This document shows positions 1 to 64,000 of a DNA stretch of 64,000 nt, in pieces. The stretch comes from a candidate division WOR-3 bacterium (GTDB lineage: Bacteria; Hydrothermota; Tepidihabitantia; Tepidihabitantales; Tepidihabitantaceae). Numbering within the stretch: the stretch's first letter is position 1; each line of letters starts with the position of its first letter. Location: positions 10,748 to 74,747 of the forward strand of contig CBFGKH010000011.1 of assembly GCA_965649295.1 (NCBI GenBank), written 5' to 3'. The notes beneath the pieces are model-generated. The model had not been told where the DNA came from, ran no database searches, and saw only the letters and a list, made by a program, of their open reading frames with translations. Position numbers and translations under genes: made by a program.

Positions 1-1
1 A

Positions 2-781
2 GACACGCAGGATGCCGAGCAGCTCAAAGACCCGACGTTTCAGTTCCTCAAGTCCGGCATTGGTTTCGACCGAGACGAGCAGCACCGGTGTATCGGCGAT
101 GAGCTCGCGCAGGATTAATAGTCGGTCTTGGGCCTGGGGGTCGTCGCTCTTGGTACCGAGGAGCAAACCGCGTTTGGTGAGGCCAAGCGGGCCGGGAGTA
201 GGCTCGTCGGCCTTCACTTCGGGTGGGCGAATCAGCCGATTAGCAAGGAGCAGACCGCGGGTCTCGTCAAAGCGTTCGAGCAGCGCGTCGTCACTGAGGT
301 CGAGCAGCCAGAGCAGGACGTCGGAAGTGCGCAGGATATGAAAGAGCCAGGGCGGTGAGTCGGGCGCGACCGGCGGTGTGTCCACAAGCTGAATCTGAAT
401 ATCCTCGAACGGCATCATCCCAGCAGCCGGGGCAGTCGTGGTGTAAGGATAGGCAGCAACTTCGGTGCGCAGACCGGTGAGGCGATTGACAAGCGCGGAT
501 TTGCCCGCATTGGGAGAGCCGAAGACAACTGCCTGGCCAGCACCCTGTTTCTCGACGTGGAACCAGTCGCCCCTTCTCGCTCCAGCCTTGGTTCCGCTCA
601 TTAGCTCTTTCTTTAGCTTGGCGATGCGCGTCTTCAGGTCGGCCTGCATCTTCTCGGTGCCCTTGTGCTTGGGAATGGTCTGGAGCATCTCTTCGAGACA
701 GAGCAGCCGTTCTTCGGGGGTTGTGGCCTGACGGTATTTCTCTTCGGCCTTTTTGAACTCAGGGGAAAGATTAGCCGGCAT
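2..781 (-). CDS. DRG/Obg-family GTPase, running off the window start
   Basis: Absent from the ORF track (no stop in window). Manual translation from ATG 781: MPANLSPEFKKAEEKY...IPKHKGTEKMQADLK...GSPNAGKS (G1)...YPYTT (G2)...QLVDTPP (G3), typical of DRG-like GTPases. Confidence 0.85.
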   Translation of the reverse strand, partial: MPANLSPEFKKAEEKYRQATTPEERLLCLEEMLQTIPKHKGTEKMQADLKTRIAKLKKELMSGTKAGARRGDWFHVEKQGAGQAVVFGSPNAGKSALVNRLTGLRTEVAAYPYTTTAPAAGMMPFEDIQIQLVDTPPVAPDSPPWLFHILRTSDVLLWLLDLSDDALLERFDETRGLLLANRLIRPPEVKADEPTPGPLGLTKRGLLLGTKSDDPQAQDRLLILRELIADTPVLLVSVETNAGLEELKRRVFELLGILRV

Positions 782-817
782 CGGTGATATTTATAGCCTG
801 ATTTGCCTCAAAAGCAA

Positions 818-840
818 GCAGCCCTGCGGAGCAGGGCTGC
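818..840 (-). terminator. Intrinsic terminator-like hairpin ending the serA-DUF1015 unit
   Basis: GCAGCCCTGC-GGA-GCAGGGCTGC perfect stem followed on the minus strand by TTGCTTTT. Confidence 0.6.
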
Positions 841-1027
841 CCGAATCGGTTAACTCTTAGTCGCCGTCTTGTGACCGCTGTTCGATATCGAACTGGACCC
901 GGTAACGGACGTCGCGGTCCCCGAACCTGCTCAAAAAATTGGTGGTGACATAGGTGATGCCCTGACCAACGGTCGGCTCGGAAACCGGGCGACCATGCTC
1001 TCGTCCATGAGACTCGGCTCAAAGGGG

Positions 1028-2308
1028 TTAGACCTTCTCGTTAGGCCCGATGTCGAAGAAGACAAGACCCGAGACGAGCTTGGGGTAGAAGTCGGTTGAC
1101 TTCTGCGGCATCCGTTCACCGTGGCTCGCAACGAGTGAGACCTGTTCGGCGCGGGTGGGGTTGGTCAGTAGCGCAAGTTGGAACTCGCCGGCGTCAACCC
1201 GGGCCATTGCCGTCTCCGGCTTCCGCTCATAGGCGACGTGGTCCTCGACCTTGTCTGCAGGTACGCCAAAGACCTGGTCAATGAGCAGGGTATGGAGTAC
1301 GGTTACGGCCAGACCCTTGTAGTCGGCACTCCGGTCGGTGATGAACCTGTCAATGGCGCGGTTGTCATTCAAGCGGAGCAGCCAGGTCTTATTCCTACCG
1401 GCATGGAGTACAAAGAGATGTGTATCCGGAGTGAAGTTCTTTGCTAGCGCGGACGGGGCTTGTTCGTCGGCGACCGGACTGACTGTAAACCACTGTCGAA
1501 TCTTCTGCCAGGCAATGTCCCAGTCTATCTCGCCAAGACCGTAGAGCAGCCGGTGGGTGGGCAGAATGACCAGGCCGGGGTCGGCAATGTTGATGAAGGC
1601 GGTGGTCTTGAAGCGCAGGGCGGCATCGGCAGCAACTGGCCCGGCAGCTTCCATCTCCTTACGATAGTTGAGTGCGGTTTCGTAGCGGTGATGGCCGTCA
1701 GCAATGAGCAGGGTTTTGGGCCGCATCAGCTCGCGAACCTGCTGGATTTTAGTTGGGTCGGTAACTGCCCAGACCCGCTGGAACACACCGTAGTCATCAG
1801 TCGCCTCCATAATCGGACTGGTGGTGGGACTGAGTAGCGCGTCCACGGCGTGCTCGGGGTCGGAATAGAGCAGGAATATCTGCTCGTAGTCTTTTTGGGT
1901 GGCGCGTAGCATGTTCAGTCGGTCAGCCTTGGGTTTGGAAAGGGTGCGCTCGTGGGCGAGAATCTCACCTTTTTCGAACTCTTCAACCCGCACCACGCCG
2001 ATGAAGCCTCGCCGGGTATAGCGCTTGCCGTCGAGTTCGAACTCCTGCTCGATGACGTAGAAGGCTGGCGCATGGTCACGGATGAGCGTCGAGTCGGCAA
2101 GCCACTTGTCCAGCGTCTGCTTCGAGGCGGCATACGGATCCTGGCCTTTGGGTAGAATGAGTCGGACGAAGCTGTGTGGATCGCGAAGGTAATACTCTTC
2201 CTGCATCTGGGGGGTTATCTTGTCGTAGGGCTGGGTGATAACGGTCGAGAGGTCAGTAATCCGGGCTGGGTTGTAGCGAATGCCCTTGAATGGTCTGATG
2301 TCTGCCAT
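1028..2308 (-). CDS. DUF1015 family protein
   Basis: N-terminal IRPFKGIRY/PYD, HERT, IADGHHRYETA and C-terminal MPQKSTDFYPK motifs; directly downstream of serA. Confidence 0.9.
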   Translation of the reverse strand: MADIRPFKGIRYNPARITDLSTVITQPYDKITPQMQEEYYLRDPHSFVRLILPKGQDPYAASKQTLDKWLADSTLIRDHAPAFYVIEQEFELDGKRYTRRGFIGVVRVEEFEKGEILAHERTLSKPKADRLNMLRATQKDYEQIFLLYSDPEHAVDALLSPTTSPIMEATDDYGVFQRVWAVTDPTKIQQVRELMRPKTLLIADGHHRYETALNYRKEMEAAGPVAADAALRFKTTAFINIADPGLVILPTHRLLYGLGEIDWDIAWQKIRQWFTVSPVADEQAPSALAKNFTPDTHLFVLHAGRNKTWLLRLNDNRAIDRFITDRSADYKGLAVTVLHTLLIDQVFGVPADKVEDHVAYERKPETAMARVDAGEFQLALLTNPTRAEQVSLVASHGERMPQKSTDFYPKLVSGLVFFDIGPNEKV

Positions 2309-2314
2309 TGCTGC

Positions 2315-3217
2315 TTACCTGCCAAGCAGAACCTTGCGGACTTCTTCGGCAATGCCGATGCCGGCGCGTTCCTGACCTTCCTTAGTCTGGGCGCCGATGT
2401 GCGGCGTGCCGATGACATTGGGTAGCGAGAAGAGTTTGTAGTCCTTGAGCGGCTCGGTCTCATAGACGTCGAGCGCGGCCATTGCAACTTGGCCGGACTG
2501 CAGCGCCTCGTATAGTGCCTCTTCATCAACCACACCGCCGCGGGCACAGTTGATGATGACTACGCCTCGCTTCATCTGAGCGATTGTCTCGCGGTTAATC
2601 ATGTGATAGGTCTGTTCGGTTTTGGGGACGTGGAGCGAGATGTAGTCGGCCTGTCGGATGAGCTCAGGCAGCTCGCACAGCTTGCCGGCTTGGCATTCCT
2701 TGATGAACGGGTCAAAGACGAGCACGCTCATGCCCAAGGCCACGCAGCGCTTGGCCAGCTCAGTGCCAATGCGGCCCGAGCCGATGAGCCCAAGAGTCTT
2801 GCCATAAAGCTCAGTGCCCTTGAAAATCTTCTTTTCCCACTTGCCGACCCGTAGTGAGATTGTCGCCTGGGGAATAGAACGAGCGCAAGCGAGCATCATT
2901 CCCAGCGCGAGTTCTGCCACCGAGATTGAGGTGGCGGCGGGTGTGTTCACGACTTTGATGCCGCGGGCCTCGGCCGCTTTCTTGTCAACATTGTCAAGGC
3001 CAACACCGGCGCGGCCAATGCACTTGAGATTGGTGCCAGCGTTGATGATATCGGCAGTCACCTTGGTGGCGCTGCGGACAATGATGGCGTCGTACTGGGG
3101 GATGACCTTGATAAGTTCTTCTGGAGGTAGGCCAGGGCTTTCGGTAACTTCGAGGCCGGCGGCTTTGAGCATCTCTACGCCTTTTGGCGAGATTGGGTCA
3201 GTGATGATGACTTTCAT
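2315..3217 (-). CDS. serA: D-3-phosphoglycerate dehydrogenase-like hydroxyacid dehydrogenase (short form, no ACT domain)
   Basis: Start reassigned to MKVIITD (GAGGAG RBS). VRSATKV, GRAGVGLDNVD, GxGxIG, NCARGG and TPHIGAQT motifs. Confidence 0.8.
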   Translation of the reverse strand: MKVIITDPISPKGVEMLKAAGLEVTESPGLPPEELIKVIPQYDAIIVRSATKVTADIINAGTNLKCIGRAGVGLDNVDKKAAEARGIKVVNTPAATSISVAELALGMMLACARSIPQATISLRVGKWEKKIFKGTELYGKTLGLIGSGRIGTELAKRCVALGMSVLVFDPFIKECQAGKLCELPELIRQADYISLHVPKTEQTYHMINRETIAQMKRGVVIINCARGGVVDEEALYEALQSGQVAMAALDVYETEPLKDYKLFSLPNVIGTPHIGAQTKEGQERAGIGIAEEVRKVLLGR

Positions 3218-3971
3218 GCAATCTCCTCGTTGACAGTTTGCAGGTAGGTGTTTACGCCCTATCGTAGCCGAATGAAGCCAGAAGTCAACCGGGCCAGGAC
3301 AGACGGTTGCCAAGATGCGAGTTCTGCACTCCTTTGATAGCGATGGACAGCACGTTGAAGCGATTGCTCCAGGTCGCAGCGGATGGGAGGGATGCGTTCT
3401 CGGTCACGGCATAAGGGACTTTGGGTGATAACGATGAACGATGCAAGATAGCCGGGACAGCATAAGTTGCTGGAAAGACAGGAAATGTGGGTGGGGATTA
3501 GGCCGGCATTGCTGCGGTGACAGTCAAGGGGGAGTGATTGCCGGGGTGACTTGGGACGGCAGAATCTGGGCGAATATCGTAGGGATTTGGGCTCTCACTA
3601 TATGGTGTAACCTCCTAATTTGTTTGGACTTGAGTTGCCAAGATAAATGCTACTTTAGATGGCGTGCGAGTGTGGATTGGTGCGCGGAGGCTGGTCTTGG
3701 GTTTAGGCTGGGTTTGAGGCTGGCAAGTAGTTGCGTTGCGAGTCTCTGGTGGAAGTCGGAAGGCAGGATGGTGTGCAGGGGCCGACTGGCTCGCGGCGCA
3801 GACGCCGCGGATAGGGCTGTCTGTCGGCAGCAGGGTTAGGACGGTCAGGGTGGGTGTGAGGCGCTTCACGTAGCGATAGTTGCCATGTGGCAGTGGGCGG
3901 TCAAGTACGCGATGTCAGGATGCAGATTGTAGATAGTAGATGGCAGGTCGAGGAGCCGGCCGGGACTAAAT

Positions 3972-3990
3972 GAGCCCCGGGAGGGGGCTC
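3972..3990 (-). terminator. Hairpin downstream of the 2-oxoacid oxidoreductase operon
   Basis: GAGCCCC-GGGAG-GGGGCTC inverted repeat. Confidence 0.45.
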
Positions 3991-4015
3991 TCGCAGTCGC
4001 GGGAAAGCGCCAGAA

Positions 4016-4573
4016 CTAGGTTGCCGCGTTCAGTTTCTCGAGACCGATGGCGTAGCCTTTTTCGAAGGCTTCGATGTTCTTTTGTAGCAGCCTTTCCGGC
4101 ACGGTGCCGGGAATTGAGTCGAGGACGGCCTGCTTGGGGATAATCTTGGTGATGGCGATGATGAAGCCAATCATGACGAAGTTGGCGTAGAGCCGATTGC
4201 CGAGTGCTTCGGCGATGCGGGTGGCGGGTATCGAATACTGCTTGATATTGCCGCGAACCGGATGAGGTTTGACCAGGTCTTCTTCGAGTAGCAGGATGCC
4301 GTCGTCCTTGAGTTCAGGCTCGAACTTCTCGTAGGCTTCCTGCGACATTGCTACTAGGATGTCAGGCCGGGTGAGGTAGGGGTAGAGTATTTCGGAGTCG
4401 GATATTACAAGCTGGGCCGAGCAGGCGCCACCACGGGCCTCCGGGCCGAAGCTCTGGGTGAGGGTGGCGTTCTGACCGTTGTTGATGGCGGCAGCTTTAC
4501 CCAGGGCCATGCCGATACGGATGATGCCCTGGCCGCCGAATCCGGATACTTTGATTTCGACGTTACTTGCCAT
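4016..4573 (-). CDS. korC: 2-oxoacid:ferredoxin oxidoreductase gamma subunit
   Basis: GFGGQG, SFGPEARGG and terminal NxxAFEKG motifs; operon context. Confidence 0.9.
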   Translation of the reverse strand: MASNVEIKVSGFGGQGIIRIGMALGKAAAINNGQNATLTQSFGPEARGGACSAQLVISDSEILYPYLTRPDILVAMSQEAYEKFEPELKDDGILLLEEDLVKPHPVRGNIKQYSIPATRIAEALGNRLYANFVMIGFIIAITKIIPKQAVLDSIPGTVPERLLQKNIEAFEKGYAIGLEKLNAAT

Positions 4574-5462
4574 CAGGGTTCATTGGGCCGACATAGGGCA
4601 CATACTTGCTGCCGAGCACCTTGCGGAACTGCTCGTCCATGGCGTCGAGGAAGGTCGGCACTTCTTTCTGGACAAACTTGCCGACGATGATGTCCTGCTG
4701 GAAGCGAATGTCGCAGTCGCGGGTGTTGGCGAAGTTCCTGGTTATTGAGTGGTCGTGGTAGAACTTCATTAGATCGAGGCCCGAGCCGAGTCGGTTACGA
4801 CGGCCATAGACGGTCGGGCAGGGGGAGATGACTTCGATGAAGGAGAAGCCGCGGTGGAGCAGCGCCTCTTTGATTGCGACAGTGAGCTGGCGGACGTGGA
4901 GTGCGGTCCAACGGGCGACGTAGGTGGCACCACAGGATTCGACCAGGAACGGGATATTGAACGGGCGTTCGAATGCGCCGTAGGGGGTGGTTGTTGCCTG
5001 GGCGGTTTCGGGCGTGGTCGGGCCAGCTTGGCCGCCAGTCATGGCGTAGTTGAAGTTGTTGACGCAGATGACGGTCATGTCCATGTTGCGGCGGGCAGCA
5101 TGAATCAGGTGGTTGCCGCCGATGGAGACGATGTCGCCGTCGCCAGAGATGACGCAGACCTTGAGTCGAGGGTTGCCGAGCTTCAGTCCGGTGGCGAAAG
5201 GCAGGGCACGACCGTGGGTGGTGTGGAACGAGTCGAACTGGAGATAGCCGGCAGCGCGGCCGGTGCAGCCGATGCCCGAGACAACGCAAATGTCCTGGCG
5301 CGGCAGGCCGCTCTCTTTGACGGCGGCGATGAAGGCGGTCAGACAAGTTCCCAGTCCGCAGGTTGAGCACCAGATGTGGGGCATCCGATCCATCCGGAGG
5401 TAATCCTCCATTGGATGGTGGTCAGCAGTGCCGCGTTCAATAATGAGTTGATTTGGGTTCAC
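4563..5462 (-). CDS. korB: 2-oxoacid:ferredoxin oxidoreductase beta (TPP-binding) subunit
   Basis: WCxxCG, SGIGC, HTTHGR, GDGD...NN and MTGGQ motifs. Confidence 0.92.
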   Translation of the reverse strand: MNPNQLIIERGTADHHPMEDYLRMDRMPHIWCSTCGLGTCLTAFIAAVKESGLPRQDICVVSGIGCTGRAAGYLQFDSFHTTHGRALPFATGLKLGNPRLKVCVISGDGDIVSIGGNHLIHAARRNMDMTVICVNNFNYAMTGGQAGPTTPETAQATTTPYGAFERPFNIPFLVESCGATYVARWTALHVRQLTVAIKEALLHRGFSFIEVISPCPTVYGRRNRLGSGLDLMKFYHDHSITRNFANTRDCDIRFQQDIIVGKFVQKEVPTFLDAMDEQFRKVLGSKYVPYVGPMNPDGK

Positions 5463-6619
5463 TTGGCGCCCTCGATGATGGCTTGAAGAATGTCGTCAGG
5501 ATTGTGCACCCAGCCACCACAGTGGGGAACGAGTTTCGTCTGGCAGCGACCGGCCGCGGCTCGCTCAAGCTCGCGGTACATCTGGCCAATGTTAATCTCC
5601 GGCATCACTAGACACTTGACCCGGCTGGCTAGATCGCGGATGCGCTTCTCAGGGAACGGCCAGACCGTGATGAGTCGGACGAAGCCAACTTTGATGCCCT
5701 GTCTACGAGCGTCAGCAATTGCTTTGGTGGCGACGCGCGAGCTGATGCCGTAGGCGACCACAACGACGGTGGCGTCCTCGGTCTGTTCTTCTTTGAGCAT
5801 TGTTATGTCGTCGGCGTTGTTGCGAATCTTGTCCACAAGGCGCGAGACGCAGAGATGCTGGCACTCGGCATTGATAATGGGATAGCCGCGTTCGTCGTGG
5901 GTGAGGCCGGTGACGTGAATGCGGTAGTCGTCGCCAGCCCGAATCATTGGCGGCACACCATCTTTGTCTGGCCGATAGGGCCGGTAGTCCTGGCGCGGGC
6001 CGTGGTACCAACGCCGGGGCAGAACTTTGATGGTGTCAGGTTCGGGAATTACGACTTTTTCGGTCATGTGGCCGACGCATTCGTCCATCATGAACAGAAC
6101 CGGCACCCGGTATTTCTCGGAGAGATTGAAACAGGTAATGGTTAAGTCGAAACATTCCTGGGGTGATGAGGGAGCAAGGGCGATTATCTCGTAGTCGCCG
6201 TGGGAGCCCCAGCGGGCCTGCATCATATCCTGCTGGCCAGTGAGGGTGGGCAGGCCGGTCGAGGGGCCGCCGCGCTGGACATTGACGACAACACAAGGAG
6301 TTTCGGTCATGATGCCGAGCCCAATATTCTCCATCATCAGCGAGAAGCCAGGGCCGGATGTGACAGTCATTGCCTTGGCACCAGCCCAGGCCGCGCCGAG
6401 TACGGCGGCAATCGAGGCGAGTTCGTCCTCCATCTGGATGAACGTGCCGCCAATTTTGGGAAAGCGTTCGGCCAGCCGCTCGGCTACTTCGGTTGATGGG
6501 GTTATTGGGTAGCCGGCCATGAACCGACAGCCGGCAGCGATGGCGCCTTCGGCGCAGGCATGGTCGCCGTCGAGGTAGTGCGCACCAGTAAGGACTGGAC
6601 CGCGTTTGTGGCTGCTCAT
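5459..6619 (-). CDS. korA: 2-oxoacid:ferredoxin oxidoreductase alpha subunit
   Basis: GYPITPS, QMEDE, TSGPG and QRGGPSTGLPT motifs. Confidence 0.92.
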   Translation of the reverse strand: MSSHKRGPVLTGAHYLDGDHACAEGAIAAGCRFMAGYPITPSTEVAERLAERFPKIGGTFIQMEDELASIAAVLGAAWAGAKAMTVTSGPGFSLMMENIGLGIMTETPCVVVNVQRGGPSTGLPTLTGQQDMMQARWGSHGDYEIIALAPSSPQECFDLTITCFNLSEKYRVPVLFMMDECVGHMTEKVVIPEPDTIKVLPRRWYHGPRQDYRPYRPDKDGVPPMIRAGDDYRIHVTGLTHDERGYPIINAECQHLCVSRLVDKIRNNADDITMLKEEQTEDATVVVVAYGISSRVATKAIADARRQGIKVGFVRLITVWPFPEKRIRDLASRVKCLVMPEINIGQMYRELERAAAGRCQTKLVPHCGGWVHNPDDILQAIIEGAK

Positions 6620-6894
6620 GGCTGCTGTTCCACTTCTTCGCTGTCGAGTGTATTCCAGATGGCAAACTCGGGGCAGAGGGCCTCGCAGAGTCGGCAGTTG
6701 ACGCAGCGTTCGGGATGAGTCACGACCGGCGGGTGGTAGCCCTTGCGATTGAACTCGGTCGAGACTTCCATTACCTGGCGCGGACAGTAGGCGATGCAGA
6801 AGCCACAGCCTTTGCAGCGCTCGAAGATGACGTGAACGGTGCCGTGCGGAGGCTTCTTTTTGTCGGCATCAAGTGGCTTGCGCCAGTACTTCAT
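6616..6894 (-). CDS. korD: 2[4Fe-4S] ferredoxin (delta subunit)
   Basis: CKGCGFCIAYCP and CVNCRLCEALCP; overlaps the alpha subunit start. Confidence 0.9.
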   Translation of the reverse strand: MKYWRKPLDADKKKPPHGTVHVIFERCKGCGFCIAYCPRQVMEVSTEFNRKGYHPPVVTHPERCVNCRLCEALCPEFAIWNTLDSEEVEQQP

Positions 6895-7012
6895 TGCTGG
6901 TCGGTGATTATAGGCCGCGACTTCTGGCCGTCAAGGCTGGGTAGCAAACTCGACTGGACAATCGGCGAGTAGGGGTTAGGATAAGGCGGGCCGATAACTA
7001 TAAGGAGGTCCG

Positions 7013-8173
7013 ATGACAAAATACGCGGTGCCGCTAGTGACCGTTTTGGCACTGGTGCTGACCGCCGGCTGCGACCTGAACACGCCCGGGCCGACGAATC
7101 ACGAGAGTGACATCGTCGGTGGCGATTCAATCTGGTATGCAGCCGACAATCCGCATGTCGTGACCAAGACAATTCACATCCGTGAAAATGGCCGGCTGAT
7201 TGTCAAGCCCGGCTGCTTGGTCAAGTTTGCGCCCGGCGCGGCCATCATCGTCGGTTACGGGTCGCCAGGCGAGCTACAGGCGGTGGGGACACCGGATTCG
7301 ATTATCACGTTCACGTCGAATGCGGCGACGCCCAATCCCGGTGACTGGCATGGCTTCGACTTCTATGAGATGACACGCACGAGCACCCGCCTGAGTTACT
7401 GTGAGATTGACTACGCTTGCTGGCCAGACTATGCGGCAGTGAATATCGAATGGGACGGTAGCATCGGTATTGATCACACGACGATCAGGAATTCGTCCAA
7501 GTATGGTATCTGGTTTCACGTGGATGGCGGTTATGTCAGCGGCTTTACCGGTAACACGATTACGGCCTGTGGCGATTACCCGATAACAATTGGGCCCAAG
7601 AATATCGCGATGCTTCAGGGTGGTAATACGCTCACCGGCAACGGCACGCCCGCCGGCAGCAAGGATGGGATCGAGGTGGCGACCGGCGACGTCGAGGCCA
7701 CTGGCACTTGGCGTAACCAAGGGATTCCGTACATACTCAAGGGGAGCACCTCAATACACGCTGACCAGGGTGCTTATCTTACTATCGAGTCAGGTACGAC
7801 AGTCAAGATGGGAACTGGTTGCCACATTGCCATCGCTAACAACAGTCAGCCCGGTGGGCTGATTGCCGATAGCGTAGTGTTCACGTCGGCTGCCCTCAGT
7901 CCACAGGCTGGTGACTGGGATGGAATCTGGTTCTACAGTAACTCGACTGATGCCCAGTGCCGGTTGACGCGCTGCCGGATTGAGTACGGGGGTGGCGACG
8001 GTTACGGCAATATCTGGATTGAGGATGCGTTGCCAACGATAACCGGTTGCTATATTGGTCACTCTGCTTCCTATGGAATCTATCTTGAGGGCACGGTTTA
8101 TCCGGCGCCGGCAGACCTGCTGGCTAATAACACTTTCGAGAGTAATCCGTCGGGTGACGTTCGGGTACCGTAG
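7013..8173 (+). CDS. Lipoprotein with right-handed parallel beta-helix repeats
   Basis: AGGAGG RBS; lipobox LTAGC; duplicated unit ITFTS..PGDWHGFDFY / VVFTS..AGDWDGIWFY; YGIW/YGIY beta-helix repeats. Confidence 0.75.
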   Translation: MTKYAVPLVTVLALVLTAGCDLNTPGPTNHESDIVGGDSIWYAADNPHVVTKTIHIRENGRLIVKPGCLVKFAPGAAIIVGYGSPGELQAVGTPDSIITFTSNAATPNPGDWHGFDFYEMTRTSTRLSYCEIDYACWPDYAAVNIEWDGSIGIDHTTIRNSSKYGIWFHVDGGYVSGFTGNTITACGDYPITIGPKNIAMLQGGNTLTGNGTPAGSKDGIEVATGDVEATGTWRNQGIPYILKGSTSIHADQGAYLTIESGTTVKMGTGCHIAIANNSQPGGLIADSVVFTSAALSPQAGDWDGIWFYSNSTDAQCRLTRCRIEYGGGDGYGNIWIEDALPTITGCYIGHSASYGIYLEGTVYPAPADLLANNTFESNPSGDVRVP

Positions 8174-8191
8174 CCGGTTGTTATCTATCCC

Positions 8192-8222
8192 AAGGGGCGG
8201 CAATGCCGCCCCTTGCTTTTTC
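8192..8222. terminator. Terminator between convergent genes
   Basis: AAGGGGCGGC-AAT-GCCGCCCCTT followed by a T-run. Confidence 0.7.
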
Positions 8223-8240
8223 GGCCGCCCCGATGTGGGG

Positions 8241-9455
8241 TTAGTTAGTGGACCGTGGTCGCCAGGAAGGCGAGATGACGCGCGGGCCGGAAATCTGTTC
8301 GCTTAGACTGGCGCGGGCAACGGCAAACTCGCGGTACTTGTCGTTCAGACTATCCACCGCAGTGAAGAGCGATTCGGCCGGTTGGTTTTCGAACATTGCT
8401 TGCTGTCTTAAGTTTCGTACCAGGTTGGATACGCTGATGCCGAGCAGGCGGATGAATCGCGGCGGCTGGTAGAGTTCATTGAATAGTCTCAGGCCAATTT
8501 GGTAGATGCGGTGGCCGTCGGCTAGGTAGTTGCGTAAGCTGTGCTGTTTGGTGAAGGTCGAGAAGTCAGCGTAGCGAAGCAGAAGACTGACCGTGCGGCC
8601 GGCATAGCCGTCACGACGGAGCCGGCGGCCAACCTGTTCGGATAGTTGGAGCAGGTGGCGTCGGATAAGAGCCGGGTCCCGGGTGTCCTGGGACAGCGTT
8701 AGCGAGTGGCCCATTGATTTAGTCGCGGGTTCGTGGTAGTAGGGAAGAACCGGGCTGTCGCTTCGGCCTTGGCCGATATGTTTCAACTGGGTGCCGATGA
8801 TACCGAAAATGCTGACGAGGGTCTTTTCCGGAAACCGCCCCAGTTCGCCACAAGTGCGAATGCCAAGCTGGTTGAGCTTCGCTTTGGTCTTCGCGCCGAT
8901 GCCGCATAGATTCTCAACAGGTAGCTTTTCGAGCAGACCGGGGATTTCTTCTTGGCGGATAATGGTCAGACCATCAGGTTTATGCATGTCGCTGATAAGC
9001 TTGGCGATGAGTTTATTCGGAGCGATGCCGATAGAACAGGTTAGACCGAAATGCTCTTTGAGCCAGACTTTGATCTGGCGGCCAATCGCCTCGGGACCAC
9101 CGAAGAGATGAGCGGTTTGGGTAACATCGAGGAATGCTTCGTCAATGGAGAAGACCTCGACGAGATCGGTGAAAGTCGTGTAGTAGGCGAGGATACGGGT
9201 TGAGGTGTCAACGTAACGGGCTGGATTGCCGCTGACAAGGATGATTTCCGGACAGAGCCGGCGGGCCTCCGGGATGGTCATGGCGGTTTTGACTCCGCGG
9301 CGCTTGGCCTCGTAGGAGGCGGCGGCAATGACCGTTCGGCCGTTTGGGTCACCGCAGACACCGATTGGTTTCCCACGGAGGAAAGGGAAAACCTGCTGTT
9401 CGACTGACGCAAAGAATGCGTCCATATCAATGTGGAGAACAATGCGTTCAGCCAA
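8241..9455 (-). CDS. dinB: DNA polymerase IV (Y-family)
   Basis: HIDMDAFFASVEQ, AASYEA, SIDEAFLD, SIGIAPNKLIAK and KPDG motifs. Confidence 0.95.
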   Translation of the reverse strand: MAERIVLHIDMDAFFASVEQQVFPFLRGKPIGVCGDPNGRTVIAAASYEAKRRGVKTAMTIPEARRLCPEIILVSGNPARYVDTSTRILAYYTTFTDLVEVFSIDEAFLDVTQTAHLFGGPEAIGRQIKVWLKEHFGLTCSIGIAPNKLIAKLISDMHKPDGLTIIRQEEIPGLLEKLPVENLCGIGAKTKAKLNQLGIRTCGELGRFPEKTLVSIFGIIGTQLKHIGQGRSDSPVLPYYHEPATKSMGHSLTLSQDTRDPALIRRHLLQLSEQVGRRLRRDGYAGRTVSLLLRYADFSTFTKQHSLRNYLADGHRIYQIGLRLFNELYQPPRFIRLLGISVSNLVRNLRQQAMFENQPAESLFTAVDSLNDKYREFAVARASLSEQISGPRVISPSWRPRSTN

Positions 9456-9539
9456 TGGTTATCCCTGAGGGTTGGTTCTCAACGAAGCTGTTCAGACCCT
9501 GGGCTCGAAATTGCAAATCGGAAATCGCCGTTGGTAGAT

Positions 9540-9896
9540 TCACTCGCTGTAGGTGCCGGTCAGGGTCCAATCGAAGCTCTTGGCGTTATAGCAAAGCTCG
9601 AAGAGATTGGCGCCGTCAGAAACAGTGTAATGATAGATCTCAGCTTCGCCGCGGTTCTCACGCCAGACATAGGTGATTTCTTGAACTCGGTACTCCTGGT
9701 TACGCCAGATAAAGAGCACCGGCCGTAGCTTGTCATGGGGAAAACGGCGATCACTGGTCTGTTTGTACACGGCATAGACTTTGATGCTTTCGTTCAAACG
9801 GATGTGAGTCATCTTGCCCTCCTTGGGGGACGCCTGGGACTTGAGGGCCGTATTGCCGCTAGTGGGCCATAATGTGGTTTGATTGGTGACTGGCAT
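9540..9896 (-). CDS. Small conserved protein between lexA and dinB (DUF6504/YolD-like accessory candidate); alternative start 9812
   Basis: AGGAGG RBS before both ATG 9896 and ATG 9812; P.LF.WRN..YRV..I..W.E...YTV..G..FEL.Y...W.L pattern. Confidence 0.65.
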   Translation of the reverse strand: MPVTNQTTLWPTSGNTALKSQASPKEGKMTHIRLNESIKVYAVYKQTSDRRFPHDKLRPVLFIWRNQEYRVQEITYVWRENRGEAEIYHYTVSDGANLFELCYNAKSFDWTLTGTYSE

Positions 9897-9905
9897 TCTT
9901 ACCTC

Positions 9906-10496
9906 CTATTTGTAGTTACGAAGCAGTCCAACGACGACGCCGATGATGCGGAAGTCTGCCTGGTCCGGCCGGATAACAATCGGCTCGAAACTAGGATTAG
10001 CCGGACTCAGGACAATTGCGTCGTGGTCAGACTGGAAGTATTTTACGGTAGCTTCGTTATCAATGAGTGCGGCGACGATATCGCCATTTTGGGCAGTGGC
10101 TTGGGGTCGGACGATGACCATATCGCCGTCGATTATGCCAGCGCCGGTCATGCTTTCGCCCTTCACACGGAGAAGAAAACAGCCGCGAAAGCGGTTGAGC
10201 GAGACTTGGGCTTCGACATTCTCAATGGCGAGGATGGGCGAGCCAGCAGCAATCCGACCGATGAGGGGCAGGGTTTCGGGCTGGTGCGCGATATGAAGTG
10301 AGCGGGCCTTGTTGGCCGAGCGGCCGAGCAGACCCTGCTCGACAAGGATGTCCAAATGATACTTCACCGCTTTGGTGCTACTGATGCCGACCGCCTCGCC
10401 AATTTCGCGGACACTCGGGGCAAAACCTTGTTCCTCGGTATACTGCCGGACAAACTCAAGGATGCGATTCCGCCGGTCGTTATCTTTAGTAAACAT
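9906..10496 (-). CDS. lexA: LexA repressor
   Basis: N-terminal wHTH (PSVREIG), Ala-Gly cleavage site (IAAG), catalytic Ser (GESM) and Lys (TVK). Confidence 0.95.
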   Translation of the reverse strand: MFTKDNDRRNRILEFVRQYTEEQGFAPSVREIGEAVGISSTKAVKYHLDILVEQGLLGRSANKARSLHIAHQPETLPLIGRIAAGSPILAIENVEAQVSLNRFRGCFLLRVKGESMTGAGIIDGDMVIVRPQATAQNGDIVAALIDNEATVKYFQSDHDAIVLSPANPSFEPIVIRPDQADFRIIGVVVGLLRNYK

Positions 10497-10533
10497 TTGT
10501 TTACATAGTAGCTGGTTGGGAATGTGTTGTCAA
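10489..10533 (-). promoter_or_regulatory. Sigma70-type lexA promoter with overlapping palindromic operator
   Basis: TTGACA (10533-10528), 17 nt spacer, TACTAT (10510-10505); palindrome GTAAAC-ATTT-GTTTAC at 10489-10504 spans the start codon. Confidence 0.75.
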
Positions 10534-10566
10534 CTATGGGCGTTACTGGTTATAAATAATAAGAGG

Positions 10567-10599
10567 ACGCGGGGCGGCAGAGCCGCCCCGCGCTATTTT
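10567..10599. terminator. Terminator hairpin after the DUF35/thiolase operon
   Basis: GCGGGGCGGC-AGA-GCCGCCCCGC stem. Confidence 0.65.
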
Positions 10600-10611
10600 C
10601 GCTAGTTTTGT

Positions 10612-11082
10612 CTAAGCTGGACGGAAAGCGATAATATCGGTTATCGCGCCTTCGCGCTTGGCTGCCGGTTTGAGAGCCGCTTTGACTTTCATGCCGATTA
10701 CTAACTTTTCCTTTGGTACTTCAAGACGGTGGATAAGAGAAGTAGTGGCGCCTTCGAGTTGAATAAGGCCAACAAGTTGTGGTTTAGCGAGCGGTTCACC
10801 GTCGAGGCCGACGAAGACTTCGGTCCATGATTCAACCGTGCCCACGCCGGGCAGTTCGACCCAATCGTCGAGTCCAGCAAGGCATTTCTCGCAGTAGAGT
10901 CGGGCCGGTACGTAGACTTCGTTGCAGCGCTGGCAGCGAGTGGCGAGGAACTGGCCTTTATCGCGGAGGGCCTTGAGGAACCGGTCGCCAGCAACGCCGG
11001 CGGTGTAGAGACTCTGGACCGGTAGTTCACCAGGCCAGGTTGCAGCCTGGTCGGGCATGGTCAATCTTTCCTTCAGTGCCAT
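10612..11082 (-). CDS. DUF35 Zn-ribbon/OB-fold protein
   Basis: CQRC...PARLYCEKC Zn ribbon, G.VESWT, and IGMKVKA...REGAITDI C-terminus. Confidence 0.88.
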   Translation of the reverse strand: MALKERLTMPDQAATWPGELPVQSLYTAGVAGDRFLKALRDKGQFLATRCQRCNEVYVPARLYCEKCLAGLDDWVELPGVGTVESWTEVFVGLDGEPLAKPQLVGLIQLEGATTSLIHRLEVPKEKLVIGMKVKAALKPAAKREGAITDIIAFRPA

Positions 11083-11645
11083 TAGTCCTCCTCGATTGGT
11101 TGCCAGTAGCGGATGTCGGTTATCGCGCCCTCGCGTTCTTCGGCTGGCTTCCAGACCGCTTTGACTCGCATACCACGTCGGACGCGGGCCGGGTCGATTC
11201 CGCCGATTAGGTGCATGATGCCCATTCCCGGAGATGCGCCGTCAATCTCGATGACGGCCGGTATCTGCGGTTCTTTGACGCGCCGCACATCCCAAGTGAT
11301 GTAGCAGAGGGAAAAGGTGTTGATGGTACCGGTGTCCTTGACTTCCACCCAGCCGTCAGTCGGTCGGAAGCAGAGTTCACAGAATGCGCGGGGCGGTATC
11401 ATTATCCGGTTACAGGTGTGGCACCGCACAGCCAGGATCTTACCCTGTTTGAGTCCGGCCAGGTAGCGGCCGATGGCGACGCCGCGATCATGGGCGTAGC
11501 GGGCATCAGCCTTCCAGAAGGTGGTGCAGACCTTGCCGGAGCGGAAGTCTTCGTCGGAAAGACCGATGGCGACAGCGTTGTACGGTGGTGCGGCAGGGGC
11601 CGGCGGTTGCTGTTTCTTTGTCGGGACTGGTTTGCGGGGCATCAT
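11082..11645 (-). CDS. DUF35 Zn-ribbon/OB-fold protein (paralogue)
   Basis: CHTC...PPRAFCELC, GTINTFS and GMRVKAVW...REGAITDI. Confidence 0.88.
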   Translation of the reverse strand: MMPRKPVPTKKQQPPAPAAPPYNAVAIGLSDEDFRSGKVCTTFWKADARYAHDRGVAIGRYLAGLKQGKILAVRCHTCNRIMIPPRAFCELCFRPTDGWVEVKDTGTINTFSLCYITWDVRRVKEPQIPAVIEIDGASPGMGIMHLIGGIDPARVRRGMRVKAVWKPAEEREGAITDIRYWQPIEED

Positions 11646-11651
11646 TACCTC

Positions 11652-12812
11652 CTAGATTCCGAGTACAACGACTGTGCCGACTTGCATCAAGTCTCCCCAA
11701 GCCTGGGCCACGCCGCGCTTGGCCTTACGGGCAATTTGGCGTTTACCAGCTTCACCGCGAAGCTGCCAGAAGAGCTCGGCGACCTTCATCAGGCCGGCGG
11801 CCGCAATCGGATTACCGACCCCGAGCAGGCCACCAGAAGGACAGACTGGGAGCTCGCCGTCGCGGGCGGTGACACCGTCAGCGGTAAGCTGGGGTGCTTC
11901 GCCGCGACCGCAGAGCATGAGTCCTTCCATGTGATGCAGTTCCTTGTAGTCGAATGGGTCGTACGGCTCGGCAACGTGAATCTGATGGCGGGGGTCGGTA
12001 ATACCGGCCATCTTGTAAGCCATCCGGGCTGCTTCCTCGACATAACGCGGATAGCAGAGGTCACGATTTGTCCAGTAGGCAGTGTCGAGCGCCCAGCCGA
12101 CACCTTCGATCCAGACAGGCTTGTCGGTGTAGCGTCGGGCAACCGATTCACTGGCGAGAATCACAGCCACAGCGCCATCTGATACCGGGCTGACGTCAAG
12201 GCGTTGCACAGGCCAGGCAAGAGTTTCGGACTTGAGGATGTCGTCAATGGTGACCGGGCTGGCAATCTGGGCGGCTGGATGGTCAAGGGCGTTGTTCTTG
12301 TTCTTGACCGCAACGCGGGCGATGTCTTCCTTGCGCAGACCGTAGGTCGTCATATAGCGATTCATTTCAAGGGCGAATATCCAGAGCAAGTTTGGTTTGA
12401 GGGGCCGCTCGGTTGTGTGATCGAAGATCGTGAGGAATGCGGCCTGGGCATGGGGCTGGAAGGTTGACATCTTCTCTTCGCAGACGACGAGACAGGTGTC
12501 GAACATTCCGGAGGCGACATGGTACCAGCCGTGAGCGACTGCAAAGACACCGGTTCCACCGCCGACAAAGGATCGAGTGTAGGGTTTTCCCCAGCAGCCA
12601 GCACCGTCGGAGAGGTATTCACCTTTCATATGGACACCGTCGAAGGTGTCAGGAGCAGTGCCGAGCGCAACGCAATCAATCTGGTCCATTGTCATTCCGC
12701 AGGACTCGAGTGCGGCGCTCGACGCGCGCCAGGCCAGTTCTTTGCCGGTTTCAAGAGCGCGACGCACGAACTTGGTCATGCCGACGCCAACTATCGCAAC
12801 TCTGTTTCCCAT
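11652..12812 (-). CDS. SCP2/Ltp-type thiolase-fold protein lacking the nucleophilic Cys
   Basis: RVAIVGVGMTKF, VSDGAVAVILASE, LPVCPSGGLLGVGNP; the usual ACASG position reads VGGGTG. Confidence 0.85.
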   Translation of the reverse strand: MGNRVAIVGVGMTKFVRRALETGKELAWRASSAALESCGMTMDQIDCVALGTAPDTFDGVHMKGEYLSDGAGCWGKPYTRSFVGGGTGVFAVAHGWYHVASGMFDTCLVVCEEKMSTFQPHAQAAFLTIFDHTTERPLKPNLLWIFALEMNRYMTTYGLRKEDIARVAVKNKNNALDHPAAQIASPVTIDDILKSETLAWPVQRLDVSPVSDGAVAVILASESVARRYTDKPVWIEGVGWALDTAYWTNRDLCYPRYVEEAARMAYKMAGITDPRHQIHVAEPYDPFDYKELHHMEGLMLCGRGEAPQLTADGVTARDGELPVCPSGGLLGVGNPIAAAGLMKVAELFWQLRGEAGKRQIARKAKRGVAQAWGDLMQVGTVVVLGI

Positions 12813-12823
12813 CTCTTGCCTCC

Positions 12824-13975
12824 TTACGCCCGAAGCACCGCGACGGCCGCACTGGCTGTTGGCACTCCGCGCCAGCTTTGGACGACAGCCGTACCCGGTT
12901 CGTCAAGTTGTAAGTGACCGGCGGTGCCGCGGAGCTGTTGTACAGCCATTGCCATGCGCAGCAGGCCGGTTGCTTCGTACATGTAGCCCATGCCGAGCGC
13001 GCCGCCAGAGGGGTTGACCGGCAGGGAGCCGTGGATTGAAGTGCGGCCCTGTTCGGTCCAGCTGCCAGCCTCGGTTGCAGTGCAGAAGCCTAGCGCAGCG
13101 AGGTGCTGGAGTTCCTTATAGCTGTAGGTATCGTCAATTTCGGCAAAGTCGATCTGGTCGGCTGGCGATTGAACACCAGCAGCGCGGTAGGCATGGGCAG
13201 CCGCCTTGCTGACGTATTCGGGAGTTGACCAGTTGCGTGATTCAAGGTTGGGCGAGCCGTTGCACCAACCGATGCCATCAAGCCACACTGGTCTGCCGGC
13301 TAGGCTGCGGGCGCGGGATTCGGTGGCGAGGATAAGAACTACCGCGCCATCAACCGGCTGGGCGACATCGAGCTCGCTGAGCGGCCATGACACGGCTCTG
13401 GCAGTCTTGAAATCGGCGTCACTGAGCAGCGCGGCTTGTCCGGCGAAGGGGTTGGCGAGGGCGTTGCTGCGGTTCTTGGTGACTACTGCCTGGCACTGAC
13501 AAAGGTCGATTGCGGCGTCCCGGCAGAAGCGGTTCATCTCGAGGCCGGCGACGAAGTGGGTGTTCAGAGCAAGCGGCCGTATGAAGACAGGATCTTGAGC
13601 GCAGGCGTGGATGCCATCCGGGGTCAGCATGTTCGATGCCTTGGAATGCGCTTCGACAAGCGCTGTTTCGAATTGGCCGGTGGCGAGCTGCATGAAGGCA
13701 GCGGCGACGCCATGGAGTCCATCACCAGTGATGGTGTGCATCTGGCGCAATGCCGCCCCAAGTTGGTCGGGAACGTATTCATCAAAGATGCTCACGCCTT
13801 CGATGTAGTCTTCGGCGCAGGTAACAAAGGTGTCGATGTCCTTACGCGGATTGAGACCGGCATCGGCGCAGGCCTTAGTTGCCGCCTCGAACATCAGTTC
13901 TTTGTAGGATACGTCGGGTGTTATCGACCGTAGCTGGGTTAGGCCGACGCCGACGATAGCGACTCTCTCAGCCAT
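12824..13975 (-). CDS. SCP2/Ltp-type thiolase-fold protein lacking the nucleophilic Cys (second subunit)
   Basis: Start MAERVAIVGVG after GGAGG; VDGAVVLILATE, LPVNPSGGALG; ITGDG at the Cys position. Confidence 0.85.
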   Translation of the reverse strand: MAERVAIVGVGLTQLRSITPDVSYKELMFEAATKACADAGLNPRKDIDTFVTCAEDYIEGVSIFDEYVPDQLGAALRQMHTITGDGLHGVAAAFMQLATGQFETALVEAHSKASNMLTPDGIHACAQDPVFIRPLALNTHFVAGLEMNRFCRDAAIDLCQCQAVVTKNRSNALANPFAGQAALLSDADFKTARAVSWPLSELDVAQPVDGAVVLILATESRARSLAGRPVWLDGIGWCNGSPNLESRNWSTPEYVSKAAAHAYRAAGVQSPADQIDFAEIDDTYSYKELQHLAALGFCTATEAGSWTEQGRTSIHGSLPVNPSGGALGMGYMYEATGLLRMAMAVQQLRGTAGHLQLDEPGTAVVQSWRGVPTASAAVAVLRA

Positions 13976-14178
13976 TGCACCTCCAATTAGCATGGACAGT
14001 CTACTTGGGTTTTGGGCATGAATCCTTCTGGCTCTGCCAGGGAGTCATTGCAAACTGATGAGAACATAGCGTGATTGTCATTGCTGTCAACCATAGGACA
14101 GAGGACGGACTAGTGGCGCGGTGAGGTGTCCTGCGCAAGATTGGGATTGTTCCGACCGGCTCGGCATTTGGTCAGTGG

Positions 14179-16461
14179 TCAGATTGACGAAGGTGGTCGT
14201 TTCGCTGGTCCAGACTTGGGCAAGGTGAAGTAAAAGGTGCTGCCGCGTCCGTATTCAGACTCGACGCGAATCGTTCCGCCGTGTTCGGTAATGATGCTCT
14301 TGCAGATTGACAGACCAAGACCGGTGCCGGTGACGTCGGGGGTCGCTTCCCGATTGACGCGTTGGAAGCGACGGAATAGCTTGGGGATATCCTCGGGTCG
14401 AATGCCGATTCCCTGGTCGCTCACTGCGACCTCGATCTTGTCCCCGATGTCTCTTCCCCAGACGCGCACCCTGCCGCCATTTGGCGAGTACTTGATGGCA
14501 TTGCTCAGGAGATTAGCGACGACGCGTTCAATGCGGTTAGCGTCAGCTTGGACGTGCGGTAGATCAGCAGGTAGCTCGTTGACCAGCTCATGATTGGGGT
14601 ACTGCCGGGAGAGCAGACCAATTACCGAGTCAACGATGGCACGCAGATCGGTGTCGGTCAACTGTAGTTCAAATCGGCCGGCTTCGATGCGAGATATGGT
14701 CAGAAAGTCTTCGACAAGACCGGCCATCCGGCGTCCCTCGTTGATTATGATCCGTAGAAACTCTTCTCGGTCACTAGGCGACGTGGATGCGTCCTGAAGG
14801 AGTTCGGCAAAGCCAATGATGGCGCTAAGCGGTGTCCGCAGTTCATGTGAAACTAGCGATATCATATCGGTCTTTAGTTCGTCAATCTGCTTCTCCTGTG
14901 AGACATCGTGAAGCACGACGACGCAGCCGCGGATGCGTTCGTGTTCGTCGTATAGCGGCGACGCAGTGTAGCTGACCGGTAGCCGATCGCCACTCTTGGT
15001 CTGGATGTAGGTATTCAAATCGCGACGCGCAATCGGTCGACGTTCAGCAAAAGCTCTCAGCGCAGGGCAATCAGTTGAGCAGATATCAGGTTTATCGGTT
15101 GAACCGGTCCAAAGGATTGACGCGCAGTGTCGGCCGATGGTCTCCTCGGCTGGGTAGCCAGTCATCGCTTCGGCAGCCCGGTTCCACAGCACGATTCGTC
15201 GTTCGGTGTCAATGACCATCAGCCCTTCGCCGAGCGCGGAGATGATGGCTTGGAGCGAGTCTTTCTCACGGGCGAGCTCGGCGGTTGCGGTTCGTACTCG
15301 ATTCTCGAGACTGCGGTAGGATTCAGCCAAGCGTTCGGCCATGCGATTGAAGTCGGCAGCCAGTGTTTCGATTTCGTCTCCGGTCTTGAGGTGGATACGA
15401 GCATCGAGCTTGCCAGTACCGATGGCATGGGCGTTGTCTCGAAGTTCACGCAGCGGGCGGGTGATACCTGACGATAGCGTTGTGCCGACTACGATGACGA
15501 GAACGGCGGTCAGCAGGATGAGTAATACGGCATTGCGACCGAAGCGGTGGGTGGGAGCCAGAATATCGGCCTGGTTGCGTTCGACCCAGACTGACCATCC
15601 CTGAGGAGTCGTGTCGTTCGGGATTGATCGGCGCGTACTGGGGACAAGAGCAATACCTGCCACCACCGATTTGCCGGTCAGGCCTGGGCCGGTGTGACTC
15701 GTTGGGTGATAGGGGGCAAGAATGTCTGTGATGCGGCTGCGGTCAAGGCGGCTGTCGCTGGGACCAACAAGAATGTCACCGCTGGCAGTCAGTAAGGCTG
15801 CAGCTCCCCCGCTGTTGAAGGCGGCGTCGTCGAGCATCTCGATGACATCGGTAAAGTCGAAGCGACCAAGCATGGCACCGACCGGACGAAGCGTCAGTTG
15901 ATCGAGAACCGGTACCGCAATTTCGACTTCGACTCCGGTTGCGGTCGCGGTCGGCCGACCGATATAAACTGTACCACGTCCCCCCTGGAGCACTGATTTG
16001 AACCATTGTTCGTTTGCACACTCGGTTGTGGATAGTCCGCCAATAGCCCCGACGACCGAACCAAGTGTATCGCAGACAATGACACCACGGAAGCTGCGCA
16101 GCGGTGGGACATTGGCAGACCGCAGGTGGGTAGTAACGGGTGAGTCCGCGATCTCACGCATTCTTGTTTCCAGGCTGGTGGTTCTGGCTGTTGGTTGTGT
16201 CCGGGCGAGGAGTGGCGCAATCTCAGAACTTACTTCGTCAATGGTGCGCAGTGCCCGGCGCAGACGGTCATTCGTGGATAAGGCGATACGTTCAGCAGAG
16301 TCGGCTAATTCCTGGCTGGCTGTCCAGAGTGCAGTTCTTGCCATCATCCAGTGGCCAATGACCGCCATCAGCCCAGCCGGTAGCATTCCAAAGGCAAGCA
16401 GCGAGGCGAGGATGCGCGTCTGGATGCCAAAACGGGTGCGCGGCTGGTGGATGGACTTCAC
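14179..16461 (-). CDS. Membrane sensor histidine kinase (extracytoplasmic Cache-like, HAMP, PAS, HisKA, HATPase)
   Basis: Two TM segments; GDEIETLAADFNRM (HAMP); WNRAAE (PAS); SHELRTPL; NLLSNAIKYS; DQGIG; GTGLGL. Confidence 0.92.
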   Translation of the reverse strand: MKSIHQPRTRFGIQTRILASLLAFGMLPAGLMAVIGHWMMARTALWTASQELADSAERIALSTNDRLRRALRTIDEVSSEIAPLLARTQPTARTTSLETRMREIADSPVTTHLRSANVPPLRSFRGVIVCDTLGSVVGAIGGLSTTECANEQWFKSVLQGGRGTVYIGRPTATATGVEVEIAVPVLDQLTLRPVGAMLGRFDFTDVIEMLDDAAFNSGGAAALLTASGDILVGPSDSRLDRSRITDILAPYHPTSHTGPGLTGKSVVAGIALVPSTRRSIPNDTTPQGWSVWVERNQADILAPTHRFGRNAVLLILLTAVLVIVVGTTLSSGITRPLRELRDNAHAIGTGKLDARIHLKTGDEIETLAADFNRMAERLAESYRSLENRVRTATAELAREKDSLQAIISALGEGLMVIDTERRIVLWNRAAEAMTGYPAEETIGRHCASILWTGSTDKPDICSTDCPALRAFAERRPIARRDLNTYIQTKSGDRLPVSYTASPLYDEHERIRGCVVVLHDVSQEKQIDELKTDMISLVSHELRTPLSAIIGFAELLQDASTSPSDREEFLRIIINEGRRMAGLVEDFLTISRIEAGRFELQLTDTDLRAIVDSVIGLLSRQYPNHELVNELPADLPHVQADANRIERVVANLLSNAIKYSPNGGRVRVWGRDIGDKIEVAVSDQGIGIRPEDIPKLFRRFQRVNREATPDVTGTGLGLSICKSIITEHGGTIRVESEYGRGSTFYFTLPKSGPAKRPPSSI

Positions 16462-16649
16462 GCATCGGTTATAGCGTCAGGCGCTGTTATGTCAAGCGGT
16501 GGACCGATGAAGCTCAGTATGTTTGACAGCAGCGGTAGCGGGCCTACAATTTAGTCATACTGGTGACTCTCCCGGAATCGGCGTCGCGGGTTCTATTGCC
16601 GGACGGGTCAGCCCCATTTCGGAAAGCGATAACTTAGACTGGAGGACCG

Positions 16650-18896
16650 ATGAGTGTTCACCCATCCTTGCGGATGGCCATAGGCATCTTGCTATTCAGC
16701 AGCAGCGCGTTGGCCGGCAAGATGATTGTTCGTGTCAACGCCCGGAGCTATGATGAGTTGCGTCGGGCGATTGACTTCAAAGGTACGACGATTGAAATCG
16801 TCGGGGCGCAGACTGGTGAGTCGTACGACTTGATGCTTGAACGAGGCGACTATGGACAGGTCGCTGGCAGCGGATTGTTAGTAACCGTGATCTGTGACGA
16901 CACGGACACGCGCAAATCGGAAATCGCGCATGATGGGCAGTATCAGTCCTATGACGAGCTGAAAACGGTTATGCGCAACTGGGCTGCCAACTATCCGGAG
17001 ATTGTCAGGATTGACAGCATTGGGCCGACGCATGAGGGTCGGTACATCTACATGGTCAAGATCAGTGATAACCCGAATGTCGATGAAGACGAGCCCGAAG
17101 TCCTTCTTGACGCCCAGCATCACTCACGAGAGTGGGCGGCTGGCCAGGCGGCCCGGCACTTTGCCGACACACTGATAACCAACTACACTACTAATCAGGC
17201 GTTTCGTGATTTCGTTGACAATCATGAAGTCTGGGTAATTCCGATTGTCAACGTTGATGGCTTTGTCTATGACTATCCGGCACAGCGTTACTGGCGTAAG
17301 AATCGGCAGCCGTTCGGCAGTTCGACTGGTTGCGATCCCAATCGTGACTACAATGGTTGCTGTAACGGTGACCGGATGGGTGACTGGGGTTCGCTGGTTC
17401 CCGGATCGCGGACGTCGCACCGGCCGAGCGACGAAACCTGGTTCGGTGCGCGTGGAGCATGGGGATTGGAGGTGAACGCGCTTGCTGAGTTCTTCAAACA
17501 GCGGACGTTCGTTGCCAATGTCTCGCTTCATTCCTATTCCGAGCTTGTGCTCTGGCCTTATGGTTACGGACCGCAGATTCCCGATAACGCGTTTATTGCC
17601 AGCTTGGGTACGCGCGCCGCAGCTCAGATGTCCACGCTCGGCGGTGGAACATACGAGCCGGGACAGAGCGTGACGCTGTATCCGAATGCCTGCGGGTCCT
17701 GCGACTGGATGTACGGCTGGGCTCACTACGTTGGCGGGTTTCCGTGCATGTCGTATGTTTTCGAGCTTGGCACCGATTTCTATCAGCCCACCGGCGAGCT
17801 TGATGCCATCGAACGAGAGTGTTTTGATGGGCTGTGGTTCATATTCAGTCGTGCTGATTCGATTCGGCACACATTGCAGGGCATGGTGCCGCGACCAATC
17901 TTAGCGCCGATTGATACCTCGGCATCGGGTGATTTCCGTCTGCACTGGACTCCGATTCGACCGGAGTATAACCGTCCTGACGGTTGGGATGTTGAAGAAC
18001 TGTCTGGTCTCACGGTTGGCGAAGACGGTTTTGAAGCTGGGCTTGGTCGCTGGGTGGCGCAGGGCGCAACTGCTTCCACTACTCAGAAGCATACTGGCAG
18101 CTACAGCGCTTATCTCGGCACCGGCAACAACATTTCGAACTTCATCATGACGGTTGACCCTTACCCGGTTCAGCCGGGTGATAGCCTGATCTACTGGATT
18201 TGGTATAACGTTGAGAGCAACTACGACGTAACAATTGCGGAGGTTTCGCTTGAGGGTAAGGAGTGGATTCAACTCCATGACCGTTTCACCGGCAATTCAA
18301 ATGGGTGGCTGCGTAAGGCTTGGTCACTTGAACCGTGGGTCGGTAAGTCGGTCTATGTCCGCTTCCGTTACATGACGGACGATGGAACTACGAATGCCGG
18401 AGTTTACATCGATGACGTTCGACCCGTGCCTGCTTTCGCAAGCCGGACAGTCATCGCGACTGGGTTGACTGACACAATCTGCGATGTGGTCGGTAAAACA
18501 CCGGGCCAGTACTGGTATCGGGTCCGGGGACACAACGTGGCGTGGGGCTATGGAGACTGGGGTCCGCTGGAAGACGTCGTCGTTAGTGGAACAGGGGTGA
18601 CCCAGGACCTGGAGAAGACTCGTTTGCCTTGCGAATTGCATGCTGTGCCTAATCCGGCTTCGGGGCGGGCGCTGGTGCGTTTTGTCTTACCGCGCGCTGG
18701 TAGGGCAACAGTAGCAGTTGCCGATGCAAGTGGTCGAGTGGTGAGGGCACTGGCAGCCGGTCAGTTGCCAGCCGGCGAGTTCAGCCTTGTCTGGGACGGT
18801 CGTGATGATCAGGGCAAGGAAGTTCCGGCTGGTCTATACTACGTGAGACTGAGCGGTATTGCGACGGCGACAGCGCGACTGGCCATCATCCGCTAG
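16650..18896 (+). CDS. Secreted M14 zinc carboxypeptidase with FlgD/T9SS-like C-terminal domain
   Basis: Signal peptide; HHSREW, WRKNR, DPNRDY, HSYSE and FELG motifs; C-terminal PNP...DASGRVV...WDGRD..G..VPAGLYYVRL. Confidence 0.9.
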   Translation: MSVHPSLRMAIGILLFSSSALAGKMIVRVNARSYDELRRAIDFKGTTIEIVGAQTGESYDLMLERGDYGQVAGSGLLVTVICDDTDTRKSEIAHDGQYQSYDELKTVMRNWAANYPEIVRIDSIGPTHEGRYIYMVKISDNPNVDEDEPEVLLDAQHHSREWAAGQAARHFADTLITNYTTNQAFRDFVDNHEVWVIPIVNVDGFVYDYPAQRYWRKNRQPFGSSTGCDPNRDYNGCCNGDRMGDWGSLVPGSRTSHRPSDETWFGARGAWGLEVNALAEFFKQRTFVANVSLHSYSELVLWPYGYGPQIPDNAFIASLGTRAAAQMSTLGGGTYEPGQSVTLYPNACGSCDWMYGWAHYVGGFPCMSYVFELGTDFYQPTGELDAIERECFDGLWFIFSRADSIRHTLQGMVPRPILAPIDTSASGDFRLHWTPIRPEYNRPDGWDVEELSGLTVGEDGFEAGLGRWVAQGATASTTQKHTGSYSAYLGTGNNISNFIMTVDPYPVQPGDSLIYWIWYNVESNYDVTIAEVSLEGKEWIQLHDRFTGNSNGWLRKAWSLEPWVGKSVYVRFRYMTDDGTTNAGVYIDDVRPVPAFASRTVIATGLTDTICDVVGKTPGQYWYRVRGHNVAWGYGDWGPLEDVVVSGTGVTQDLEKTRLPCELHAVPNPASGRALVRFVLPRAGRATVAVADASGRVVRALAAGQLPAGEFSLVWDGRDDQGKEVPAGLYYVRLSGIATATARLAIIR

Positions 18897-18919
18897 CGGT
18901 TTCGAATTCGTCTGCTGAC

Positions 18920-18953
18920 GGGAGGCGCTTGTAGCGCCTCCCTTTCTTTTCTT
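18920..18953 (+). terminator. Intrinsic terminator
   Basis: GGGAGGCGCT-TGT-AGCGCCTCCC followed by TTTCTTTT. Confidence 0.8.
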
Positions 18954-19011
18954 GAGAACATGAATAGCGCGGCGGGCTTGCTCGGGCCACGTTTCCGAAT
19001 AGGCTTGTCAC

Positions 19012-20925
19012 GTGATTTCACTAAGTGGTATTACAGTTGAGTTTGGCACGCAATTGCTGTATCAGGACGTCAACCTTTTTGTCGGGCCGGACGACCGCAT
19101 CGGACTGGTCGGGGCCAATGGCACGGGCAAGTCAACTATTCTCAGACTTATTGCCGGCTTGCAGGAACCATCAGCGGGTCAGGTTGACATCCGGCGGGGA
19201 ACCAGGATTGCCTACCTTCCTCAGACTGGTGCGGTAGTCGGCGAACGGACAGTGCTTGAAGAGGCAATGTCGGCATTCAGTCATATTGATGAGATTCAGG
19301 CGGAGATGCATGAACTTGAGCACCGCATGACTGATCCGACAATCACTGATGACGAAATGACGGCGGTGTTGCGCCGTTACGCTGACTTGCAGCAGCATTT
19401 CGGGACCGATGCCTATGACCGCCAGTCCCGGGCCGAGAAGATGCTCAAGGACCTGGGGTTCACCGAGGACGATTTCGCCAAGCCGGCAAAGCAGCAGAGT
19501 GGTGGATTCCAGGTGAGATTGGCACTGGCTCGGATGCTGCTTGAGGACCCGGATGTGCTGTTGCTGGATGAGCCGACGAACTACCTTGATATCCGCTCGA
19601 TTGAATGGCTGCAGGAGTATCTAAGCTCGTATTCAGGTGCGGTTGTTATGATTGCCCATGACCGTTATCTACTCGATGCTTTGGTCAGACGGATATGGGG
19701 GATAGAGGGGCGACGAGTTGTTGTCTTCCCAGGTAACTACTCGGACTATCTTGCGAACAAGGCAGAGCGTGACGATCAGCAGCAGCGCAAGTATGAGGAG
19801 CAGCAGGCTTTCATCAAGCGGACAGAACAGTTCATTGCCAAGTTCAAGGGCAGGAAAGATACAGCCAAGCGAGCAATGAGCCGGCAAAAGATGTTGGATA
19901 AGCTTGAGCTAATTGAACCGCCCGAGATAGCACCTTCTATCTTCTTTCGTTTCCCAGAGGCGGAGGAGGTGTATGGCAAGGCATTTGAGCTGGTCGGTGT
20001 TGCCAAGTCTTTTGGCGGCCGACAGGTTCTGACTGATGTCAATCTCGTCGTTGGTGGGGGTGAGCGCATCGGTCTGTTTGGTGCTAATGGTCAGGGCAAG
20101 ACTACTTTGCTGCGAATGATTGCGGGCAAGATAGAACCTGATTCAGGCACAATTTGGCGAAGCCAGAAGACAAGTATCGCTTACTACGAGCAGGGCGCGG
20201 AGGAGAAGATCAATCCAGAACTAACGGTTCTTCAGGCCGCGGCTGAGGCTGGAGCCGGTTTCACGGAGAATGAGCTTAAGGGAGTACTGGGTACGTTTCT
20301 GTTTTCGGGTGATGCTGTGGACAAGCGAGTCGCTGTGCTCTCTGGTGGCGAGCGTAGTCGGCTGGCGATTGTTCGGGCATTGCTGACTCCGTCCAATTTG
20401 CTGATTCTTGATGAGCCTACCAACCATCTTGATATTCAGTCACGGGAGATACTGTTCGAGGCTATTGCTCGCTACCGGCGAACCGTGGTGTTCGCTGCTC
20501 ACGACCGATTCATGCTGGACAAGCTGGCTGACAAGACCGTTCGGGTCGAGGGTGGCGCAGCAATACTTTTCCCGGGGAATTACAGCTATGCATCCGGTCG
20601 GGCAAAGGCCACGCCGGCCCGTGTGGCGCAGCGACCGACCACCGTCGAGCGACCAGAGATATCAGCCAGGACAAAGAATCAGCAGCCGCCTAGTGGTGCA
20701 GTGAAGCCTCCCCCTGTCCGTCAGCCGCAGCGGAAAGGCGCAGGAGGACCGGCTGACCGCATTGCCGCAATCCGAGCCAGGCTTGATCAGTTGCAGCTTG
20801 AGTACGAAAAGGCGCGGCAGTCATTGGACTTTGCCCGAGCACGCGAGTTGAACGAGGAGCGGCGGGCGCTGGAAACCGAGCTGGCCCAACGTCAGGCTGA
20901 TGAGCTGGCTGATTCGGGTGCTTGA
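19012..20925 (+). CDS. ABC-F family ribosome-associated ATPase
   Basis: Two ABC domains (GANGTGKS, GANGQGKT, LLLDEPTNYLD, LILDEPTNHLD) with a linker and no TM segments. Confidence 0.93.
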   Translation: MISLSGITVEFGTQLLYQDVNLFVGPDDRIGLVGANGTGKSTILRLIAGLQEPSAGQVDIRRGTRIAYLPQTGAVVGERTVLEEAMSAFSHIDEIQAEMHELEHRMTDPTITDDEMTAVLRRYADLQQHFGTDAYDRQSRAEKMLKDLGFTEDDFAKPAKQQSGGFQVRLALARMLLEDPDVLLLDEPTNYLDIRSIEWLQEYLSSYSGAVVMIAHDRYLLDALVRRIWGIEGRRVVVFPGNYSDYLANKAERDDQQQRKYEEQQAFIKRTEQFIAKFKGRKDTAKRAMSRQKMLDKLELIEPPEIAPSIFFRFPEAEEVYGKAFELVGVAKSFGGRQVLTDVNLVVGGGERIGLFGANGQGKTTLLRMIAGKIEPDSGTIWRSQKTSIAYYEQGAEEKINPELTVLQAAAEAGAGFTENELKGVLGTFLFSGDAVDKRVAVLSGGERSRLAIVRALLTPSNLLILDEPTNHLDIQSREILFEAIARYRRTVVFAAHDRFMLDKLADKTVRVEGGAAILFPGNYSYASGRAKATPARVAQRPTTVERPEISARTKNQQPPSGAVKPPPVRQPQRKGAGGPADRIAAIRARLDQLQLEYEKARQSLDFARARELNEERRALETELAQRQADELADSGA

Positions 20926-21332
20926 TGGAGTTCGGGGTTTCGGCTGGCAAAGCGAATGCGCTTGCACTACTGATGCGGCGGCTCGGTATTCGCGAGGAGG
21001 ATATCGAGGAGCGGTTTGTAAGAGCAGCCGGGCCGGGCGGTCAGAATGTGAACAAGACCGCGACCGCAGTGTTCCTGCGGCACCGGCCCAGCGGCATCGA
21101 GGTCAAGTGCCAAAAGACGCGGTCGCAGGCGTTGAACCGGTTTCTTGCTCGGCGGCTACTCTGTCACAGGCTGCAGGAGATAGTCGAAGGCCGACGTAGT
21201 GCTGAGCAGGCGCGAATCGCCCGGTTGCGGCGGCAGAAACGTCGTCGTTCGAGAAGGGCTCAGCAAAAGGTGCTGGAGAACAAGCGCCGACGCGCTTTGG
21301 TAAAGGAGCAGCGTCGGTCGCCCACCGAGTGA
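20925..21332 (+). CDS. arfB: Stop-codon-independent peptidyl-tRNA hydrolase (ArfB/YaeJ-like)
   Basis: GPGGQNVNK motif, RSQALNR and a very basic C-terminal tail; TGATG coupling to ABC-F. Confidence 0.8.
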   Translation: MEFGVSAGKANALALLMRRLGIREEDIEERFVRAAGPGGQNVNKTATAVFLRHRPSGIEVKCQKTRSQALNRFLARRLLCHRLQEIVEGRRSAEQARIARLRRQKRRRSRRAQQKVLENKRRRALVKEQRRSPTE

Positions 21333-21566
21333 TACAGCTTGGTGAAGGCATCTAGAACGTCTTAAGAAGTCGCTATTTCTATCACTGAGGAGCGATGTCG
21401 GTTTTCATGTCAAGGAAACTATTCCAACTCACTATTCGGCGGCGGCAATGCCAACAGCCTAGAAGAAAGAAGACCCGCCGTCGGCCGAAAACCGGGCGAG
21501 TAGCCGACTGCTGTTCAGCAGTCTCATTTGACAGCGTCAGGCCTGCGCCTAGTATCAGTCACAAGC

Positions 21567-22406
21567 GTGCGATTCGGATTTCATGTCTCGATTGCCGGCG
21601 GGTTTGCCCTTGTCGGTGAGCGGGCGACTGCGCTCGGGTGCGAGACATTGCAACTCTTCACATCCAATCCGCGTGGCTGGCAGGTGAGTGAACTTGCTGA
21701 GGCTGATGTCAGCGCTTTTCGCGCCGACATGAAGACCCGCGGGATTAGGCCACTGTTTGGTCACGTTCCTTATCTTCCCAACTTGGCGGCGGCGGGAGCA
21801 ACGCGCCGTCGTTCGCTGGCAGCAATTGAGGAACAGCTCCGACGTTGCGCGGTTCTTGGTCTTGACTATCTCGTGTGTCATATCGGCAAGGCTCTTGGCC
21901 AGAGCGAACGAGCAGCTCTGCAACAGGTGGCGATTAATGTCAATGAGATTCTGGGGCGGGTGCGCGGCAATCGGGTGCTACTGTTACTCGAGAATACTGC
22001 TGGAATGGGCACTGAGGTTGGCTACCGTTTTGAGCAGATTGCCAGTGTCCTTAGTGAGATCGAGCAGCGCAGCCGTGTTGGTGTTTTGCTTGACACGGCC
22101 CATGCATTTGCTGCCGGCTATGAATGGCGCACGAAGTTTGGAATTGACCAGACGCTGCGTGAGTTCGACCGAACTATCGGCCTGGCACGACTCTATGGTC
22201 TGCACCTGAATGATTCGCGGTCCGGGCTCGGTTCACGCAAGGACCGGCACTGGCATATAGGTCAGGGCGAAATCGGTCAGGCTGGATTTCGGTTGATCAT
22301 CAATCACCCATTGCTGCGGCACTTACCAGCAGTGCTGGAGACTCCCCGTAAGGATGAACGTGATGACCAGCGCAATCTGGCGATGGTTAGGAGTCTGGCG
22401 GAATGA
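21567..22406 (+). CDS. nfo: Endonuclease IV (AP endonuclease)
   Basis: Start reassigned to GTG (MRFGFHVSIAGG); HxPY, LENTAG, DTAH, HLNDS, DRH and ETP motifs. Confidence 0.92.
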   Translation: MRFGFHVSIAGGFALVGERATALGCETLQLFTSNPRGWQVSELAEADVSAFRADMKTRGIRPLFGHVPYLPNLAAAGATRRRSLAAIEEQLRRCAVLGLDYLVCHIGKALGQSERAALQQVAINVNEILGRVRGNRVLLLLENTAGMGTEVGYRFEQIASVLSEIEQRSRVGVLLDTAHAFAAGYEWRTKFGIDQTLREFDRTIGLARLYGLHLNDSRSGLGSRKDRHWHIGQGEIGQAGFRLIINHPLLRHLPAVLETPRKDERDDQRNLAMVRSLAE

Positions 22407-23782
22407 AGCTACGGTTCTGGGGTGGGGTCAGAACCGTGACTGGCTCGAAACACCTGCTTACTTCAGGCAAGCAGCGGTTGCTGTTGGAGTGCGGTTTGTT
22501 TCAGGGGCACCGGGATGAGGCCGAGTACACCAATCGTCATTTTCCGTTCAAGGCGCGAGAGATTGATAACTGCGTCATTAGCCACGCCCACATTGACCAC
22601 GTTGGTAACGTTCCCAATCTGGTTAAGTTCGGGTTCCGAGGCCCAATCCTGATGACCAAGGGCAGTGTTGCCTTGTCTCGGCTGCTGTTGCTCGATTCGG
22701 CTAAGATTCAGGAATCGGACGTCCGCTATGTGAACAGGCATATGCGCGATAAGGACGCAGCGCCGCGCACGCCGGTTTATACGACCGAAGACGCCCAGGA
22801 GTCATTACGCTACCTGGAAGGCCTGAGCTATGCCAAGCGCAAGAAGCTGAACGGTTTCACGATTACGCTTCACGATGCCGGTCATATCCTTGGTTCGGCG
22901 CTGGTTGATATTGAGTGCGAGGGTCGGCGGCTCCTTTTTACTGGTGATCTAGGCCGACGGAAGATGCCAATAATCAATGATCCGGTGCAAGTTACCGAGG
23001 CTGACTTTCTGATAATTGAGGCGACCTATGGCAACCGTCGGCACGGCGACTACCGTGAGGTGAGTAATCGGCTGGCCGAGGTAATTAACCGGGTTGCGGC
23101 TCGCGGTGGGCGGGTCATCATTCCCGCTTTTGCTGTTGAGCGTTCGCAGGAGATTGTCTATACGCTCAATCGTCTGCGGCAGAACAACCTGATACCGGAA
23201 CTGCCGGTCTATGTTGACTCGCCGCTGGCGAGCGATGTCACTGAGGTCTATCGCAATTACCCGCAGTATTACGATGAGGAAGCGCGGCAGCTACTGAACG
23301 GGCATCAGAATCTTTTTGACTTTCCGGGGTTGCGCTACGTGCAGTCGGTCGAAGAATCAAAGGCGCTGAACGACTCCACTGAGCCATGTGTGATAATCTC
23401 GGCTTCAGGAATGTGTGAGGCCGGTAGAGTACTGCATCACCTAAAGCATGCTATTGGTGATGAACGCAATCTGGTGCTGATCGTTTCCTACCAGGCAGAG
23501 AACACGTTGGGGCGGCGAATTGCCGAGCGACAGCCGGTTGTGCGCATCTACGGCGAGGAATACGCGTTGCGGGCTGAGGTTGTGGTGATGGATGAGTTCA
23601 GTGCCCATGCCGACCGTGATGGTTTGCTACAATATGTGGCGGCAATGAATCGGCAGCGGCTGAAGAAGGCCTTTATTGTCCATTCTGAACTTGAGGCAGC
23701 TCAGGCGATGGTTGAGCCATTGCTCAGCTTGGGCGTGCGCGAGGTTATCATTCCGGAGGTAGGCGATGAATACGAATTGTAA
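22403..23782 (+). CDS. MBL-fold beta-CASP ribonuclease
   Basis: VTGSKH, SHAHIDH, AGHILGS, EATYG, PAFAVER, SGMCEAGR and FSAHAD. Confidence 0.9.
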   Translation: MKLRFWGGVRTVTGSKHLLTSGKQRLLLECGLFQGHRDEAEYTNRHFPFKAREIDNCVISHAHIDHVGNVPNLVKFGFRGPILMTKGSVALSRLLLLDSAKIQESDVRYVNRHMRDKDAAPRTPVYTTEDAQESLRYLEGLSYAKRKKLNGFTITLHDAGHILGSALVDIECEGRRLLFTGDLGRRKMPIINDPVQVTEADFLIIEATYGNRRHGDYREVSNRLAEVINRVAARGGRVIIPAFAVERSQEIVYTLNRLRQNNLIPELPVYVDSPLASDVTEVYRNYPQYYDEEARQLLNGHQNLFDFPGLRYVQSVEESKALNDSTEPCVIISASGMCEAGRVLHHLKHAIGDERNLVLIVSYQAENTLGRRIAERQPVVRIYGEEYALRAEVVVMDEFSAHADRDGLLQYVAAMNRQRLKKAFIVHSELEAAQAMVEPLLSLGVREVIIPEVGDEYEL

Positions 23783-24458
23783 GGGCAGGTGGTGGCTAGT
23801 ACTTGGGCTCTTGCTCGCTGTTACTGGCTGCGACTGGCTGATATCGCAGGACCACACACCGCCAGTGTGTACCATTGTCAGTCCAGCCGACTCAACGCTC
23901 GTAAGCGGAACCGAGATAGTGCAGGCCACTGCGACCGACTCATTGGGTGTGCTCAAGGTTGACTTCTACGTAGATGATGTCCTCACCGGCACCGACACCC
24001 TCGAACCGTACACATTTGTCTGGTCAACTGCCGGACTGGCACAGAACTCCTGGCACCGGCTAGTCTGCAAGGCGACGGACTACAATAGCAATGTTGGGAC
24101 AAGCAATACGGTCAACGTGCAGGTCTATGTCGGTGGGCAACGGGGCGTTGTCCATGGCCAGTTCGACATTGATGGCGGCTACTTCCTTGGTATCGGCTTT
24201 ACGGCAAATGCCGGTGATACCTTGACTGGGGATGTGCTTGTTACTGCTGGGGGTGCTTTGAGTACATTCATGTGGCTTGACCGGCAGAACTATGCAGCGT
24301 TTCGCAGCAGCAGCTCGTATTCGTCCATTCTGCGACAGGACAACTTTGCCTCACTGTCCGTACGCCAGGCAGTGCCGGCCAGCGATTCTTTCTATCTTGT
24401 GTACCTGAACTCGGGTACCAGCACGCGTCGCGTGTGGACTCGTTTTGTACTGGAGTAA
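23766..24458 (+). CDS. Lipoprotein with bacterial Ig-like domain
   Basis: Lipobox VTGC; DxTPP.C.I.SP...ATATD..GV.KVDFYVD...PY.F.W Ig pattern. Confidence 0.7.
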   Translation: MNTNCKGRWWLVLGLLLAVTGCDWLISQDHTPPVCTIVSPADSTLVSGTEIVQATATDSLGVLKVDFYVDDVLTGTDTLEPYTFVWSTAGLAQNSWHRLVCKATDYNSNVGTSNTVNVQVYVGGQRGVVHGQFDIDGGYFLGIGFTANAGDTLTGDVLVTAGGALSTFMWLDRQNYAAFRSSSSYSSILRQDNFASLSVRQAVPASDSFYLVYLNSGTSTRRVWTRFVLE

Positions 24459-24461
24459 GTC

Positions 24462-25922
24462 ATGACTATCCTGCTACTCTGTGTTGCTCTCTGGTCACGG
24501 CCGGCTTTGGTGCCCGTAACCGAACAGGACCTTGACCGGGCAGACCGAATTCAGACTGATTTGGCCTTGACCGACGATGCTCCGCGACTCGCTGCTAGCG
24601 GTCAAGTGCCGGGCAGGTTTGTGGTCGGATTCGAGCGCAAGGAGGTCATTGCCGATATCGTTGGTTTGATCCGGCGCATTGACGAAGCCGGGAGGTTTGC
24701 CGTAGTTGACATCGGCGACGACCCAAAGGCCGAGGCAGCGTTGCTGAGCCTGAAGAACCGGCCGGGAATTCGCTACGTCGAGCCGGATTATGAGGTGCGG
24801 GCTGCGGGCCTGCCCAATGACCCACTGTTCCTCGGATATCAATGGGACAAGTGGGTGATGTATGCTGACCAGGCTTGGGATATTACGACCGGTCAGGCCA
24901 CTGTGAAGGTTGCCATCGTTGACAACGGTTCTGATTACCAGCACGTTGACCTGCAGCCGAACTTTCGCGCTGGCCAGTATGGCCGCGATTTCATCGACGG
25001 TGACGACGACCCGCGACCGGTCAATACCAGTCAGCCGGCGTCATTCCACGGTACGCACGTTGCCGGCATCGTCGGCGCAGCAATCAACAACAATACCGGA
25101 ATCGCCGGTTGGGCCCAGTGTCAGCTTGTGGCGGTGCGGGTGCTCAATGACTCGGGCTCTGGTCTAACATCAGACCTTGCTTCGGGAATCCGCTGGGCTG
25201 CCGACAATGGCTGTCGGATAATCAACATGAGTCTGACCGCCGCTTCGGCGCCGACCGATGTGGTCGAAGCCTGCCAGTATGCTGCGAGCAGGGGTTGTTT
25301 GCTTGTGGCGGCGTCTGGTAATGATGGGGCAGCCAATATTGGGTATCCGGCCGGACTGGCGACAGTCATTGCGGTTGGCGCAATTGATCAGAACTCAGGC
25401 CGGGCCTCATACTCAAACTACGGGCCTGGTCAGGAGCTGGTTGCCTGCGGAACCTACATCCATTCGACTGTGCCGGGTAATCTCTATATGGAATTGAGTG
25501 GGACCTCGATGGCCACGCCCCAGGTTTCGGGCATTGCGGCGCTGATGATGAGCGTTGACCAAAACCTGAGCGCAGGCCGGGTACGGGCGCTACTCGCAGC
25601 AGCGGCGATTGATATGGGAACAGAAGGTCGTGACCAGTTCTATGGCTACGGCCTGGTCAATGCGCGGCGCGCAGTTGAGCTTGCGGCGATGGACCGGCAA
25701 CGTGGGTTTGGTCGTCTGTTTCCCAGGGTGACTGGAACTACAATCATCAGTCGTGAGTTCCGGTTGCCTCCGTGGGTGGAGCAGGTGACTGCATTTGACC
25801 CGAGCGGCCGCGGCCGCAGGTTGGTTGTCCAGTCCGGCACTGTTTCGCTTTGGCCCGGAGTCTGGTTTGCCCGACTCGAAGGCAAGGGGCGGGTCGAGAC
25901 CAAGCGGCTGGTCGTGCGCTAG
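24462..25922 (+). CDS. Secreted S8 subtilisin-like serine protease with degenerate C-terminal sorting-like domain
   Basis: VAIVDNG (Asp), HGTHVAG (His), AASGN and SGTSMATP (Ser). Confidence 0.92.
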   Translation: MTILLLCVALWSRPALVPVTEQDLDRADRIQTDLALTDDAPRLAASGQVPGRFVVGFERKEVIADIVGLIRRIDEAGRFAVVDIGDDPKAEAALLSLKNRPGIRYVEPDYEVRAAGLPNDPLFLGYQWDKWVMYADQAWDITTGQATVKVAIVDNGSDYQHVDLQPNFRAGQYGRDFIDGDDDPRPVNTSQPASFHGTHVAGIVGAAINNNTGIAGWAQCQLVAVRVLNDSGSGLTSDLASGIRWAADNGCRIINMSLTAASAPTDVVEACQYAASRGCLLVAASGNDGAANIGYPAGLATVIAVGAIDQNSGRASYSNYGPGQELVACGTYIHSTVPGNLYMELSGTSMATPQVSGIAALMMSVDQNLSAGRVRALLAAAAIDMGTEGRDQFYGYGLVNARRAVELAAMDRQRGFGRLFPRVTGTTIISREFRLPPWVEQVTAFDPSGRGRRLVVQSGTVSLWPGVWFARLEGKGRVETKRLVVR

Positions 25923-26260
25923 TCCGGCCGGTATTCGGCCCAAGAGTAGTCGGTTTCCCAGACCCGGACGGCTGTCACCGGATAGGCCTTACTCATCTCC
26001 TCAAAGAACCGACGGGCTAGATTCTCGGCGGTCGGATTGAAGTCATAGACCTCGTTCAGCATCTGGTGGTCAGGCAGGATACTTTCGAGCTTCGCTCCGA
26101 CGGCGGTGAAGTCGGCGACCATCCCCGGTTTGCGCAAGCGTTTGGCTGCCAGTTCAACTTCCACACGATAGTTGTGGCCATGGACATTCTCGCACTTGCT
26201 GTCACTTTCGTGAATCCAGTGCGCTCCGCTGAAGGTTCGACTGACACAGATGGTGTACAT
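25919..26260 (-). CDS. queD: 6-carboxy-5,6,7,8-tetrahydropterin synthase
   Basis: FSGAH, CENVHGHNY, DH..LN, PTAENLA and VWET motifs; AGGAGG RBS; TTGACC-17-TATCAT promoter. Confidence 0.9.
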   Translation of the reverse strand: MYTICVSRTFSGAHWIHESDSKCENVHGHNYRVEVELAAKRLRKPGMVADFTAVGAKLESILPDHQMLNEVYDFNPTAENLARRFFEEMSKAYPVTAVRVWETDYSWAEYRPD

Positions 26261-26643
26261 CTTGTCCTCCTTAGCGAATGATAGGTTGATGACAGGACGG
26301 GGTCAAGCTAGGACGGATGTGTCATCCTGAGGCCATAGTGGTCGAGTGGTGGTACTCGGATAGGGAAGTGCAGTTACAGTTGCGGGGTGCGAGAGTGGTT
26401 CTGGTGGCGTGACGTTTGTCTAGTCGAATCGTGGTCGGAATGAGTTTCTTCTCAGGCAAACGTAGATACTCTTGCCGCAAGGTGTGGCAGTGAGATGAAA
26501 AAGGACAATTATGGCTAGTTCCAATGGGATACTCAGTTGGGAGCAGCTAGGCGATGCTTGGGTGTTGATGCTATTGCAAGGTTAGTGACACAAGTGTCGA
26601 ATTGTCTTTGAATTAGCCGGTGGAATGATTGTTTCTTGCTTCA

Positions 26644-26890
26644 CCCAGGGTATTGTCCCGGGGATGGTCTCGGTAGCCTATTGCGAGGGAGTCTCTGATG
26701 GTGATTCCTGATGAACCAGTGATTGGGCTTCGGTGTTTGTCTGCGGTTCTGTCTTGGGTGGTCTTTGTGGCAAGGTTGGATAGGGTGTGGGTGAGGGTGT
26801 TTGGCTGAGTGTCTGCTGCTGGGACTTAGCAGTGGTTTTCCAGCTTGTGACAAGGGCGGTCTCGAACGGGCTTTGTTCGGTTCTTGTCAA
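26644..26890. repeat. Degenerate tandem tract with 12-nt periodicity (~20 units)
   Basis: Phased units mostly start TYT/TTG and end in G, e.g. tctgcggttctg tcttgggtggtc tttgtggcaagg ttggatagggtg tgggtgagggtg tttggctgagtg. Confidence 0.55.
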
Positions 26891-26931
26891 TTAGGCTCTG
26901 GTCTGGGCTGCTACTGTTCTTCCGACTGCTT

Positions 26932-26969
26932 ATAGCGAAAGCGGCAGCAAGTGCTGCCGCTTTCGCTAG
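26932..26969 (-). terminator. Long perfect hairpin after the release-factor-like gene
   Basis: TAGCGAAAGCGGCAGCA-AG-TGCTGCCGCTTTCGCTA. Confidence 0.7.
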
Positions 26970-26985
26970 CTATCTCTTGGTGGTG

Positions 26986-28125
26986 CTAGAAGCGCAGGAA
27001 AGCGCCGAGTCCGCCGTTGCGGGCGAGTTCTTCGCCGGGTGGGCCCTTGATTACCTCGACGGGAACGTTGTAGTTCAGCACCAATCGGGGTAGGGCTGCG
27101 GTAAGCGCTGACTTGTTTAGTTCATCGGCGCTACAACGCGGACAGGTACGGCCGTCAGCCGGAGCGACGTAGTTGCACTTCCGGCATTCGCTCATGGTTC
27201 GCTCGAAGTCGCGGGCGATGAGCAGGCGAGCAGCCCGGCCTTCCTGAATCAGTTTGACTACTGGCTCAACACCGACTGCTGCTTTGTTGGAGATTGAGGC
27301 GGCGTCGAGCAGTTCAGTGACAATGCGGGCCTGGCGGTCGGTCTCCCATTCAACAATCTTGGGGTAGATTCTCTTGACCGCGTCAGCCGGACTGGAGAAA
27401 GTCTCAAGCGGGACCTGCGTGACGACTGCTGCGGCCAGGCTTGGGTTGAGGGACCGGGCAAACTCGGGCAGCAGCGACTTGTTGCCGGCAAGAACCAGCC
27501 GCTTGACATGGTAGCGGTCGAGGAGCTCGGCCAGTGGCTTCTGAATCGAACGCCAGAATGCCTGAAGCCGTTCCATGTAGCGAGCGTTGAAGGCGTTGGT
27601 GTCGGCCCGACCACGGGGTTTGCCTCGGCCGCTGCCACCGGCAGCGATAGTTGGCTTGCGCCAGTCGTTGGTGTCAATCTCGATGCTGAACTCGCGGTAT
27701 TCCTCGAACTCGTTCATCCGGACCGCGAGGAAACGAACGTGCTGGCGGTCAACGATGAGGACGCCATAGGGTCGGTATTCTTCGAGCAGCCAGAGTAGCT
27801 GGCTGACGTCAGGGCGGCCCCAGTGGAGTTCGTCACGCACCGGCACACGGGAGACGAACTGCTGCCAGGAGTTGCGGGTAGCGTACGCCAGAAACGAGTT
27901 GCCCTGGGGCTGATATTGCTTCAGGAAGTTTTCAACTCGGGCAACCGCGGCGGTGAATGCGCGGCGGTCCTGGCTCGGCACGGTTGGGTCAATTCGCCGG
28001 ACGAGGTTCTTGAACCGCGTCAGCCAGGCGCTCCGCTGGTCATTGGGGCCAGTGTTGAAATAGAGCGTCAGGCACTGCTTCTCTGGGCTCTGGGCGAGTT
28101 GACGTACAGTGTCAGGTGGGATCAT
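26986..28125 (-). CDS. Bacterial archaeo-eukaryotic release factor-like protein (baeRF, eRF1 domain 3, Zn ribbon)
   Basis: LTLYFN N-terminus, P.VSQLL.LLEEY...GVLIVDR, LVLAG, AAVG...V...G.A..LL, CRKC..CPRC and C-terminal GGLGAFLRF. Confidence 0.8.
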   Translation of the reverse strand: MIPPDTVRQLAQSPEKQCLTLYFNTGPNDQRSAWLTRFKNLVRRIDPTVPSQDRRAFTAAVARVENFLKQYQPQGNSFLAYATRNSWQQFVSRVPVRDELHWGRPDVSQLLWLLEEYRPYGVLIVDRQHVRFLAVRMNEFEEYREFSIEIDTNDWRKPTIAAGGSGRGKPRGRADTNAFNARYMERLQAFWRSIQKPLAELLDRYHVKRLVLAGNKSLLPEFARSLNPSLAAAVVTQVPLETFSSPADAVKRIYPKIVEWETDRQARIVTELLDAASISNKAAVGVEPVVKLIQEGRAARLLIARDFERTMSECRKCNYVAPADGRTCPRCSADELNKSALTAALPRLVLNYNVPVEVIKGPPGEELARNGGLGAFLRF

Positions 28126-28277
28126 TGGTGCTCCTTGTGATTCAAGCAGCTTGTTGGGTTATGGTAGCAGGGGAGCGGCCAAAGTCAAATGCAGCCGGCC
28201 CGGATACTGGTTATGCGGCTGGGGTTGACAGCCCAAACGGGGATTCTAGAATCTGTCACAGCTTCGCGGCTCGGTCA

Positions 28278-29450
28278 ATGTTGTTCACACTTCTGATTGT
28301 TCTGCTGTGCATCGGGTTCGGCGTAGCAGAATACAGCCTGCATCGGCGACGGCTGATGGCCATACCGGTGCGCATCCAGGTTAACGGTACTCGGGGAAAG
28401 TCTTCAGTAACGCGCTTGATAGCTGCCGGTTTGCGGGCAAGTGGCCGACGGGTCGTCGCCAAAGTGACGGGCACTAAGCCGCGGTTCATTATTAGCGATA
28501 CCGAAGAGCATCCGGTGCGGCGGCTGGGCAAGGCGAACATCAGCGAGGAGATGCGAATCGTGCGGCTGGCTTGGGAGCGACGAGCCGAGGCACTGGTGAT
28601 TGAGTGTATGGCCTTGGTGCCGCATTATCAGGAACTGGAACGGCGCATGCTCATCCGGCCAACCCACGGTGTCATCACTAATGTGCGGGCTGACCATCTC
28701 GATGTGATGGGGCCGACCGTGACTGATGTCGGCAAGGCGTTGGCTAACACGATCCCTGACAAAGGAATGTTTTTCACTGCCGAGCGCGGGCCGCTACAGG
28801 CTGTGTTGCGGGAGCGGGTGCCGGCCGGTACCAAGATGATTGTCAGTGACCCGGCCACGGTGAGCGATGAGGAGATGCAGGGCTTTTCCTACATTGAACA
28901 TAAGGAGAATGTTGCGTTAGCCCTGGCTGTTTGTGAGAGTTTCGGTATTGACCGGGCAACGGCTTTGGCTGGAATGAAGCGAACTCGACCCGACTCGGGA
29001 GTTATGCGCATCATCCGGGTAGAGGACCGCGGCAAGGTGATTGAGCTCGTGAATACTTTGGCAGCCAACGACCCGGATTCGATCCGGATGCTCTGGCAGA
29101 TGATGGTTAGTCGGGCGAGCGATCGGATAGTACTGGTGAACTGTCGGCGTGATCGCCTGGACCGGTCGCGGCAACTGGCCGAACTGGTTGCGGGCTGGGA
29201 CTGTCGGGTAATCGTGGCGACCGGCGGACTGCCGAGGGTGTTTATCCAGCGCGGTCGCGAGTTGGGCATTCCGGCAGCCAAGCTCGTTGACCTTGGTGAT
29301 GAGCGGCCGCCAGCCGAAGTTTATGAGCGGGTTCACGAACTAGCCGGCAATCAGACCATGGTCTTTGCTACTGGTAACACAGTTGGGTATGGTGACAGCC
29401 TGATCGCTTTTTTCGAACAGCGTTCGCAAACAGGGAGTACTAACCGGTGA
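28278..29450 (+). CDS. pgsB: Poly-gamma-glutamate synthase PgsB/CapB
   Basis: Start reassigned to MLFTLL (28278); N-terminal TM, VNGTRGKSSVTRLIAAGL, AKVTGT, ECMAL, TNVRADHLDVMGPT, AAND and NCRRDR.DRS. Confidence 0.93.
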   Translation: MLFTLLIVLLCIGFGVAEYSLHRRRLMAIPVRIQVNGTRGKSSVTRLIAAGLRASGRRVVAKVTGTKPRFIISDTEEHPVRRLGKANISEEMRIVRLAWERRAEALVIECMALVPHYQELERRMLIRPTHGVITNVRADHLDVMGPTVTDVGKALANTIPDKGMFFTAERGPLQAVLRERVPAGTKMIVSDPATVSDEEMQGFSYIEHKENVALALAVCESFGIDRATALAGMKRTRPDSGVMRIIRVEDRGKVIELVNTLAANDPDSIRMLWQMMVSRASDRIVLVNCRRDRLDRSRQLAELVAGWDCRVIVATGGLPRVFIQRGRELGIPAAKLVDLGDERPPAEVYERVHELAGNQTMVFATGNTVGYGDSLIAFFEQRSQTGSTNR

Positions 29451-29890
29451 TTGTTGAAGCGATTGGTCTAGGAATGGTTGCGTCTTTTGCTCTCACTGAG
29501 ACGGTCGGCCTGGCGGCTGGTGGTATCGTTGTGCCCGGGTACTTTGCCTTGACCCTGACCGAACCGGTGCGAGTGGTGGTGACTCTGCTGGTTGCGCTTG
29601 GAGTACTGGTTGTTCTGAAGATATTGGACCGTTATACTTTACTCTTTGGACGCCGTTTGCTGCTTATCAGCGTGCTCGTCGGTTACCTGCTTGGCTACGC
29701 TACTAAAACGGTCCAACCGGTGAGCTTCAACGGGGCTCATTTCGAGCTGAGTGTTATCGGTTATGCAATTCCTGGGCTGGTAGCCTACTGGATGCATCGG
29801 CAGGGAGTTATTGAGACCGTGGCGACGATGTTCATCGCTGCGGTGCTAACGCGGCTGGTGATAACCGTGATTTCGGGCGGAGCGTTCTGA
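29447..29890 (+). CDS. pgsC: Poly-gamma-glutamate biosynthesis membrane protein PgsC/CapC
   Basis: G..AGGIVVPGY.AL, LFGRR and IG.AIPGL.A.W..RQG; hydrophobic; GTGA overlap with pgsB. Confidence 0.93.
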   Translation: MIVEAIGLGMVASFALTETVGLAAGGIVVPGYFALTLTEPVRVVVTLLVALGVLVVLKILDRYTLLFGRRLLLISVLVGYLLGYATKTVQPVSFNGAHFELSVIGYAIPGLVAYWMHRQGVIETVATMFIAAVLTRLVITVISGGAF

Positions 29891-30984
29891 TGCGACGCCG
29901 GCAGGGACGGGTTAATCGCTGGGTGCTGGTAGGACTAGCCTTGATAGCACTCGCTTCTTTCTACGTTGTCACCCGAACCACGCGGACGATTCGCAGCCGA
30001 GGTTTTGAGGCCAAACAGACAGCGGCGCGACTGGCAGCTCAGGCGCTGAAGGCAGTCGGTCAGTATCGGCAGCAACTCGGTGTGCCGGTTGATAGCGTCA
30101 ACGATCCGAACGGGACCGGTCTCATTGGTCTGCAGTTCAGCCAGCTAACTTACGGGCGCAGCGACTTGAGTGCGGCTTTGACTACGACTAACCCGAACGT
30201 TGCCGCAGCCTTGGTGGAGATGCTGTTGCGGGCTGGGGCAAGGGCTGGGGACACGGTCGGCGTAAGCTGGGACGGAACCTATCCGGCGCTGAACATTGAG
30301 TTTTTGGCAGCCTGCCAAGCCCTGCGACTAGTGCCAGTGATTGTGACCGCGCAAAGCGCGGGGATGTGGGGAGCCAACTACCCCGGGCTTTCATGGCTTG
30401 ATATCGAGCGACTGCTGGTGCGTCAGGGTATTTGGAACTATCGTAGTCAACTGGCCACGCTTGGCGGTGAGGATGACAATGGTCGCGGACTTTCACCTGA
30501 AGGTAGAGACTTGCTGGCAATTGCCGCTGAGTCGGCAGGTGTGCGGTTGGTTGAACCGGAGTCGCTGGCCGATGGCGTGGCCTTGCGAACCGCTGTCTAT
30601 TGCCGACCGCGGGTTTTTGTTTCGCTCGGCCGGGCGGTTGTTGATATCGGCGATCCGCTGGCCAGGGTACCATCGGGACTGATCAGCGGTCGGCTGCGGC
30701 GCGACCGATATCAGGGCTTGATTGGCCGAATGCGGCAGCAGAACGTGCCGGTTATTCACATCGCCAACCCCAATCGGATTGCTCTTGACTACCGGCTGCC
30801 GATAGCGCCGGTGCCGTTGCCAGAGCCGGGGCGAGGCCGGTTGTTCTTTGAGCGTCGCTATTCAGTGCCACTGGCCGCGGCTTTTGCTCTGCTATTGGCG
30901 GTGTTGCTCTTTCTGGTTGTGCGCTACGACATTGAATCATATTTCGGCGTGAAGCGCGAGCCGACAGAGAAGGAGGCAGTTTGA
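29890..30984 (+). CDS. pgsW: Poly-gamma-glutamate system protein (PgsW-like)
   Basis: DPNGTGLIG..FS.LT, TTTNPN.AA, G.YPALN, MWGAN, LGG..D.G motifs; N- and C-terminal TM; TGATG coupling to pgsC. Confidence 0.8.
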   Translation: MRRRQGRVNRWVLVGLALIALASFYVVTRTTRTIRSRGFEAKQTAARLAAQALKAVGQYRQQLGVPVDSVNDPNGTGLIGLQFSQLTYGRSDLSAALTTTNPNVAAALVEMLLRAGARAGDTVGVSWDGTYPALNIEFLAACQALRLVPVIVTAQSAGMWGANYPGLSWLDIERLLVRQGIWNYRSQLATLGGEDDNGRGLSPEGRDLLAIAAESAGVRLVEPESLADGVALRTAVYCRPRVFVSLGRAVVDIGDPLARVPSGLISGRLRRDRYQGLIGRMRQQNVPVIHIANPNRIALDYRLPIAPVPLPEPGRGRLFFERRYSVPLAAAFALLLAVLLFLVVRYDIESYFGVKREPTEKEAV

Positions 30985-31913
30985 GAATAGTGCGAGGAGA
31001 GAGGTGTGGAGTGCAGTGTGGTCGTTGTCTCGCAATCATCGACGGCAAAAAGCTTTGGGGTAGCTGTCTAGTTGTCCTGGTGCTAATGGTGAGTGGTGCA
31101 ATAGCTCTGCCGGTGCAGGTGGCAGGTGATGCTAGGACTGTCAATATCAGCATCGTTCGGCGGGTCGAGGTGCCATACTACGTCATAACCAAGGCTCGGC
31201 CACTTGAGTTTGAAGCTACTGGACCAGCCTGGCTGCGAATCTACACTCGGGCGTGGTGGCCGCAGGGCAAGACCGGCGATATTCACATCAAGCTGGCGTT
31301 GTGGCAGGACGATGTTGAGCGACCGATCCAGTTTGATATGCCAGCCTCAAGTTCGAGCTTTGGCCCGGGTCGGCGGCCGCTCAGTGCCTGGCGTTCGTTC
31401 TTTATCCAAGTTCCGGCCGGCGCGAATCGGTATCGGTTGGCACTCGAAGAAGGGCCAACCGATACGGTTGGCGTGAGGATTGTCGAGCAGCAGCCCAGGG
31501 CCTGGGAAGAAGTGCCAATCAGCGATGGCCAGGCTTTGACCCTGATAGAAGGAGCTGATACGAGCCGTTTCTTTGCGATTGCCAAAGGCATACCGCAGCC
31601 AGTCGCGATTGACGGACCCTGCCGGGTACGAGTGCGGGTCCGACTTGGATTTGAGCCAAGCATGGACGGAGCGCAGAGCTTTGTGCTGACGGTGTCGCAG
31701 CGTGGACGTCAGTTGGCGCGACGCAGTTTCCGGACGACACGGTCATTGGCAGCGGCGTTTCGTGAGCGGCCAGGAGTTGTGCCAGCGGTGGAGCGTACCT
31801 TGCAGTTCAATCTGTCCGAGGGTAGGCAGCAGCTTGAGCTGCTGCTTTCCGGTACGCTCGCACGCACCGCCGGCGTCCGAGTTGAGCGGTTGACTGGTGA
31901 AAAGTATGAGTAG
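30981..31913 (+). CDS. Exported hypothetical protein with two similar beta-rich domains
   Basis: Hydrophobic signal-like segment; internal repeat PLEFEATGPAWLRIYTR / PQPVAIDGPCRVRVRVR; exact start uncertain. Confidence 0.6.
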   Translation: MRIVRGERCGVQCGRCLAIIDGKKLWGSCLVVLVLMVSGAIALPVQVAGDARTVNISIVRRVEVPYYVITKARPLEFEATGPAWLRIYTRAWWPQGKTGDIHIKLALWQDDVERPIQFDMPASSSSFGPGRRPLSAWRSFFIQVPAGANRYRLALEEGPTDTVGVRIVEQQPRAWEEVPISDGQALTLIEGADTSRFFAIAKGIPQPVAIDGPCRVRVRVRLGFEPSMDGAQSFVLTVSQRGRQLARRSFRTTRSLAAAFRERPGVVPAVERTLQFNLSEGRQQLELLLSGTLARTAGVRVERLTGEKYE

Positions 31914-31916
31914 CCG

Positions 31917-32957
31917 ATGAACTGGACCATAGCCACCAGCGATCGCGTCGGTAATGCTGTCGTTCTAACGTGGCTAGTAGTGGCTGTCCTCTTTTCGGCT
32001 ACGCCGGCAGTCGAGCTATCGTGGCAGGCGCAGCTCGGCGCAACCTACGATGACAACCTTTTCTGCTACTCAGCCACTGATATTGATCGGTTTGAGCGGC
32101 GGGTTGCGCCAGAGCAATTCCCGATTCAGACTATTGACGACGTTGACCTGAATACGGTCTTCGTACTCACGGCCCGCTACCGTCTTCAGTCGCGCGCCGG
32201 TTCGGTTCGGGTCAGAACCACCGTTCATCACTACGTGGCGAACACGCCGAAGAGTTATTCGCTCGGCGAGGTTGGTGTTAGGCAGGAGTTCTGGCGCGAC
32301 GGTGTGGTGAATCTGGAGTATCGCTATCTGCCCAACTACTTGCTGCGCTTCTATCGGCGACGGGACGGCATGGCGAGTGACTATGCAGCCTGCCGTTTTG
32401 CCGAGCACCTTGCTCGGATTCGTTTGCGGCAGCGGTTGGGTCGGTTTGCCGTTGTTCCGTCATACGGGTTCGAGATTGATGATTACGTGGCAGTTTTCGA
32501 TTACTACGATACGAGAGCACACCGACCGGCATTGGGTCTGGAGTGGGAGGTGTCCTGGGGAGTTGTCTTTTCGGCTGGTTATGAGCTGAAGTTGGCTCGG
32601 GCAGCAGGGCCGATTCCAGATATCTCCTATCGGCAGCACGAGGGTCGGCTAGAGCTTGAGTATCGGCCCTGGCAGCTCCGACGGTTGAGCGTGGCGACCG
32701 AGTTTACGCTGGCCAAGCGTCAATTCACGACGAAAGAGGTTGCGATAGACCCGGCGCACGCCGGTCGAACCGACCTGATTGGTGGCGTTGGCGTAGAAGT
32801 AAGGTATCGAATCGGACAGGCAGCAGTTGTTGCTGCTTATCAATATGAGAATCGCTCGACCGACTCACCTAACAAAGCAACGGTTGAAGAGATCAAGCAG
32901 TATGCGGCCAACCGTTTCAGTCTAGGCGTAGTGGTTGAGTCGCGAAAGGTGAACTAG
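31917..32957 (+). CDS. Predicted outer-membrane beta-barrel protein
   Basis: Signal peptide, N-terminal YDDNLF, many alternating hydrophobic/aromatic strands and a terminal NRFSLGVVV strand. Confidence 0.6.
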   Translation: MNWTIATSDRVGNAVVLTWLVVAVLFSATPAVELSWQAQLGATYDDNLFCYSATDIDRFERRVAPEQFPIQTIDDVDLNTVFVLTARYRLQSRAGSVRVRTTVHHYVANTPKSYSLGEVGVRQEFWRDGVVNLEYRYLPNYLLRFYRRRDGMASDYAACRFAEHLARIRLRQRLGRFAVVPSYGFEIDDYVAVFDYYDTRAHRPALGLEWEVSWGVVFSAGYELKLARAAGPIPDISYRQHEGRLELEYRPWQLRRLSVATEFTLAKRQFTTKEVAIDPAHAGRTDLIGGVGVEVRYRIGQAAVVAAYQYENRSTDSPNKATVEEIKQYAANRFSLGVVVESRKVN

Positions 32958-32960
32958 AAT

Positions 32961-34178
32961 ATGAGGCGTCGCTTGGTCTGGTTTGTGGTGCTCGCTGTGG
33001 TTTTGAGATGCCATCGGCCCTTGCCGTTGCCAGCGAATGTTGAACTGGTAGCGCCAGCAGATGGAGCGGTAGTGCGGCGGACAATGCTTCTGCTCCAGTG
33101 GCGGACAACAGAGCCGCAATCGCAGGTCCAGGTGAGTACGAGCAGCCGTTTCACGACCATGCTGTTCGATACTTTGGTCACTGACGAGTCGGTGCAGGTC
33201 AGACTTCCGACTGACGGCAGCTACTTCTGGCGGGTGCGGCCCGTGTCGGCTGACAGCGTTAGGGGGGAGTGGTCGGACGCGCGGAGCCTGCGGCTGGAGC
33301 GCTTTCGAATTCTTACTAGTGTACGAACTCAGGGTTATCCGCACGATGTGGCGGTTGTCGGCAATCGGGCGTATGTCGCCGACGGCGAGGCCGGGCTGGC
33401 AGTTTTTGATGTCAGCAACCCGGAGCTGCCAGTGTTGCTGGGAAGTAAGCTTGATTCGTTGAACGTGGCTTGGGGAGTGGCTGCCCGCGATAGTCTTGCC
33501 TATATTGCCTATGGCTACAAGGAGTTGATGATTGTCAATGCCGCTCGACCTGAGAGCATGGTGACGCTCGGAGTGCTCGAGTATCCGCAGCCCGGAACCG
33601 GCTATGACGTTGCCCTGGCTGATTCATTTGCTTTTGTCGCAGCCGGTGCCCAGTTCCTCAAGGTTGGCATCAGTGATCCGCGTTACCCCAATCTTGTGTA
33701 TCAAGGATACTACCCACGCGACTGCTACGGTGTGAGCATAGTTGGCCCAGTTGCTTGCGTTGCGCTTGGTCAGCTGGGAATGGCCTGCTGGCGTATTGAT
33801 ACTGTTCCACCGATGCAAGTTGGCTGGCTCGATACTCAGGGCAAGGCACGGGCGATCGCGGCAGCCGGCCGATTTGCCTTTGTCGCAGATGGGCTGAACG
33901 GCTTGGTAGTTGTTGATATCTCGAATCCGACGCAACCAAGCTTTGTTGCCAAGTTGGCGCTCAAAGGCTATGCCAATGGGGTAGCGGTTCAGGATACACT
34001 TGTCTATGTTACTTGTGGAGCCGGGGGCATTGCTGTGGTCAATATTGCTGACCGAGCAAGGCCGCAGCTCGTCACCCAGTTGCCAGGCGGCTACGCAATG
34101 GGCGTCTGTCCCGCTGGTCAGTACGTTTTTGCGGGCGACCGTGACTTTGGTCTGGTCGTTCTCAAGCAGGAGGAATAG
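32961..34178 (+). CDS. LVIVD-repeat beta-propeller protein with N-terminal FN3/Ig-like domain (probable lipoprotein)
   Basis: Basic/hydrophobic N-terminus ending in Cys; YFWRVR; repeats AYVADGEAGLAVFDVSNP and AFVADGLNGLVVVDISNP. Confidence 0.8.
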   Translation: MRRRLVWFVVLAVVLRCHRPLPLPANVELVAPADGAVVRRTMLLLQWRTTEPQSQVQVSTSSRFTTMLFDTLVTDESVQVRLPTDGSYFWRVRPVSADSVRGEWSDARSLRLERFRILTSVRTQGYPHDVAVVGNRAYVADGEAGLAVFDVSNPELPVLLGSKLDSLNVAWGVAARDSLAYIAYGYKELMIVNAARPESMVTLGVLEYPQPGTGYDVALADSFAFVAAGAQFLKVGISDPRYPNLVYQGYYPRDCYGVSIVGPVACVALGQLGMACWRIDTVPPMQVGWLDTQGKARAIAAAGRFAFVADGLNGLVVVDISNPTQPSFVAKLALKGYANGVAVQDTLVYVTCGAGGIAVVNIADRARPQLVTQLPGGYAMGVCPAGQYVFAGDRDFGLVVLKQEE

Positions 34179-37100
34179 TTGCGTTTTCTGCTCATTGTAC
34201 TTGCCGGATTTGCCGTAGCCCACGCTGGGGTTAGCATAGCCTCAGGCCCGCGTCAACTCGAGCTTACCTACGACTTCGCGGTTGAGGATGAGTCGGTGAC
34301 TGCATTGGCCCAGCTTGTGCCCGTTTGCCAAGGGCAGCTGCCTCTGGTGTTAGCGAGCGATGGTGCGCCTGAGTTCGGTTCGATCGTTAGAGCAGCTGGA
34401 CTGGAGCTTGTGCCGCTTGTCGTAAAGAGAGAACAGACGGACCGCAGCCAGATGGTTGTCAAGCTGAACTATCCGACCGGGCTAGAGCCGCCGGCACGGC
34501 TGAATGCTATGGGACGTTTCATGGCTAGACGCTGCGGTTTGCCGACGACTGGCCATGCCGATGCTGATGTTTATCTGATTGTTGTACCGGATGAGTTCTA
34601 TAGTAATGTTCTGCCACTGGCAGCCTGGAAAGAGCGGATGGGATATCGGGTGCTGGTACGACGGACCTCGCAGATTGGCGGCACGCGTGATCAGATTCGT
34701 GCTTACATCCAGCGACTCTATCAGCAGCCTGATTCGATGCCCAGCTTCGTCTTGTTGGTGGGTGCGGTCAACAAGATACCGGCCTTTGTCAATGTCGGGA
34801 CACCCTGTGTTACTGACCATCCGTATGCCTGCGTTGACGGCAACGACTTTCTGGCTGACCTTTTTGTTGGTCGGTTTCCGGCAGCCAATGCTTCGGAGCT
34901 GGATGTGATGGTTGCGAAGACGGTTGGGTACGAGTCATCGCCGCTGCTGACCGATACTTCGTGGTATCGGCGGGCATTGATGGTCGGGACATCCTATCAG
35001 GAAGGCGGCACACCGGCGGTGACTGCACTGGTGACCAAACGGCTGATTCGCGAGCGCATGCTCGGCCACGGATTTGTCCAGATAGACACGGTTTTCTATC
35101 CGCCAACAGCTGGCGGCCGGGGAACAGTTGACACAGCCGTGAACCGTGGCGTGCTTTTTGTTAACGGTCGGGGCTGGGGTAACTACGAGGGCTGGCGTTA
35201 TCCTTCGTTTCTCATTAGCGATGTTGCCGCGTTGCGCAATGGTTGGAAGTTGCCGGTGGTTACGAGCATCTACTGTGGTACGGGCAACTATCAGGCCAAC
35301 CCGTGTTTCGGCGAGATGTGGTTGCGAGCCGGGGTGCCGACTGATCCGCGAGGCGGAGTCGCTTTTTGGGGCAGTTCATACACCGGGACATCCACCCGTT
35401 GGAACAACAGTATGGACTACGGGATCTACGAGGAAATCTTCAACCGGGGCGAGCACGGGTGTGGGGCAGCAATGTACGCTGGCAAGCTGACACAGTATGA
35501 GAATTTCCCACTGCCTGAGGACTCAGTTGAGCTGCGCAATTACTTCCATGTCTATAATCTGCTCGGTGACCCGGCGTTGCGGATGTGGACCGGCGTACCG
35601 CGGCCCCTTGCGGTCAGTTACAATTCGTGGGTGCACGAGGGGTCAAGCTTGTTTGAGGTGACGGTGCGTGACAATCATGGTCAGCCGGTGCCGAACGCCC
35701 TTGTCTGTCTTTCGCGTACCCCAGAGGTCCACGCGGTCACTGTTACAGACAACTGGGGTACAGCTCGGTTTCGCCTGGCGCCGACGGGGCCGGGCGCAAT
35801 CCTTGTTACTGTGACTGGCGACAACTTGGCAACTCACCTCGGGCAGATTGTTGTGGGACAGTCTGAGATATTCGTTGGCTACAATACGCACCAGCCGACA
35901 GCAGTTGGGCCTGGCCAGAATGTTGTTCTTGATGTGACCGTCCGTAATTTCGGTGTGAGCCAGACTGCGACCGGTGTTTCGGCAGTGTTACGCTCTGCAA
36001 GCAGTGCGGCGATTGTGACTGACTCGGTATGTGCACTTGGCGACATCGGACCAGGAGCCGTCAGTACGGCAAGCTTTGGGGTTCGGACAGTACCGTCATG
36101 TGTTGGCGGACAGCGCCTGCCGATGGTGTTGGTGACAAGGTCTGCTCAGGGAGAGTGGTATTCAGGATTTGACCTGGTGGTTGACGGGCCGATGCTCGAG
36201 TACCGACGCTATGCGGTGCACGACGCGAATGGCTGGCTTGACCCGGGTGAGGCAGCTGAACTGTCGGTTGTGGTACGTAATCACGGCAGCGCTGCTGCTG
36301 GGCTTGTTGCAGTCCTGAGATCGCTCAATCCTCAGGCAGTCACAGTGCTTGACTCATTCGGCACTTTCGGTGACCTGGCCCCAGGCGAATCGGCGTCGAA
36401 CGGGACCGATCGATTTCGTGTCCAAGCGGCTGCTGGGATTGGTGTTGGTCGGCAGTTTTCATTACGGCTCGTGCTGCGATGCACGGGCGGGTTCGAGCAG
36501 TACTGGGACTTCGTTCTGACCGTGGGGCAGCCAGTGACGAGTGCACCGCTTGGGCCGGATCGGCATGGCTACTATGCCTACGACGACACCGACGTAGGTT
36601 ATCCGGAACGGCCGAGTTACGACTGGGTTGAGATTGACCCGAACTTCGGTGGCAGTGGCAGCAGACTGAGCGTTGGCAACGATACCTGTGTTCCGGTCAG
36701 CTTGCCATTTGTGTTTCGTTTCTATGGCCGCGATTACAGCGTCGTATCAGTGAGCGATAATGGGTTCATCGCGCCTGGCACGCAGTGGATAGGCGATATT
36801 TACAACTGGCGCATTCCATCGCCTTCTGGCACAGATGGTGTGATTGCGCCGTTCTGGGATGATTTCCGAACGGACACGCTAGGTGCGTCCGGTGTCTACA
36901 CCTGGCACGATGTCGCGAATCATCGGTTCATCATCGAATGGAGCCGGTGCGTTCACGTGCATGGTTACCGACCGCCCTATCTGGGTGAACAGCAGACATT
37001 CCAACTGCACCTCTGTGACCCAGCGTTCCACGCGACACCGACTGGTGACGGTCCGATTCTTTTTCAATACCATACGGTGTTCAATGACGACACTCTGTTC

Positions 37101-37550
37101 GAGAACAATCACAACTTCGCGACGGTCGGCATCGAGTCGCCGGACAATGCTTTTGGCCTAGAGTACACCTATGCCAATTCCTACCCGGCTGCGGCAGCGC
37201 CGGTTGTCGCGGGACGGGCGATTCGTCTCACAACAGTGGCACCGGACACATTTGTGGCGATTCATGAGACCAATCCAGTCCGACGAAGTGAGGCATTGCA
37301 AGTTCGGCCGCAACCAGCACGCAAGCGAGTGAAGATTGTGCTGCCTTATGTTCATGGGGAGATACTGGCGGTGTTTGATATTGGCGGCCGGCTAGTACGG
37401 CGAATTCGATTGGAGAGGGACGCCGGTGTTGCCGAGTGGGACTTGCGTGATAACGTCGGGCAGCGAGTTCCGGCCGGTATCTACAATGTGGCTTTGACTT
37501 CTGTTGCTGGGCGGGGTACGATTTCTTGTCTCATTCGAGTACTTGACTAG
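34179..37550 (+). CDS. C25 (gingipain-family) protein with C-terminal FlgD/T9SS-like domain; catalytic His position is Trp
   Basis: YLIVVP, LAAWKERMG, FVLLVG, DHPY, DLFVGRF, NGRGWG, SIYC, YNLLGDP; GPD.HGYYAYD; CTD DIGGRLV...WDLRD..G..VPAGIY. Confidence 0.85.
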   Translation: MRFLLIVLAGFAVAHAGVSIASGPRQLELTYDFAVEDESVTALAQLVPVCQGQLPLVLASDGAPEFGSIVRAAGLELVPLVVKREQTDRSQMVVKLNYPTGLEPPARLNAMGRFMARRCGLPTTGHADADVYLIVVPDEFYSNVLPLAAWKERMGYRVLVRRTSQIGGTRDQIRAYIQRLYQQPDSMPSFVLLVGAVNKIPAFVNVGTPCVTDHPYACVDGNDFLADLFVGRFPAANASELDVMVAKTVGYESSPLLTDTSWYRRALMVGTSYQEGGTPAVTALVTKRLIRERMLGHGFVQIDTVFYPPTAGGRGTVDTAVNRGVLFVNGRGWGNYEGWRYPSFLISDVAALRNGWKLPVVTSIYCGTGNYQANPCFGEMWLRAGVPTDPRGGVAFWGSSYTGTSTRWNNSMDYGIYEEIFNRGEHGCGAAMYAGKLTQYENFPLPEDSVELRNYFHVYNLLGDPALRMWTGVPRPLAVSYNSWVHEGSSLFEVTVRDNHGQPVPNALVCLSRTPEVHAVTVTDNWGTARFRLAPTGPGAILVTVTGDNLATHLGQIVVGQSEIFVGYNTHQPTAVGPGQNVVLDVTVRNFGVSQTATGVSAVLRSASSAAIVTDSVCALGDIGPGAVSTASFGVRTVPSCVGGQRLPMVLVTRSAQGEWYSGFDLVVDGPMLEYRRYAVHDANGWLDPGEAAELSVVVRNHGSAAAGLVAVLRSLNPQAVTVLDSFGTFGDLAPGESASNGTDRFRVQAAAGIGVGRQFSLRLVLRCTGGFEQYWDFVLTVGQPVTSAPLGPDRHGYYAYDDTDVGYPERPSYDWVEIDPNFGGSGSRLSVGNDTCVPVSLPFVFRFYGRDYSVVSVSDNGFIAPGTQWIGDIYNWRIPSPSGTDGVIAPFWDDFRTDTLGASGVYTWHDVANHRFIIEWSRCVHVHGYRPPYLGEQQTFQLHLCDPAFHATPTGDGPILFQYHTVFNDDTLFENNHNFATVGIESPDNAFGLEYTYANSYPAAAAPVVAGRAIRLTTVAPDTFVAIHETNPVRRSEALQVRPQPARKRVKIVLPYVHGEILAVFDIGGRLVRRIRLERDAGVAEWDLRDNVGQRVPAGIYNVALTSVAGRGTISCLIRVLD

Positions 37551-37565
37551 CTGTAAGGAGAAAGC

Positions 37566-38843
37566 GTGAGCAGACGATGTTTGGTCTTGTTAGTTGCGCT
37601 GGTTTGTTCTGGAAGCGCTACAGCGTTGATCTATCATGGCGTGGCGTTGGCACCGGACGGTCAGAACGGTTGGGTGGTGACAATTGAGACGACGGCAGTA
37701 TATCACACGACAGACGGCGGTGCCAGTTGGGAGCCACAGAACGTACCGACCGTGAGAGATTTCTTTGATGTGTTCTTTCTTGACGGGCTTTCCGGTTGGA
37801 CTTGCGGCCGAATCGGTGACATCTGGCATACGACAAACGGTGGCAATGACTGGTATCGGCAGAATCTTGGTGGTCCCAAGTTTGCAACGCGAATGCAGTT
37901 CATTGATGAGAACTTCGGTTGGGCTGCTGGCGGTGAGGCAATCCTGATGCATTCGACTAACGGTGGCTCAGAGTGGCAGCTTGAGTTTTTCCCCAACCCA
38001 CCCTACCCGTCGTCAATTGTTGACTTTCAGGGCCTGTCGCTGCTCGGACCTAACAACGGTTGGCTGGTTGCCGGCCGCTATCCGGAAGGCGACTCTTTCT
38101 GGGGCGGTCAAGGTTACATTGTCCACGTGCGAGCCGATGCTGATTCTTTCATCAAGAACTTAGTCAGGCTCGACACGATATACGATTTCTTCGGCGTTGA
38201 CTTCGTGAATGAACAGACCGGTTGGGTTGTGGGTGGTTATGACCGCAACATGCGAGCAGTGGTTCTCCACACGACCGATGGCGGTGCGAACTGGACAGAG
38301 CAGTCGTTGCCGGCCTCAGCCAAGTATCTGCGGGCGGTTGACTTCGTTGACGCCGAGAACGGGTGGGCTTGTGGCCGCCATGGAACGATTATCCGTACAA
38401 GTGACGGCGGGGCAACCTGGGTGGCCCAGTATTGTCCGGCAGACACAACTCTTTTTGATATCCAATTTGTTGACGCGACGCGAGGTCTGTGTGCGGGGAA
38501 CTCGCTTGTGCTGTACACAACTGATGGCGGCGAGCATTGGATTAGGAGTATGGGCGGTGTAGCAGAGCAGGTTGGACCATCCTTGCCGAGCGAAGGTCCG
38601 TTGATTGCCGTTACTCGTTCGCCGGCGCGGGGCAGAGTTGAGTTGCGTTTTGCCGGCGCGGGGCAGATTGCGATTCACAATCCGGCCGGCAGACTCGTTC
38701 GGAAGATCAGCGGCGATAACTGTGTGGTCTGGGATGGGCGTGATGATTACGGTAGGCCGGTAGAGAATGGTCTGTATGTAGCGCGGCTGACGACCACCGC
38801 TGTCGCGGCCGCGACAACTAGGTTTGTTTACCTGAAAGAGTAG
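37566..38843 (+). CDS. YCF48/BNR-repeat beta-propeller protein with FlgD/T9SS-like C-terminal domain
   Basis: Signal peptide; multiple HTTDGG.(S/N/T)W repeats; CTD GRLVR...WDGRD..G..V.NGLY. Confidence 0.85.
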   Translation: MSRRCLVLLVALVCSGSATALIYHGVALAPDGQNGWVVTIETTAVYHTTDGGASWEPQNVPTVRDFFDVFFLDGLSGWTCGRIGDIWHTTNGGNDWYRQNLGGPKFATRMQFIDENFGWAAGGEAILMHSTNGGSEWQLEFFPNPPYPSSIVDFQGLSLLGPNNGWLVAGRYPEGDSFWGGQGYIVHVRADADSFIKNLVRLDTIYDFFGVDFVNEQTGWVVGGYDRNMRAVVLHTTDGGANWTEQSLPASAKYLRAVDFVDAENGWACGRHGTIIRTSDGGATWVAQYCPADTTLFDIQFVDATRGLCAGNSLVLYTTDGGEHWIRSMGGVAEQVGPSLPSEGPLIAVTRSPARGRVELRFAGAGQIAIHNPAGRLVRKISGDNCVVWDGRDDYGRPVENGLYVARLTTTAVAAATTRFVYLKE

Positions 38844-38853
38844 GGACGCACAA

Positions 38854-41800
38854 GTGAAGAAGAGAACACTGGCAGTTGTTCTGCTGCTGCTGGCAGCATA
38901 CACGCTTGGCATGGCTGAGCGGGGGGCCAAGTATTTGATCATTGCCGCGGACGCATTCACCGATATTGTTCAGCCGCTGGCGCAATGGCGAACTAAGAAG
39001 GGTTTACTGGCTAAGGTTGTGTCGGTTTCGCAGGCTGGAGGTAGTGCCAGTGCCATCCAGTCGTACATCAGGAATGCTTACAACACTTGGCCGGTGCGAC
39101 CAGAGTTCGTCGTGCTTGTTGGCGGCCCAGCTCAGGTCCCGCCTTACAATTCTTCAACCGACTGTCCGTACGGTGACATGACCGGTGATTACCTAATGGA
39201 GATATCGGTCGGTCGGTTGTATGCAACCACGGCCCGCGAATGCAGTCTGCAAGTGAATAAGGTGCTCGCATATGAGAAGCCGGTTTGGACTGGCGATACT
39301 CTTTGGTTCCTGCGAGGTACTACTTGTGTGCGTGAGGACAACTCAGCTGACGACACGATCTACTGGAACGATACTCGGCTTGCGCATAGCTACTGGGTGG
39401 ACCGCGGTTATGTGGCGATCGATTCGTTCAGCTCGAATAGGGGCAATAATAGCGCGCAGGTGAACGCGGCCTGCAGTGAAGGCCGCACCTTCGTGACCTA
39501 CCGAGGGCAAGGAGTGTCAACTTGGTGGTCGCCATTTAGCTCGATCACGCCATCGAGTTGGACAAACGGTGCGAGGATGCCGATTGCGGTCGGCGCGACC
39601 TGTGCGACAATGTCTCTTTCTCCGGGAGAGTCGATGTATGGAGACCAGTTCGTTCGTGCCGGCACGCCAAACGGACTGGGGGGCGCGATTGCCTACTTTG
39701 GTACGACCGGAGTAATCTCGCGCGGTGCTTTCTACCGTAGCGCAGTCTTCCGCGGGTTTTTTACGGCGCTGTTCGGGGAGAAGAACGCATGGCTGGGGCC
39801 AGCCACTGTTCGGGGGCGCTATCGAGTTGATTCACTTTACCGCGTCCAGGCTCGGTATCAGGAGTGGAATCTGTTTGGTGACCCGGGACTTTTGGTTTGG
39901 ACCGGCCGACCAATGCACCCACAAATTAGCTACGACTCGGTCATTCCACTTGGACCGCAGACGTACAATGTAGTGGTGAGGGGCAATGGAACGCCGGTGC
40001 AGGACGCGCTCGTCTGCTTGATGATGGACACAACTGTTTATGCTACCGCCTTGACTAATGGCGCGGGTGAGGCGCAGTTGTCAATTAACCCGCCGGTTGT
40101 GGGTACACTCTATCTAACAATCACTGGTGCTAATCTACTGCCGTTTGAGACAACTGTAAGGACGATCGTTTCGGGCGAGCCCTATCTTGTTTCAGGTGGT
40201 CTTGAAATTGACGATTTCGGTGGCAACAACGATCAGGTTGCGAACCCGGGCGAGAGACTCCGGTTGCGTGTGGGCCTCCGGAACTTGGGGACAGTGACTG
40301 CGACAGGCGTGACTGCAGTGCTGCGGATGAATCAGTCTGGCGTGACCGTTCTTGACAGCACGGCGACATACGGCACGGTGCCGGCTGAGAGTGTAGTCTT
40401 CGGTGAGAGTTTCGAACTCGTCCTCGACACGGTTCTCACCGAGGGGCAGACTTTTGCAGGTACAGTGGTGGCAAGGGACAGCGTGGGCCGAAGTTGGAAC
40501 TGCTCAGTTTTGCTCGTTGTTCACGCTGGCCGGATTGTCTTCAGTGGTGTGACCTTACTTGACGCGCCGCCGGGCGGCAACAACAATGGTCGTTTGGGGC
40601 GAGGCGAGAGTGGCCGGCTCGAACTAGCCATCACCAACAGTGGTGGTGCTGGGCTTGGGTCGGTGCGGGCGGTTGTCCGTTGTCTCAATCCGGATGTTGT
40701 TCTCACTGACTCCACCAGCTGGTATGGTACACTCAGCGCTGGCGGCTCAGCGTCTGGTGCTCAGGATCGGCTAGCGTTACAGGCTCCTCTCAATCTGGCG
40801 CGAAACCAGCCGGTGACATTTCGTGCGTTTGTCTGGGCCGATGGCGGCACCTACCATCACTGGGATACCCTTGAGTTCCAGGTGCAAGGTGAACAGGGAG
40901 TTACAAGCGATCCGACTGGGCCAGATGCTTATGGCTACTGGTGTTATGACAACACCGATATCGAAACCGGGCAGGCACCGACCTATAGCTGGTTCGACAT
41001 CTCTAGCATTGGGACGGTGATTCCGGCCGTGTCGGATTCAGATGCGGCCACACGGGCCCTGACTATGCCATTCACCTTCCGGTACTACGGCCGCGCCGGC
41101 ACGACAATGTCAGCCTGTTCGAATGGTTGGCTCTGTTTCGGTACAACAACTTCACGCCGGGGTACCAACAATCCGATGCCAGACACCGGTAGTGCGGCTG
41201 CAATGATTGCGCCGTTTTGGGATGACCTCAATCCCGATGAGAACAACAATGGCTATGGCACAGCCTATCAGTACTACGACGTAGCCAACCACCGTTGGAT
41301 TGTTCAGTATCAGGATTTCGCGCACATTAATCAACCCAACATCCGCGAGACATTTCAGGCCATTTTCTATGACCCGGCCTATCACCCGACGCCGACCGGC
41401 GACGGTGAGATTGTGTTTCAGTACAACCGGGTCTCACTAAATTCCAGTTGTACGGTTGGTATTGAGGATTCTACAGAGACGATTGGTCTGCAATACCTTT
41501 ACAACAACAGTTATGCACCGACGGCTGCCTATCTGCAGGCTGGCCGGGCTCTCAAGTTCACGACCCATCCGCCAAGCAGCCTGACTCTACCATGGCTTGT
41601 GCTGAGCGGTGTCACAGTCAGCGATGCCTTATACGGAAACAACAACGGCGTTGCCGAACCTAATGAGTTGCTGACAGTAGTGGTTGATATCAGAAACTCA
41701 GGTGCCGGTGCAGCGAGTAACATCTCAGCACTGCTGCGGGCAATGGACAGCGAGGGGACGGTGGTTGATTCCGCCGCCCAGCTTGGTGACATCGCTGCCA

Positions 41801-42252
41801 ACGGCCAAGCTGCAAATATTGCCGAACCGTTTACCTACCGGGTCGCGGCGCTGCCGGGTGATTCAGTAGCTGAGCTTGGGGTGGTGCTGAGCGGCAACGG
41901 TTACAGTGGTATTGCCTACTTCTCATTCGGTCTAGGAGTACCGATGGGAGTGACGGTGTCACCGGAGCAGCTCGGTCCCGGCGCCGGACTTACGGCAATC
42001 TGGCCGAATCCAGCCGTACGGGCCGTTCGAGTAAATTACGGTCTCAGGAGAGCAGCGACTGTTGAGCTCGGTCTGTTTGATGCTACCGGGCGGCGCGTCT
42101 TGGAATTGGTTAACGGCCAGCAGCCCGCTGGTCAGTACGGGCTGCTGGTGCCGATTGATGGACTGAGTCAGGGGGTCTATTTCTGCCGGCTCGTTGTGAC
42201 CGATCGTGCGGGAAGTCAAGAGTTCGTTCGTAAGTTGCAGGTGGCAAGGTAG
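38854..42252 (+). CDS. Second C25 (gingipain-family) protein with T9SS-like C-terminal domain; catalytic His position is Gln
   Basis: Signal peptide; YLIIAA, LAQWRTKKG, FVVLVG, SVGRL, TYRGQG, GATC, WNLFGDP; GPDAYGYWCYD; CTD WPNP...DATGRRV...GVYFCRL. Confidence 0.85.
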   Translation: MKKRTLAVVLLLLAAYTLGMAERGAKYLIIAADAFTDIVQPLAQWRTKKGLLAKVVSVSQAGGSASAIQSYIRNAYNTWPVRPEFVVLVGGPAQVPPYNSSTDCPYGDMTGDYLMEISVGRLYATTARECSLQVNKVLAYEKPVWTGDTLWFLRGTTCVREDNSADDTIYWNDTRLAHSYWVDRGYVAIDSFSSNRGNNSAQVNAACSEGRTFVTYRGQGVSTWWSPFSSITPSSWTNGARMPIAVGATCATMSLSPGESMYGDQFVRAGTPNGLGGAIAYFGTTGVISRGAFYRSAVFRGFFTALFGEKNAWLGPATVRGRYRVDSLYRVQARYQEWNLFGDPGLLVWTGRPMHPQISYDSVIPLGPQTYNVVVRGNGTPVQDALVCLMMDTTVYATALTNGAGEAQLSINPPVVGTLYLTITGANLLPFETTVRTIVSGEPYLVSGGLEIDDFGGNNDQVANPGERLRLRVGLRNLGTVTATGVTAVLRMNQSGVTVLDSTATYGTVPAESVVFGESFELVLDTVLTEGQTFAGTVVARDSVGRSWNCSVLLVVHAGRIVFSGVTLLDAPPGGNNNGRLGRGESGRLELAITNSGGAGLGSVRAVVRCLNPDVVLTDSTSWYGTLSAGGSASGAQDRLALQAPLNLARNQPVTFRAFVWADGGTYHHWDTLEFQVQGEQGVTSDPTGPDAYGYWCYDNTDIETGQAPTYSWFDISSIGTVIPAVSDSDAATRALTMPFTFRYYGRAGTTMSACSNGWLCFGTTTSRRGTNNPMPDTGSAAAMIAPFWDDLNPDENNNGYGTAYQYYDVANHRWIVQYQDFAHINQPNIRETFQAIFYDPAYHPTPTGDGEIVFQYNRVSLNSSCTVGIEDSTETIGLQYLYNNSYAPTAAYLQAGRALKFTTHPPSSLTLPWLVLSGVTVSDALYGNNNGVAEPNELLTVVVDIRNSGAGAASNISALLRAMDSEGTVVDSAAQLGDIAANGQAANIAEPFTYRVAALPGDSVAELGVVLSGNGYSGIAYFSFGLGVPMGVTVSPEQLGPGAGLTAIWPNPAVRAVRVNYGLRRAATVELGLFDATGRRVLELVNGQQPAGQYGLLVPIDGLSQGVYFCRLVVTDRAGSQEFVRKLQVAR

Positions 42253-42341
42253 GTCTGGAGTTGTTTTGCTCTCTGCCGCCACCGATGGTGGGGGCAGGAC
42301 CTTGACTCGTTCGGAGAAGGCAGTATTATCACAGCCCAAAG

Positions 42342-42415
42342 GCCCCAGTAGCTCAGAAGGATAGAGCGGCGGTTTCCTAAACCGCAGGTCGAGCGTTCGA
42401 ATCGCTCCTGGGGTA
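42342..42415 (+). tRNA. tRNA-Arg (anticodon CCT), CCA not encoded
   Basis: GCCCCAG/CTGGGGT acceptor stem, TAGCTCAG D-arm, GCGGT-TTCCTAA-ACCGC anticodon arm, GTTCGAATC T-loop; TTGACT-16-TATTAT promoter upstream. Confidence 0.95.
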
Positions 42416-42430
42416 GAAACGAAGAGGAAC

Positions 42431-43129
42431 ATGCAATTCAAAGGCAAGCACTATGTCCGCAAAGAGGACCTGAAAGAGGACCGGTTCCAGCTTTTCGTTG
42501 AACGGGTTATTACCGCTTACTACAAGGACCGACAGAAATTCTGGATTGGGGCCGGGGTAGCAGTGGCAGTGATAATCGGCGCCATTCTGCTCTTACAGAA
42601 TCGCTCAGGCGGTGGCGTCAACCCACAGGCAGAGGTGATGTTCACCCAAGCGCTCGGCATCTATTCCACCGGCGACATGACCCAGGCTGAGGCGGCAATG
42701 AAGGAGGTTGCTGGCCGGTTCGGTCGTGACTTTGTAGGGGCTAAGGCCCGCTACTATCTCGGTAACATATACTACAGTCAAGGCAAGTATGGCGAGGCAA
42801 AGCAGGAGTTTGGCCGGTTCCTTAGTCGGGTAAAGAAAGACCCACTACTTTCACCAGCGGCCCAGTTTGGTATCGGCAACTGTGAGGAGCAGCTTGGCAA
42901 CAGTCAGGCGGCGGCCCGGGCTTATGAAGCAGTCGCCAAGCGCTGGCCCAAGTCGCCATTGGCTTTTGATGCCTGGATGGCTGCGGCTCGTGTCTATCGC
43001 AACGCTGGTTCTTACGCTCAGGCCCAGCAGATCTACGAACGGTTGCTCAAGGACAAAGGGATTGGGCCCAAGGGCGAGGAAGTCAAAACCCAGCTTGCCT
43101 TTGTTCAGGCTCTACAGAATAAGTTCTAG
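42431..43129 (+). CDS. Membrane-anchored tetratricopeptide repeat protein (YfgM/CpoB-like)
   Basis: One TM segment followed by TPR-like repeats (ARYYLGNIYY, AQFGIGNC, A..IYERLL). Confidence 0.75.
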   Translation: MQFKGKHYVRKEDLKEDRFQLFVERVITAYYKDRQKFWIGAGVAVAVIIGAILLLQNRSGGGVNPQAEVMFTQALGIYSTGDMTQAEAAMKEVAGRFGRDFVGAKARYYLGNIYYSQGKYGEAKQEFGRFLSRVKKDPLLSPAAQFGIGNCEEQLGNSQAAARAYEAVAKRWPKSPLAFDAWMAAARVYRNAGSYAQAQQIYERLLKDKGIGPKGEEVKTQLAFVQALQNKF

Positions 43130-43140
43130 CAGTAACTCAC

Positions 43141-43187
43141 AAGCCGCCTGGCAGGACTCCCTTGCTACTTCTGCCAGGCGGCTTTCC
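43141..43187 (+). terminator. Terminator-like hairpin
   Basis: AAGCCGCCTGGCAG ... CTGCCAGGCGGCTTT. Confidence 0.6.
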
Positions 43188-43474
43188 ATCGTTGATGCTC
43201 AAGGGGTGGCTGGCGCTGCCCCCGGTGACAGATAGTTCTGACTGGCAGCCCAGTCGGAAGTCCCGTCAGATGGTCTGCAAGACCTTAATCGACAACCAGC
43301 GCCTCACGGCTCAATGTGGTCAGCTCCAAGAACAGAGTCTGGTCTGCCGGCAACAATCCGGCCGATGCTTTACAATCGCGGCGGACTAACTACAATTGCC
43401 AATGGCGGCGTGCACTCTCTTTAACACATTCCTGTGCCCGGATTGGCCGGCTGGTGCCGGTGCAGCGCTCATGA

Positions 43475-44947
<1,473 letters not shown>

Positions 44948-44981
44948 GGGCCTGCCAATTCTGCCGGACTCGTTTGAGTAA

Positions 44982-45010
44982 AGCGGGGCGGCCTTCTGGC
45001 CGCCCCGTCT
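44982..45010. terminator. Terminator between convergent guaB and malic enzyme genes
   Basis: CGGGGCGGCC-TTCT-GGCCGCCCCG. Confidence 0.65.
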
Positions 45011-45025
45011 GATTGGAGCAGTGTT

Positions 45026-46378
45026 CTAGCTTGCGGGTGCCGGTGGAATGAAGCCTTCTTTCATCATCCACTGAGTTAGCTCGCGGGCTTGCTTGATTGT
45101 TGTGCTAGCCTTCTTGAACAGTTCGTCGCGACTCATAGTGATGCGGGCAACTCCCTGTTCGATGGCCTTCATCCCGACTGCTACAGCTTCGCGTGGAAAT
45201 ACCTCCCAGTCATCCATCGTTGGCACCAAGTAGTCCTGCCGGAGGCCGCGGTCTTCGGCAACTTTGGCCAGTTCGAGGGCAGCGGCAATACACATTTCAT
45301 CGGTAATAGTGCGGGCGTTGACGTCGAGCGCGCCGCGGAAGATGCCAGGGAATCCGAGCGAGTTGTTGACCTGATTGGGGAAGTCAGAGCGGCCAGTGGC
45401 GACAACTGCGGCTCCAGCTTCGAGAGCCTCCCATGGCCAGATTTCTGGTATCGGGTTAGCGCAAACGAAGACTATTGGGTCCTTCGCCATGGACTGAATC
45501 CATTCCGGTTTGACAACATCGGGGCCGGGCGTGGAGAGAGCGATCAGTACGTCAGCCCCTTTCATGGCATCGGCGATCGTACCACGCACGTCCCACTTGT
45601 TTGATATCTCGCACATGTGCCACTTCTCTTTGAAGTTCTCCCTGAGCTCAGTGCGGCCTTTGTGCAGGGTGCCTTTGGTATCGCACATAATGATATTCTC
45701 GGCAGTGACGCCACCCTTGATGCAGACCCGAGCGATAGCAATATTCGAGGCGCCGGCACCGAGCATTGCCACTTTGACCTTGCTGATATCCTTGCCTACG
45801 AATTTGAGGGCGTTGACAAGGCCGGCATAGGTAACAGCCGCCGTGCCCTGCTGGTCGTCGTGCCAGACGGGAACGTTCATCTCTGCCCGCAGGGTGTCGA
45901 GAATACGGAAGCACTTGGGTTGGGCGATGTCTTCGAGGTTGAAGCCGCCGAAAGATGGTTCGAGCAGCTTGGCGGTGCGGATGAATTCGTCCGGGTCTTT
46001 GGTGCGCAGGGCGATGGGCACCGCATCAACTCCGCCGAGGTACTTGAAGAGCAGGGCTTTGCCTTCCATTACGGGCATTGAAGCTTCAGGTCCAATGTCA
46101 CCGAGCCCGAGCACGCGAGTGCCGTCAGTAAGAACGCAAATGGTGTTGGCTCGATTGGTGTGCACAAACGATTTCTCGGGATGGGCTTCAATGTCTTTGC
46201 AGGGTGCAGCTACGCCGGGTGTGTACCAGATAGCAAAGTCGTTGAAGTCGCGAATGCAGCACTTGGGCACGGTCTGGTACTTACCCTTATAGAACGGATG
46301 CAGCAGCATTGCGTCGGCAGAAGGCTTCTTTGCTTTGGCAATGAGCTGGTCAATTTCGGCCTGTGACAGTCGTTTCAT
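45026..46378 (-). CDS. NAD(P)-dependent malic enzyme (no PTA domain)
   Basis: YTPGVA, DGTRVLGLGDIG, PVMEGKALLFK, NLEDI, HDDQQGTA, GAGA, ANP.PEI and TGRSDFPNQVNN. Confidence 0.93.
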   Translation of the reverse strand: MKRLSQAEIDQLIAKAKKPSADAMLLHPFYKGKYQTVPKCCIRDFNDFAIWYTPGVAAPCKDIEAHPEKSFVHTNRANTICVLTDGTRVLGLGDIGPEASMPVMEGKALLFKYLGGVDAVPIALRTKDPDEFIRTAKLLEPSFGGFNLEDIAQPKCFRILDTLRAEMNVPVWHDDQQGTAAVTYAGLVNALKFVGKDISKVKVAMLGAGASNIAIARVCIKGGVTAENIIMCDTKGTLHKGRTELRENFKEKWHMCEISNKWDVRGTIADAMKGADVLIALSTPGPDVVKPEWIQSMAKDPIVFVCANPIPEIWPWEALEAGAAVVATGRSDFPNQVNNSLGFPGIFRGALDVNARTITDEMCIAAALELAKVAEDRGLRQDYLVPTMDDWEVFPREAVAVGMKAIEQGVARITMSRDELFKKASTTIKQARELTQWMMKEGFIPPAPAS

Positions 46379-46399
46379 AGTCTTCTCCTTTGCCGCCGA

Positions 46400-47779
46400 T
46401 CAGGCTTTCTTCGGCGGCCTGATGAGCAATGTCAGGAATACGGCAACGACGCACATCGCGCCCGCGACAAGGAACGCGAGACGGTAGTTGCCGACGGTGA
46501 AGGTCTCCTCAACAATGTTGCCGGCCGCGTCCGCGACCTGGTAGGGAACCGTGGCCGAAACGCGCATCAGCCTGGCGGCGAGGAACGGGCCGACGATGCC
46601 GCCGATGCCGTAGGCCGAGAACATCCAGCCGTAGTTGATGCCGTAGTGCTTGGTGCCAAAGAAGTCGGCAGTGAATGCGGGAAAGAGCGCCAGGTAGCCG
46701 CCGAAGCAGAGTCCGACGACCGAGACGCCGATGAGGTAGAGTGCGTAGGAGCGGAAGAAGTCGAGCGCGAACATCGCGGCGGCGCAGATGATGAGCATTA
46801 TCACGAGCGTCGGCTTGCGGCCGATGCTGTCGGATATCTTGCCCCAGAGAATCCGGCCGAGCGAGTTGAAGATGGCGAGAATCGAGACGGCCATCGCGGC
46901 GGCCGAGCTGATGGCGCCGAATGTCGTCGGGTCGACCGGCGGCTGGCAGGCGCCGATGGCGCAGGACTGCCAGACCGGCGACGCCTTCATTATCACCTGC
47001 AGGCCGGTGGTGCAGCCGGCCAGGTAGACGAGCCAGAGCAGCCAGAACTGCGGAGTTCCGAGCATCTGGCCCGGCGTGTAGTCAATCCTGGGCGCGGTGC
47101 CGGTCTTGGGCTGCGGTGGATTCCAGCCGGCAGGCTTGTACCCGGCCGGCGGGTTGCGCAGGAGCTGGGCCGCGAGCACGACCGCCACGAGGAAGATGAT
47201 GCCCAAAGTCATGAAGGTGTTGAACACGCCGAGCTTGGGCAGGCCGAACAGGCTCGCGCCGAGAATCTGGTACTTGCCGCCGGTGATGAGGCCCTTGGCC
47301 AGCGGTGCGAAGAAGAACGCGCCCGCGCCGAATCCGGCAACCGCGAGTCCGGTGATGAGACCGCGCTTGTCCGGGAACCACTTCACGCAGGTGGCAATCG
47401 GGCAGACGTAGGCCATTCCGATGCCGAGCCCGCCGAGGACCGAGAAGGTCAGGATCAGCCAGAACAGGGCGGTGCCGGCAGGGAAGCTGCCGGTGAAGCG
47501 GGCAAGGATGAGCCCTATACCGAGCACGAGCCCGCCGATGCTCGCGATGACGCGCGGGCCGAACCGGTCCTGGAACCGGCCGCCGAAGATGACGGCGATT
47601 GCGAACGCGGCAAGGACGATCTGGGCGGGCAGGGTGACTTGCGTTTCGGTCCAGGTCGGGAAGAACGCCTTGAGCGGGCTCTGGAACACACTCCAGATGT
47701 AGACGGCGCCCAGGCTGACCTGGATTACCAGCGCACCGACGACAACCAGCCAGCGGTTGAAGACTTTCGTTTCTGCCAT
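46400..47779 (-). CDS. OFA/OxlT-family MFS transporter
   Basis: LGAVYIWSVF, QDRFGPR, KWFPDKRGLITGLAVAGFGAG, GRILWGKISD.IGR and DFFG.K.YG.NYG. Confidence 0.9.
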   Translation of the reverse strand: MAETKVFNRWLVVVGALVIQVSLGAVYIWSVFQSPLKAFFPTWTETQVTLPAQIVLAAFAIAVIFGGRFQDRFGPRVIASIGGLVLGIGLILARFTGSFPAGTALFWLILTFSVLGGLGIGMAYVCPIATCVKWFPDKRGLITGLAVAGFGAGAFFFAPLAKGLITGGKYQILGASLFGLPKLGVFNTFMTLGIIFLVAVVLAAQLLRNPPAGYKPAGWNPPQPKTGTAPRIDYTPGQMLGTPQFWLLWLVYLAGCTTGLQVIMKASPVWQSCAIGACQPPVDPTTFGAISSAAAMAVSILAIFNSLGRILWGKISDSIGRKPTLVIMLIICAAAMFALDFFRSYALYLIGVSVVGLCFGGYLALFPAFTADFFGTKHYGINYGWMFSAYGIGGIVGPFLAARLMRVSATVPYQVADAAGNIVEETFTVGNYRLAFLVAGAMCVVAVFLTLLIRPPKKA

Positions 47780-47800
47780 CGAGCCTCCTTGGTGCGGACA

Positions 47801-47869
47801 GGAATCAAGGAATCAAGGATTCAAGGAGTCCAGTGACCGGACCCTCGAATCCTTGAATCCCCGGATCCT
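47801..47869. repeat. 8-mer tandem repeats arranged as an inverted pair
   Basis: GGAATCAA GGAATCAA GGATTCAA GGAGTCCA ... CCCTCGAA TCCTTGAA TCCCCGGA TCC. Confidence 0.7.
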
Positions 47870-47873
47870 CTCT

Positions 47874-49778
47874 TTACTCGTCGAGCGTCGAGATATCGCC
47901 AACTTCCTTGCCGAGGGCCTCGGCCTTGAGTAGACGGCGCATAATCTTGCCCGAACGGGTCTTGGGCAGTTTATCACGGAACTCGATTGAGTCGGGCCGG
48001 GCAATTGGCCCAATCTCACTCGCGACCCACTTCTTCAGTTCCTCTTTGAGCGCATCGGTTTTCTCAAACCCGACCTTGAGCGTGACATAGGCCTTAGGAA
48101 CGTCGCCCTTGATTGGGTCAGGAACGCCGATGACCGCAGCTTCGGCAACAGCGGGATGGGCGACGAGCGCTGATTCGATCTCAGCGGTGCCAAGCCGATG
48201 GCCGGCCACGTTGAGAACCTCGTCGGCGCGGCCGCGGAACCAGAAGTAACCGTCGGCATCCTTGGTGCAGGAATCACCGGTAAGGTATTTGCCTGGGAAG
48301 CGCGACCAGTAGGCTTCCTTGTAGCGCTCTGGGTCCTTATAGAGGGTGCGTAGCATCGCCGGCCAGGGTTTCAAGAGAACTGCAAAGCCGTTCTCCATCG
48401 CTTTGACAGGTCGGCCTTCGCCATCAACCACATCGGCTATGATGCCGGGCAGCGGCCGGGTTGCCGATCCAGCCTTGAGCGGCGTGATCGGTAGTGGCGA
48501 AATCATGAAGTTACCAGTCTCGGTCTGCCACCAGGTGTCCATGATCGGCAGCTTGTCGGCACCAATATTGGCCCGATACCAGCGCCAGGCCTCAGGGTTG
48601 ATCGGTTCACCGACCGAGCCCAGTAGCCGTAGGCTGGAAAGGTCGTGCTTTCTCGGGAACTCTTCGCCAAAGCGCATGAACATTCGGATGGCTGTTGGCG
48701 AGGTATAGAGAATGGTGACCTTCTCGCGGGCGATGACGCTCCACCAGCGGTCAGGAGCCGGAAAGTCGGGTGCGCCCTCATACAGGATCGACGTCGCACC
48801 ATTCATCAGTGGCGCATAGACGATGTAGGAGTGACCAGTGACCCAACCGACATCAGCTGCACACCAGTAGATGTCCTCGGGCTTGATGTCGAAGACGAAG
48901 CGCAGAGTCGAGTACGTGCCGACCGCGTAACCGCCGTGGACGTGGACAATGCCTTTTGGTTTCCCAGTCGTGCCAGAAGTGTAGAGAATATAGAGTGGGT
49001 CCTCGGGATCGAGCTGTTCGGTCGGACATTCGTCGGACTCGTTTGCCGTGAGTTCGTGCCACCAGAGGTCGCGGCCTGGTTTCATCTCGACCGGGTTGCC
49101 GGCGCGTTTGAAGACGATGCAGTGCTGGAGTGACGGACAATCGGCGATTCCAGGGTCAGCGTTCGCCTTAAGTGTCACAATCTTGCCGCGGCGATAGCCG
49201 CCGTCAGCTGTAATCAGCAGCTTGGCTTCGGCATCGTTGATGCGGTCGCGCAAGGAGGCAGATGAGAAGCCGGAGAAGACGACTGAGTGAATGGCGCCGA
49301 GCTTGGCGCAAGCAAGCATTGCCACCGGCAGTTGTGGAATCATCGGCATGAAGATGGTGACACGATCTCCCTTCTTGATGCCGAGTTTCTTCATTGCATT
49401 GGCCAGCTTGTTCACCTCGCGGTAGAGCATCGCGTAGGTCCAGCGCTCGACCGGTTGGTCAGTGGGCTCCGGTTCGTAGATATAGGCAACCTTGTCTTTG
49501 ACGGCAGTCTTCATGTGCCGGTCGAGGCAGTTGTGGACGATGTTGAAGCTACCGCCAGTGAACCACTTATAGAAAGGGGCGTTGGAGTCGTCGAGGATTC
49601 GAGTGTAGGGTTTATACCACTCTAGTTCCTGGGCAACCTCGTTCCAATACCAGTTGTGATCTTCGGCCCGTTTGAGAAGCCCGTCAAGGTCGGCGATGCC
49701 GTGCTTCTTCATGAAGGCCATTATGTTCGATTTCTCGACCAGCTCCTGGGGGGGCTGGAATATCTGCTCATCGGCCAT
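47874..49778 (-). CDS. acs: Acetate--CoA ligase (AMP-forming)
   Basis: [39 protein letters not shown] and [12 protein letters not shown]. Confidence 0.95.
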
Positions 49779-49971
49779 CGTGGGTTCCTCCTTTAAGAGT
49801 GCTGACCAACTAAGTCGTTTCAGACTCGCTGATATTGCCAGGATATCGGTTTAAAGGTGCCCTGCAGCGAAGCAGGACGTCAGGCGGAAGTATATGGTAA
49901 AGGGTTTGGCCGGTCAAGCCTGCAGGCTAGCGTTGATTGACACTGTTGGGGCTAGTGGTATGGTTAGTTCT

Positions 49972-50769
49972 GTGACCGCTAAGTTGGATTCGGACCGGCT
50001 GGTGATTCTTGGCTCAGGAGGAGCAAGGATTGTTGTTGCTCGTCAACTGCGGGCCAGTGGCGGTCTCTGGTTCTCGCTGAACGGTACCAAGTTCCTTGTT
50101 GATCCAGGACCAGGTGCGTTGGTCAGAATGACCGGCAGTCGGCACGGGCTGCGACCGACCGAACTCGCAGGTATCCTACTGTCGCACCGGCATCTTGACC
50201 ATGCCGGCGATGTAAACAACATGATTGAGGCAATGACTCTGGGCGGGACTAGTCCCCGCGGCAGGCTCTATGCTCCGACCGATGCGTTGGAAGGAGAGGA
50301 TGCGGTTGTCCTCCGCTATCTACGTAGTTTCCTAGAGGAGGTTGTGCCGCTTCGTGAAGGAGGGAAGTATCGGCTGGGGACAATTGAGTTCACCACGCCG
50401 GTTCGGCACCGTCACCGCGGTGAAGTCTATGGGTTTCGATTTAGCGCACCAGGGCTGAGCGTTGCTTACATTGCTGACACGAGTCCATTTCCGGAACTGG
50501 CGACCGCTTATCGGGCTGACGTTGTTCTGCTCAACGTGGTTCGAACCGAGCGACTGGAACTTGACCATCTTGATGTACCGAGTGCGACCGAGCTCATCCG
50601 TCAGCTTCAGCCAAGGCTGGCCATTATTACCCATTTTGGGATGCAGGTCATCCGGGCCAAACCATGGGAGGTGGCAGCGGCGATGAGTAGGGCAAGCGGT
50701 TGTGTGGTAAGGGCGGCGAGCGACGGTATGCTCGTTGATCTGAGCGAGTATCGGCACGAAGGCTTGTGA
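49972..50769 (+). CDS. MBL-fold metallo-hydrolase
   Basis: LGSGGAR, VDPGPG, SHRHLDH, ADT and THFG; start reassigned to GTG 49972, just after TTGACA-16-TATGGT. Confidence 0.85.
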   Translation: MTAKLDSDRLVILGSGGARIVVARQLRASGGLWFSLNGTKFLVDPGPGALVRMTGSRHGLRPTELAGILLSHRHLDHAGDVNNMIEAMTLGGTSPRGRLYAPTDALEGEDAVVLRYLRSFLEEVVPLREGGKYRLGTIEFTTPVRHRHRGEVYGFRFSAPGLSVAYIADTSPFPELATAYRADVVLLNVVRTERLELDHLDVPSATELIRQLQPRLAIITHFGMQVIRAKPWEVAAAMSRASGCVVRAASDGMLVDLSEYRHEGL

Positions 50770-50792
50770 ATAGTGGCCCGCGCTAGTCTATC

Positions 50793-52409
50793 ATGGCCGA
50801 GGTGATGCGTAGGCCGGTGCGGTTACTGCCCGATGATGTTGTACGCCGGATTGCTGCCGGTGAGGTAATCGTCCGTCCGGCGAGTGCGGTCAAGGAGTTG
50901 ATTGAGAATGCCCTTGATGCCGGCGCGAGTTCGATCCGAATCGAAATCAAGGCCGGCGGCAGGAACCTGATTCGAGTTTCAGACAACGGTTGTGGAATGG
51001 TGCGTGAAGACGCGCGGCTGGCAGTCGCGAGGCACGCCACAAGCAAGCTGATGCTGGTCGAAGACTTGACCAGGATTCAAAGCTACGGTTTTCGCGGCGA
51101 AGCGCTGGCCGCTATTGCGGCAGTTAGTCGGCTGACGCTTGAGACTAATGCCGACGACTCGGGGCCGGGTACGGCGATAGATGTGGAAGGTGGAGAAATC
51201 AAGGCGGTGCGTGAAATAGCTCGGGCTCAGGGGACGACCGTGACCTGCCGCATGCTTTTCTACAACCTGCCGGTGCGGCGGGCCTTTCTTAAGTCAGAAT
51301 CCTACGAGACAAAGCTTGTAACCGAGGTTGTGCGCAGTTATGCGATCGCCTATCCGCAGGTCGGTTTTGAGTTTCTGGCCGACGAAAGGTTAGTCGCTAA
51401 GCTCGGACCGGTGGCCAATACTCGCCAGCGGCTAGCGGCGCTTCTGGAGAAACGGGTGGTCGAGAGTCTCGTCGAGGTGAAGGTTGACAATCCACTACTG
51501 ACCCTGCGGGGATTCTGTGCTGATCCGAGTCAGGCGCGGGGTTACTATGATGTACAGGCGGTCTATTTCAACCGCCGGCCTGTTCGTAGCACAACTGTGG
51601 TTCGAGCAATTTATGACGGCTACGGCCCAACCCTGGCCAACAACAATCCGAACTTCATTGTTTTCATCGAGACCGATCCGGCGCGGCTTGATGTGAACAT
51701 TCATCCGACAAAACAGGAAGTCAGGTTTGTTGACGAGCGGTTTCTCTTTGACTTTGTTTCAGAGGCGATTCGGCAGGGCCTTGGGATTCAGCGACCAGCC
51801 GGGACCAGTGATGCTGACTTTCTCTATCAACGTGGCTTTGCACCGGAGGATACCGCACCACAGGATTTCTGGCAGCTTCACAATAGCTACATCTTGGCAC
51901 AGGTAGCCTCAGGCTATGTGATTGTTGACCAGCATGCTGCTCACGAAAGGATCATCTACGAGACCGTTGTTGCTGGCCGCGAACGTGCTCAGCCTCAGGG
52001 ATTATTGTTTCCGATTACAGTTGAATTGAGTGCCGATGAGTTTACGGCTTTTGAGCGGGTACAGGAGCGGCTGACCCAGATGGGTATCGAGGCGCGGCCG
52101 TTCGGTGGCACCACCGTGGTTGTCGAGACGGTACCGGCCGGGACATATCTCGGTAAGGACGAGGTGCGTGAGCTTTTCGCCGAGCTGACCAAGGTTGCAG
52201 CCAAGGACGTCAGAATTGAGCACGAGCTTGCCAAACTCGTTGCCTGCAAGGCTGCGGTCAAGGCTGGACAACGGCTGGCAGCGCCAGAAATGGAGTCGCT
52301 CATCAACCGACTCTTTGCCTGTCGAGAGCCGTACTTTTGTCCGCACGGACGACCGGCGATCATTAAAATTGCGGTTGCGGAACTCGATCGTCGCTTTGGG
52401 CGAACCTAA
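50793..52409 (+). CDS. mutL: DNA mismatch repair endonuclease MutL (short linker)
   Basis: IAAGEV, KELIENALDAG, HATSK, GFRGEAL, DVNIHP.K, DQHAAHER, ACK and CPHGRP. Confidence 0.95.
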   Translation: MAEVMRRPVRLLPDDVVRRIAAGEVIVRPASAVKELIENALDAGASSIRIEIKAGGRNLIRVSDNGCGMVREDARLAVARHATSKLMLVEDLTRIQSYGFRGEALAAIAAVSRLTLETNADDSGPGTAIDVEGGEIKAVREIARAQGTTVTCRMLFYNLPVRRAFLKSESYETKLVTEVVRSYAIAYPQVGFEFLADERLVAKLGPVANTRQRLAALLEKRVVESLVEVKVDNPLLTLRGFCADPSQARGYYDVQAVYFNRRPVRSTTVVRAIYDGYGPTLANNNPNFIVFIETDPARLDVNIHPTKQEVRFVDERFLFDFVSEAIRQGLGIQRPAGTSDADFLYQRGFAPEDTAPQDFWQLHNSYILAQVASGYVIVDQHAAHERIIYETVVAGRERAQPQGLLFPITVELSADEFTAFERVQERLTQMGIEARPFGGTTVVVETVPAGTYLGKDEVRELFAELTKVAAKDVRIEHELAKLVACKAAVKAGQRLAAPEMESLINRLFACREPYFCPHGRPAIIKIAVAELDRRFGRT

Positions 52410-52424
52410 CAAGTTGAGTCAGTT

Positions 52425-53342
52425 GTGAGGCGGGTGCTGGTTCTCTGTGGGCCAACCGGGGTTGGCAAGACCGACATTGCCGTCGCGTTGGCGCAGCGCC
52501 ACAACCTCGAAATCATCTCGGCTGATTCGCGTCAGGTCTATCAGTTACTTGACATTGGGTCGGCCAAGCCGTCAGTAGCGATTCGTCGCAAGGTTCCGAT
52601 CCACCTTGTGGATGTGGTGCTGCCAGGGCAGGTCTATTCGGCCGCTGACTATGCTCGCGACGCGCTGGCTCTGATGCGGCGTCTGAGCAGTGAAGGCAAG
52701 AGTTTCATCGTTGTCGGCGGAGCGGGTTTCTATCTGCGGGCTTTGTTTCAGCCGTTCTTCGCGGCGCCAAAGCCTGATCCGGCACTGCGGGCCCGGCTGA
52801 TGGCCAAACCGGTTGCCGAGTTATATGCAAGGCTGCAGCAGGTCGATCCCGACCGGGCGGTTAGGCTTCATCCGAATGACCGGCAGCGAATCGTCCGGGC
52901 GTTAGAGCTATACGAGCAGACCGGCAAAACCATGAGTTCGTTCTGCAGAGAAGTGGTACGGTCGGGTGAGTTCTGTCCGGTCTATGTTGTGCTGACGATG
53001 CCACGACAACTACTCTATCAGCGTATCAACGAGCGGTTCGATGCGATGCTGGCGGCTGGTTTGCTCGATGAGGTGCGCCGGTTGGCTGCAGCCGGGTATG
53101 GCAATGCGACTGGTGTGGCTGACGCCTACGGATATGCCGAACTTTTAGAGTATCTTGCTGGCAGGCTTTCACTGGAGCAGGCAGTGGCACAGGCTAAGAC
53201 CAGGACCCGCGCCTATGCCCGACGCCAGCTCACTTGGTTTCGAGCCCTGCCTGGGGCAGAGTGGATAGACGGCAGTGACGTTGAGTCTGCCCTGACACGG
53301 GTTGAAGAGTTACTGCTAGTGCTGCTAGCTGGTTTGACCTAG
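52425..53342 (+). CDS. miaA: tRNA dimethylallyltransferase
   Basis: GPTGVGKT, ADSRQVY, IGSAKP, VGG.G.Y, HPND..R..RALE and YARRQ.TW. Confidence 0.95.
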   Translation: MRRVLVLCGPTGVGKTDIAVALAQRHNLEIISADSRQVYQLLDIGSAKPSVAIRRKVPIHLVDVVLPGQVYSAADYARDALALMRRLSSEGKSFIVVGGAGFYLRALFQPFFAAPKPDPALRARLMAKPVAELYARLQQVDPDRAVRLHPNDRQRIVRALELYEQTGKTMSSFCREVVRSGEFCPVYVVLTMPRQLLYQRINERFDAMLAAGLLDEVRRLAAAGYGNATGVADAYGYAELLEYLAGRLSLEQAVAQAKTRTRAYARRQLTWFRALPGAEWIDGSDVESALTRVEELLLVLLAGLT

Positions 53343-53369
53343 GGCAAGAGGTTGGATATCATTAGCAAA

Positions 53370-53861
53370 GTGTCGCGATGTCACTCGGTTGCACAACCGG
53401 TGGTTTTGGGAGCGGTCTTCGGTAGTAAGGGTCTGCTGCTGATTCAGCGGGCTAGGGCGCCATTTGCCGGGTTGTGGGGAATGCCCGGCGGCAAGGTTCA
53501 GTTTGGTGAGGGTATTGATGAGGCGGTGGAGCGTGAGTTGGCTGAGGAGGCGGGAATCAGGGCCAGATTTGAGGAACTGTGTGGCGTCGTATCAGAACGG
53601 CTTGTTGACGGCCAGCAGTTGCTCCAACACTACATCCTTTTCGTTTGTCGGCTACGTGCTTTGAGTGCGGCGGTACGGCCGTCGGGCGAGGGGATTCTAC
53701 AATGGCTACCGGTGCCGGCGGTGAGATTGTTCAGAGGCGAGATTATTCCCAGTGACCGGTTGATGCTCGAACGACTGGTACTGGGCCAACCACAGCAGCG
53801 CTATTACCGTTGTGTGGTGGCAGTGGTGAAGAACCGTTATCGGGTGAAGAGATTTGGCTAG
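53370..53861 (+). CDS. NUDIX hydrolase
   Basis: Nudix box GGKVQFGEGIDEAVERELAEEAG; probable start GTG 53370 (ORF track gives 53352). Confidence 0.85.
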   Translation: MSRCHSVAQPVVLGAVFGSKGLLLIQRARAPFAGLWGMPGGKVQFGEGIDEAVERELAEEAGIRARFEELCGVVSERLVDGQQLLQHYILFVCRLRALSAAVRPSGEGILQWLPVPAVRLFRGEIIPSDRLMLERLVLGQPQQRYYRCVVAVVKNRYRVKRFG

Positions 53862-53876
53862 AGGAGTATCACTTCT

Positions 53877-55064
53877 ATGCGAACAAGTCTGACTTCGGAG
53901 TCAGTGGCTGAGGGTCATCCGGACAAAGTCTGTGATCAGATATCAGATTCGGTACTCGACGAGGTGCTGCGGCAGGACCCAAGTGCCCGGGTAGCGTGCG
54001 AGACATTTGTTACGGTCGGCACAGTGCTGGTTGGTGGTGAGATAACCACGCGGGCCTGGGTTGACCTACCGGAGCTGGTTCGACGTGTGCTCAGTGAGAT
54101 TGGCTATACCGACGACAGGACCGGGCTTTCTGCGCATAGCTGTGCGGTACTTAATGCGATCGGTCGGCAGTCGCCAGATATCGCTCAGGGCGTTGACAGG
54201 GGTGGTGCTGGTGATCAAGGAGTGATGTTCGGCTACGCTTGCAAGGATACGCCGGAGCTGATGCCTCTGCCAATCATGCTGGCACATCGGTTGGTCCAGC
54301 GGCTGGCTGAGGTGCGCAAGAAGGGAATCCTGCCTTATCTGCGGCCGGACGGAAAATCGCAGGTGACAGTTGAGTATGTCGATGGTGTGCCGGCACGGGT
54401 CGATAGCGTTGTGATTGCTGCTCAACACGACGAGTCAATTCTCGACAAGTCAGGCCGGAACATCACCAAGGTTGCACGGCAGGAGATTATTGACCTGGTC
54501 GCACTGCATGTGGTGCCGCCGCAGTTTGTGGACAAACGAACCAAGTTCTATGTGAACGAGACCGGCAAGTTTGTCATTGGCGGACCGCAGTCCGACACCG
54601 GCGTGACCGGTCGGAAGATTATTGTTGACACATACGGCGGAATTGCTCGTCATGGCGGCGGCGCATTCTCTGGCAAAGACCCAAGCAAGGTTGATCGTTC
54701 GGCTTCCTATATGGCAAGATATGCGGCCAAGAATCTGGTAGCGGCTGGGCTGTGCCGGGAGGTTGAGGTCAGGCTCGCCTATGTCATCGGCCGAGCCGAT
54801 CCGACCGACGTTGCAGTGCAGTCGTTCGGCACCGGACTTCTGCCCGATGACCGGCTGGTCAAGCTTGTCCGCGAGGTATTCCCGTTGCGGCCACGGGAGA
54901 TGATCAGACATCTTAATCTGCGTCAACCAATCTATCGGCCGACAGCTGCCTATGGTCATTTCGGACGTGAATATAGGCGTGTGCGCGGTCCAAAGGGCGA
55001 GCGGATTGAGTTTTTCTCATGGGAGAAGACCGACAAGGCGGCAGAGTTGCGTCGGGCGCTATAG
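53877..55064 (+). CDS. metK: S-adenosylmethionine synthetase
   Basis: SESV.EGHPDK, GAGDQG, PDGKSQV and [15 protein letters not shown]. Confidence 0.97.
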
Positions 55065-55080
55065 TTAGGAGCTTTTGGTC

Positions 55081-56340
55081 ATGGTAGATTGCGATATCCG
55101 TAACATCAAGTTGGCCGATGCGGGTAAGACCCGAATCGAGTGGGCGGGCCGGTTCATGCCGGTTCTTGCCGCCATTGCCAAGCGTTTTGCCCGGGAGCGG
55201 CCGCTTCGGGGCGTCAGGATGGCCTGCTGTCTGCACGTGACTTCGGAGACTGCTAACCTCGTGCGTACATTGAAAGCCGGTGGCGCGATGGTCAGGCTGT
55301 GTGCATCGAATCCGCTTTCTACGCAGGATGAAGTGGCCGCATCACTGGTGAAGCACGACAAGATACCGGTCTTCGCTATCAAGGGCGAGAACCGCCAGCA
55401 GTATTATCAACACCTTGAGGCAGTACTTGAACACGGGCCGATGGTCACGACCGATGACGGCGCAGACCTAGTCTCGTTGCTGCATAATCGCCAAGGCAAA
55501 CTGCTGGCTGGCGTGATTGGTGGTACTGAGGAGACAACGACTGGCGTCATTCGGCTGAAGAGCATGGAACGCGACGGGGTGCTGGCCTATCCGATTATTG
55601 CCGTCAATGATTCGGAGACGAAGTTCATGTTCGACAACCGCTACGGTACTGGTCAGTCATCACTCGACGGTATCCTGCGGGCTACGAATGTGCTTTTCTC
55701 GGGCTCGACGCTGGTCGTGTGCGGCTATGGTTGGTGTGGTAAGGGTGTGGCAATGCGGGCACGAGGTCTGGGTGCGAGTGTCATCGTCACTGAAGTCAAT
55801 CCGGTGCGAGCTTTGGAAGCGCAGATGGATGGTCTGCGGGTGATGCGGCTAATTGACGCTGCCCGGGTTGGCGACATTTTCATCACGGTTACCGGTGATA
55901 TCAATGTGATTGACCGACAGCACATGCTGGCGATGAAGGACGGCGCGATTATCTGCAACTCCGGTCACTTCGATGCCGAGATTAACAAGGCAGCGCTGGC
56001 CAAGATAACGAGAAAGCGGCGGGAGCTGCGGCCTTTCTGCGTTGAGCACACGCTGATCAACGGCCGGCGGCTGATTCTGCTGGCAGAAGGAAGACTTGTT
56101 AATTTGGCGGCGGCCGAAGGCCATCCGGCGATGGTGATGGATATGTCATTTGCTAATCAGGCGCTGGCTGCTGAGTATATTGTTAAGAATCAGGGCAAGC
56201 TCCAGAAGCGGGTGTACAAGCTACCCGAGGAACTTGATAGGAAGATTGCGCAATTGAAGCTCGATACGCTGGGCGTCCGCATTGACAGGCTTACTGCGGA
56301 GCAGGCAGCGTATCTGGCAAGCTGGCAGCATGGAACCTAA
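55081..56340 (+). CDS. ahcY: Adenosylhomocysteinase
   Basis: [46 protein letters not shown] and GHP..VMD.SF. Confidence 0.97.
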
Positions 56341-56522
56341 GTTAGTCGGTCACTGTTCTCGAAAATAGGGGACAGAGCCGACCAGCAGCGGGGTTGGTTT
56401 AGGTGGACGCCGGCTTAACCGGTCGGCAGTATCCGGGGGTCGCGAGATGCTTGGGTCCTGCTGTTCGGGCGGTCACCCCCCGGCCCGGACACGGTTAACC
56501 GGCGTCTGCTGTTTTCTATCGG

Positions 56523-57149
56523 TTAGTAGATAATCGTGATGCCCGAAGGAATGACGCGAAGGCGAACCTGTCGGATGCGGTCTGAGCGCCGGGCATAGCA
56601 GCGGATGCGGTAGCGATAGCCGGTGGCCGGCTCAAACCCAACGATGTCGCGGTCAGAGCGGGCAAGGCCGCGCGATGAACCTTCCCAGACAAAGACAATT
56701 AGCTCAAGGGTCGCCATCGGGTCGTTCTGGAACGACTCTCGGTCTTCGTCCGAGATGCCACGAAAAACGGCGCCCGCAATCTCGACATGCGAATGGAAAC
56801 TGCCGATAAAACGCAGCCGCATCTTTCGGGCCAGTTCGATGCGTCGTCGCGCAACACGACGGACAGCTGCCCAGTCTTTGAATACCACACCGGTACGAGT
56901 CTTGGTTCCGCCGCGGTAGTAGCAGGAGCGCCGGATAATCAGTCGGCCCTGGCGAGTCAGCGTACCGTAGAGAAAACCATAGGTCTCGCGTTTCATTGGG
57001 GTGTTGTAGCCGTTGCGCGCCAGGCGGCAGAGTTCACGAACCGCATCTTCACCGATCAGCACCGGTCCGCGAAAACGAGCGTGATAGCGCCTGACCAACT
57101 GCTGCCATCTCGTGCTATTACGGTTATGCTCGTCTGTTGTCGGCATCAT
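56523..57149 (-). CDS. JAB/MPN (JAMM)-like domain protein
   Basis: ETYGFLYG ... FIGSFHSH-x10-S-x2-D; TTGTCA-16-TACAAT promoter just upstream (start may be 57146). Confidence 0.6.
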   Translation of the reverse strand: MMPTTDEHNRNSTRWQQLVRRYHARFRGPVLIGEDAVRELCRLARNGYNTPMKRETYGFLYGTLTRQGRLIIRRSCYYRGGTKTRTGVVFKDWAAVRRVARRRIELARKMRLRFIGSFHSHVEIAGAVFRGISDEDRESFQNDPMATLELIVFVWEGSSRGLARSDRDIVGFEPATGYRYRIRCYARRSDRIRQVRLRVIPSGITIIY

Positions 57150-57465
57150 GAGATTGTAGTCACTGGCAGGGTGCTGACAACGATGGTTTCATCGTATCTG
57201 TGGTAGGTCGATTGCTCAGCGGTTGGGTTACAGGGACTCGGCGTATGACGCGGGCTCGAGGGATTGCGCACGTCGTACTCTGGCCACACTATGTTATACG
57301 CGTCAGTTGGCGATTCGTTGCAGGAAATACGGCTAGTCAGAGTCAGGCTTGTGCGGCGAGTGACAACCATGTGTACTTTGAAGTATACAGACACAGTGTT
57401 GGGGCTTGATGCTTAAGTGATGGCATCGCAAGCTGTTATGAATAGGCAGCGATTTGCCGCACCCC

Positions 57466-57735
57466 ATCCCGGGGACTGTCCCCGGAGTGGTCTTGAGGGC
57501 CGATGTTCGGAGTGTTTCTCAATCTGTCTTGGTGGCAGATTGTACGAGCGTGGGTAATTGGGCTTTGTTGTGCATTGGGTACGAAGTCTCGTGATGAACC
57601 GGCGAATCGGTCTGTTGGAATCGTCGCGCGACTGCTGCGAGAAGTTCCTGCAGATTGACTTTAACAGTGGCTTTGGTAGTTGGTTGCGAATGCGCATGTG
57701 ACTAGGTTTGGGAATAGGCTAGGGACATTGTTTCC
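57466..57735. repeat. Degenerate tandem tract with 12-nt periodicity (~21 units)
   Basis: Phased units tccccggagtgg tcttgagggccg atgttcggagtg tttctcaatctg tcttggtggcag...; left end resembles the 26644 tract. Confidence 0.5.
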
Positions 57736-57936
57736 GACCGGCCTCGTCAATGAACCCATGGTCGGTCAGTCTGGAGGTACTGGCACTTTGACTGTTAGCG
57801 CTTGACGAGTTGGTCTGGTTTGGGAATATTGGACGGTGCCGGCAGGATGCCCTGTCTGGCTGACCGGTCGCGCAAAGCTTGTGCGGGGTGGTTTAGCCGG
57901 CTGATGGACAGAACTGGTGTTCCAGAAAGGAGCGGA

Positions 57937-58719
57937 ATGGAATTTCGATATTTGCTAGTGAGCAAGGCCGATGGTATCGGCTGGGTGCGGTTCAACCGGC
58001 CGCCAGTGAATGCGCTCAACACGGCCCTCGTGCTCGAGCTGGAACAAGCGATTGACTGGATGGCGGTACAGGATGATGTGTTGGTCATAATTCTTACCGG
58101 TGAGGGTAGAGCGTTTGTTGCCGGTGCTGACATCGCCGAGATGTCGAGCTTTACGCCGTTGCAGGCGAGGGTGTTTGCCCAAAACGGGCACCGGGCGCTG
58201 GGCAAGATTGCTCAAGTCGAAAAGCCGGTGATTGCCGCGGTGAATGGGTTTGCGCTCGGCGGCGGGTGCGAGATCGCTCTGGCCTGTGACATCCGTGTGC
58301 TTGCAGATACGGCCAAGATTGGCCAACCGGAAGTGAACCTTGGTCTCATCCCTGGTTTCGGCGGTACGCAACGGCTGGCAAGACTGGTTGGCCCTGGCAT
58401 TGCCAAAGAGCTGATTATGACCGCAGATACCTTGGATGCAGCCGAGGCCTTTCGGATTGGGCTGGCTAACAAGGTTGTGCTAGCTGATCAGTTGATTCCG
58501 GTCGTCACTGAGATTGCCAAGAAGATAGCGAGCAAGGGTCCAACCGCGGTGCGGTTGGCCAAGACTTGCATCAACCGCGGTCTGGATTGCGACCTCGGTA
58601 CTGGGAACGCATTTGAGATAGAAGCGTTCGGCGTGTGTTTTGCTTCGCAGGAGCCGCGGGAGGGAACCAAGGCTTTTCTCGAAAAGCGCAAGCCGGACTG
58701 GACTAAAACAAAGGAGTAG
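57937..58719 (+). CDS. crt: Enoyl-CoA hydratase (crotonase)
   Basis: Start reassigned to MEFRYL (AAGGAG RBS); NRPP.NAL, FVAGADI, NGFALGGGCE and PEV.LG.IPGFGGTQRL. Confidence 0.88.
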   Translation: MEFRYLLVSKADGIGWVRFNRPPVNALNTALVLELEQAIDWMAVQDDVLVIILTGEGRAFVAGADIAEMSSFTPLQARVFAQNGHRALGKIAQVEKPVIAAVNGFALGGGCEIALACDIRVLADTAKIGQPEVNLGLIPGFGGTQRLARLVGPGIAKELIMTADTLDAAEAFRIGLANKVVLADQLIPVVTEIAKKIASKGPTAVRLAKTCINRGLDCDLGTGNAFEIEAFGVCFASQEPREGTKAFLEKRKPDWTKTKE

Positions 58720-58722
58720 CAG

Positions 58723-59919
58723 ATGACAATCGGCAAAGCAAAGGATACAGTAATTGTCGGCGCAGCGCGAACTGCCATTGGCCGCTTTCTTGGCGGGCTG
58801 GCGGCGCTGCGGGCGCCTGATCTCGGTGCGGCTACAATCAAGGCGGCGGTCGAGCGTTCGGGCATTGATCCGAAGCAGGTTGAAGGTGTGATAATGGGCA
58901 ATGTCTGTCCGGCCGGGATCGGCCAGAACCCGGCGCGGCAGGCGGCAGTTCATGCTGGGCTACCGGTAGAGGTGCCGGCACTGACTGTAAATAAGGTCTG
59001 CGGCTCAGGGATGATTGCGGCTGCACTCGGGTGTCAGATGATCAAGGCCGGTGATGCCAAGCTCGTTGTTGCCGGTGGCCAGGAGTCGATGTCGAACGTG
59101 CCGTATTACTTGAAGAGCTTGCGCAACGGCAACAAGATGGGCGATGTCAAGCTTCAGGACGGAATGATCTATGATGGCATCTGGGACTATTTCGGTGACG
59201 TGCATATGGGCGAGCTTGGTGATTTCACGGCCAAGGAAGCCGGCGTGACGCGAGAAGAGCAGGACAAGTGGGCTGCACGTAGTCACGCCAACGCTGTGGC
59301 GGCAATCAAGGCGGGTAAGTTCAAGGCTGAGATAGTGCCGGTCAAGATTCCCCAGCGCAAGGGTGATCCGATTGTTTTTGATACCGACGAAGGGCCGCGT
59401 GCGGCTACGACGCTTGAAAAGCTCGCCCAGCTCAAGCCGGTATTCACAAAGGACGGCACAGTGACGGCGGGCAATGCTTCGTCGATCAACGACGGTGCGG
59501 CAGCGATGGTGATTGCCGACGCGAGCTATGCCAAGGCCAACGGCCTAAAGCCGCTGGCGCGGATCGTGGCCTATGCCACCGGTACCGTTGAACCGAAGCG
59601 GCTCTTTTTCGCTCCGATTACTGCGGTGCAGAATCTGCTCAAGGTGCAGGGAGTCGGCATTGACCACTTCGACCTGATCGAAATCAACGAGGCTTTCGCG
59701 TCCCAGGTGTTGGCTGATGGTAAGGCCCTGGGCTGGAACTGGGACAGGGTGAACGTCAATGGTGGGGCAATATCGCTTGGTCATCCAATTGGTTGCTCCG
59801 GTGCGCGTATCATTGTATCGTTGGTTTATGCCTTGCAGGATCGAGGGTTGCGGACCGGGCTCGCGACCGCCTGTCTCGGTGGCGGTGAGGCGACGGCTAT
59901 TAGCGTCGAACTGGTTTAG
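58723..59919 (+). CDS. atoB: Acetyl-CoA C-acetyltransferase (canonical thiolase)
   Basis: NKVCGSG (Cys), NEAF, GHPIG and CLGGG all intact. Confidence 0.9.
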
Positions 59920-60030
59920 TTTTCGGGCCGCTACTTGTTCCGAACGGTGTTTCGGGTCGGGGACTGGTCTGGTTTGTTTTCGTGCCCACCAAGCCGTGCT
60001 GGTTAGCACGGAGTGAGAGCAAGAATAGTA

Positions 60031-60465
60031 ATGACGTATGTTACACGGAGTGCAGCCGAGACCGTTGCACTTGGCCGCGGGTTGGCAACGGTGCTCAAGG
60101 CCGGCGATGTGGTGGCGTTCTATGGTGATCTTGGTGCGGGCAAGACTACGATGATCAAAGGTATCTGTGCGGGGTTGGGTGTTACTGATGTTGTGAAGAG
60201 CCCGTCGTTTGTTATCGCTTCCGAATATCAGGGGCGTTTGCCAATCTACCACATTGATCTATATCGGCTCGATACCAACAGTGATTACTCGTCATTTGGG
60301 TTTGATGACTACTTAGCCGGCGAAGGTGTCTGTTTGATTGAGTGGGCTGAGCGCGCCGAGCAGCGGTTGCCAGCCAGTACTATCCGGGTACGGTTGACGG
60401 TCGTTGGCAGTGAACGGCAGGTCGTGATTGAAGGGCTAGCGGCCGCGGTCGAGCCAGTGGAGTAG
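60031..60465 (+). CDS. tsaE: tRNA threonylcarbamoyladenosine biosynthesis ATPase
   Basis: GDLGAGKT, VKSPSF, YHIDLYRL and LIEWAE. Confidence 0.93.
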   Translation: MTYVTRSAAETVALGRGLATVLKAGDVVAFYGDLGAGKTTMIKGICAGLGVTDVVKSPSFVIASEYQGRLPIYHIDLYRLDTNSDYSSFGFDDYLAGEGVCLIEWAERAEQRLPASTIRVRLTVVGSERQVVIEGLAAAVEPVE

Positions 60466-63363
60466 CTCGGGCATACCGCCGGTTAGACGCACGGTTTGGT
60501 CAGGGCCAACAATGGTGATGGAGTTCTGCTGGAGGCGGACCTTCAGGAGACCTAGCTGGCGACTACGCACGCGTACGAGCGCAACTGCGAAGAGCGGTTC
60601 AACCGTCGCCGGATATTGACCAAACCGGTCCACTAGCTCAGCCTTCAGTTCAGCTAGTTCGGCCTCGCTCTCCACTGCGAGGAGTCGTTTGTAGATGGCG
60701 ATGCGCTCAAACGGGTCGGTCACGTAGTCATCAGGGAGGCGGGTTGACACGTCGAGGGTGAGTTCGGGTTCATGCGCAATCTCTTCACCTTTCAATCCGG
60801 CCACAGCTTCTTTGAGCATCTGAGTATAGAGGTTGAAGCCCACCCGGGCGATGTGGCCGTGTTGTTCGGTGCCGAGCAGGTTGCCGACGCCGCGGATTTC
60901 CATATCGCGCATCGCCAGTTTGAAGCCAGAGCCGAGCTTGGAATAGGCGAGGAGCGCGGATAGGCGTTTGCGGGCCTCGGGGGTTGTCTCGCGTTGTTCC
61001 GGTATGAGAAAGAGTGCATAGGCCTGTTCCTGAGACCGGCCGACACGGCCACGTAGCTGATGCAAGTCAGCAAGTCCGAAGCGATCGGCCCGGTTGACGA
61101 TGATGGTGTTGACGTTGGGCATGTCGAGACCGGATTCGATGATCGCGGTAGATAGCAGTAGTGGGAAGTCGCCGGCAACGAAACTGAGGTAGGTGTTGGC
61201 CAGAGCCCGACTGGACATCCGGCCATGGCCAATGCCGATGCGCACGCCAGGCACGATGTGCTGCAACTTGCGAGCGATTGATTCGAGCGAACCAATCTCG
61301 TTATGGACAAAGAAGACTTGGCCGCCGCGATCAAGCTCGCGACTGATGTAGTCACGAATCAAGTCGTCATTCCAGGTTGCGACTTCAGTATGGATTTCGC
61401 GGCGACCTGGCGGCGGTGTATTGATCTGGGAGATGTCGCGCAGTCCGGCTAGGCCCATGTAGAGTGTTCGTGGAATTGGGGTAGCGGTAAGGGTAAGGAT
61501 ATCCACCGAAGCCTTGAGGGCACGGATGTGTTCCTTCTGCCGAACGCCGAATTTCTGTTCTTCGTCAATGATAACTAGGCCAAGGTCATGAAAGCGGAGG
61601 TCGGGGTCAAGCAGTTGGTGGGTGCCGATGACGATATCCACGGTACCATCGGCTAGGCCGGCGCGAATGGCGGCCTGCTTGTTAGCCCCGACAAAGCGGG
61701 AGAGCATCTCCACACGCAGTGGGAAGCGGCTGAGCCGACGGCGGAATCCAGCAAAGTGCTGGTAGCAGAGGACCGTCGTCGGCGCGAGAAAGGCCACCTG
61801 CTTGCCTGCAACAGCTGCTTTGAAGGCTGCCCGCAGGGCAATCTCGGTTTTGCCGTAGCCTACGTCACCGCAGACCAATCTGTCCATCGGTTTTGGTTGT
61901 TCCATGTCACGTTTGACCTCGGCCAGTACGCGAAGCTGGTCCTGGGTTTCTCCATAAGGGAAGGATGCCTCCAACTCGGACTGCCAGGGCGTGTCTGGCC
62001 CGAAATTGGTACCACGGGCGATTTGGCGTCGGGCATAGATATCAAGCAGTTCCCGAGCATACTCAGCGCTGGCCCGAGCAGCCTTGGCCTTGGCCATAAG
62101 CCAACTGCGGCTGCCGAGTCGATCCAGCGTCGGCGGAGAATCTTCACTGCCAATGTAGCGGTCGATAAGTCCGAGGTTTTCCACCGGCAGATAGACCCGG
62201 TCGCCGCCGTGATAGGCGAGCACAAGAAAATCTTTCTCCACTTCGCCATGTCGCATTCGACGGGTTCCCTCGAAGCGGCCGACTCCGTAGTCAATGTGAA
62301 CGACGTAGTCACCCGGTCGCAGGGCGACGATGTTGTCCACCGGCAGGCCCTTGAATCTGTGGCGGACAGCCCGCGTTACTGGGTTGCCGTAGATCTCGCG
62401 TTCGGTGACAACTGCCCAGCCAGCAGCCGGACAGGCAAAACCAGCGCTCAATGGCCCAACGCGGTAAGTGGGACGGGGGCCAATCAACATTGCGAGGCGG
62501 TCGCACTGTGCTGCCGAGGCGCAGACTATGTCGGTCTGACGGTAGGTTGATAGCGCGTTCTTGAGCTGCTCGATATTACCAACGAACGAGCCAATCGGAA
62601 CGAAGCCGAGATTGCAGGTCGCGTCGGCCTCACCAGTCAGTTCAATAGTGGTGAAGGCGGGTACAACCGGTCCATCGGTGATGACGATAGCATCTGATGG
62701 CAGTAGGGTTGCTGCTGGGGTGTCTAAGAGCTCAACAGGCCGGCGCGTAGGTAGCGATGATTCGGTGATACGTGCGGTTGAACGTTGTAGTAACGGATCG
62801 AATGTACGCAGTGACTCGACGGTGTCACCGACAAGCTCGACCCGTAGCGGTAGCTCGGACGATTCCGAAAAGACATCAACAATGCCACCGCGGCGAGCAT
62901 ATTCGCCTGGTTCAGTTACTAGGTCGGTTCGTTCATAACCGTTCTCATCCAGCCAGGCATTGATTTGGTCGATGGTGATTCGAGCACCAACCTGCAGTCG
63001 AAACTCGTACTGTTCGTTCTCCGGGGCTGGTGCTGGCCGATTCAGAGCTGGTGCCGGTACGATGATGATGCCGGCCCTGAGCGTAGCAAGCTGGCGGCGC
63101 AGTGCTGGCACGTTGGGGTCGAAGAGGAGTGGCACGGCGCCGGGAGCCAGGACAGTCACATCAGCGAGGGTGGCTCTGGCCGATCGGTCGTCGTCAAGAA
63201 TCAGTACGGTTGTTCGTTCACAAACCGCACGAACTGCAGTTGCAAGTAGTGGAAGCGAGGCCCCAACAAGGCCAGTTGCAGTAACGCGGCTGCCAGGGTT
63301 GAGACGGTTAAGGAGCTCAGCAACTGCTGGCAGTTGCCGGAAGCGATCCAAAAGTTCCTGCAC
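60436..63363 (-). CDS. mfd: Transcription-repair coupling factor
   Basis: RGGIVDVF, GDYVVH..YGVG, GDVGYGKT, DEEQKFG, TATPIPRT, QLRGRVGR and DMEIRG.GNLLG; 975 aa compact form. Confidence 0.95.
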   Translation of the reverse strand: MQELLDRFRQLPAVAELLNRLNPGSRVTATGLVGASLPLLATAVRAVCERTTVLILDDDRSARATLADVTVLAPGAVPLLFDPNVPALRRQLATLRAGIIIVPAPALNRPAPAPENEQYEFRLQVGARITIDQINAWLDENGYERTDLVTEPGEYARRGGIVDVFSESSELPLRVELVGDTVESLRTFDPLLQRSTARITESSLPTRRPVELLDTPAATLLPSDAIVITDGPVVPAFTTIELTGEADATCNLGFVPIGSFVGNIEQLKNALSTYRQTDIVCASAAQCDRLAMLIGPRPTYRVGPLSAGFACPAAGWAVVTEREIYGNPVTRAVRHRFKGLPVDNIVALRPGDYVVHIDYGVGRFEGTRRMRHGEVEKDFLVLAYHGGDRVYLPVENLGLIDRYIGSEDSPPTLDRLGSRSWLMAKAKAARASAEYARELLDIYARRQIARGTNFGPDTPWQSELEASFPYGETQDQLRVLAEVKRDMEQPKPMDRLVCGDVGYGKTEIALRAAFKAAVAGKQVAFLAPTTVLCYQHFAGFRRRLSRFPLRVEMLSRFVGANKQAAIRAGLADGTVDIVIGTHQLLDPDLRFHDLGLVIIDEEQKFGVRQKEHIRALKASVDILTLTATPIPRTLYMGLAGLRDISQINTPPPGRREIHTEVATWNDDLIRDYISRELDRGGQVFFVHNEIGSLESIARKLQHIVPGVRIGIGHGRMSSRALANTYLSFVAGDFPLLLSTAIIESGLDMPNVNTIIVNRADRFGLADLHQLRGRVGRSQEQAYALFLIPEQRETTPEARKRLSALLAYSKLGSGFKLAMRDMEIRGVGNLLGTEQHGHIARVGFNLYTQMLKEAVAGLKGEEIAHEPELTLDVSTRLPDDYVTDPFERIAIYKRLLAVESEAELAELKAELVDRFGQYPATVEPLFAVALVRVRSRQLGLLKVRLQQNSITIVGPDQTVRLTGGMPELLHWLDRGR

Positions 63364-63411
63364 GAAAGTAGAGGGGCGCTGCTGCGCCCCTGCTGGAGGC
63401 GGACTCTGCGG

Positions 63412-63486
63412 CTACTTCTTTACGGTCTTCTTCTTAGCCGGAGTTTTCTTAGTGGTTTTCTTCACTCCGCGATTCATGCAAGGCAT
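63412..63486 (-). CDS. Unannotated 24-aa Lys-rich small protein MPCMNRGVKKTTKKTPAKKKTVKK
   Basis: TTGACA (63534-63529)-16-TAACAT promoter, AGGAGG RBS, ATG 63486, TAG 63412, downstream hairpin 63372-63391. Confidence 0.6.
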   Translation of the reverse strand: MPCMNRGVKKTTKKTPAKKKTVKK

Positions 63487-63677
63487 CGGACCTCCTTTTC
63501 AGGGCCATGTTAGCAGAGGTGCTCATTCTGTCAATTGCGGCGATGGCTAGCCTGCCAGCAGGGTCGTAGGAGTCGTCGCCGGCTTTGTATAGTGCTACCG
63601 CTCTGATCCGACCAAGGCTTTGAGTAGCGACGTTCTGTTGCAATTGTGCCCAGAAACAGATGGTCGCATGTAGCATA

Positions 63678-64000
63678 TGTCAAACTGCAGCAATTCCATA
63701 ATACCGCCACCGCAGTGAAAAACGTCATAAAGAGTCCGTTTCGGGCGACGCTGCGGCCTGTGCTTGTCGGGCAGTTGCACGGCTGCTATCGCCCCGGCCC
63801 GCTCGTGTCGGACGTGGATCGAGCCATCAAACCACTCCTGAACGGAGACCCGGGAACCGGCGATGGCAGTGCTGCGGATGTTGGATTTGAGTTGGTAGCT
63901 GCGTCCGTGGTAGCTGATGGTGTTGTTGTTTTGGATATCGCGGGTTGGACTTGGCGCAGAGGACGGTGCGCAGCTCAAGACCCGCGGGAATCGGTCGGAA
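63678..64000 (-). mobile_element. 3' end of an ISNCY-like insertion sequence with a frameshifted transposase
   Basis: FRPIPAGLELRTVLCAKS then, in another frame, TRDIQNNNTISYHGRSYQL...V.VQEWFDGSIHV; end region TATGACGTTTTTCACTG...GCAGTTTGACA finishing at 63678. Confidence 0.65.

Follow-up and report, generated by a model that had tools for sequence, protein, structure and literature searches.

A putative poly-gamma-glutamate export operon encoding C25 proteins without the catalytic histidine in a candidate division WOR-3 bacterium

In the 64,000-nucleotide stretch of DNA analysed here (the window), nine co-oriented open reading frames form a predicted operon at 28278..42252 of the plus strand (Table 1), at the coordinates first given for it. 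Consecutive genes are spaced by -4, -1, -4, +3, +3, 0, +15 and +10 nt, and the ORF coordinates, the spacings and the family matches confirm the gene arrangement with overlaps and short gaps described in the initial annotation. A promoter upstream and a hairpin downstream had also been proposed. A promoter-like site and a hairpin are present, but the hairpin (-25.1 kcal/mol; z -2.2; matched by 6 of 200 shuffled sequences) lacks a U-tract and is absent from the list produced by the terminator scan. The predicted promoter is the best scoring of 10 promoter-like sites in 17 kb, where 6.6 are expected, a count that is weak by itself.

Table 1 Features of the operon and its flanks (positions in the window)
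Feature	Position	Strand	Basis or remark
Sigma70-type promoter-like site TTGACA-16-TAGAAT	28225..28252	+	11/12 match; predicted only
pgsB/capB, poly-gamma-glutamate synthase ATPase subunit	28278..29450	+	TIGR04012
pgsC/capC membrane subunit	29447..29890	+	TIGR04011, PF14102
pgsW	29890..30984	+	TIGR04332
X4, exported basic tandem jelly-roll (CBM35-like) protein	30981..31913	+	model of fused ortholog
14-stranded outer-membrane beta-barrel	31917..32957	+	model of fused ortholog
LVIVD beta-propeller lipoprotein	32961..34178	+	PF08309
C25a, gingipain fold, CTD-like tail	34179..37550	+	PF01364
YCF48/BNR propeller, CTD-like tail	37566..38843	+	PF14870
C25b, second His-less C25, T9SS type A CTD	38854..42252	+	PF01364, TIGR04183
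Hairpin 3' of the last gene, without U-tract	42272..42297	+	folding energy
tRNA-Arg	42342-42415		downstream of operon; own promoter-like site at 42302

The first three genes match families of poly-gamma-glutamate (PGA) synthesis. PgsB/CapB (392 bits, cut-off 223) and PgsC/CapC (114 bits, cut-off 96) are encoded side by side and both pass their equivalog cut-offs, which identifies a Pgs/Cap synthase. PgsW scores 237 bits against its family model (cut-off 100). It has two predicted membrane helices (residues 10-29 and 326-345) flanking an alpha/beta domain, and the AF2 model of PgsW (pLDDT 92.8) gave no clear match in fold searches (Foldseek TM<=0.2, best Z 8.0).

No Pfam or NCBIfam model matched X4 or the barrel, the fourth and fifth genes, and their folds were read from a fused ortholog, whose model stands in here for the window's own proteins. 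In this model the N-terminal domain of X4 resembles CBM35 (Z 9.5-9.8) and the barrel resembles CymA (Z 21.0, rmsd 3.7, 265 residues aligned) as well as the exopolymer porins PgaA (Z 12.0) and BcsC (Z 11.4). The barrel also matched Atlas barrel clusters (0.98). The predicted outer-membrane barrel of the initial annotation is thus upheld as a 14-stranded fold, encoded beside the synthase as in synthase-dependent secretion. The net charge of X4 is positive in 43 of 45 orthologs. PgsW, X4 and the barrel are linked to one another by natural fusions, X4 with the barrel in relatives and PgsW with X4 in 7 related loci of one lineage group. The accompanying FastTree tree covers 139 of 148 rows, once 4 duplicate loci, 3 truncated rows and the short ones had been set aside. 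We infer that X4 is a periplasmic polymer guide and the barrel the polymer exit channel.

It is conceivable that the synthase makes short gamma-glutamyl chains for protein or lipid modification, with the barrel importing or exporting small products. The product of pgsW-type loci is uncharacterised in the literature searched, PgsW itself has no functional match, and CymA, the nearest fold to the barrel, is an importer. This reading is nevertheless quite improbable given that PgsB and PgsC pass equivalog cut-offs, that CapA orthologs travel with the operon (see below) and that a DAPI-stained matrix is described for a carrier phylum (accessible text of PMC13082233).

Both C25 proteins match the peptidase domain (217 and 160 bits), and of the His/Cys catalytic dyad of the family they keep the Cys while the His is replaced by Trp or Gln. 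C25a has Arg331, Trp333 where the catalytic His is expected, and Cys366 (codon 35274-35276); C25b has Arg217, Gln219 in the His place, and Cys250 (codon 39601-39603). Compared with gingipain RgpB (4ief), to which C25a aligns with an E-value of 9e-29 over 365 residues, the nucleophile Cys244 falls on Cys366, His211 is replaced in both operon proteins, and the invariant Arg lies two residues before the His position. Asp163 of RgpB, given as its Arg-specificity residue in the accessible text of PMC4357240, aligns with Ala in C25a, approximately, as this is a pairwise alignment beside a gap. Judged by sequence, the absence of the gingipain catalytic His from both operon C25 proteins, with Cys and an invariant Arg kept, is new in this work. 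We found no literature on His-less C25 proteins, or on a link of the barrel or C25 proteins to pgs genes, in a search that covered few subscription papers.

The same residues characterize a large group (584 clusters at E<=1e-30). Across the alignment of His-less C25 proteins, Arg and Cys are invariant and the His is absent in 133 of 133 rows; among the best 150 library matches, Arg and Cys are found in 151 of 151 stretches and the His in one protein. The former His column holds W (49 rows), Q (26), G (25), Y (12) and others. No substitute conserved His was found in the group (best columns 0.39-0.49), nor any second conserved Cys in C25b able to pair with the nucleophile. According to the accessible text of PMC4357240 and PMC10202324, the catalytic dyad of clan CD peptidases, like that of PorU, is Cys/His; how the Cys would be activated here is therefore unexplained, which counts against the transfer mechanism proposed below. 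A single clade of all His-less C25 proteins is rejected, marginally (p-AU 0.025; 46 rows, LG+G4), and C25b groups with proteins carrying Arg-Gly-His. The tree suggests repeated loss of the His among lineages linked to pgs.

The host genome encodes a T9SS-like translocon outside the operon, with SprA at 461 bits (cut-off 200) and six PorV-family genes above cut-off; a GldN search had no match in any control genome. C25b passes the type A sorting domain model (26 bits, cut-off 23), C25a and the YCF48 protein have sub-threshold FlgD_ig matches only, and C25a reaches 72 bits on a CTD profile built for this analysis. PorU is described as a C25-fold transpeptidase acting on A-LPS amines (PMC10202324, accessible text), and the initial annotation had drawn an analogy to PorU, PorV and PorZ. 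The analogy fails for each protein. Against the PorU model NF033707 (cut-off 420) the operon C25 proteins score 43.5 and 38.1 bits while two other C25 genes of the host score 371 and 340, and the dyad His is missing, so they are not PorU. The barrel has no match to the PorV/PorQ model NF033709 and does not resemble the PorV-family protein of the genome (BLAST E 0.07), so it is not PorV. The propeller has no match to the PorZ model NF052228, for which the genome's best score is 38.8 bits on another contig, and is not PorZ. The alternative offered with that analogy, in which PorU-like C25 proteins join CTD cargo to PGA while barrel and propeller take the parts of PorV and PorZ, could draw on the C25 fold, the CTD cargo and the presence of SprA, but these same scores make it very improbable.

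We looked at the linkage of these genes across genomes. Throughout the host phylum the genes keep this order, and rearranged versions occur in Fidelibacterota, Krumholzibacteriota/Fibrobacterota, Eisenbacteria and some Bacteroidota. X4 and/or the barrel accompany 57 of 60 own-phylum pgsW loci, and pgsW, barrel, LVIVD, C25a, YCF48 and C25b are all present in 27 of these 60, many of which are cut by contig ends. In 59 loci of other lineages we found X4 in 54, the barrel in 42, LVIVD in 33 and a His-less C25 in 27. The YCF48 gene is mainly a host-phylum member (31/60 own-phylum loci versus 2/59 elsewhere). In the own phylum and in other lineages the downstream genes thus co-occur with pgsBCW, and the lack of co-occurrence that the initial annotation had named as refuting its proposal is not seen. 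The LVIVD gene keeps adjoining a His-less C25 gene even in relatives with a split operon, and Cys17 of the lipoprotein is invariant (55/55 rows). The predicted complex of C25a (128-570) with LVIVD (112-405) scored 0.00 and was counted neither for nor against.

The pgs linkage is specific to the His-less kind of C25. Any C25 is found in 151 of 151 phylum genomes, and His-less types in 53 of 61 pgsW-positive versus 0 of 90 pgsW-negative ones, with profiles (A6 and A7) that were built from pgs-linked genes and among related genomes that are not independent. All carriers of the C25a type (51 genomes) and the C25b type (46 genomes) are pgsW-positive, and 34 of the 51 C25a carriers lay outside the profile's training rows. 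The top 30 near matches in pgsW-negative genomes all keep GHG, and in six mixed families (f1, f10, f13, f20, f21, f24) pgsW and C25a occur in the same genomes. In Fidelibacterota, 33 of 37 carriers of a His-less C25 are pgsW-positive and the other 4 have pgsB or a contig break; in Bacteroidota, the 3 carriers among 301 genomes are all pgsW-positive, on the same contig. His-less C25 proteins are dispensable, a point against the anchoring model, since they are missing from 8 of 61 pgsW-positive phylum genomes, from 5 of 8 pgsW-positive Bacteroidota and from 4 of 5 genomes in one small test. Cultured carriers probably exist among Bacteroidota/Ignavibacteria (for example the Marinifilum-titled locus L123).

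The host genome holds 16 above-threshold C25 genes as well as about 100 ORFs with CTD-like tails, and the C25 and propeller genes could be hitch-hikers from a large paralog family, unrelated to PGA. Only the His-less types are linked, however, and they track pgsW on other contigs too, in three phyla; the co-occurrence counts largely refute this idea. Copies of C25b away from the operon number 2 in the host genome and up to 13 in another genome (G141), an expansion that would fit a family of binding or degrading proteins no less than an anchor.

In Bacillus, CapD transfers the PGA chain and anchors it. The initial annotation had reported no capA or capD. Both are absent at the locus, and the GGT/CapD family (PF01019) has 0 matches in the host genome, which is 100% complete, with a profile that matches 8 of 14 control genomes. 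The statement does not extend to CapA beyond the locus, as a PKD-CapA-CTD protein is encoded outside the operon on contig C8. It is 44-48% identical to proteins inside pgs loci of other genomes (L118, L123, L281, L282), and CapA-CTD is found full length in 16 genomes, all pgsW-positive. An M14 carboxypeptidase lies inside the operon of relatives, and in 18 rows its counterpart of position 255 is Arg, a residue associated with acid (glutamate) specificity in the accessible text of PMC9925722; the operon-type M14 was not found in the host genome. The sequences of the co-travelling M14 and CapA-CTD point to glutamate as the substrate. The presence of such an M14 favours trimming no less than anchoring.

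Taken together, the best explanation of the whole, to which we give a probability of about 45 %, is a two-membrane PGA system in three layers that includes anchoring by C25 proteins. In the first layer PgsB, PgsC and PgsW, recognized by family match, would make PGA at the inner membrane. In the second, consistent with linkage, fusions and folds, basic CBM-like X4 would guide the anionic polymer through the periplasm to the barrel, and the LVIVD lipoprotein would be an outer-membrane accessory. In the third, to which linkage and residues point, CTD-tagged proteins would exit by the T9SS-like route of the genome and act on the polymer outside; here these would be the two His-less C25 proteins and the propeller, and in relatives also a CapA-type epimerase and a glutamate-type M14. 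That the three layers belong to one PGA system, combining polymer export with T9SS-secreted polymer-processing enzymes, is probable.

The transfer step is more tentative. We hypothesize that a gamma-glutamyl unit is bound through its alpha-carboxylate by the invariant Arg of the C25 proteins and that the Cys forms a gamma-glutamyl thioester; since no His is there for the activation of water, an amine of a surface molecule, possibly an LPS sugar, a lipid or the C25 protein itself, would receive the chain, in a CapD-like anchoring. The earlier idea of C25 proteins in place of CapD gains from co-occurrence specific to one kind of C25 and from the absence of CapD, but loses its PorU/PorV/PorZ analogy. 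Alternatively, within the same export system, His-less C25 proteins may be PGA endo-hydrolases that release or size chains together with the M14 exo-enzyme, with no anchoring. The invariant Cys, the acid-specific type of M14 in the operon of relatives and the C25 paralog expansion would fit, as would the sole observation published for a related diderm, the matrix of Cloacimonadota, described in accessible text of PMC13082233 as loose and PGA-like, not an attached capsule, and the depolymerase activity that CapD also has (PMC7759979, accessible text). We consider hydrolases rather unlikely, as loss of the His should impair hydrolysis more than aminolysis and its repeated loss (AU p 0.025 against one clade) would be odd for plain hydrolases. 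The proteins might also be non-catalytic pseudo-peptidases binding PGA through Arg-carboxylate contacts and attached to the surface by the T9SS. Residues in the His column change without visible constraint, much as a dead site would allow, and the CTD tails offer a ready surface anchor via the genome's PorU-like proteins, yet a nucleophile Cys in 133/133 rows, with no conserved partner Cys in C25b, makes this unlikely.

In the anchoring reading, a widespread group of diderms may build a covalently anchored polyglutamate coat with a dedicated PgsW-X4-barrel channel and with T9SS-secreted C25 proteins that repeatedly lost the His and act as Cys/Arg gamma-glutamyl transferases, a possibility we consider less likely than not. 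If true, the caspase/gingipain clan would gain a new catalytic type, and CapD would have an unrelated substitute. More broadly, active His-less C25 proteins would represent new caspase/gingipain-fold chemistry, possibly polyglutamate ligases, and inactive ones a new PGA-binding module. The literature searched holds no description of PGA export or retention in two-membrane bacteria, although phyla of sediments and digesters commonly carry pgsBC(W). The locus offers candidates for every step. It also delimits a large set of C25 proteins without the dyad His of clan CD whose presence tracks PGA genes, hints at a function for some of the otherwise unexplained large C25 expansions in these genomes, and links the T9SS to exopolymer biology.

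Diderm pgsBCW triplets (TIGR04332) in Cloacimonadota (PMC13082233) and Electryoneota (PMC9324843) share the three synthesis genes; the accessible text of these papers describes a three-gene operon or unnamed transport proteins and does not mention a barrel, gingipain or C25. The T9SS attachment complex PorU/PorV/PorQ/PorZ is alike in the C25 fold and in combining barrel, propeller and C25 genes, but no operon gene matches its families. Bacillus PgsBCA(E)/CapBCADE has three things in common with the system here: PgsB and PgsC at equivalog level, a member of the CapA family, which relatives encode within the operon and this genome elsewhere, and a candidate cut-and-transfer enzyme encoded downstream. 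It differs in that here PgsW is the third gene, an outer-membrane module is present and CapA is a secreted PKD-CapA-CTD protein, and in that no GGT/CapD was found in the host genome, the candidate anchor having a clan CD fold and having to act outside the outer membrane, not on peptidoglycan. Secretion through PgaA, BcsC or AlgE likewise involves an inner-membrane synthase, a periplasmic guide and a monomeric outer-membrane barrel, whereas here the predicted polymer is a polyamide and not a polysaccharide, the guide is CBM-like and not TPR, the barrel is nearer to CymA/OmpG, and the putative modifying enzymes carry T9SS-type tails.

The nine-ORF operon proposed in the initial annotation is in place, with spacings of -4 to +15 nt, a promoter-like site and a 3' hairpin that is modest (z -2.2) and lacks a U-tract. 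Downstream of it lies a tRNA-Arg that has a promoter-like site to itself. In a profile search of the window ORFs, pgsB, pgsC and pgsW passed the NCBIfam cut-offs, X4 (gene 4) and gene 5, the barrel, were assigned no family, and the remaining genes belong to the LVIVD, C25, YCF48 and C25 families. Further features, several with T9SS-type C-terminal sorting domains (CTD), are tabulated.

Features of the host genome (G000; C, contig), the window and related pgs loci (L)
Feature	Location	Remark
Promoter-like site of the pgs operon	window 28225-28252
baeRF10-type gene	window 26986-28125 (-)	release-factor-like / ribosome hibernation family; divergent from pgs promoter
Hairpin, 16 bp	window 26933-26968	with the baeRF10-type gene
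M14, CTD-tagged	window 16650-18896	upstream of operon; not the operon type
S8 protease	window 24462-25922	upstream of operon; CTD-like tail
Two PorU-like C25s, SprA, six PorV-family genes	G000:C9:69699-75297, C6:26550-30449, C4:38704-44295	one PorU-like C25 adjoins a PorV-family gene
PKD-CapA-CTD	G000:C8:117374-120325 (L279:2374-5325)	secreted, 983 aa
Arg-Gly-His C25, then YCF48-like gene	G000:C3:130724-137401	intermediate motif
Two His-less C25b-type paralogs	G000:C9:84032-85675, C5:127881-129488	short (~540 aa), off-operon
His-less C25, Fidelibacterota	L283:13043-17608	dockerin-like C-terminus instead of CTD
CTD protein, 1000 aa, Fidelibacterota	L283:10038-13046	conserved in orthologous operons, between His-less C25 and M14

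We checked whether the downstream genes co-occur with pgsBCW and found that they do, in the host phylum as well as in other lineages. Within the phylum, which Atlas taxa and the titles of close loci indicate is probably WOR-3, 61 of 151 genomes carry pgsW. The 60 other pgsW loci, many of which end at contig ends and from which the profiles were themselves built, contain X4 (55), the barrel (52), LVIVD (37), C25a, the first C25 gene (33), YCF48 (31), C25b, the second (27), and M14 (13); pgsW, barrel, LVIVD, C25a, YCF48 and C25b stand together in 27. In split operons C25a is mostly kept beside LVIVD, or beside YCF48 and C25b. A scan of GTDB genomes gave 235 confirmed loci, and after 21 host-phylum-like loci were set aside from the best 80, 59 were left from Fidelibacterota, Fibrobacteraceae- and Krumholzibacteriota-titled records, Eisenbacteria, Zixibacteria, Ignavibacteria, Bacteroidota, Cloacimonadota, Nitrospirota and others. 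Of these 59 loci, 54 have X4, 42 the barrel and 33 LVIVD. A C25 keeping the catalytic Cys without the catalytic His (His-less C25) is present in 27, of which 15 contributed rows to the profile; 2 loci have YCF48 and none has C25b. By these counts the core is pgsBCW-X4, then the barrel, then LVIVD and a C25a-type gene, with YCF48 and C25b as host-phylum additions.

Individual loci vary. A Krumholzibacteriota/Fibrobacteraceae-titled group (L125, L146 and related loci) carries a beta-helix-CTD gene, an HGSNAT-like acyltransferase, LVIVD fused to an FGE-sulfatase-like domain and a second, divergently transcribed His-less C25, a variant that suggests decoration of poly-gamma-glutamate (PGA). The 1000-aa CTD protein of L283 gave no Pfam or PDB match. 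Record L130, which bears the title Chryseobacterium gleum, is possibly a mislabelled bin: its pgsW and X4 ORFs equal those of a Flavobacteriales locus (L131) in length and score.

The export module was modelled on a 543-aa protein of a relative (L080) in which X4 and barrel are naturally fused, and in whose alignment the window's own X4 and barrel are only rows. The predicted fold (pLDDT 89.7) combines a pair of jelly-roll domains with a 14-stranded barrel; the modelled barrel matches CymA best (Z 21.0, rmsd 3.7, 265 aligned), then OmpG (16.2) and PgaA (12.0), and the N-domain matches CBM35 (Z 9.5-9.8). X4 is fused to the barrel in 8 loci of the host phylum. PgsW is fused to X4 in 7 loci, all from a single lineage group, and in 6 of these a third hydrophobic segment separates the two parts. 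Net charge is basic in 43/45 X4 and 42/43 PgsW orthologs. PgsW has a confident predicted fold, for which structure searches gave no clear match.

The new and most surprising part of the finding is the PGA-linked group of His-less C25s. Gingipain catalysis uses a His/Cys dyad, and Asp163 anchors the P1-Arg, according to passages of PMC4357240. Aligned to RgpB, C25a keeps Cys244 as Cys366, has Trp in place of His211 and is missing Asp163, and C25b has Gln at the catalytic His position. All pgs-operon C25s examined read R-G/S/A/V-x at this site. The Arg and the Cys are the same in each of 133 His-less rows and the His column is variable, while 15 other rows retain His. Of 16 host-genome C25 genes above cut-off, 12 keep the His and 4 do not (C25a, C25b and two C25b paralogs). 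The relative G141 has 13 C25b-type matches. In a library of 1.84 billion, the C25a core profile matched 584 clusters at E<=1e-30, and its best 150 matches include one protein with His.

Some C25 is present in all 151 phylum genomes. With type cut-offs placed between the scores of His-less and His-bearing C25s, the C25a type occurs in 51 and the C25b type in 46, counts that include kin and are not independent; every carrier is pgsW-positive, the two types jointly cover 53 of the 61 pgsW-positive genomes, and neither was found in the 90 pgsW-negative ones. The profile drew nothing from 34 of the 51 C25a-type genomes. A looser search of 80 pgsW-negative genomes reached at most 129 bits, and its 30 best loci all keep GHG. 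In six families mixed for pgsW, it is the pgsW genomes that carry C25a. Among 111 Fidelibacterota, 37 have pgsW, 37 the C25a type and 33 both; of the four C25-only genomes two have pgsB and two have contigs ending in the cluster, and four pgsW genomes are without the C25a type. Among 301 Bacteroidota (11 candidates assessed per genome), 8 were found to have pgsW and 3 the C25a type, each time adjoining pgsW. His-less C25s are absent from 8 pgsW-positive host-phylum genomes and from 4 of 5 further genomes tested, so the module is optional.

A tree of 46 C25 rows (IQ-TREE, LG+G4) places the C25a types and C25b in distinct groups with good support. The sister group of C25b consists of Arg-Gly-His proteins, of which one comes from a pgsW-negative genome. 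A single clade of all His-less rows was rejected, marginally (p-AU 0.025). Together these results suggest, marginally, that the Arg is older than the loss of the His, and that this loss may have happened on more than one occasion in pgs-linked lineages. The sister of C25b in the host genome precedes a YCF48-like gene, possibly the ancestral arrangement.

The host genome (2.28 Mb, 100% complete) encodes LpxC, and about 100 of its ORFs match a custom-built CTD profile. Its PorU-like, SprA and PorV-family genes point to a T9SS-like system in a bacterium that is not one of the Bacteroidota. The reported absence of capA and capD is right for the locus; in the genome as a whole no CapD was found, and a PKD-CapA-CTD gene lies on contig C8. 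Orthologs of its product (44-48% identity) are encoded within pgs loci of Bacteroidota/Ignavibacteria-type genomes. Matches over the full length were found in 16/151 genomes, all pgsW-positive (5 candidates assessed per genome). M14-CTD is the last operon gene in many relatives (34/151 genomes, 32 pgsW-positive); the operon type was not found in the host genome. Just before the conserved D/N-W, at what we take to be position 255 by CPA/CPT numbering, operon M14s have Arg in 18 rows (16 genomes) and His in 7 Fidelibacterota rows; the four unrelated M14s of the host genome have K, T, C and Q. Arg255 confers acidic specificity, as described in part of PMC9925722, and CapA is proposed as a PGA epimerase in part of PMC8179263. 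From sequence, the linked CTD-tagged set of His-less C25s, CapA and acid-type M14 reads as an enzyme suite meeting PGA beyond the outer membrane.

CapD is a transpeptidase that attaches PGA, and it can depolymerise the polymer as well (PMC7759979). On the preferred, amine-directed reading, which we rate as somewhat less likely than not, a gamma-glutamyl thioester would form on the invariant Cys and be resolved by amines rather than water, and the invariant Cys, added Arg and lost His fit such chemistry. Serious rivals, each less likely than this reading, are that the His-less C25s hydrolyse PGA and, at a lower probability again, that they bind it without catalysis. A parallel is complement C4A, which does not have the His found in C4B and reacts with amines. 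In PorU the C25 fold transfers an acyl chain onto A-LPS amines, according to passages of PMC10202324; PorU does so with a Cys/His dyad, whereas the His-less C25s keep only the Cys. Neither this operon nor His-less C25s are described in the literature searched. For Cloacimonadota, a PGA operon of three genes and a DAPI-stained matrix are described (PMC13082233), and CapBC is noted for Electryoneota (PMC9324843), both in papers whose supplements might show neighbouring genes. The operon is a real, conserved system, a variant of the PGA capsule and exopolymer systems.
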